DNA of 19,616 nucleotides from a virus (taxonomy: Duplodnaviria; Heunggongvirae; Uroviricota; Caudoviricetes), in the IMG/VR virus record IMGVR_UViG_2740892234_000002, one strand, 5' to 3'. Positions 1-19,616 of the stretch are shown here, piece by piece. The notes beneath the pieces are model-generated. The model was given only the letters and a program-made list of their open reading frames with translations, had not been told where the DNA came from and ran no database searches. Position 1 is the first letter of the stretch. Each line of letters begins with the position of its first letter. The translations under genes were made by a program, and so were the position numbers.

Positions 1-1149
1 ATCCGGCATCACCACATTACTGCGGTTATAGGTCCACACCTTATCCGACGGTCGGTCCTGCACGAACGTCAGCGTCTGCCCGTTCCATACCGGCATACAG
101 CGCATCGCAGAGCAGAAATCACTGAGCACATCCCACGCCTTGCGCTGTGTGGTCAGGTACGCATTACAGGTGATGCGCGGCTCCGTGCCGCCAAAGCCAT
201 CCGGCACCGACTGATCGCAATGCTGGCCGATGACATACAGCGCCCATTTGTCCACATCCGCCGCACCAAGACGTTTCCCCATGCCGTAGCGCGGATGGGT
301 CAGCATATCCCACAGACACCAGGCCATGTTGTTGCTGTATGCTGGCTTAAACGTTCCGTCCCAGATACCGCTGTATTGCCGCGTCTGCGGGTTATAGTTC
401 GACGGCACCTGCAGAATGCGCCCGCGCAGATGATAATTACGGCTCACCAGCTGGCTGCCGAACTGCTCCGAATCCACCTGCACGCCGACCAGTGCCGTGT
501 TCGGGTAGCACTGTTTCACATCGATGATTTCGGTGTATGACGACCAGAGCGTTTTGTTCTGCAGCTGGTCTGTGGTGCTGTCCGGCGTCATCCTGCGCAT
601 CCGTATATTGAACGGGCGCGGCGGCAGGTTACCCACCACCACCGAGGCCAGATACTGCGAGGTGGTTTTGCCCTTAATGGTGATGTCTTTTTCCGTCACC
701 CAGCCACCATTACGCTGGATCTGAACCAGCAGGCGGACTTCCGACGGATTCCTGTCCCCCTTTGAGGTGGTTTCCACCAGTGCCTGCACGCCGAAGGTAA
801 AACGCAGTCGGTCAATGTTTGCCGACGTGATGGTCCGGGTGATCGGCGTGTCGTATTTCACTTCCGTACCCAGCACCGTCTCGGAGCCGGAGGATTCAAA
901 TCCCTCCGGCGGTGTCTGCTCCTGCTCACCGGCCCGGAACACCACCGTGACGCCGGAGATATTGGTATTCCCCTCACTGTCCAGCACTGGCGTACTGTTC
1001 AGCAGCACGCTTTTTAATCCATCCACCGGACCTTCANNNNNNNNNNCCGGCCCTTCGCTGATGGCATCGATCACACTCAGCAACTGCGTGGACTTCAGGT
1101 TGTCCTTCGCTTCGCGCGGAGTATGCCCCTTACTGCTGCCTTTACCCAT
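1..1149 (-). CDS. J: Tail tip/central tail fibre protein J, N-terminal ~380 aa only (gene continues past window start); contains a 10-N gap at 1037-1046
   Basis: Minus-strand translation from ~1149 reads MGKGSSKGHTPREAKDNLKSTQLLSVIDAISEGP, matching the lambda gpJ N-terminus from memory; the window start translates to VWTYNRSNVVMPD, also J-like. Not in ORF track because of the N run. Confidence 0.85.
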   Translation of the reverse strand, partial: MGKGSSKGHTPREAKDNLKSTQLLSVIDAISEGPXXXXEGPVDGLKSVLLNSTPVLDSEGNTNISGVTVVFRAGEQEQTPPEGFESSGSETVLGTEVKYDTPITRTITSANIDRLRFTFGVQALVETTSKGDRNPSEVRLLVQIQRNGGWVTEKDITIKGKTTSQYLASVVVGNLPPRPFNIRMRRMTPDSTTDQLQNKTLWSSYTEIIDVKQCYPNTALVGVQVDSEQFGSQLVSRNYHLRGRILQVPSNYNPQTRQYSGIWDGTFKPAYSNNMAWCLWDMLTHPRYGMGKRLGAADVDKWALYVIGQHCDQSVPDGFGGTEPRITCNAYLTTQRKAWDVLSDFCSAMRCMPVWNGQTLTFVQDRPSDKVWTYNRSNVVMPD

Positions 1150-1208
1150 TCCTCACGCTCCATAAACGACAAAACCGCCCGGAGGCGGTTTCACATAAAC
1201 GTTTTTCA

Positions 1209-1880
1209 TCAGCGACCAATCACCACAACCTGACCACCATCCCCTTCGTCTGCCGTGCTGATCTCCTGAGAGACCACCCGCGACCCCACGCGCATTTCAC
1301 CGTACAGAACGGGCAGAACATTGCCCTGGGCAACCATGTTATCCAGTGAGGAGAAATAGGTGTTCTGCTTACCGTTATCCGTTGTCTGTGTACGGGGAGT
1401 TCTGGCTTTCGGTGCCAGCATCTGCGCCACACCACCAAGTACCATACTGGCACCGAGAGAAAACAGGATACCGGTCATACCACCGGCCCCAATGGCTGCC
1501 CCCCATGCTGCAAGGGTGGCTCCGGCAGTAAAGAATGATCCGGCAATGGCGGCAGCCCCCAGAACAATCTGGAATACGCCCCCTGACTTGGCCCCGGCGA
1601 CTCTGGGAACAATATGAATCACAGCGCCGTCAGGCAGAACCTCATGTAACTGCGCCGTCAATCCGGACGTGCTGACGTCCCGCCCGGCAATCCGTACCTG
1701 ATACCAGCCGTCGCTCAGTTTCTGACGAAACGCCGGGAGCTGTGTGGCCAGTGCGCGGATGGCTTCAGCCCCCGTTTTCACACGAAGGTCGATGCGGCGG
1801 CCAAATCGTTGCAAATCCCCGTAAAGGCAGATGCGTGCCATGCCCGGTGACGCCAGAGGGAGTGTGTGCGTCGCTGCCAT
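1209..1880 (-). CDS. I: Tail tip assembly protein I (223 aa)
   Basis: ORF track 1209..1880; protein MAATHTLPLASPGMARICLYGDLQRFGRR... is near-identical to lambda gpI as I recall it; same length as lambda. Confidence 0.93.
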   Translation of the reverse strand: MAATHTLPLASPGMARICLYGDLQRFGRRIDLRVKTGAEAIRALATQLPAFRQKLSDGWYQVRIAGRDVSTSGLTAQLHEVLPDGAVIHIVPRVAGAKSGGVFQIVLGAAAIAGSFFTAGATLAAWGAAIGAGGMTGILFSLGASMVLGGVAQMLAPKARTPRTQTTDNGKQNTYFSSLDNMVAQGNVLPVLYGEMRVGSRVVSQEISTADEGDGGQVVVIGR

Positions 1881-2521
1881 TTGTCGGTATACCTCTCTCG
1901 TTTGCTCAGTTGTTCAGGAATATGGTGCAGCAGCTCGCCGTCACCACAGTAAATGGCGGCATGATTCGGCACCGATGAACCAAAACAGCACAGCAGCACA
2001 TCGCCCGGCTGCGCCGCTGACAACGGCACCTGATACAGCCCTGTGGCCTCCAGATTATCCAGATAGAGATTCTGACCGTGACGCCACCAGTCATCCCCGC
2101 GATGAAAATCCGGCATCTCAATCCCCGCCAGATGATAAGCATCCCGGAACAGCGTGTAACAGTCCGTCACCCCGTGCTCAAAGCGCCGCCCGGTGAGATG
2201 CGGCACACAGCGGAACTTATGAATCGTCCCCCGGCAGACCAGCCACCACGGCAAATCACTCTGCACCTGCAGCCGCCGGTCGGCCTCACTCAGCCAGGGC
2301 AGACCACCGGGGTGGCTGTGGACCAGCGCCACAATCTCACCCTGCATCTCTGCCCGCAGCCAGTCCTCCGGCGACATCCGGAAATACGCCTCCGGCTCAC
2401 CGGAGATATTCACGCTGGGAAAATATCTTTCCCCCTCCGGCGTTCTCACCACGAAGCCGCACGATTCCGCTGGCGCACATCGCCGGGCGTGCGCCAGAAT
2501 CGCTGATTCTGTCTGTGTCAT
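1778..2521 (-). CDS. K: Tail tip assembly protein K (JAMM/MPN plus NlpC/P60-like); start taken at MTQTESAIL inside ORF 1778..2596
   Basis: HSHPGGLPWLSEAD JAMM-type motif and Cys/His NlpC/P60-like motifs; position between L and I; start immediately after the L stop. 3' end overlaps I start by ~100 nt in another frame. Confidence 0.85.
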   Translation of the reverse strand: MTQTESAILAHARRCAPAESCGFVVRTPEGERYFPSVNISGEPEAYFRMSPEDWLRAEMQGEIVALVHSHPGGLPWLSEADRRLQVQSDLPWWLVCRGTIHKFRCVPHLTGRRFEHGVTDCYTLFRDAYHLAGIEMPDFHRGDDWWRHGQNLYLDNLEATGLYQVPLSAAQPGDVLLCCFGSSVPNHAAIYCGDGELLHHIPEQLSKRERYTDKWQRRTHSLWRHRAWHASAFTGICNDLAAASTFV

Positions 2522-2525
2522 GGGA

Positions 2526-3224
2526 TTACTGCGAAAGTTTGTTAATGGAAAGGAAGCCGCCAAAGTTGCCGACGTTATTGCGAAACTTACAACCACTCAG
2601 GCATTTGCTGCATTTATCCTTCGTGATATCGGACGTCGGCTGGTCATATTCATCAGCGACAGCCGGACCGCTATAACCGCACTCATCACCGCGATAGGTC
2701 CAGGTGCAGGTGTTGGCCAGCATGATACGTCCCGGAAAAACAGCGCCATCCGTTTCCGTCGGCGTGGACAGTACAAAGGAGGCACTCACCGCGCTCAGTT
2801 CGCTGCACTGCTCGATGCGCCAGCGGCTGATCACCTCCTGCTCCGGATCGGCGTCACTGTTTCCGTTGACGAAGTTCACCGCATCCAGAAAACGGGCGTA
2901 AACCTTACGCCGGACCACCGTTCCGCCGACCAGACTCTGCAGATCTTCCGCCATCCCGGTGACCATACCGTACAGGTTAGAAACCGTCAGCGTGGGGCGC
3001 GTACTGGTGCCTTTGCCATTCAGTTCAAAACCACTCCCCTGAATGGGATACGGCTGATACTGTCGCCCCTGCCAGGTGACCGGCTCACCTTTTTCGTTCT
3101 GCTCATTACAGAAAAAATAACGTTCTCCACCGACCTCTGTCAGGTCGATTTCCCAGAGCACCACGCTGGCCGACTGCTCCGCACGGGTGCATTCATTCAA
3201 TGTTTCCTGCCGGACATCCTGCAT
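2526..3224 (-). CDS. L: Minor tail protein L (232 aa)
   Basis: ORF track; MQDVRQETLNECTRAEQSASVVLWEIDLTEVGGERYFFCNEQ... matches lambda gpL in sequence and length. Confidence 0.93.
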   Translation of the reverse strand: MQDVRQETLNECTRAEQSASVVLWEIDLTEVGGERYFFCNEQNEKGEPVTWQGRQYQPYPIQGSGFELNGKGTSTRPTLTVSNLYGMVTGMAEDLQSLVGGTVVRRKVYARFLDAVNFVNGNSDADPEQEVISRWRIEQCSELSAVSASFVLSTPTETDGAVFPGRIMLANTCTWTYRGDECGYSGPAVADEYDQPTSDITKDKCSKCLSGCKFRNNVGNFGGFLSINKLSQ

Positions 3225-3553
3225 CAGTTCACCACCTGTTCAAACTCTGCGCTGAACTCAACACGCAACATACTGACCTGCGACGACCATTTTGCGCAGG
3301 TCACCTTTATCTGCCTGTAACCATAAGGCGGCGTCCACAGAAAGGCCTTCCAGCCCCCGTGCTCAGCCAGAAACGACTCCAGCGCCGTGGCCTCCTCACG
3401 GGAGACAGACAGCGTCACGCTGTACGTTTTCAGGTCAGCGTTCAGCCCGGCAGGCGCACGCTGGGAATAGCCATCACCAAAGCGCACCGCCCTGACGGAA
3501 GGAGCCGATGTCACATCCATCCCGGGTTTCACTTTCCAGCGGAAGGTTTTCAT
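3224..3553 (-). CDS. M: Minor tail protein M (109 aa)
   Basis: ORF track; MKTFRWKVKPGMDVTSAPSVRAVRFGDGYSQRAPAGLNADLKTYSVTLS... matches lambda gpM in sequence and length. Confidence 0.93.
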   Translation of the reverse strand: MKTFRWKVKPGMDVTSAPSVRAVRFGDGYSQRAPAGLNADLKTYSVTLSVSREEATALESFLAEHGGWKAFLWTPPYGYRQIKVTCAKWSSQVSMLRVEFSAEFEQVVN

Positions 3554-6099
3554 CGTCCACCTCCGGAGAACAGACCACCATCGCGCATCTGTGCCTGAAT
3601 TTCATCACGGGCACCCTTGCGGGCCATGTCATACACGGCCTTCAGCATCTGTGGACCTGGCAGACCATTCGTACCGTCGTTCTGAATCACCACGTTGTTG
3701 TTCTGCTCAAATCTGATACCCTCTGAACGCCGCATTTGCGCCGGACTTCCGGTGCCACCGACATAACCACCGGTGGCATAGCCGCGCATCAGCCGGTAAA
3801 GATTTCCCACGCCAATCCGGCTGGTTGCCTCCTTCGTGAAGACAAATTCACCACGGTGAACAATCCCCGCTGGCTCATATTTGCCGCCGGTTCCCGTAAA
3901 TCCTCCGTTCGCAAAATGGAATTTCGCCGCAGCTGCCTGAATGGCTGTGCCGCCTGACGCTGATGCGCCGCCGCCAATGGCGCTGCCTATACTTCCGACA
4001 ATCCCCACCATTGCCTGCTTAAGCAGAATTTCTGTCATCATGGACAGCACGGAACGGGTGAAGCTGCGCCAGTTCTGCTCACTGCCGGTCAGCATCGCTG
4101 CCATATTCTGTGCAATACCATCAAAGGTCTGCGTGGCTGCACTTTTTACCTGCGACATACTGTCCGTGGCGCTCTCTTCCCACTCACTCCAGCCGGACTT
4201 CAGGCCTGCCATCCAGCTCCCGCGAAGCTGGTCTTCAGCCGCCCAGGTCTTTTTCTGCTCTGACATGACGTTATTCAGCGCCAGAGGATTATCGCCATAC
4301 TGTTCCTTCAGGCGCTGTTCCGTGGCTTCCCGTTCTGCCTGCCGGTCAGTCAGCCCCCGGCTTTTCGCATCAATAGCGGCCCGTTTTGCCCGTTGCTGCT
4401 GTGCGAATTTATCCGCCTGCTGCGCCAGCGCGTTCAGGCGCTCCTGATACGTAACCTTGTCGCCAAGTGCAGCCAACTGGCGTTTATACTCCAGCGTCTC
4501 ATTTTTATGCGCCAGCAGGGATTTCTCCTGTGCAGACAGCTGGCGACGTTGCGCCGCCTCCTCCAGTACCGCGAACTGACTCTCCGCCTTCCACAAATCC
4601 CGGCGCTGCTGGCTGATTTTCTCATTTGCTCCGGCATGCTTCTCCAGCGTCCGGAGTTCAGCCTGAAGCGTCAGCAGGGCAGCATGAGCACTGTCTTCCT
4701 GACGATCGCCCGCAGACACCTTCACGCCGGACTGTTTCGGCTTTTTCAGCGTCGCTTCATAGTCCTTTTTCGCCGCCGCCATCAGCGTGTTGTAATCTGC
4801 CTGCAGGATTTTCCCGTCTTTCAGTGCCTTATTCAGTTCTTCCTGACGGGCGGTATATTTCTCCAGCGGCGTCTGCAGGCGTTCGTAAGCCTTCTGCGCC
4901 TCTTCGGTGTATTTCAGCCGTGACGCTTCGGTATCGCTCTGCTGCTGCGCATTTTTGTCCTGTTGAGTCTGCTGCTCAGCCTTCTTTCGGGCGGCTTCAA
5001 GCGCAAGACGGGCCTTTTCACGATCATCCCAGTAACGCGCCCGCGCTTCATCGTTAACAAAATAATCATCCTTGCGCAGATTCCAGATGTCGTCTGCTTT
5101 CTTAAACGCAGCCTCTGCCTTAATCAGCATCTCCTGCGCGGTATCAGGACGACCAATATCCAGCACCGCATCCCACATGGATTTGAAGGCCCGCGCTGTC
5201 CTGTCTGCCCATGTCTCCAGCGTGCCCATGTTCTCTTTCAGGCGGCGGGTCTGGTCATCAAACCCTTTCGTTGCGGCCTCGTTCGCCGCCTGCAATGCCC
5301 CGGCTTCATCGCCGGAACGCTGCAACTGAGCAACATACGCAATCTGCTCCGCCGTCACGTTATGGAACTGGCGTGCCATCGCCGTCAGCCCCGACGTCGG
5401 GTCTGTGGTCAGCTTCCCGAAGGCTTCAGCGACCTTGTCCACCTCCACGCCGGATGCAGAGGAGAAACGCGCCACACTCTGGCTGATGGACGCAATCTGA
5501 GCCTCACCGCTTACCCCCGCCTTAACCAGTGCGCTGAGTGACTCGCTGGTCTGGTTAAACGTCAGCCCTGCCGCCTGCCCGGCTCTGGACAGGACCAGCA
5601 TACGATCTGCCGTCAGTCCCGCCTGATTGCCGGAAAGGACCAGCGTTTTGTTGAAATCGGACAGGGTTGAGTTGCCCTGATACCAGGCATACGCCAGCGC
5701 ACCGGTCGCCACCGCCAGCGAGGTGGCCCCCACCATCGGCAGGGTGATCGCACCGGCAAGCCCCCTGAACATGGGGATCATCCCGCCGAAGGAGTCCTTA
5801 ACCTGACCACCCTGTTGCAGCAGGATCAGCCACGGACTTTGCCCGCCTGCAAGCTGCGTGGCCACGTCGGTGAACTGTGCAGGCAGCATACGCATGGCGG
5901 CTTTATACTGCCCGACGGAAATCCCCGCTTTCTGTGCAGCCAGCGCCTGTCGGCTCAGTGACTGTTCAACGACTGCCGCTGTTTTTTTCGCATCACTTTC
6001 CGTACCGGAAAAATGACGCCTGACTCTGGCCATCTGCTCGTCAAATCTGGCCGCATCCAGACTCAAATCAACGACCAGATCGCCTACCGGTTCAGCCAT
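3550..6099 (-). CDS. H: Tail tape measure protein H (849 aa)
   Basis: ORF track; MAEPVGDLVVDLSLDAARFDEQMARVRRHF... with coiled-coil middle and Gly-rich C-terminus; lambda gpH is 853 aa. Confidence 0.95.
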   Translation of the reverse strand: MAEPVGDLVVDLSLDAARFDEQMARVRRHFSGTESDAKKTAAVVEQSLSRQALAAQKAGISVGQYKAAMRMLPAQFTDVATQLAGGQSPWLILLQQGGQVKDSFGGMIPMFRGLAGAITLPMVGATSLAVATGALAYAWYQGNSTLSDFNKTLVLSGNQAGLTADRMLVLSRAGQAAGLTFNQTSESLSALVKAGVSGEAQIASISQSVARFSSASGVEVDKVAEAFGKLTTDPTSGLTAMARQFHNVTAEQIAYVAQLQRSGDEAGALQAANEAATKGFDDQTRRLKENMGTLETWADRTARAFKSMWDAVLDIGRPDTAQEMLIKAEAAFKKADDIWNLRKDDYFVNDEARARYWDDREKARLALEAARKKAEQQTQQDKNAQQQSDTEASRLKYTEEAQKAYERLQTPLEKYTARQEELNKALKDGKILQADYNTLMAAAKKDYEATLKKPKQSGVKVSAGDRQEDSAHAALLTLQAELRTLEKHAGANEKISQQRRDLWKAESQFAVLEEAAQRRQLSAQEKSLLAHKNETLEYKRQLAALGDKVTYQERLNALAQQADKFAQQQRAKRAAIDAKSRGLTDRQAEREATEQRLKEQYGDNPLALNNVMSEQKKTWAAEDQLRGSWMAGLKSGWSEWEESATDSMSQVKSAATQTFDGIAQNMAAMLTGSEQNWRSFTRSVLSMMTEILLKQAMVGIVGSIGSAIGGGASASGGTAIQAAAAKFHFANGGFTGTGGKYEPAGIVHRGEFVFTKEATSRIGVGNLYRLMRGYATGGYVGGTGSPAQMRRSEGIRFEQNNNVVIQNDGTNGLPGPQMLKAVYDMARKGARDEIQAQMRDGGLFSGGGR

Positions 6100-6526
6100 A
6101 CCGGACTCCTCCTGCGATCCCTTCTGATACTGTCATCAGCATTACATCATCCTCCGTCATGTCCGCCACATCCGGGGAAGTAGGGATAACTTCATTCCCG
6201 TCCGGGCCAAAGCGGACACCTCCGGCAAGCCCTGCCGCTTTCTGCATCAGCACATCATCTTCAGGCTCTTCGTCAGCCTCGCGCCGGTTCAGCAGACTGA
6301 AATCCAGCGGATGCATATCCGGATCGCTGAAAAACAGGCTGAGCACGGTGTACGTCAGCCCGGAAAAGTGCATATCCAGCAGAACATCATGAAAATAATG
6401 GGTACTGTAAAAGCGGTGCCAGTCGGCATACTCCGTGGATGACATCCCGGCAAGCATGGCGCGCCAGTCAGGTCGCCCCATCTCACGCGCCAGTTTCAGG
6501 GCAAAACTCAGCTCACCGTCGAACAC
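6092..6526 (-). CDS. T: Tail assembly chaperone T reading frame, expected to be made only as a G-T fusion by -1 frameshift
   Basis: ORF track 6092..6526 (…FDGELSFALKLAREMGRPDWRAMLAGMS…) in the -1 frame relative to the G 3' end; the leading M is an ORF-finder start, not a real initiator. Confidence 0.85.
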   Translation of the reverse strand: MFDGELSFALKLAREMGRPDWRAMLAGMSSTEYADWHRFYSTHYFHDVLLDMHFSGLTYTVLSLFFSDPDMHPLDFSLLNRREADEEPEDDVLMQKAAGLAGGVRFGPDGNEVIPTSPDVADMTEDDVMLMTVSEGIAGGVRYG

Positions 6527-6930
6527 TTTCCCGCAGAAACAGGCTCTGCAGGCCCGGCGTCCTCTGCCTGTTCAGGGGCATCATTCACCACAAACTCATA
6601 CATACCGGACAGCCGGTACACCACGTTTTCAGCATGAGAAATTGCCTCTGTAGGCCAGGTGGTAAGCACTTCCTGCTCAATCTGTTTAACGGCTTCATTC
6701 ATGGAAGGCAGCTTTGTCTTCTGCGGATGGTTATGCCACAGGGACATCGCTACCACAAAAGCACCGGTTCTGATGGCGTCTTCCACAGTAAACTTCCGGT
6801 TGCTGTCTGACTCCGCCTGTTCTGCCTGCCGTTTCATCAGGGCGAGATGCTCAATACGCTGCAGGGCTGACAGTTCAGAAAGCGTGACGGTCACGCCGTT
6901 ATGTTCAAATGATTCGGTTTTCAGGAACAT
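6508..6930 (-). CDS. G: Tail assembly chaperone G (140 aa)
   Basis: ORF track; MFLKTESFEHNGVTVTLSELSALQRIEHLALMKRQ... matches lambda gpG. Confidence 0.93.
   Translation of the reverse strand: MFLKTESFEHNGVTVTLSELSALQRIEHLALMKRQAEQAESDSNRKFTVEDAIRTGAFVVAMSLWHNHPQKTKLPSMNEAVKQIEQEVLTTWPTEAISHAENVVYRLSGMYEFVVNDAPEQAEDAGPAEPVSAGKCSTVS
6520..6535 (-). other. Programmed -1 ribosomal frameshift slippery heptamer GGGAAAG (G to G-T fusion)
   Basis: Minus strand reads ...tct gcg GGA AAG tgt tcg acg gtg agc tga in the G frame; a -1 slip gives GKVFDGELSF..., the T ORF. Coordinates +/-3 bp. Confidence 0.8.
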
Positions 6931-6945
6931 CGCTGACTCTCCGGA

Positions 6946-7686
6946 TTAACTGTCGGTGACAGTGATTTCTGCAACCGCAGCAAGTTCACCATTACCGGAT
7001 ACAACCGGAATGTTGACCTTACCTGCAGCAACGCCTTTCACGGTGATGGTCATACCACTGACCGACACGGTGGCTTTTGTTTTATCCGCTGACACCGCAC
7101 GGAAGCTCTTGTCAGTTGCGCCCTCCGGCTGGAATGCCACGGTCAGCGTGGTGCCCTGCCCTTTCACCACCGAGGAGCTGGCAGGCGTCACGGTCATACC
7201 GGTTGCCGCTGTTACCGTACTGCGATCTTCTGCCATTGACGGACGGCCCACATTGGTGACCTTCACCGTACGGGTGATCACTTCCTTCGCCGTCACCGCC
7301 TTACCGATACTGCTGACCCAGCCACGGAACACATCGACCGTGCCGTTCGGGAAGCGGATTTTATAGGCACGGGTATCACCTTCATTAAACCACGCCAGCA
7401 GCGCCTGCTGCCCCTGCTCTCCGGGCATCCACGCCAGCGTGAAGCTGGTATCTCCGGCGGATTTCTGCCCCTGCCCGGTCGCGGTCCAGTCCGCATCTTC
7501 ATCATCCAGGTAGTTATCATCGTAGGATTCTGCCGTCATCTCGCCCGGCGTCAGATCCTTCACCTTAGCCAGTCGCTGCCAGTCATCGTCTGACAACGGG
7601 TTTGCATAAGCATCACCCTTGCCGTTGTAAACCCACAGAGTGGTACCGGCACCTTTTACCGGCTCAAGGGGATTTGGTGTTGCCAT
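6946..7686 (-). CDS. V: Major tail tube protein V (246 aa) with C-terminal Ig-like domain
   Basis: ORF track; [42 protein letters not shown]...; C-terminal ...[29 protein letters not shown]... as in lambda gpV. Confidence 0.93.
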
Positions 7687-7693
7687 ATCGTCC

Positions 7694-8089
7694 TCACATC
7701 TCGTATGTAATGGAATAAGTCAGATCTGCAGAACTCCATAACGCCATATCGTCATCACGACGATACTCATAGCCCTGCGTAACCATCGTGGTAATCAGTC
7801 CTGCCAGTGCCGGGATCGCGGTCATCGCCGGGTAAATCCGGCTTTCCATCCACTGATCAAGCTCTGAATCCGGTACCTGTGCCGGTAAAAACACCTCAAT
7901 ATGCAGCGTGGCCCGCCAGGTATCTGCATCCAGCTCTTCACCGGTATACTCTGCATCCGTCAGATAAACCGCGATCGCAGGAAAATCCTCTTCGTCAAAA
8001 ACAACGGGGCGACCATCAAACAGCGTCGCCCCGTGTTCATGCTGCTCGAGTGCATCCAGCACTGCGGCACGAATGTCAGTGTGTTTCAT
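7694..8089 (-). CDS. U: Tail terminator protein U (131 aa)
   Basis: ORF track; [44 protein letters not shown]... lambda gpU-like, same length. Confidence 0.9.
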
Positions 8090-8619
8090 CGTTTTATTGC
8101 AATCCTCAGTTGTTGTTTCAGCGCGGATGCCAGTTCTTTAGGCAGTCGTTCACACCGGATACGGTCAACATTCTCATCAAATGCCTGTTTCAGTGGGGCC
8201 GCCATCGGGATTTTCACCACATCAATGGGGTAACGGTTTTTCCCGGCCACACGCTGCATGACATGCCAGCGACCATTTTTTAATCGCTGAATAAATGCCC
8301 GCTGATACCGATGCTGACCGGCTTTAAGTATGCTGTCCGGGCGACGCCCCGGCATCCTGATCCCCAGCTTAATCACAGGGAGATCACCGCGGTTAACGAT
8401 AATTCTGGCATTCGGATTTCTGACCGTCGCCCGTTTCAGTCTGGACCGTTCCTTAACCAGTTTCCGGCGAACCTTTGTCTCCCGGGCAACCTGTGATGAA
8501 GACTGATTAATCGCCGTTGTGGCCACGCGGTTAATGGCCATTGCTGAAGCCGCCGGAATGGCGTTTTTACGAACCCGGCTCAGATTGTCAATCGCCTGAT
8601 CAAGCCCTTTTATCGCCAT
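8086..8619 (-). CDS. Z: Tail completion protein Z (177 aa)
   Basis: ORF track; MAIKGLDQAIDNLSRVRKNAIPAASAMAINRVATTAINQSSSQVARETKVRRKLVKER... lambda gpZ-like. Confidence 0.9.
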   Translation of the reverse strand: MAIKGLDQAIDNLSRVRKNAIPAASAMAINRVATTAINQSSSQVARETKVRRKLVKERSRLKRATVRNPNARIIVNRGDLPVIKLGIRMPGRRPDSILKAGQHRYQRAFIQRLKNGRWHVMQRVAGKNRYPIDVVKIPMAAPLKQAFDENVDRIRCERLPKELASALKQQLRIAIKR

Positions 8620-8634
8620 AATTTCACCCTGCGT

Positions 8635-8988
8635 TTATCGTCGCCGGTTAACTGCGGGTGGTTGCCCACGGTTGAGCCAGAGATAACAGCTGCCCCCGTC
8701 ATCCGGAGAAACACGATCCACCCAGAATATCTCACCATTAATGGTCAGCGTGTCACCACGCCGCACGGCACGAACCGTATCCGTCCGCACAAATAATGAC
8801 GGGCTGCTTCCTTCAATACGGACCCCGCCACCGGCAAACCCCAGCGACTCCGGATCGTCAAAAACCCCCTGAACTTCGCTGCCACACTGTGCCCCCGAGG
8901 TGAACTGCGCACAGAGCCCCATCACTTCAACAATCGTGCTGTCCACCCCGGCAAGGGCAGCATCAAAGGCATTCTGAAAATCACGCAT
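8635..8988 (-). CDS. FII: Head-tail joining protein FII (117 aa)
   Basis: ORF track; ...GVFDDPESLGFAGGGVRIEGSSPSLFVRTDTVRAVRRGDTLTINGEIFWVDRVSPDDGGSCYLWL... lambda gpFII-like. Confidence 0.9.
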   Translation of the reverse strand: MRDFQNAFDAALAGVDSTIVEVMGLCAQFTSGAQCGSEVQGVFDDPESLGFAGGGVRIEGSSPSLFVRTDTVRAVRRGDTLTINGEIFWVDRVSPDDGGSCYLWLNRGQPPAVNRRR

Positions 8989-9364
8989 GCTCAGCCGTTC
9001 CGTGCTGTATCATGGCTGTCGCCAGTGGTGATGGCACCAGAACACGCATGCCCCGGTACGTCAGTTCAACGGGACGGCCTGTCTCCGGGCAATACCCCAT
9101 CACATGCAGGCATTTCCGCACACGGACCGCTTTAACATCATCCGTAGCATCAGTGTTGTGCAACTGCTCACCATCGTCTGTGTGATTTTGCTCAGGCCCG
9201 CTCTCATCACCAGGCATAATGCCCTCCCGGGAAGCAGCAAGCTCCTCTTCCCACTCAGACACACGTTGCGCAATATCCGCAGCACTCCCCGACATATCCG
9301 CCTCGCGCCCCAGCAGGCCAGCCAGTTGACGAAGACGTTTCTGATTTTCTTCTTTTGTTGCCAT
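8981..9364 (-). CDS. FI: DNA packaging protein FI-like (acidic); start taken at MATKEENQKRL inside ORF 8981..9412
   Basis: Position between E and FII; acidic small protein; a G-rich ribosome-binding site (GGGGG) precedes the internal ATG. Sequence diverged from lambda FI, so the call is mainly positional. Start +/-3 bp. Confidence 0.65.
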   Translation of the reverse strand: MATKEENQKRLRQLAGLLGREADMSGSAADIAQRVSEWEEELAASREGIMPGDESGPEQNHTDDGEQLHNTDATDDVKAVRVRKCLHVMGYCPETGRPVELTYRGMRVLVPSPLATAMIQHGTAEHA

Positions 9365-9378
9365 ATCAGCCCCCTGTG

Positions 9379-9407
9379 AAAAAAGACACGGGGGCATTTC
9401 GCCCCCG
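9379..9407 (-). terminator. GC-rich hairpin followed by a T tract just 3' of E (candidate intrinsic terminator or attenuator)
   Basis: Minus strand ...GAGCGGGGGCGAAATGCCCCCGTGTCTTTTTTCAC...: 6-7 bp G/C stem, 5-nt loop, run of six T. Lies between the E stop and the FI start. Confidence 0.5.
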
Positions 9408-9415
9408 CTCACGGA

Positions 9416-10444
9416 TTATTTCACCTGCACCACCACAAACTCATCCGGATCCGGCAGCACCATCAGCGGTGCGGACTGCGTCATGGTAAATTCACGGGCC
9501 GGATCGCCCACGGTCAGCCAGTGTTTCGGGTAACGGGAAGAAGCCACCACACCTTCGGACAACGCCTGCGCATCCTGAATGGCACCGTAACAACGGATCC
9601 CATCTGCAGCCGTATTTCCCAGGACCAGCGTGCCCTCCGGCAGATAACGTTTTTCGGTACCGTCCTCTGCCACATAAGACGTTTTCGCCACCACAATGGC
9701 CAGATCGCCGTAATACCCTTTGAAAGACACCACCGCCCCCAGGTCTTTCACTGCCGTTTCGAGTTGTGAATTTGAGCCGCGACGGGTATCCAGTTTTTCG
9801 CGGAACAGCTTAAAACCATTCAGCAGACGCCAGACAGTACCGTCCATAATGGCAATATTCACAAGACCGCTGGCCTGATCGCAGTAGAGGTCAATATCAT
9901 GCGTCGGATCAAACGTATCACGGTCCTGCTCAGACCATTTTTTACCGTCGGCCTGCTCAATGTTATTTCCTTCAGAGCGTCCAAAATCCACCTCGACAGT
10001 ATCAAACTGATCCCCTTCCATGGTGTATTTGCCATACAGCACGGCATTCACCGCCTGCATTTCTTCCACCTGGACAATGGCATGCTCTTCCTGTTTGAGG
10101 TTATCGGTGATGATACGCAGACGACGGTAGGCCGGGTCGTTCAGTTGAGCCGGATCTTCACCGGGAAGACGCTCAACCGCCTGCTGGTAATTAAATTCGT
10201 GTTTCGGCTTGACGTAGCCCGGACGTAACACGCGGGTTTCACCACCGCGATGACGCAGCACTTTTCCTTCAACAACCGGGGAGACATAGGCCGCCACCGG
10301 CGTTTTTCCGGTAATTTTGTCCAGCATCACCTCTTCGGTATGGAAATTCACCGTACGGCGGAAAAACAGCTCCAGAAACAGCGCACGAAATTTCACTTTT
10401 TGTTCGGTATAACCGAGTAACTGGCGGGTCGTAAACAATCCCAT
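9416..10444 (-). CDS. E: Major capsid protein E (342 aa)
   Basis: ORF track; ...SPVVEGKVLRHRGGETRVLRPGYVKPKHEFNYQ...KLDTRRGSNSQLETAVKDLG...TVGDPAREFTMTQSAPLMVLPDPDEFVVVQVK, lambda gpE-like but clearly diverged. Confidence 0.92.
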   Translation of the reverse strand: MGLFTTRQLLGYTEQKVKFRALFLELFFRRTVNFHTEEVMLDKITGKTPVAAYVSPVVEGKVLRHRGGETRVLRPGYVKPKHEFNYQQAVERLPGEDPAQLNDPAYRRLRIITDNLKQEEHAIVQVEEMQAVNAVLYGKYTMEGDQFDTVEVDFGRSEGNNIEQADGKKWSEQDRDTFDPTHDIDLYCDQASGLVNIAIMDGTVWRLLNGFKLFREKLDTRRGSNSQLETAVKDLGAVVSFKGYYGDLAIVVAKTSYVAEDGTEKRYLPEGTLVLGNTAADGIRCYGAIQDAQALSEGVVASSRYPKHWLTVGDPAREFTMTQSAPLMVLPDPDEFVVVQVK

Positions 10445-10473
10445 AAATCAGTTCCTTTCATTCAGAAATCAGT

Positions 10474-10493
10474 CAGGCCACCGCGGTGGCCTG
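10474..10493. other. Perfect ~20-bp palindrome CAGGCCACCGCGGTGGCCTG in the D-E intergenic spacer
   Basis: Read directly between the D stop (~10502) and the E start (10444); no adjacent T tract. Coordinates +/-3 bp. Confidence 0.5.
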
Positions 10494-10501
10494 ATAACGT
10501 G

Positions 10502-10849
10502 TTACGGCAGCGCCGCGTGACTCAGGGCACTGCCGGCAAAGGCATTTGCCTTTTTGTGTTCATCCACACTGTCAGGCCAGCGGATTGCCTCCGTCGCAAA
10601 GGTCCCCGACTTGTAATAGGTCAGTACCGTCTCTGTGCCTTCAAGCGGCAGTACCAGTATGCCAACCGCACTACCGGCTTTCTGTCCGTCCCAGACCACC
10701 AGTTTCCCGCTGGCTTCATCCAGCATCAGGGGCGTCAGTGCCGGTGTTGCCGAGGAAATCCCGCTGCTGCCTGTGGCGGTATGAGCCGGATCATTACCGG
10801 CAAAAATACGTACTTCCGCACGCTGTTCAGTGATGGTTTTCGTTACCAT
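10502..10849 (-). CDS. D: Head decoration protein D (115 aa)
   Basis: ORF track; ...NDPAHTATGSSG...TPLMLDEASGKLVVWDG...YKSGTF...AFAG... lambda gpD-like; GGAGG ribosome-binding site ~10 nt upstream of the ATG. Confidence 0.9.
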   Translation of the reverse strand: MVTKTITEQRAEVRIFAGNDPAHTATGSSGISSATPALTPLMLDEASGKLVVWDGQKAGSAVGILVLPLEGTETVLTYYKSGTFATEAIRWPDSVDEHKKANAFAGSALSHAALP

Positions 10850-10885
10850 ATTGTAAAAACCTCCTGTTGATGGTCAGCACTGACT

Positions 10886-12391
10886 TCATGGCATGGCCAT
10901 GAGCATTTTCACGTCCGCATCACCGTCTGCTGACGTCTGTGGCACGCCACCCTGTACCGCTGCCGGTGAATGGTTCGCCATGATGCGTTCAAACAGGGCG
11001 GTTGTGGATGCAGAGACCGGTTCTGCCTTACCTGATCCCGCAGCCAGCACAGCCCGGGCGCTCTCCACAGTCATTCCCGGGCAGGCAGCCAGCTGTTCAG
11101 CCTGCGCCTCAGCCCCTTTTGCCTCATCCAGTGCCATGATCTGATCACGGAGTGAGGGTCCGGCATCCGCCTGCGGTGAAGCAGCCAGGATCGGGCGGGC
11201 TTTTTCCACCGTCATCTCCGGCATCGCCGCCAGCGTTGCCGCCAGTTGTTCACGACCGTTCGCTTCTTCACACGCCATAATGCGATCGGCTTCACTCTGC
11301 GTGGATGCCACCGGCTGCTGCGGTGCCGCCGCGGCCAGAATCGCCCGGGCCTGTTCAACGCTCATGCCCTGTTGTCCTGCCAGCATCGTGGCAAGCTGTT
11401 CACGTCCTTTCGCTTCCTGGCATGTCAGGATCCCCATCACTCGCTGGTTCTCCTGCGCGGCGGCTTCCGTTGCAGTTAATTGCGGCATAGTGCCTCCTCT
11501 GACATTACTGTTCAGCGCCGTGGCCATCACACTGATGGCATCCGACGCATTGACTAATTCATCCGCCAGCCCGGCATCAATGCCGGACTGACCTTCAAAA
11601 ACGGCGGCCTCTGTTCCCGTGACGGCATCAACAGACAGACCGGTAAACATGGCCACTTTTTCGGCAAACATCCGGCGCGCCGCATCAATGCGCTGCTGCA
11701 TGTCCTGGCGAACCTCTGCCGGTAAGGCTTCAAACTGATTGCCATCCACCTTGTGCGCCCCTGAGTAAATCAGCGTGATATCCACACCGGCCTGCGCCAG
11801 ATGACCGGCATAGCTGACATGGCTCATCATCACGCCAATGGAGCCGATACGGGATGTCTGGGTAACCAGCCGTCGGGAGCAGGCCGACGCCAGCAGCATG
11901 GCTGCAGAACAGGCCGTGTCATTGCACAGTGCCCAGACCGGCTTCTGCTGACGGAGGCGGTAAATCATGTCAGCGCAGTCAAACGCGCCGGCGGCCTGCC
12001 CGCCCGGACTGTCAATGTCCAGCAGTACGCCCCGCACCTGGCTATCCGCCATTGCCTGCTGAAGACAGGCGACAATGCCGTCATAGCCTGTCATTCCGGA
12101 AAATGGCCGCATACCCCCCAGCCGGTGCACCAGCGTGCCGGTCACCGGCAGTACAGCAATACCGTTCACCACCCGGTAAACACGGGCCGGTCGTTTACCT
12201 CCGGCCATGTACTCGTCCGTTTCAGCCAGCATTCCGGGAGCATCAAGCTGTACCTGCTGCTGTGGTACCGAAAGACTTGCTGCCCCCATCTCGCGCCCGA
12301 GCGCGCAAAAGAAAACCCGCGCATAGGCGGGCTCCAGAAGCAGCGGTTCATTGAATGCCGCGGCAATAATGTGTGAAAGATTACGTCTCAC
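10886..12391 (-). CDS. C: Head maturation protease C (S49/ClpP-like) with in-frame C-terminal scaffold (Nu3) domain; 501 aa
   Basis: ORF track; ...AFNEPLLLEPAYARVFFCAL...VWALCNDTACSAAMLLASACSRRLVTQTSRIGSIGVMM... matches lambda gpC. Start codon reads as GTG in my transcription, overlapping the B 3' end. About 60 aa longer than lambda C because of extra C-terminal repeats. Confidence 0.9.
   Translation of the reverse strand: MRRNLSHIIAAAFNEPLLLEPAYARVFFCALGREMGAASLSVPQQQVQLDAPGMLAETDEYMAGGKRPARVYRVVNGIAVLPVTGTLVHRLGGMRPFSGMTGYDGIVACLQQAMADSQVRGVLLDIDSPGGQAAGAFDCADMIYRLRQQKPVWALCNDTACSAAMLLASACSRRLVTQTSRIGSIGVMMSHVSYAGHLAQAGVDITLIYSGAHKVDGNQFEALPAEVRQDMQQRIDAARRMFAEKVAMFTGLSVDAVTGTEAAVFEGQSGIDAGLADELVNASDAISVMATALNSNVRGGTMPQLTATEAAAQENQRVMGILTCQEAKGREQLATMLAGQQGMSVEQARAILAAAAPQQPVASTQSEADRIMACEEANGREQLAATLAAMPEMTVEKARPILAASPQADAGPSLRDQIMALDEAKGAEAQAEQLAACPGMTVESARAVLAAGSGKAEPVSASTTALFERIMANHSPAAVQGGVPQTSADGDADVKMLMAMP
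11020..11470 (-). repeat. Three tandem, diverged in-frame repeats (~111-135 bp each; ~37-45 aa) within the scaffold (Nu3-equivalent) part of C
   Basis: Protein units ILTCQEAKGREQLATMLAGQQGMSVEQARAILAAAAPQ / IMACEEANGREQLAATLAAMPEMTVEKARPILAASPQ / IMALDEAKGAEAQAEQLAACPGMTVESARAVLAAGSG; matching periodicity visible in the DNA. Boundaries approximate. Confidence 0.8.
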
Positions 12392-13973
12392 GGGGTGTTG
12401 TCTCCTCTTCCGGCCTGCGACTCTCCGCTATCTGCTGCTGATACGCCTGCGCTATCCACACCGGACGTGAGAGTCCGGCTTTTTGCCGCTCTGCAGATTC
12501 CCTGACCTGCTGGCGGAAAATGTCCTGATAATCCTCGCCCATCAGCGCCAGCTCTTTCTCATACGTGCTCAGTCCGGCCTCAATGCGCATCACCGATTCC
12601 TGAACCTCCTTGAGCCCGTCAATGGCCATTCTTCCGGCACCAATCCACTCTGCCCGTGACCAGGCTGATCGCGCCTGATAAAAATCAAAACGCGCCCGTG
12701 GCGGACGGATAATCCCCCGAAGAAGTGCCTCTTCCAGCCAGCAGGAAAACATCTGCGTGGCCAGCCGGGCCGCAATAAATTTTCGCCGCCCCATAAAATA
12801 GCGCCACGACTCATTGGCAGAGGCCCTGGCACTTGAATAACTGACCTTCGAGTAATCACGGGACAACTGTTCGTAGGAAACGCCAAGACCGGCGGCGATA
12901 TACCGCAGCAGCGCCTGTTCAAGCGCCGAAAATCCATTGTCTGAATCCTGCGCAGTCTGTAGTTTCAGATCATCACCAGGGAAAAGGTGCGGAATTTTGA
13001 CTCCGCCCAGCGTCACGCTATTCGTGTCATACCAGCTGGAGAACTTCTCCAGAATATTAATAAGCGGATTATCCTTCTGCTCCTGTGGCGCGCCGGCGAT
13101 ATATTCAAAGGCCTTTTCGGTATCAAGTTCACTTTCAATCGTCGCTGCATACATGGCTTTCACAATGGCCGACTGAAGCTGTGTTGCCTGCAGGGAATCC
13201 AGCATCTTCAGCCGTTCCATGACGCTGTAAAACTGATTAGCCCCACGGGTCTGCCCGTCCTCCACCGGCTCGAAAATATGCAGCATGGCCGGACGCCCGG
13301 TGGGAAGTTCACGCGGGATCCGTTCCCATCGTCCACTCCCGGAGAACGGAAAATCATCCTCACAGATATGGTACGCAACGGCACGGCCATATCGATCGAC
13401 CTCCACCCCGGCCCGCAGAAAACGGTTCCCCATACCGTGTCCTGGCGTGTCCACCCGTTTCGGACTCACGGCTTTAAAACGCGTACGGAATAACTGCGTG
13501 GTTTCCGTATCCCAGACCGGCTGCACAAAGATTTCGCCGTTAAACGCATGAACGCCCACACCTTCACGGATAAATTCCGTGAACGTGCGTTTTCCTTCCA
13601 CGTCGATCTCGCCAGACATCCCTTCGGCGTATTCCGACCAGGCCGCCTCCACCTCATCGACAAAGCTTTTTGCTGCGGTCTCCCGCATCCCCAGCCAGCG
13701 CCAGTTCGGACGGTAGCTGATAAGAAACATATGCCCGACAATGTGATCCTTATGCAGTGCCACCGCATTGGCCGCTATTCCGTTATTGCGCACCAGATCA
13801 TCTGCCCGGGCATTCCCCAGACGCAACGCGGGCAGCAGGGCCGCATCGGCACTCTGCGCCGGTGGCAACCACTCCGCCATTTGCCCGCCAAATCCTGCGC
13901 CGCCCCCGTTGTAGCTGAGACTCTCACGAAGCGGAACGCCGTTCACATCAATCAGGACAGGCGTTCGTTTCAT
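12381..13973 (-). CDS. B: Portal protein B (530 aa)
   Basis: ORF track; ...GNARADDLVRNNGIAANAVALHKDHIVG...FEPVEDGQTRGANQFYSVMERLKMLDSLQATQLQSAIVKAMYAATIESELD... lambda gpB-like; the W stop overlaps the B start (ATGA). Confidence 0.95.
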   Translation of the reverse strand: MKRTPVLIDVNGVPLRESLSYNGGGAGFGGQMAEWLPPAQSADAALLPALRLGNARADDLVRNNGIAANAVALHKDHIVGHMFLISYRPNWRWLGMRETAAKSFVDEVEAAWSEYAEGMSGEIDVEGKRTFTEFIREGVGVHAFNGEIFVQPVWDTETTQLFRTRFKAVSPKRVDTPGHGMGNRFLRAGVEVDRYGRAVAYHICEDDFPFSGSGRWERIPRELPTGRPAMLHIFEPVEDGQTRGANQFYSVMERLKMLDSLQATQLQSAIVKAMYAATIESELDTEKAFEYIAGAPQEQKDNPLINILEKFSSWYDTNSVTLGGVKIPHLFPGDDLKLQTAQDSDNGFSALEQALLRYIAAGLGVSYEQLSRDYSKVSYSSARASANESWRYFMGRRKFIAARLATQMFSCWLEEALLRGIIRPPRARFDFYQARSAWSRAEWIGAGRMAIDGLKEVQESVMRIEAGLSTYEKELALMGEDYQDIFRQQVRESAERQKAGLSRPVWIAQAYQQQIAESRRPEEETTPRET

Positions 13974-14176
13974 AACCTCACTCCCAGCGGACGACGGCGA
14001 CGCCGGGTTGTCCCCAGTACCGACTCCGCATCATTGATCGCCCGGTTAAGCTCATCCAGAGAAGCCGCCGTATATTCAATTCTGCGACCATCTTTCTGGA
14101 CAGACACCACCCGTTTACCGGTTAATAAATCAAGGCGCGCCTGACGCAGCGCCTGCAGTTCAGCGACTGTAACCAT
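13970..14176 (-). CDS. W: Head-tail joining/head completion protein W (68 aa)
   Basis: ORF track; MVTVAELQALRQARLDLLTGKRVVSVQKDGRRIEYTAASLDELNRAINDAESVLG..., lambda gpW-like, same length. Confidence 0.9.
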   Translation of the reverse strand: MVTVAELQALRQARLDLLTGKRVVSVQKDGRRIEYTAASLDELNRAINDAESVLGTTRRRRRPLGVRL

Positions 14177-16088
14177 TCACTCCTCCGGACAGCTTCGCTG
14201 CCAGTTCTTTCAGGGTTGGCCGGGTCGTCTCTTCTTCCCGGGATTTTGCCAGTACAGCCAGATCAAGCTGCCAGCGTTGCACGGACACACGTAATGCCGC
14301 GTAGGCATACACCAGGCAGTCCAGCGCTTCGTTACGCCGCTTTTTGTTATCCCACAGCAGACGCATCTTTCCTTTTTCCCACTTCTCCACAAGCTCTTCC
14401 GCCACCAGTTGCTGCGCCTCTGTCTGCGAAAAAATCTCCGGATCATCAGGAAAACGGATGGCATACGACGTGGCTTCATCCGCAGGCGTGGGATCGGCTT
14501 TCATACGGGCATAGAGAATTTCTTTTGCGGTGTCCGTCCCCACTTCACACAGATACACGCCCCGCTGATTGCGGGTTTTCGGCATGGTGATCACCGGCTT
14601 GCCATAGACAGACGCGCCTTTTACCGGCAGCACCCGGAAAACACCGTGTTTTTTTGATCTCTGATAAACAATTTCACCATCGATCCCCCCGGTGTCCCAG
14701 CAGACACGGGAAATGGTCATTTCGGTGCCATCCGCATGGCGATATTTTTTGTTGATCGCAGCATCCACACGTAACAGCGTCTCTTCCTCATCGGGACGCC
14801 CCATAATGATGATTTTATCCACCAGAAAGGCTTCCTCTCCCGGTGCCCATCCCCAGACATACATCTCAAAACGGTTTCGCTGCGAGTCAATGCCCGCCGT
14901 CAGATAAACCACCCGGGAAGGCACCGCAGCCGTGTAACGCACAACCTTATCCATCAGTACCTGGTGATCGAGTTTTTCGCCCACGGCCTCTTCCCAGGTC
15001 TCGCCCAGCGTGGTGTTCACAAAGGTTTTCAGGCCGTTGGGATCTTTCAGTGCATCCAGCCAGTCATAGACAATCTGTACCCAGGTGGTGAACGGACTGT
15101 ACGCCGTCCAGATATGGAACGTGATGGAGCGCGGCGGCGGAATTTCATCACCCCGGGCGCTGAAAAACGTCAGACCGTCACGGGTCCACATGCCCGTGTT
15201 TTCACAGATCCACCGCCCGTTGCTCTGGTCCAGTTCAGACTGATGGATCACGCAGCCATGATGTTCACAGAGGTAGAAAACACTTTCAGGGCTGTCCTTC
15301 TCCCATTTAAGCCCAAAAGGCGTGGACTCATCGCCAAATTTCAGATACTGCGCCTCCCCACAGTGCGGGCAGGGCACATAAAAACGCATAAAATGCGCCG
15401 ACTCGTTAGCGGCTTTTTCGATCTGGCAGGTGCCTTTGATTTTAGGCGTCGAGCCGCGAATGGATTTTGGCCACACCGACCCCTCAATACGCTTATCCCC
15501 CAGCAGGGTTGGCGAGCCCTCTTTTTCGACATCCGGCTCGAACGAGGAAAGTTCGTCATAGCAGACCACGTCCACGGATTTTTCACGGTAGTTTTTGGCG
15601 GCAGCGCCGCCCAGGCACCAGAAACCGACGCCCGATGAAAAGCGTTTCAGCGTGAGAGTATTGTCACGATGTTTACGACCCAGCCATGGGGAAAGGTCTT
15701 TCAGGCATGGCACGTTCCGAATCGTCGCCTCCACGTGAGACTTCATAAAATCTTCAGCGGCAGAATCCGTGGGCTGAAAAAGCAGACTGTTTCGGGATTT
15801 ATGCTCAATAAAATACCCGACCACCCCCAGCAACATCTTTGTATAGCCAACACGGGCAGATTTAATCAGGTTAACCGTGCGAACCTGGTCGTTACCCATA
15901 CAGTTCATAATGGCGATCTGGAATGGCAGCGTTTTCCATTCGCCCTCACCGTATGAGGATTCTTTAGGCAGATAATAATTTTGATCAGCCCATTCAACTG
16001 CCGTCATTGGTACAACCCTGACCAGAGGCTGCAGCGCAACCGAAACGGCAGCCATCATATTATTCAGTTGTTGCTCTGATATATTCAT
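14160..16088 (-). CDS. A: Terminase large subunit A; start taken at MNISEQQLNN inside ORF 14160..16145
   Basis: MNISEQQLNNMMAAV...TAVEWADQNYYLPKESSYGEGEWKTLPFQIAIMNCMG...SARVGYTKMLLG...CPHCGEAQYLKFGDESTPFGLKW..., collinear with lambda gpA. The upstream extension in the ORF track starts at a non-ATG codon. Confidence 0.95.
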   Translation of the reverse strand: MNISEQQLNNMMAAVSVALQPLVRVVPMTAVEWADQNYYLPKESSYGEGEWKTLPFQIAIMNCMGNDQVRTVNLIKSARVGYTKMLLGVVGYFIEHKSRNSLLFQPTDSAAEDFMKSHVEATIRNVPCLKDLSPWLGRKHRDNTLTLKRFSSGVGFWCLGGAAAKNYREKSVDVVCYDELSSFEPDVEKEGSPTLLGDKRIEGSVWPKSIRGSTPKIKGTCQIEKAANESAHFMRFYVPCPHCGEAQYLKFGDESTPFGLKWEKDSPESVFYLCEHHGCVIHQSELDQSNGRWICENTGMWTRDGLTFFSARGDEIPPPRSITFHIWTAYSPFTTWVQIVYDWLDALKDPNGLKTFVNTTLGETWEEAVGEKLDHQVLMDKVVRYTAAVPSRVVYLTAGIDSQRNRFEMYVWGWAPGEEAFLVDKIIIMGRPDEEETLLRVDAAINKKYRHADGTEMTISRVCWDTGGIDGEIVYQRSKKHGVFRVLPVKGASVYGKPVITMPKTRNQRGVYLCEVGTDTAKEILYARMKADPTPADEATSYAIRFPDDPEIFSQTEAQQLVAEELVEKWEKGKMRLLWDNKKRRNEALDCLVYAYAALRVSVQRWQLDLAVLAKSREEETTRPTLKELAAKLSGGVNGYSR

Positions 16089-16775
16089 CGAGTAAATCCG
16101 GTAATTTATCCCCTGCCCGCGCACACTGATTTGCCCCCTTAGCAATAAGGGTTTTCAGATGGTCAAGATGGCGCGGTGTTAAATCAGGAAACTGTCGCTG
16201 CATGGATAAAGGGATGGAATCAAGCGTACTGGATAACGCCATTGCCAGCTTACTGAGGGCAAAAATACAGAACCCGGTGTCAATAAGTTTTCCTTTTGAC
16301 ACCTCATTTTTTAACTGCTGTGTAACAGCCTGTTCTGCTGTCAGTTCCCATCTGGCAATAAGCAATTTCTCCTCATAGTCGTCTTCGCTATCGCCATCAG
16401 GCACATCGTTTTTACTTCTCCTCAGATACGATATGTAAAAATCGCGCCAGGCATCCAGATCCAGTTGCNNNNNNNNNNTCCGGTGTCAATAAGCTTTCCT
16501 TCGGACGCCTGATTTTTTAATTGCTGGGCGATTGCCTGTTCTTCGATCAACTTCCATCTGGCAATGAGTAACTTTTCTTCATAGTCGTCTTCGCTATCGC
16601 CATCAGGCACATCGTTTTTACTTCTTCTCAGATACGATATGTAAAAATCGCGCCAGGCATCCAGATCCAGTTGCCCTCGCTTATTCGATATCGGGGCACC
16701 CGGCAATTTCTGCAATCTGCGAAGCTGGCGATCGGTCAGACTTAAATGCCTGGCAACTTCAGTCTGCGTAGCCAC
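16060..16775 (-). CDS. nu1: Terminase small subunit Nu1, interrupted by a 10-N gap (16469-16478) with a duplicated, diverged ~196-bp overlap on either side
   Basis: ORF 16422..16775 (MATQTEVARHLSLTDRQLRRLQKLPG..., HTH-like N-terminus unlike lambda) and ORF 16060..16404 (...FCIFALSKLAMALSSTLDSIPLSMQRQFPDLTPRHLDHLK..., lambda Nu1 C-terminus-like) share the segment NDVPDGDSEDDYEEKLLIARW...GKLIDTG. Start reads as GTG with a strong AGGTGAGGA ribosome-binding site. True length probably ~170 aa. Confidence 0.8.
16272..16674. repeat. Direct repeat pair (16272-16468 and 16479-16674, >90% identical by eye) flanking an N gap inside Nu1
   Basis: Both copies encode the same Nu1 segment with substitutions (E/K, TAEQAVTQ vs IEEQAIAQ, NEVSKG vs NQASEG). 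Confidence 0.85.
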
Positions 16776-16795
16776 TCCTCACCTCGCAAAAACTC

Positions 16796-17054
16796 TCACC
16801 TCACAATCACAACAAAACCGGTCATGTCCGGTTTACATGTCTGTTTTTTGTTCATGTCCGGTTCACAGAAGACCTGTTTTTATATTTTTCATATAGTTAA
16901 CTTGAAGAGAAACCGGACATNNNNNNNNNNTACCTCACAATCAGCACAAAACCGGTCATGTCCGGTTTACATGTCCGTTTTTTGCACATGTCCGGTTCAC
17001 GGACAGCCTGTTTTTATATTTTTCATATAGTTAACTTGCAGAGAAACCGGACAT
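16796..17054. repeat. Direct repeat pair (16796-16920 and 16931-17054, >90% identical by eye) flanking N gap 16921-16930; each copy carries the cosB-like repeat cluster
   Basis: ...CACAAAACCGGTCATGTCCGGTTTACATGTC(T/C)GTTTTTTG...CATGTCCGGTTCAC...TTTTTATATTTTTCATATAGTTAACTTG(A/C)AGAGAAACCGGACAT present twice with scattered mismatches. Confidence 0.85.
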
Positions 17055-17060
17055 GGATCC
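16940..17060. other. cosB-like region: repeated CATGTCCGGTT / AAACCGGACATG elements in both orientations around an AT-rich spacer (candidate Nu1 R sites and IHF site)
   Basis: Motif copies at ~16949-16968, ~16970-16980, ~16987-16997 and inverted at ~17045-17056, between the Nu1 start and cosN; layout parallels lambda R3-I1-R2-R1 but the sequence does not. Confidence 0.6.
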
Positions 17061-17092
17061 CGGAAAATTTTCATAAATAGCGAAAACCCGCG

Positions 17093-17104
17093 AGGTCGCC
17101 GCCC
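17093..17104. other. cos: cosN cohesive-end sequence (reverse complement of lambda GGGCGGCGACCT)
   Basis: + strand ...CCCGCGAGGTCGCCGCCCCGTAACC..., then GGAAAGGACCCGCAAAATGATAATAATTATCAT matching the lambda right-end sequence as recalled. Coordinates +/-3 bp. Confidence 0.85.
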
Positions 17105-17303
17105 CGTAACCGGTCGGATCGCCGGAAAGGACCCGCAAAATGATAATAATTATCATCTACATGTCACAACGTGCATCTACGCCATCAAACCACGTCAAAT
17201 AATCAATTATGACGCAGGTATCGTATTAATTGATCTGCGTCAACTTAACGTAAAAACAACTTCAGACAATACAAATCAGCGACACTGAATACGGGGCAAC
17301 CTC

Positions 17304-17498
17304 ATGTCAACGAAGAACAGAACCCGCAGAACAACAACCCGCAACATCCGCTTTCCTAACCAAATGATTGAACAAATTAACATCGCTCTTGAGCAAAAAG
17401 GGTCTGGGAATTTCTCAGCCTGGGTCATTGAAGCCTGCCGTCGGAGACTAACGTCAGAAAAGAGAGCATATACATCAATCCAAAGTGATGATGGATGA
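17304..17498 (+). CDS. ylcI: Small YlcI/YnfO-like prophage protein (DUF3950-like), 64 aa
   Basis: ORF track; MSTKNRTRRTTTRNIRFPNQMIEQINIALEQKGSGNFSAWVIEACRRRL... matches E. coli cryptic-prophage YlcI as recalled; the only convincing + strand gene in the window. Confidence 0.65.
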   Translation: MSTKNRTRRTTTRNIRFPNQMIEQINIALEQKGSGNFSAWVIEACRRRLTSEKRAYTSIQSDDG

Positions 17499-17662
17499 AC
17501 ATCCCGGTTTCTTCCACCATCGCACCGGAAAAGCGACTATGAGGGTAACCCTGCGTCTGTCAGCACAGTAAAACCCGGTGTGCATCGTTTTTGATTATTC
17601 CCGCACACTCACGCAGAAGGAATTCCCCGTCGGGCTACGGTCATGGTTAATGCGGGAATACG

Positions 17663-18159
17663 GCGACGATACAGCGCATAATGTGTCAGGCTTGAATACC
17701 TTTATCGAATCCCGGTAATAAAAACTGTCCCTGTCTCTCCAGACGTTCCAGCTTTGCAAGCAATTGAGGTTTTTTCGTTCTCCCCCAGCGATTGAGCAGA
17801 CGGCCTGACATGCTGGCGACATCCTTCTCTTTCATGTACTCCAGCATTACGGCGTTACGTTCTGCTTCATAACTTTCGCTGTACTTACGGAGTTCTGCTG
17901 ACATCNNNNNNNNNNAGCGACGATACTGCGCATGATGTGTCAGACTTGAATACCCTTATCGAATCCCGGTAATAAAAACTGTCCCTGTCTCTCCAGGCGT
18001 TTCAGCTTTGCAAGCAATTGAGGTTTTTTCGTTCTTCCCCAGCGATTGAGCAGCCGGCCAGACATACTGGCGACATCCTTCTCTTTCATATACTCCAGCA
18101 TTATGGCGTTGCGTTCTGCTTCATAACTTTCGCTGTACTTACGGAGTTCTGCTGACATC
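17663..18159. repeat. Direct repeat pair (17663-17905 and 17916-18159, >90% identical by eye) flanking N gap 17906-17915
   Basis: Both copies contain the 3' ~215 nt of the Rha-like gene plus ~30 nt downstream; ORF 17686..17904 is the truncated second version of the same C-terminus. Confidence 0.85.
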
Positions 18160-18557
18160 CAGTTAAACGCATTGATATAGGCTTCTTTAACAGCATCGGC
18201 TTTTGCCCCGTTAAATCCCATAACCAGCATAACGAAGCCACTAAAGTCCATGCGGTAGTAAATCTGTTTCTTGTCGAAAATCCCTAAGTCATTGATTTTC
18301 TCGACGGCCCAAAAATGGGTTGTCGAGAATTCCTCAGAACATCTCAAACATTTAATAGCCCTAATCACATGCTGATGGCGTTTACCAAATGCCCTGGCAA
18401 TCTGGAAGGTGTCAGTTACCGGTTGACCTTCTGCTGCGGTAACTAACTGGCGAAAGTCGAAGTCATGATTCGCAATTAATTCATTCATGGCGTTGCCTGC
18501 TTCTTTGAAATGAACCTTTGCCGCACAGGAAACCAGCCCACCGAGGCTCGCCAGCAC
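17940..18557 (-). CDS. Rha-family-like phage regulatory protein (putative antirepressor-type), 205 aa as in ORF track; an internal ATG (MNELIANHDF, ~18488) may be the true start
   Basis: N-terminal motif ...VTDTFQIARAFGKRHQHVIRAIK... resembles the Rha domain signature; C-terminal half of unknown function. Family assignment from motif memory only. Confidence 0.5.
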   Translation of the reverse strand: MLASLGGLVSCAAKVHFKEAGNAMNELIANHDFDFRQLVTAAEGQPVTDTFQIARAFGKRHQHVIRAIKCLRCSEEFSTTHFWAVEKINDLGIFDKKQIYYRMDFSGFVMLVMGFNGAKADAVKEAYINAFNWMSAELRKYSESYEAERNAIMLEYMKEKDVASMSGRLLNRWGRTKKPQLLAKLKRLERQGQFLLPGFDKGIQV

Positions 18558-18640
18558 TAACTGGTATCCTCAAAGGCCCATTCCAAAGGGTCAGGTTCGG
18601 TGTTTATTGTGCGCTGCGGTGCGCGGTGAAATACCGGTAC

Positions 18641-18671
18641 AAAAATGCCCCGCATCTGCGAGGCATTTTCC
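18641..18671 (-). terminator. Strong inverted repeat followed by a T tract downstream of Rz/Rz1 (candidate rho-independent terminator, possibly bidirectional)
   Basis: Minus strand GGAAAATGCCTCGCAGATGCGGGGCATTTTTGTACC: ~11-12 bp stem with one mismatch, then TTTTT. Lies between the Rz stop (~18707) and the Rha-like gene start. Confidence 0.6.
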
Positions 18672-18706
18672 TGAAAGTCACTTGTTAAATTTCAGTGAAA
18701 TTAAAA

Positions 18707-19137
18707 TTATTTTAAGCACTGCGTCCTGATGTACTCCTGCAAGTAGTTAACCTGCGCGGTTATCCTGTCGATTCCACTTCGGAGACGGTAATAATTGAGT
18801 TCAGCATCTGCTGTAAGTCCTGGGCTNNNNNNNNNNCGCTGGCTCCGGTCTTTGACTTTGCACAGGAGGCGGCGACTTGCAGCCGCTTACGCCCAGCAGA
18901 AACATCATCACGGAGACTTTCGATAGTCGCGTTAGCATCAGCAAGCTCCTTTGTATATCTGGCATCGAGTTCTGCTACATCACGTTGACGCTTCTGCATA
19001 TCAGCGATGATGGATGTGGCTTTATCGCGCTGGTCTTTGTAGGCGATAGCGTTATCACGGTAATGATTAACAGCCCATGACAGGCAGACGATGAGGCAGA
19101 TGACCAGAACGTAGATAATCGCGGTTACTCTGCTCAT
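18707..19137 (-). CDS. Rz: i-spanin Rz, split by 10-N gap 18827-18836 that shifts the apparent frame
   Basis: 5' part [39 protein letters not shown]...[18 protein letters not shown] matches lambda Rz; 3' of the gap, a different frame reads ...[36 protein letters not shown], matching the lambda Rz C-terminus. ATG overlaps the lysozyme stop (ATGA). Coordinates +/-3 bp. Confidence 0.8.
18760..18938 (-). CDS. Rz1: o-spanin Rz1 (lipoprotein) embedded in the +1 frame of Rz, also interrupted by the N gap
   Basis: Embedded frame reads [34 protein letters not shown] [gap] [21 protein letters not shown]: signal peptide, lipobox-like VSGC, proline-rich segment, as in lambda Rz1. Start +/-3 bp. Confidence 0.7.
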
Positions 19138-19347
19138 TGTTGCCCCCACAAACAGACTTCACGCTCAATCTCACGGCGAGTCATCAGCCCTTTCCATTGC
19201 TTACCGCCAGCGTATGTCCAGNNNNNNNNNNAGAGCGGAGATAATAACGGTTACCCTGCTCATTGTTGCCCCCACAAACAGACTTCACGCTCAATCTCGC
19301 GGCGAGTCATCAGCCCTTTCCATTGCTTACCGCCAGCGTATGTCCAG
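19114..19347. repeat. Direct repeat pair (19114-19221 and 19240-19347, >90% identical by eye) flanking N gap 19222-19231
   Basis: Both copies contain the lysozyme 3' end (...[22 protein letters not shown]) overlapping the Rz start (MSRVT...); the second copy's Rz is cut off after ~11 codons by the gap. Confidence 0.85.
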
Positions 19348-19616
19348 CGCCGTAGCTGATCACATGCGCCTTTGATATCGCCCTGGTTTATTTTGCGAAG
19401 AAGCGTCGATGTTCTGAAATTGCCAGCGCCCACGTTGTAAACGAACGAGTAAAGAGCGCCGCGCGTTGTTTCCGGTATATCGACGTTGATGTACGGGTTA
19501 ATTTGTCTGGCGACCGTGGCAAGGTCTTTATTCAGGAGGGCTTTGCATTCTGCTTCGGTATACGTTTTACCGGGCATGATGTCTTTTCCGGTGTGTCCGT
19601 GACATACAGTCCATAC
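19260..19616 (-). CDS. R: Phage lysozyme (GH24, T4/P22-type; RrrD-like), C-terminal ~118 aa; gene start lies beyond the window end
   Basis: Translation to the window edge reads [43 protein letters not shown]...[40 protein letters not shown], matching E. coli prophage lysozyme RrrD as recalled. Confidence 0.85.

Follow-up and report, generated by a model that had tools for sequence, protein, structure and literature searches.

The window, that is, the whole 19,616-nt stretch of DNA analyzed, carries on its minus strand a lambdoid late operon with portal, protease/scaffold, decoration protein, and capsid protein genes (table 1), in the same head gene order as in the phage 21 record M81255.1. 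The ORF at 10886-12391 has a GTG start and encodes a protein of 501 aa. A preliminary description of this DNA had identified the product as an S49 protease homologous to lambda C, and rightly so: model PF01343 matches with 120.7 bits, against a Pfam cut-off of 24.9, and the alignable protease part is 54% identical to lambda C. The protein also matches PHROG 53 "head maturation protease" (E 3e-228), and its residues 77-290 align with the SppA structure 3rst of the PDB (E 5e-16). The serine of a CSA motif and the lysine of an HKVDGN motif, which we take to be the catalytic residues, line up with lambda C. The region 10886-12391 almost certainly represents the head protease and scaffold genes of a lambdoid prophage of the phage-21 type, gene 6 being nested within gene 5. 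Among the tail genes of the same strand, a slippery heptamer GGGAAAG (6526-6532) is located exactly where the tail-chaperone ORFs 6508-6930 and 6092-6526 overlap; it is the conserved -1 frameshift site of lambda G/GT.

Table 1. Features of the head gene region, in window coordinates
Feature	Position	Strand	Basis
Portal	12381-13973	-	ORF list
Gene 5 equivalent (lambda C homolog): S49 prohead protease with fused scaffold region	10886..12391	-	ORF list
Peptidase S49 (SppA-like) domain, aa 146-293	11513..11956	-	Pfam PF01343, E 7e-35
Shine-Dalgarno GGAGG of nested scaffold gene, 4 nt 5' of ATG	11493..11497	-	Sequence
Nested in-frame gene 6 equivalent (putative Nu3-type scaffold), 200 aa, start Met302 of gp5	10886..11488	-	Phage 21 annotation
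Unit 1 (Tri1 box), aa 313-358, QENQRVMGILTCQEAKGREQLATMLAGQQGMSVEQARAILAAAAPQ	11318..11455	-	Unit HMM, 82.9 bits
Linker 1 (QPVASTQ)	11297..11317	-	Low pLDDT at gp6 residues 58-62
Unit 2 (Tri box 2), aa 366-407, SEADRIMACEEANGREQLAATLAAMPEMTVEKARPILAASPQ	11171..11296	-	Unit HMM, 86.1 bits
Linker 2 (ADAGP)	11156..11170	-	Between HMM envelopes; pLDDT dip in whole-gp6 model
Unit 3 (Tri3 box), aa 413-455, SLRDQIMALDEAKGAEAQAEQLAACPGMTVESARAVLAAGSGK	11027..11155	-	Unit HMM, 84.4 bits
C-terminal tail, aa 456-501: predicted helix ALFERIMANHSP, then disordered acidic end	10889..11026	-	AF2
Annotated CII-type TTGYN6TTGY sites	11236-11249 and 11470-11483	+	OL657228.1
Decoration protein, 115 aa	10502-10849	-	ORF list
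Major capsid protein, 342 aa	9416-10444	-	ORF list

The start of the nested gene, ATG 11486-11488 on the minus strand, is annotated as an internal start in three phage records, and its ribosome-binding site in M81255.1 and OL657228.1; the phage 21 records label the nested CDS "gp6" or "scaffolding protein". By analogy with lambda C/Nu3, a separate scaffold protein would be expressed from Met302. GGAGG and Met are kept in six phages, the Met being residue 302 in Gifsy-1, 309 in lambda, and 311 in phi80 and N15, and a similar AAGGAG precedes the scaffold start of the four-unit variant described below. The scaffold is made up of a leader of 10-11 aa, three modules of 42-46 aa, linkers of 5-7 aa, and a 46-aa tail. 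Counted from the conserved Met, scaffold length rises with the number of units: 131-137 aa with one (lambda, phi80, N15), 197-200 aa with three (Gifsy-1, phage 21 and the window), and 236 aa with four (L009 variant). In RefSeq lambda (NC_001416, nu3 CDS 5132-5737; L003/L008), nu3 begins at Met239 of C, which has no good Shine-Dalgarno sequence. Lambda Met309, with its GGAGG, is the counterpart of the annotated starts of gene 6 in phage 21 and in N15. The product from there would have 131 aa and about 13.4 kDa, in agreement with what we assume to be the size of the purified lambda scaffold. The RefSeq nu3 start annotation may be outdated.

The preliminary description had proposed a threefold in-frame repeat at 11020-11470, in the Nu3-equivalent C-terminal part of the protein. 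The repeat is real. Three tandem units of 42-46 aa occupy the C-terminal third, spanning nt 11027-11455 (aa 313-455), and all fall within the gene 6 equivalent. Pairwise, they are about 44-60% identical (local alignments from 21/44 to 23/37). In unit-by-unit local alignments with 2000 shuffles per comparison, their BLOSUM62 scores were 87-101 as compared with 25-26 ± 5 for shuffled sequences, giving z values of 11.9-15.5, and 0/2000 shuffles reached the observed score. A unit HMM run on the 501-aa protein finds exactly three copies, each with an i-E of about 1e-27; a self-BLASTP of the whole protein returned the diagonal alone. At the DNA level, Tandem Repeats Finder detected no repeat in the gene, because the copies are too diverged: they are 52-65% identical with synonymous sites saturated, and the repeat is visible in the protein only. 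The sole DNA recurrences are seeds of 12-15 nt, spaced by 141-156 nt.

The unit contains a charged motif, EAKGRE, nearly invariant over units and phages. The most diverged unit is unit 3 of the phage-21 type: it has EAKGAE instead (aa 429-433, 11093-11107, minus strand), while in all the other units examined the motif is EAKGRE or a close variant that keeps Arg. As unit 3 is without the conserved Arg, the three units may not be equivalent, and this third one may have undergone functional relaxation or specialization. At the start of the tail, the segment ALFERIMAN (aa 464-472, 10975-11001, minus strand; lambda counterpart ALDRLMQ) resembles EADRIMAC of unit helix 1, and a DNA repeat finder picks this region at 10977-10991. 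The protein-level resemblance of ALFERIMAN to unit helix 1 is not significant (z < 0), and a vestige of a fourth unit is no more than a possibility here.

Selection differs between the parts of the protein. Between the window and Gifsy-1, dN/dS is 0.04 in unit 1, 0.07 in unit 2, and 0.20 in unit 3, the highest of the units; it is 0.11 in the S49 domain, 0.53 in the pooled linkers, and 0.47 in the tail, all of these being rough figures because dS is saturated. As judged from these substitutions, purifying selection maintains all three units, unit 3 most loosely.

The gene is 98.7% identical to that of phage 21 over its full 1506 nt by megablast (M81255.1, OL657228.1), and was found at full length in 19 phage records with 95-98.7% identity. 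Phage 21 gp5 has the same length, with 492/501 residues identical; only one of the nine substitutions, V373A, lies within a unit. Internal start and ribosome-binding site are identical too, and we observed no structural difference between the two gp5/gp6 pairs. In gene 6, record M81255.1, which presumably stems from the work of Smith and Feiss on the phage 21 head gene sequence in the early 1990s, carries three repeat_region features named "Tri1 box", "Tri box", and "Tri3 box", all qualified "function unknown; putative". On the window they map to 11318-11421, 11171-11281, and 11027-11140, each 3' end falling exactly on a unit end. There is hardly any doubt, from this correspondence, that the window repeats are the Tri1/Tri2/Tri3 boxes of phage 21. 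The repeat is therefore an already known feature: old, fixed, previously annotated, and belonging to the whole phage lineage. Within the body of papers covered, our literature searches found none on the Tri boxes or on the phage 21 head genes. Among curated models, no Pfam entry scores above threshold over aa 313-455 and no NCBIfam entry matches gp6; the unit region is matched only by the uncurated PHROG clusters 53, 1999, 8399, 8940, and 17040.

The 603-nt scaffold-coding DNA is present, with at least 80% of this part covered, in 1864 of 5426 complete Escherichia coli genomes, at up to five copies per genome. The units are consistent across these genomes, which excludes an assembly artefact, as the preliminary description had argued from their divergence. 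The preliminary description had supposed that copy number in the scaffold part could influence procapsid assembly; the three-unit phages have ordinary, lambda-sized genomes of 42.9-54.4 kb and capsid proteins of 341-342 aa. Only E. coli O145 RM9872 (L010, NZ_CP028379.1 850687-870289) carries a 100% match to the scaffold DNA. Its prophage is degraded, with lysis genes broken by IS3 elements and tail genes absent; the type III effector genes nleH, cif, and espJ are present. The head module evidently lasts in defective prophages.

A single unit, modeled by AF2 on an alignment of 22 units, gave a pLDDT of 90.6 and a pTM of 0.70, with helices at residues 2-10, 19-26, and 33-42. In the model of the whole 200-aa gp6, this helix pattern repeats three times, with pLDDT of 73-83 in the units and lower values in the linkers and tail. 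The overall confidence of this second model is moderate (mean pLDDT 68), and its pTM of 0.28 implies no fixed arrangement between units. The tail has a low-confidence helix at gp6 residues 161-172, and its remainder stays below a pLDDT of 50. On these models, each unit probably folds alone as a three-helix bundle, the three forming beads on a string. In BFVD, the unit is best matched by C-terminal parts of S49 proteases from other phages, with TM scores of 0.85-0.90 and 30-40% identity; they belong to Salmonella phage 37, Synechococcus virus S-ESS1, and an uncultured siphovirus. A PDB sequence search with the unit profile gave no match. Foldseek run with the whole gp6 model against the PDB returned noise only (E > 1), as expected from a flexible multi-module model.

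The distribution of the unit was surveyed by searching its profile against 1.84 billion representative proteins and by inspecting annotated phage records. The survey rests on the representative search because a first homolog search gave mostly gene fragments. The profile retrieved 447 proteins at E <= 1e-3. Among the best 150 of these, 141 have one unit, six have two, and three have three; 54 of the 55 full-length proteins (>= 380 aa) in this set have one unit, and the remaining one, P0092, has three and represents a third three-unit lineage, more than 50% diverged. In annotated phages, a single unit is present in lambda, phi80, N15, and Aeromonas phage PhAER-1, and three in Gifsy-1. Across the sequences surveyed, phage S49 proteases usually carry the unit once, as a C-terminal module, and three copies are a minority state. 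The preliminary description had credited lambda with one unit and its C protein with about 60 aa less. Both statements are borne out, the unit HMM placing lambda's sole unit at aa 357-400 of a 439-aa protein. That description had also staked its reading on close homologs lacking the triplication, and here it failed: phage 21, Gifsy-1, and P0092 share the three units, so that the copy number is not peculiar to the window sequence. The comparison of repeat number across related phages that it had suggested yields one, three, and four units.

The four-unit form (P0027; L009 1-1043, draft GCA_032727965.1) lies in a normal head module, adjoining a phage-21-type capsid gene, and occurs in 104 of the 5426 complete E. 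coli genomes. In-frame deletions of part or all of unit 2 were observed in the draft-assembly proteins P0009, P0011, P0016, P0020, and P0021 (L011 265-411). The top complete-genome matches of P0011, which has a 57-nt deletion, are all undeleted. We do not count the two-unit forms as established, since they come from drafts only and the tested one has no complete-genome support; these deletions may reflect collapsed short-read assemblies and not genuine two-unit alleles.

A neighbor-joining tree of the units, built on 45 columns without support values and thus indicative only, groups unit 1 of every multi-unit protein with the single units, with which it shares a 3-aa "MGI" insertion. On sequence relationships, unit 1 of the window is the ortholog of lambda's single unit. 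Units 2 and 3 form position-specific groups that draw on phages of E. coli and of Salmonella. In the four-unit form, units 2-4 make up a single cluster, as do the two units of the distant P0130. These groupings imply that the triplication is old and that the module was amplified independently at least three times; the likeness of units 2-4 in the four-unit form suggests a separate, more recent amplification. Unit number tracks the capsid protein lineage. The capsid proteins of the window, Gifsy-1, and the four-unit variant share 82-88% identity with one another and 57-62% with their lambda and phi80 counterparts, which are themselves 89% identical. Co-adaptation is inseparable here from common descent, because one- and three-unit scaffolds sit with different capsid lineages.

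We propose as the probable overall explanation that the locus encodes a phage-21-type protease and scaffold sharing three separately folding helical modules. That the units themselves are protein-protein interaction domains has about even chances, by analogy with lambda, for which C-Nu3, Nu3-Nu3, and Nu3-E interactions have been reported (PMC3224144). The sequence common to lambda C and Nu3 comprises only linker, unit, and tail, and the unit is the sole part that is confidently folded; it may, however, be the tail that makes the contacts. Modules shared by protease and scaffold would gather both proteins inside the procapsid. They could serve for scaffold self-association, for binding the major capsid protein on its inner side, or for both, after which the S49 protease would degrade the scaffold and let the DNA in. 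The scaffold of the phage 21 lineage would then be trivalent, and lambda would have one module behind a long disordered linker. A broader version, in which the Tri box is an amplifiable docking module, attaching protease and scaffold to one another or to the capsid shell, and lineages tune scaffold valency (1, 3, or 4) against the length of disordered linker, is more speculative, and we consider it rather doubtful.

The main rival to the interaction-module role is that of a spacer or volume filler, the two extra units only supplying length or mass in the procapsid without any binding of their own. The linker between protease and unit 1 measures 19 aa in all three three-unit lineages, whereas 28 one-unit proteins have 40-132 aa there (median 59), and the window protein is without the S/T/A-rich insert found in lambda; the extra units partly replace disordered linker. 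Total post-protease lengths are also compatible with a filler, since those of one-unit proteins, 126-285 aa (median 148), bracket the 205-211 aa of three-unit proteins. A mere spacer would nevertheless hardly account for the conserved residues of unit 1, surface charges included, being retained by units 2 and 3, for the evolution of these two units at a rate similar to or below that of the protease domain, next to fast-changing linkers, or for the persistence of position-specific clades of units 2 and 3 in E. coli and Salmonella phages. We consider this role unlikely.

Less probable again is that the units are protease substrate modules carrying S49 recognition or cleavage sites, with extra copies hastening scaffold removal. 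The conserved motif would suit such sites, and the lambda scaffold is broken down once assembly is over, C and Nu3 being reported to interact (PMC3224144); however, a folded helical bundle is a poorer protease substrate than the linkers. Helix-hairpin-helix-like repeats contacting DNA during packaging are highly improbable; the corresponding model PF00633 was rejected, reaching 13.1 bits for a cut-off of 24 (E 0.093), in unit 3 only. A DNA-level or artefactual origin, be it an assembly expansion, an antisense gene, or CII-type sites within the gene, is effectively refuted: OL657228.1 does mark two antisense "CII binding sites" within gene 6, and several plus-strand ORFs of 61-103 aa overlap the repeat region, but the substitutions fit selection on the minus-strand frame, the units have the low DNA identity given above, and three units recur in the phage records and complete genomes. 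One TTGYN6TTGY site, TTGCAGTTAATTGC, lies inside the start of gene 6, 3 nt downstream of its ATG. The motif occurs four times in the window for 3.6 occurrences expected, which is chance level, and CII sites in the scaffold gene were not retained.

By itself the finding matters little, as it rediscovers a phage 21 repeat whose annotation dates back some thirty years and which about one complete E. coli genome in three carries. What is added here is a picture of modules, predicted to fold autonomously and kept by selection, that are single in the majority of phage S49 protease/scaffolds and number three or four in the capsid lineage of phage 21; this picture could steer work on how lambda-type scaffolds engage the capsid. 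If the reading as docking modules is true, the natural one-, three-, and four-unit scaffolds would be a ready-made valency series, with 82-88% identical capsid proteins, through which procapsid nucleation and fidelity would become accessible.

Lambda resembles the window in its nested scaffold with GGAGG and Met, in its tail type, and in its head gene order. Its capsid protein is only 62% identical, and its C protein is 62 aa shorter and has a single unit instead of three. This unit is homologous and nearest to window unit 1 (29/48 identical). It is preceded by a 36-aa S/T/A-rich insert and lies 47 aa from the internal Met, whereas the leader of the window scaffold has 10-11 aa; from the conserved Met, the scaffolds measure 131 and 200 aa, respectively. 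The gpC homolog STM2605 of Salmonella prophage Gifsy-1 has three units at the same positions as the window protein, 78%, 79%, and 60% identical to units 1-3, and its capsid protein is 88% identical. It differs by its host genus, by the canonical EAKGRE of its unit 3, and by a tail only 28% identical. The four-unit variant (P0027/L009) belongs to the same protease/scaffold family, with a capsid protein of the phage-21 type that is 84% identical. More remotely, the window scaffold can be likened in principle to P22 gp8 and phi29 gp7, with their helical coat-binding domains, and to P2 gpO; these are analogs rather than family members, as no sequence or fold match is established. Staphylococcal protein A, with its tandem three-helix-bundle domains, is also among the closest known systems. 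In P2 gpO, a small helical C-terminal scaffold region is likewise fused to the protease (PMC8508860).

What the first reader, a model, noticed from the sequence alone, without database searches (positions are those of the whole stretch)
16272..19347. Four of six N gaps are flanked by diverged direct repeats: the cos-to-lysis region looks like a scaffold stitched from different prophage copies
At 16469, 16921, 17906 and 19222 a 10-N run sits between two copies of the same 110-245 bp segment that differ at roughly 5-10% of positions. Each pair covers part of a gene or site (Nu1, cosB, Rha-like 3' end, lysozyme-Rz junction). This is what contig-end overlaps from paralogous lambdoid prophages look like when scaffolded rather than merged. 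Linkage of head genes, cos, the YlcI/Rha-like genes and the lysis cassette is therefore not established, and the duplicated genes are probably artefacts rather than tandem duplications.
Basis: seen in the sequence. Interest (0 to 1): 0.55.

Follow-up and report, generated by a model that had tools for sequence, protein, structure and literature searches.

The report
Assembly artefact: duplicated prophage segments at gaps
The four "direct repeats" beside the N gaps are not biology: they are alternative versions of one stretch from different look-alike prophages in the same E. coli genome, which a short-read assembler laid side by side, so this scaffold is a patchwork and its gene linkage cannot be trusted.

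Summary

- **The repeats.** The only direct repeats of 40 nt or more in the window are four pairs of 116-244 nt, 88-95% identical. Each pair is flush with a 10-N run on both sides.
- **Closed genomes.** Closed E. coli genomes carry the region once and collinear. The seven segments tile it with overlaps of 196, 124, 243 and 116 bp, and with real gaps of 1 and 17-18 bp.
- **Origin of the two copies.** In the closest closed relative, strain 2013C-3264, the two copies of each pair match different lambdoid prophages, at 0.94, 1.35 and 4.47 Mb. Most match with zero mismatches.
- **Segments between gaps.** Some of these are chimeric too. Segment 5 alternates five times between two prophage types, and no closed genome matches it above 98.8%.
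- **Segment boundaries.** They carry an exact de Bruijn-graph signature. In a graph built from four prophages of the relative, 5 of 6 segment ends and 5 of 6 segment starts fall on node boundaries at k=49. No segment end does so at any other k tried.
- **Source.** The window is the whole scaffold CCQE01000089.1 of assembly GCA_000752595.1.

Verdict: uncollapsed paralogue "bubble arms" placed in series by the assembler's own scaffolder. This is an ordinary false duplication and not a biological feature. Its interest is low, except as a warning about every linkage-based claim for this window.

The parts
1..1036 (-). Segment 1, inside the tail-tip gene J. The scaffold's left end lies within a repeated prophage gene.
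   Evidence: 100% identical to L002 4964-5999. gpJ annotation.
1037..1046 (.). 10-N gap that replaces a single base (A). This base is a one-k-mer node shared between prophage J genes.
   Evidence: L002 5999 and 6001 flank the gap. Both boundaries are k=49 node boundaries once the 3.8-Mb prophage is added to the graph.
1047..16468 (-). Segment 2 (15,422 bp): lambda-like tail, head, portal, terminase large subunit and the C-terminal part of Nu1. It is itself a mosaic. Positions 1047-8296 are 4.47-Mb type, with inserts of 3.81-Mb type at 1836-2097 and 2355-2672. Positions 8337-16468 are 0.94-Mb type.
   Evidence: Positions 12000-16468 are 100.000% identical to L003.
16273..16468 (-). Left arm of pair 1, Nu1 codons, 0.94-Mb prophage allele. 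It ends 48 nt after the last variant site (16420).
   Evidence: 0 differences from L003 and 24 from L002. 48-nt run. 100% match at NZ_CP027544.1 940649-940917.
16469..16478 (.). 10-N spacer between two alternative arms. No sequence is missing here.
   Evidence: Segments overlap by 196 bp on closed genomes.
16479..16674 (-). Right arm of pair 1, the same Nu1 codons, 4.47-Mb prophage allele. It starts on a variant base.
   Evidence: 0 differences from L002 over 16479-16688. Both arms stay in frame, with 8 of 65 amino acids different.
16479..16920 (-). Segment 3 (442 bp), a chimera. Positions 16479-16626 are 4.47-Mb type and 16689-16920 are 0.94-Mb type. It holds the N-terminal part of Nu1 and cosB.
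   Evidence: The best closed-genome match is 99.3%.
16797..16920 (.). Left arm of pair 2, cosB spacer, 0.94-Mb type. It ends only 15 nt after the last variant site, which is not explained.
   Evidence: 0 differences from L003. L003 continues identically to segment 4.
16921..16930 (.). 10-N spacer between two alternative arms.
   Evidence: 124-bp overlap on closed genomes.
16931..17054 (.). Right arm of pair 2, cosB spacer, 4.47-Mb type. It starts on a variant base.
   Evidence: 0 differences from L002. It is a node start at k=49.
16931..17905 (.). Segment 4 (975 bp), 4.47-Mb type: cosB, cosN, ylcI and the 3' end of Rha.
   Evidence: 99.9% identical to L002, 1 mismatch at 17112.
17093..17104 (-). 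cosN 12-nt cohesive end. The reverse complement reads GGGCGGCGACCT.
   Evidence: Read directly from the sequence. The lambda end sequence is from my memory. The linear record of phage 2G7b ends at window 17105.
17304..17498 (+). ylcI/ynfO family gene.
   Evidence: ORF. Annotation in L001 and L002.
17662..17905 (-). Left arm of pair 3, 3' end of the Rha-family gene, 4.47-Mb type. It ends 48 nt after the last variant site (17857).
17906..17915 (.). 10-N spacer between two alternative arms.
   Evidence: 243-244-bp overlap on closed genomes.
17916..18159 (-). Right arm of pair 3, 3' end of Rha, 1.35-Mb type. It starts on a variant base.
   Evidence: 0 differences from L004 and 14 from L002. 3 of 73 amino acids differ between the arms.
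17916..18826 (-). Segment 5 (911 bp): the complete Rha-family gene (17940-18557) and the 3' end of Rz. It alternates between 1.35-Mb and 4.47-Mb types in five blocks. It ends 48 nt after its last variant site (18778).
   Evidence: No closed genome matches above 98.8%.
18827..18836 (.). 10-N gap that replaces 17 nt (TTCTCCATCGCCCATGC). These 17 nt are a short node shared by the paralogues.
   Evidence: k=49 boundaries on both sides.
18837..19221 (-). Segment 6 (385 bp), one complete bubble arm of 1.35-Mb type (337 nt of variant span plus 48). It covers Rz and the 3' end of rrrD.
   Evidence: 100% identical to L004 and 94.3% to L002.
19106..19221 (-). Left arm of pair 4, Rz start and rrrD stop, 1.35-Mb type. 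It ends 48 nt after the last variant site (19173).
19222..19231 (.). 10-N spacer between two alternative arms.
   Evidence: 116-bp overlap on closed genomes.
19232..19347 (-). Right arm of pair 4, 4.47-Mb type. Its start at 19232 is not explained by the paralogues I could fetch.
19232..19616 (-). Segment 7, lysozyme rrrD, 4.47-Mb type. The scaffold's right end lies within a repeated prophage gene.
   Evidence: 99.7% identical to L002. The contig length equals the window length.

Best explanation
The window is a whole draft scaffold, CCQE01000089.1 of GCA_000752595.1. It comes from an E. coli strain with several near-identical lambdoid prophages and was assembled from short reads with a de Bruijn graph at k=49.

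**How the repeats arise.** Where two prophages differ over a stretch whose variant sites lie less than 49 nt apart, the graph forms a bubble with two arms between shared flanks. Short bubbles were collapsed to one arm picked arbitrarily, which makes chimeric segments. Long bubbles were kept. Read pairs anchored in the identical flanks place both arms at the same position. The assembler's own scaffolder therefore wrote arm 1, its minimum spacer of 10 N, then arm 2 and what follows.

**What this explains.**
- Each left copy ends exactly 48 nt (k-1) after the last difference.
- Each right copy begins on the first differing base.
- The two repeat-free gaps simply skip tiny shared nodes of 1 and 17 nt.

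**What is shown and what is inferred.**
- Shown: single copy in closed genomes; the arms are exact alleles of different prophages in one closed relative; the k=49 node-boundary match.
- Inferred: the source strain carries the same set of prophages; the scaffolding used read pairs; the program was Velvet. I recall the Velvet manual saying that gaps shorter than 10 bp are written as 10 N, and that its node sequences omit the k-1 prefix.
For: - The four repeat pairs are the only direct repeats in the window and all are flush with N runs.
- Closed genomes have one copy, and the segments tile with overlaps of 196, 124, 243 and 116 bp and gaps of 1 and 17-18 bp.
- In strain 2013C-3264 the arms map to different prophages with 0-1 mismatches: 0.94 Mb, 1.35 Mb and 4.47 Mb.
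- In the cos-to-lysis part, every variant site of segments 3, 5 and 6 and the tail of segment 2 matches one of these paralogues. Every type switch lies in a shared stretch of at least 53 nt.
- There are exact 48-nt runs after the last mismatch in 3 of 4 pairs, and also at the end of segment 5.
- In a graph simulated from four prophages of the relative, 5 of 6 segment ends and 5 of 6 segment starts are node boundaries at k=49. For segment ends the count is 0 of 6 at every other k tried: 47, 48, 50, 51 and the other odd values 25-79. Background node-end density is 41 per 2,854 positions.
- Differences between arms are mostly transitions, have no indels in the coding arms, and both arms stay in frame. 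These are natural alleles, not read errors.
- Ko et al. 2022 list gaps between duplicated pairs on one scaffold as a hallmark of false duplication.
Against: - The source reads were not available, so coverage of the two arms and the number of prophages in the source strain are unknown.
- Two boundaries are not reproduced by the paralogues I could fetch: the segment end at 16920 and the segment start at 19232.
- Inside segment 2, bubbles of about 136 and 159 nt appear collapsed without duplication. A simple length cut-off therefore does not explain every case, or the source strain differs from the relative there.
- I could not confirm the Velvet 10-N rule in the literature held here.
Confidence: 0.94

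Rival explanations
1. Free-standing contigs from paralogous prophages were ordered against a reference, or by an external scaffolder, and concatenated with 10-N spacers without trimming their overlapping ends. This is the literal reading of the first reader's wording.
For: The segments tile a closed reference with overlaps. The segments are small (385-975 bp), as is typical of repeat contigs.
Against: Free-standing de Bruijn contigs carry a full k-mer at both ends. Here the right segments start exactly on the first variant base and lack the 48-nt shared prefix, while the left segments do carry the 48-nt shared suffix. That asymmetry fits concatenation of graph nodes inside the assembler. The 1-nt and 17-nt gaps are exactly skipped graph nodes.
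Confidence: 0.04
2. The two arms come from two different strains in a mixed or contaminated culture, not from paralogous prophages of one genome.
For: It cannot be excluded without reads. Each arm is a natural allele present in many E. coli genomes.
Against: A single closed genome, the closest relative of the 15.4-kb segment at 99.6%, already contains all the arm alleles as paralogues at 0.94, 1.35, 3.81 and 4.47 Mb. No second strain is needed.
Confidence: 0.03
3. The repeats are genuine tandem duplications of 116-244 bp within one prophage (in Nu1, cosB, Rha and Rz/rrrD), and each happens to contain an unsequenced gap.
For: Only that the record as deposited shows two copies.
Against: Of 5,426 complete E. 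coli genomes, 216 carry at least 80% of this region in one place, and in the listed best matches the 3,817-nt query spans only about 3.1 kb, or 4.4 kb with an IS3 insertion; the two examined in detail have a single copy of each segment. All four pairs are flush with N runs. Their boundaries obey k=49 arithmetic. The copies are exact alleles of different prophages. Each duplication would also disrupt an essential gene or site.
Confidence: 0.01
4. The overlaps are one and the same locus, and the 5-12% differences are sequencing or consensus errors at low-quality contig ends.
For: None beyond the position of the differences near segment ends.
Against: Both versions occur with 0 mismatches in closed genomes. 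The changes are mostly transitions, contain no indels in the coding arms, and keep the reading frames open.
Confidence: 0.005

Closest known systems
False 'heterotype' duplications in genome assemblies (Ko et al. 2022, Genome Biol 23:205, PMC9516828; they cite Kelley & Salzberg for earlier detection work)
   Same: Two diverged versions of one locus are both kept and placed next to each other on one scaffold with an assembly gap between them. This creates false gene fragments and false duplications. That paper lists gaps between duplicated pairs as a hallmark.
   Different: In that work the two versions are the haplotypes of a diploid. Here they are paralogous prophages of a haploid bacterium. 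The pieces here are only 116-385 nt, and their boundaries can be derived exactly from k=49.
Uncollapsed bubbles and collapsed repeats in de Bruijn-graph assemblers with built-in scaffolding. Velvet is the program I recall writing any gap under 10 bp as 10 N.
   Same: The k-1 tail on the upstream arm, a downstream arm that starts on the first new base, fixed 10-N spacers, and an odd k.
   Different: The identity of the assembler is not documented in anything I could read. One boundary pair (16920 and 19232) is not reproduced.
Multiple near-identical lambdoid prophages of attaching-and-effacing / Shiga-toxin-type E. coli, for example strain 2013C-3264 (NZ_CP027544.1)
   Same: The window has the lambda-like order J...tail...head...portal...terminase-Nu1-cos-ylcI-Rha-Rz-rrrD. 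The relative has 11-12 places matching the tail and head genes, and two of its prophages are near-identical (0-5 differences per 250 bp) over about 7 kb of head genes.
   Different: The window is not any one of these prophages. It is a path that hops between at least four of them.

Membership tests
False duplication / uncollapsed bubble arms at a scaffold gap | An assembly gap lies between the two copies, and both copies abut it | tested here: met
   All four pairs are flush with a 10-N run to within 0-1 nt. There are no other direct repeats of 40 nt or more.
False duplication / uncollapsed bubble arms at a scaffold gap | The locus is single-copy in finished genomes | tested here: met
   The segments tile L001 and L002 once, with overlaps equal to the repeat lengths. 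216 complete genomes carry at least 80% of the region in one place.
False duplication / uncollapsed bubble arms at a scaffold gap | The two copies are distinct natural alleles (paralogues or haplotypes), not errors | tested here: met
   The arms are 0-1 mismatch from different prophages of NZ_CP027544.1. Reading frames are preserved.
False duplication / uncollapsed bubble arms at a scaffold gap | Copy boundaries follow the assembler's k-mer arithmetic | tested here: met
   48-nt tails. 5 of 6 ends and 5 of 6 starts are node boundaries at k=49, and no ends match at other k. Two boundaries remain unexplained.
False duplication / uncollapsed bubble arms at a scaffold gap | Each copy has a fraction of the read depth of the shared flanks, and read pairs are discordant | not testable with these tools
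Genuine tandem duplication | Both copies are contiguous in at least one finished genome or read | tested here: not met
   The listed best matches among 5,426 complete genomes span only about 3.1 kb (or 4.4 kb with an IS3 insertion) for the 3,817-nt query. The two closed loci examined in detail have one copy of each segment.
Lambda-type cos/terminase module (context) | Nu1 (terminase small subunit) and gpA genes next to a cosN 12-mer, with a cosB spacer between them | tested here: met
   Annotation of the collinear closed loci. Pfam Phage_Nu1, GpA_ATPase and GpA_nuclease on the relatives. AGGTCGCCGCCC at 17093-17104. A linear phage record ends at 17105. The lambda cosN sequence itself is from memory.

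The most novel reading that the evidence does not exclude
The source strain might really carry a recombinant lambdoid prophage in which short tracts (about 50-400 bp) from three or four resident prophages alternate through gene conversion. In that case the mosaic pattern inside segments 2, 3 and 5 would be biological, and only the four duplicated arms would be artefacts. The evidence does not strictly exclude this, because the source reads were not seen and the comparison genome is a relative, not the same strain.
Probability: 0.06. Interest if true: 0.3.

Novelty: not a real feature. Interest (0 to 1): 0.07.

Why it matters
The value is for data quality only.

- Any claim drawn from this scaffold is unsafe. 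That includes duplicated or truncated Nu1, Rha, Rz and lysozyme genes, a "doubled" cosB, linkage of this head/terminase module to this lysis cassette, and unusual protein alleles.
- As an example, the C40-peptidase protein encoded at 1778-2521 occurs on this one contig only, in a collection of about 15 billion proteins. Its gene is a patchwork of two paralogues.
- The analysis also yields a simple reusable diagnostic for such artefacts. A fixed-length N run is flanked by diverged copies, the upstream copy ends exactly k-1 nt after the last difference, and the downstream copy starts on the first difference.

Tried and rejected
- **GTDB species representatives.** I scanned them for the 46-mer at the end of segment 2 to find the source or its paralogues. 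There were 0 hits.
- **Tape-measure protein look-up.** It returned ten other assemblies but not the source. The C40-peptidase look-up then found the source.
- **Literature search for the accession** (CCQE01 / GCA_000752595). Nothing was found.
- **Documenting the Velvet "10 N" rule in held papers.** The hits were irrelevant, and the Velvet protocols paper is not held. The assembler's name therefore rests on my memory.
- **The 3.78-3.81-Mb prophage of the relative.** I fetched it hoping it would explain the boundaries at 16920 and 19232. It has a different terminase and lysis region and explains only gap 1037.
- **A simple bubble-length cut-off.** In the cos-lysis region, arms of 103 nt or less were collapsed and arms of 157 nt or more were kept. 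I rejected this as a general rule because bubbles of about 136 and 159 nt inside segment 2 are collapsed.
- **Read errors, true tandem duplication and external reference-guided stitching.** Considered and rejected, as set out under the rival explanations.


Full report
**1. The observation**

The window has six runs of exactly 10 N, which cut it into seven segments:

| Segment | Coordinates |
|---|---|
| 1 | 1-1036 |
| 2 | 1047-16468 |
| 3 | 16479-16920 |
| 4 | 16931-17905 |
| 5 | 17916-18826 |
| 6 | 18837-19221 |
| 7 | 19232-19616 |

I aligned the 600 nt on each side of every gap and made ungapped comparisons. At four gaps the tail of the left segment repeats as the head of the right segment, flush with the Ns:

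| Gap | Length of repeat | Differences |
|---|---|---|
| 16469 | 196 nt | 24 mismatches |
| 16921 | about 123 nt | 7 mismatches and two 1-nt indels |
| 17906 | 244 nt | 14 mismatches |
| 19222 | 116 nt | 6 mismatches |

The repeat finder reports exactly these four families and nothing else of 40 nt or more in the whole window. Gaps 1037 and 18827 have no flanking repeat. Divergence reaches 12% in the first pair.

**2. What lies there**

The region matches lambdoid prophages in most of 5,426 complete E. coli genomes. On two closed loci the gene order, on the minus strand, is terminase large subunit, terminase small subunit (Nu1), a non-coding spacer with cos, ylcI (plus strand), a Rha-family regulator, the lysis protein (Rz), lysozyme rrrD and holin. 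The two loci are L001 from NZ_CP148378.1 and L002 from NZ_CP027544.1.

AGGTCGCCGCCC at 17093-17104 is the reverse complement of the lambda cohesive end as I remember it. The linear record of phage 2G7b ends at window position 17105.

**3. Finished genomes have one copy**

BLAST of the segments against L001 and L002 shows that they tile a single-copy sequence.
- Neighbouring segments overlap by 196, 124, 243-244 and 116 bp at the four repeat-flanked gaps.
- One base (A) is missing at gap 1037.
- 17-18 bases (TTCTCCATCGCCCATGC) are missing at gap 18827.

**4. The copies belong to different prophages**

Strain 2013C-3264 (NZ_CP027544.1) is by far the closest closed genome to the 15.4-kb segment. 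It is 99.6% identical over the full length, and the next best is 96.9%. It has 11-12 places that match the tail and head genes. Site-by-site comparison gives this picture:

| Piece of the window | Matches |
|---|---|
| Tail of segment 2, in fact all of 12000-16468 | 100.000% identical to the prophage at 0.94 Mb (L003/L005); differs from the 4.47-Mb prophage (L002) at the 24 sites of pair 1 |
| Head of segment 3 (16479-16626) | Identical to the 4.47-Mb prophage |
| Rest of segment 3 (16689-16920) | Identical to the 0.94-Mb prophage |
| Segments 4 and 7 | 4.47-Mb type, one mismatch each |
| Segment 6 | 100% identical to a third prophage at 1.35 Mb (L004); only 4 of 5,426 genomes have this exact 385-mer |
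| Segment 5 | Alternates 1.35 / 4.47 / 1.35 / 4.47 / 1.35 Mb type in five blocks |

In segment 5 every variant site matches one of the two types, and every switch lies in a shared stretch of at least 53 nt. No closed genome matches segment 5 above 98.8%.

In the relative, the 0.94-Mb prophage, which owns the window's terminase/Nu1 allele, continues after cos into a different module: a 225-nt ylcI, PerC and another lysozyme. The linkage shown in the window is therefore unsupported.

The differences between arms are mostly transitions (18:6, 11:3, 4:2), have no indels in the coding arms, and leave both arms in frame. Amino-acid differences are 8 of 65 in Nu1, 3 of 73 in Rha and 0 of 28 in the rrrD C-terminus. 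These are natural alleles, not read errors.

**5. The segment boundaries are graph boundaries at k=49**

In three of the four pairs the left copy ends exactly 48 nt after the last mismatch, and the right copy begins on a mismatch. Segment 5 also ends exactly 48 nt after its last variant site (18778 to 18826). Segment 6 starts on a base that differs between the paralogues, C versus T. Segment 6 is exactly one arm: 337 nt of variant span plus 48 makes 385.

I built de Bruijn graphs from stretches of the prophages of the relative and asked whether the window's segment boundaries are node boundaries. The first graph used three prophages. The second added the 3.78-3.81-Mb prophage.
- At k=49 with four prophages, 5 of 6 segment ends (1036, 16468, 17905, 18826, 19221) are node ends.
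- At k=49 with four prophages, 5 of 6 segment starts (1047, 16479, 16931, 17916, 18837) are the last base of a node's first k-mer.
- No segment end matched at any other k tried: the other odd values from 25 to 79 with three prophages, and 47, 48, 50 and 51 with four.
- Node ends occupy only 41 of 2,854 positions along the path, so the agreement is not chance.

There is an asymmetry: a 48-nt shared tail on the upstream arm and no 48-nt shared head on the downstream arm. That is what one gets when graph nodes are concatenated inside an assembler. It is not what one gets when finished FASTA contigs are joined by an outside tool.

The two repeat-free gaps are simply skipped shared nodes of 1 and 17 k-mers.

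From memory, Velvet stores nodes without the k-1 prefix, requires an odd k, and writes any scaffold gap shorter than 10 bp as 10 N. I could not confirm this in the papers available.

**6. Mechanism**

Two prophages that differ over a cluster of sites less than 49 nt apart form a bubble between shared flanks.
- Short bubbles were reduced to one arm. This produced the chimeric segments 3 and 5, and probably the 1836-2672 stretch of segment 2.
- Long bubbles survived. Read pairs anchored in the identical flanks assign both arms to the same place. The estimated distance between them is negative, so the scaffolder emits arm, 10 N, arm.

This is the bacterial, paralogue-driven counterpart of the false "heterotype" duplications described for diploid genomes. 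[quoted passage not shown] 2022).

**7. Source**

The C40-peptidase protein encoded at 1778-2521 occurs on a single contig in the whole protein collection: CCQE01000089.1 of GCA_000752595.1. Its length of 19,616 bp equals the window. The window is therefore the entire scaffold, and both its ends lie inside repeated prophage genes (J and rrrD).

That protein is unique because its gene is a patchwork of the 4.47-Mb and 3.81-Mb paralogues. Every variant site matches one or the other.

**8. Open points**

- The segment end at 16920, only 15 nt after the last variant site, and the segment start at 19232 are not reproduced by the paralogues I could fetch. The relative has further copies of these regions: 3 and 5 places.
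- A few isolated sites match none of the fetched paralogues: 8955, 10619, 10710, 10712, 17112 and 19370.
- Without the reads I cannot exclude that some internal mosaics are real recombinants, or that two strains were mixed. Neither is needed to explain the data.

**9. Verdict**

This is an ordinary assembly artefact with no biological novelty. It is useful only as a warning flag for this scaffold and as a simple diagnostic rule.

Noticed in passing
window 1836-2672 (inside segment 2; genes for tail proteins K/C40 peptidase and L): Two tracts (1836-2097 and 2355-2672) carry the allele of a fourth prophage of the relative, at 3.81 Mb. The tract between them and the flanks are 4.47-Mb type. Every variant site matches one of the two. 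No closed genome exceeds 99.0% identity. The encoded 247-aa protein occurs on this contig only in the whole protein collection. It is probably an assembly chimera, but real gene conversion is not excluded.
   Followed up: yes
window ~7547-14500 (head genes: portal, protease, decoration, capsid, FI, etc.): In the closed relative, the 0.94-Mb and 4.47-Mb prophages are almost identical over about 7 kb (0-5 differences per 250 bp). The window switches from the 4.47-Mb type to the 0.94-Mb type around 8296-8337 without any gap. The 15.4-kb 'contig' therefore links tail genes of one prophage to the terminase of another.
   Followed up: partly
window 3550-6099 (tape-measure gene, minus strand): The gene is intact here at 849 aa. 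The identical protein is encoded in the 1.35-Mb prophage of the relative and in many drafts. The copy in the 4.47-Mb prophage of the closed relative is annotated as frameshifted, and the window differs from it at 4358 and 5765. This is possibly a long-read indel error in the closed genome rather than a real pseudogene.
   Followed up: no
loci L007 (18383), L010 (17574), L012 (17639), from assemblies GCA_000951855.1, GCA_000936245.1 and GCA_000940255.1: Other draft assemblies carrying the same tape-measure protein have single-N gaps inside or next to the J tail-tip gene, with split or duplicated J gene calls. The same class of paralogue-driven scaffolding trouble is therefore probably widespread in drafts of these strains. 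Most contigs carrying this protein are only 5-10 kb long (121 of 162 index blocks).
   Followed up: no
window 8955, 10619, 10710, 10712, 17112, 19370: These isolated sites match none of the fetched prophages of the relative. They are either true strain differences or alleles of further paralogues that I did not fetch.
   Followed up: no
window 16920/16921 and 19232: These two segment boundaries do not fit the k=49 graph built from the fetched paralogues. Segment 3 stops 15 nt after its last variant site instead of 48. Segment 7 starts 3 nt before its first difference from segment 6. A further paralogue forking at these points is the likely cause.
   Followed up: partly
whole window: There is strong strand asymmetry in base composition (C 6074 vs G 4677). 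This is consistent with nearly all genes lying on the minus strand of the scaffold.
   Followed up: no
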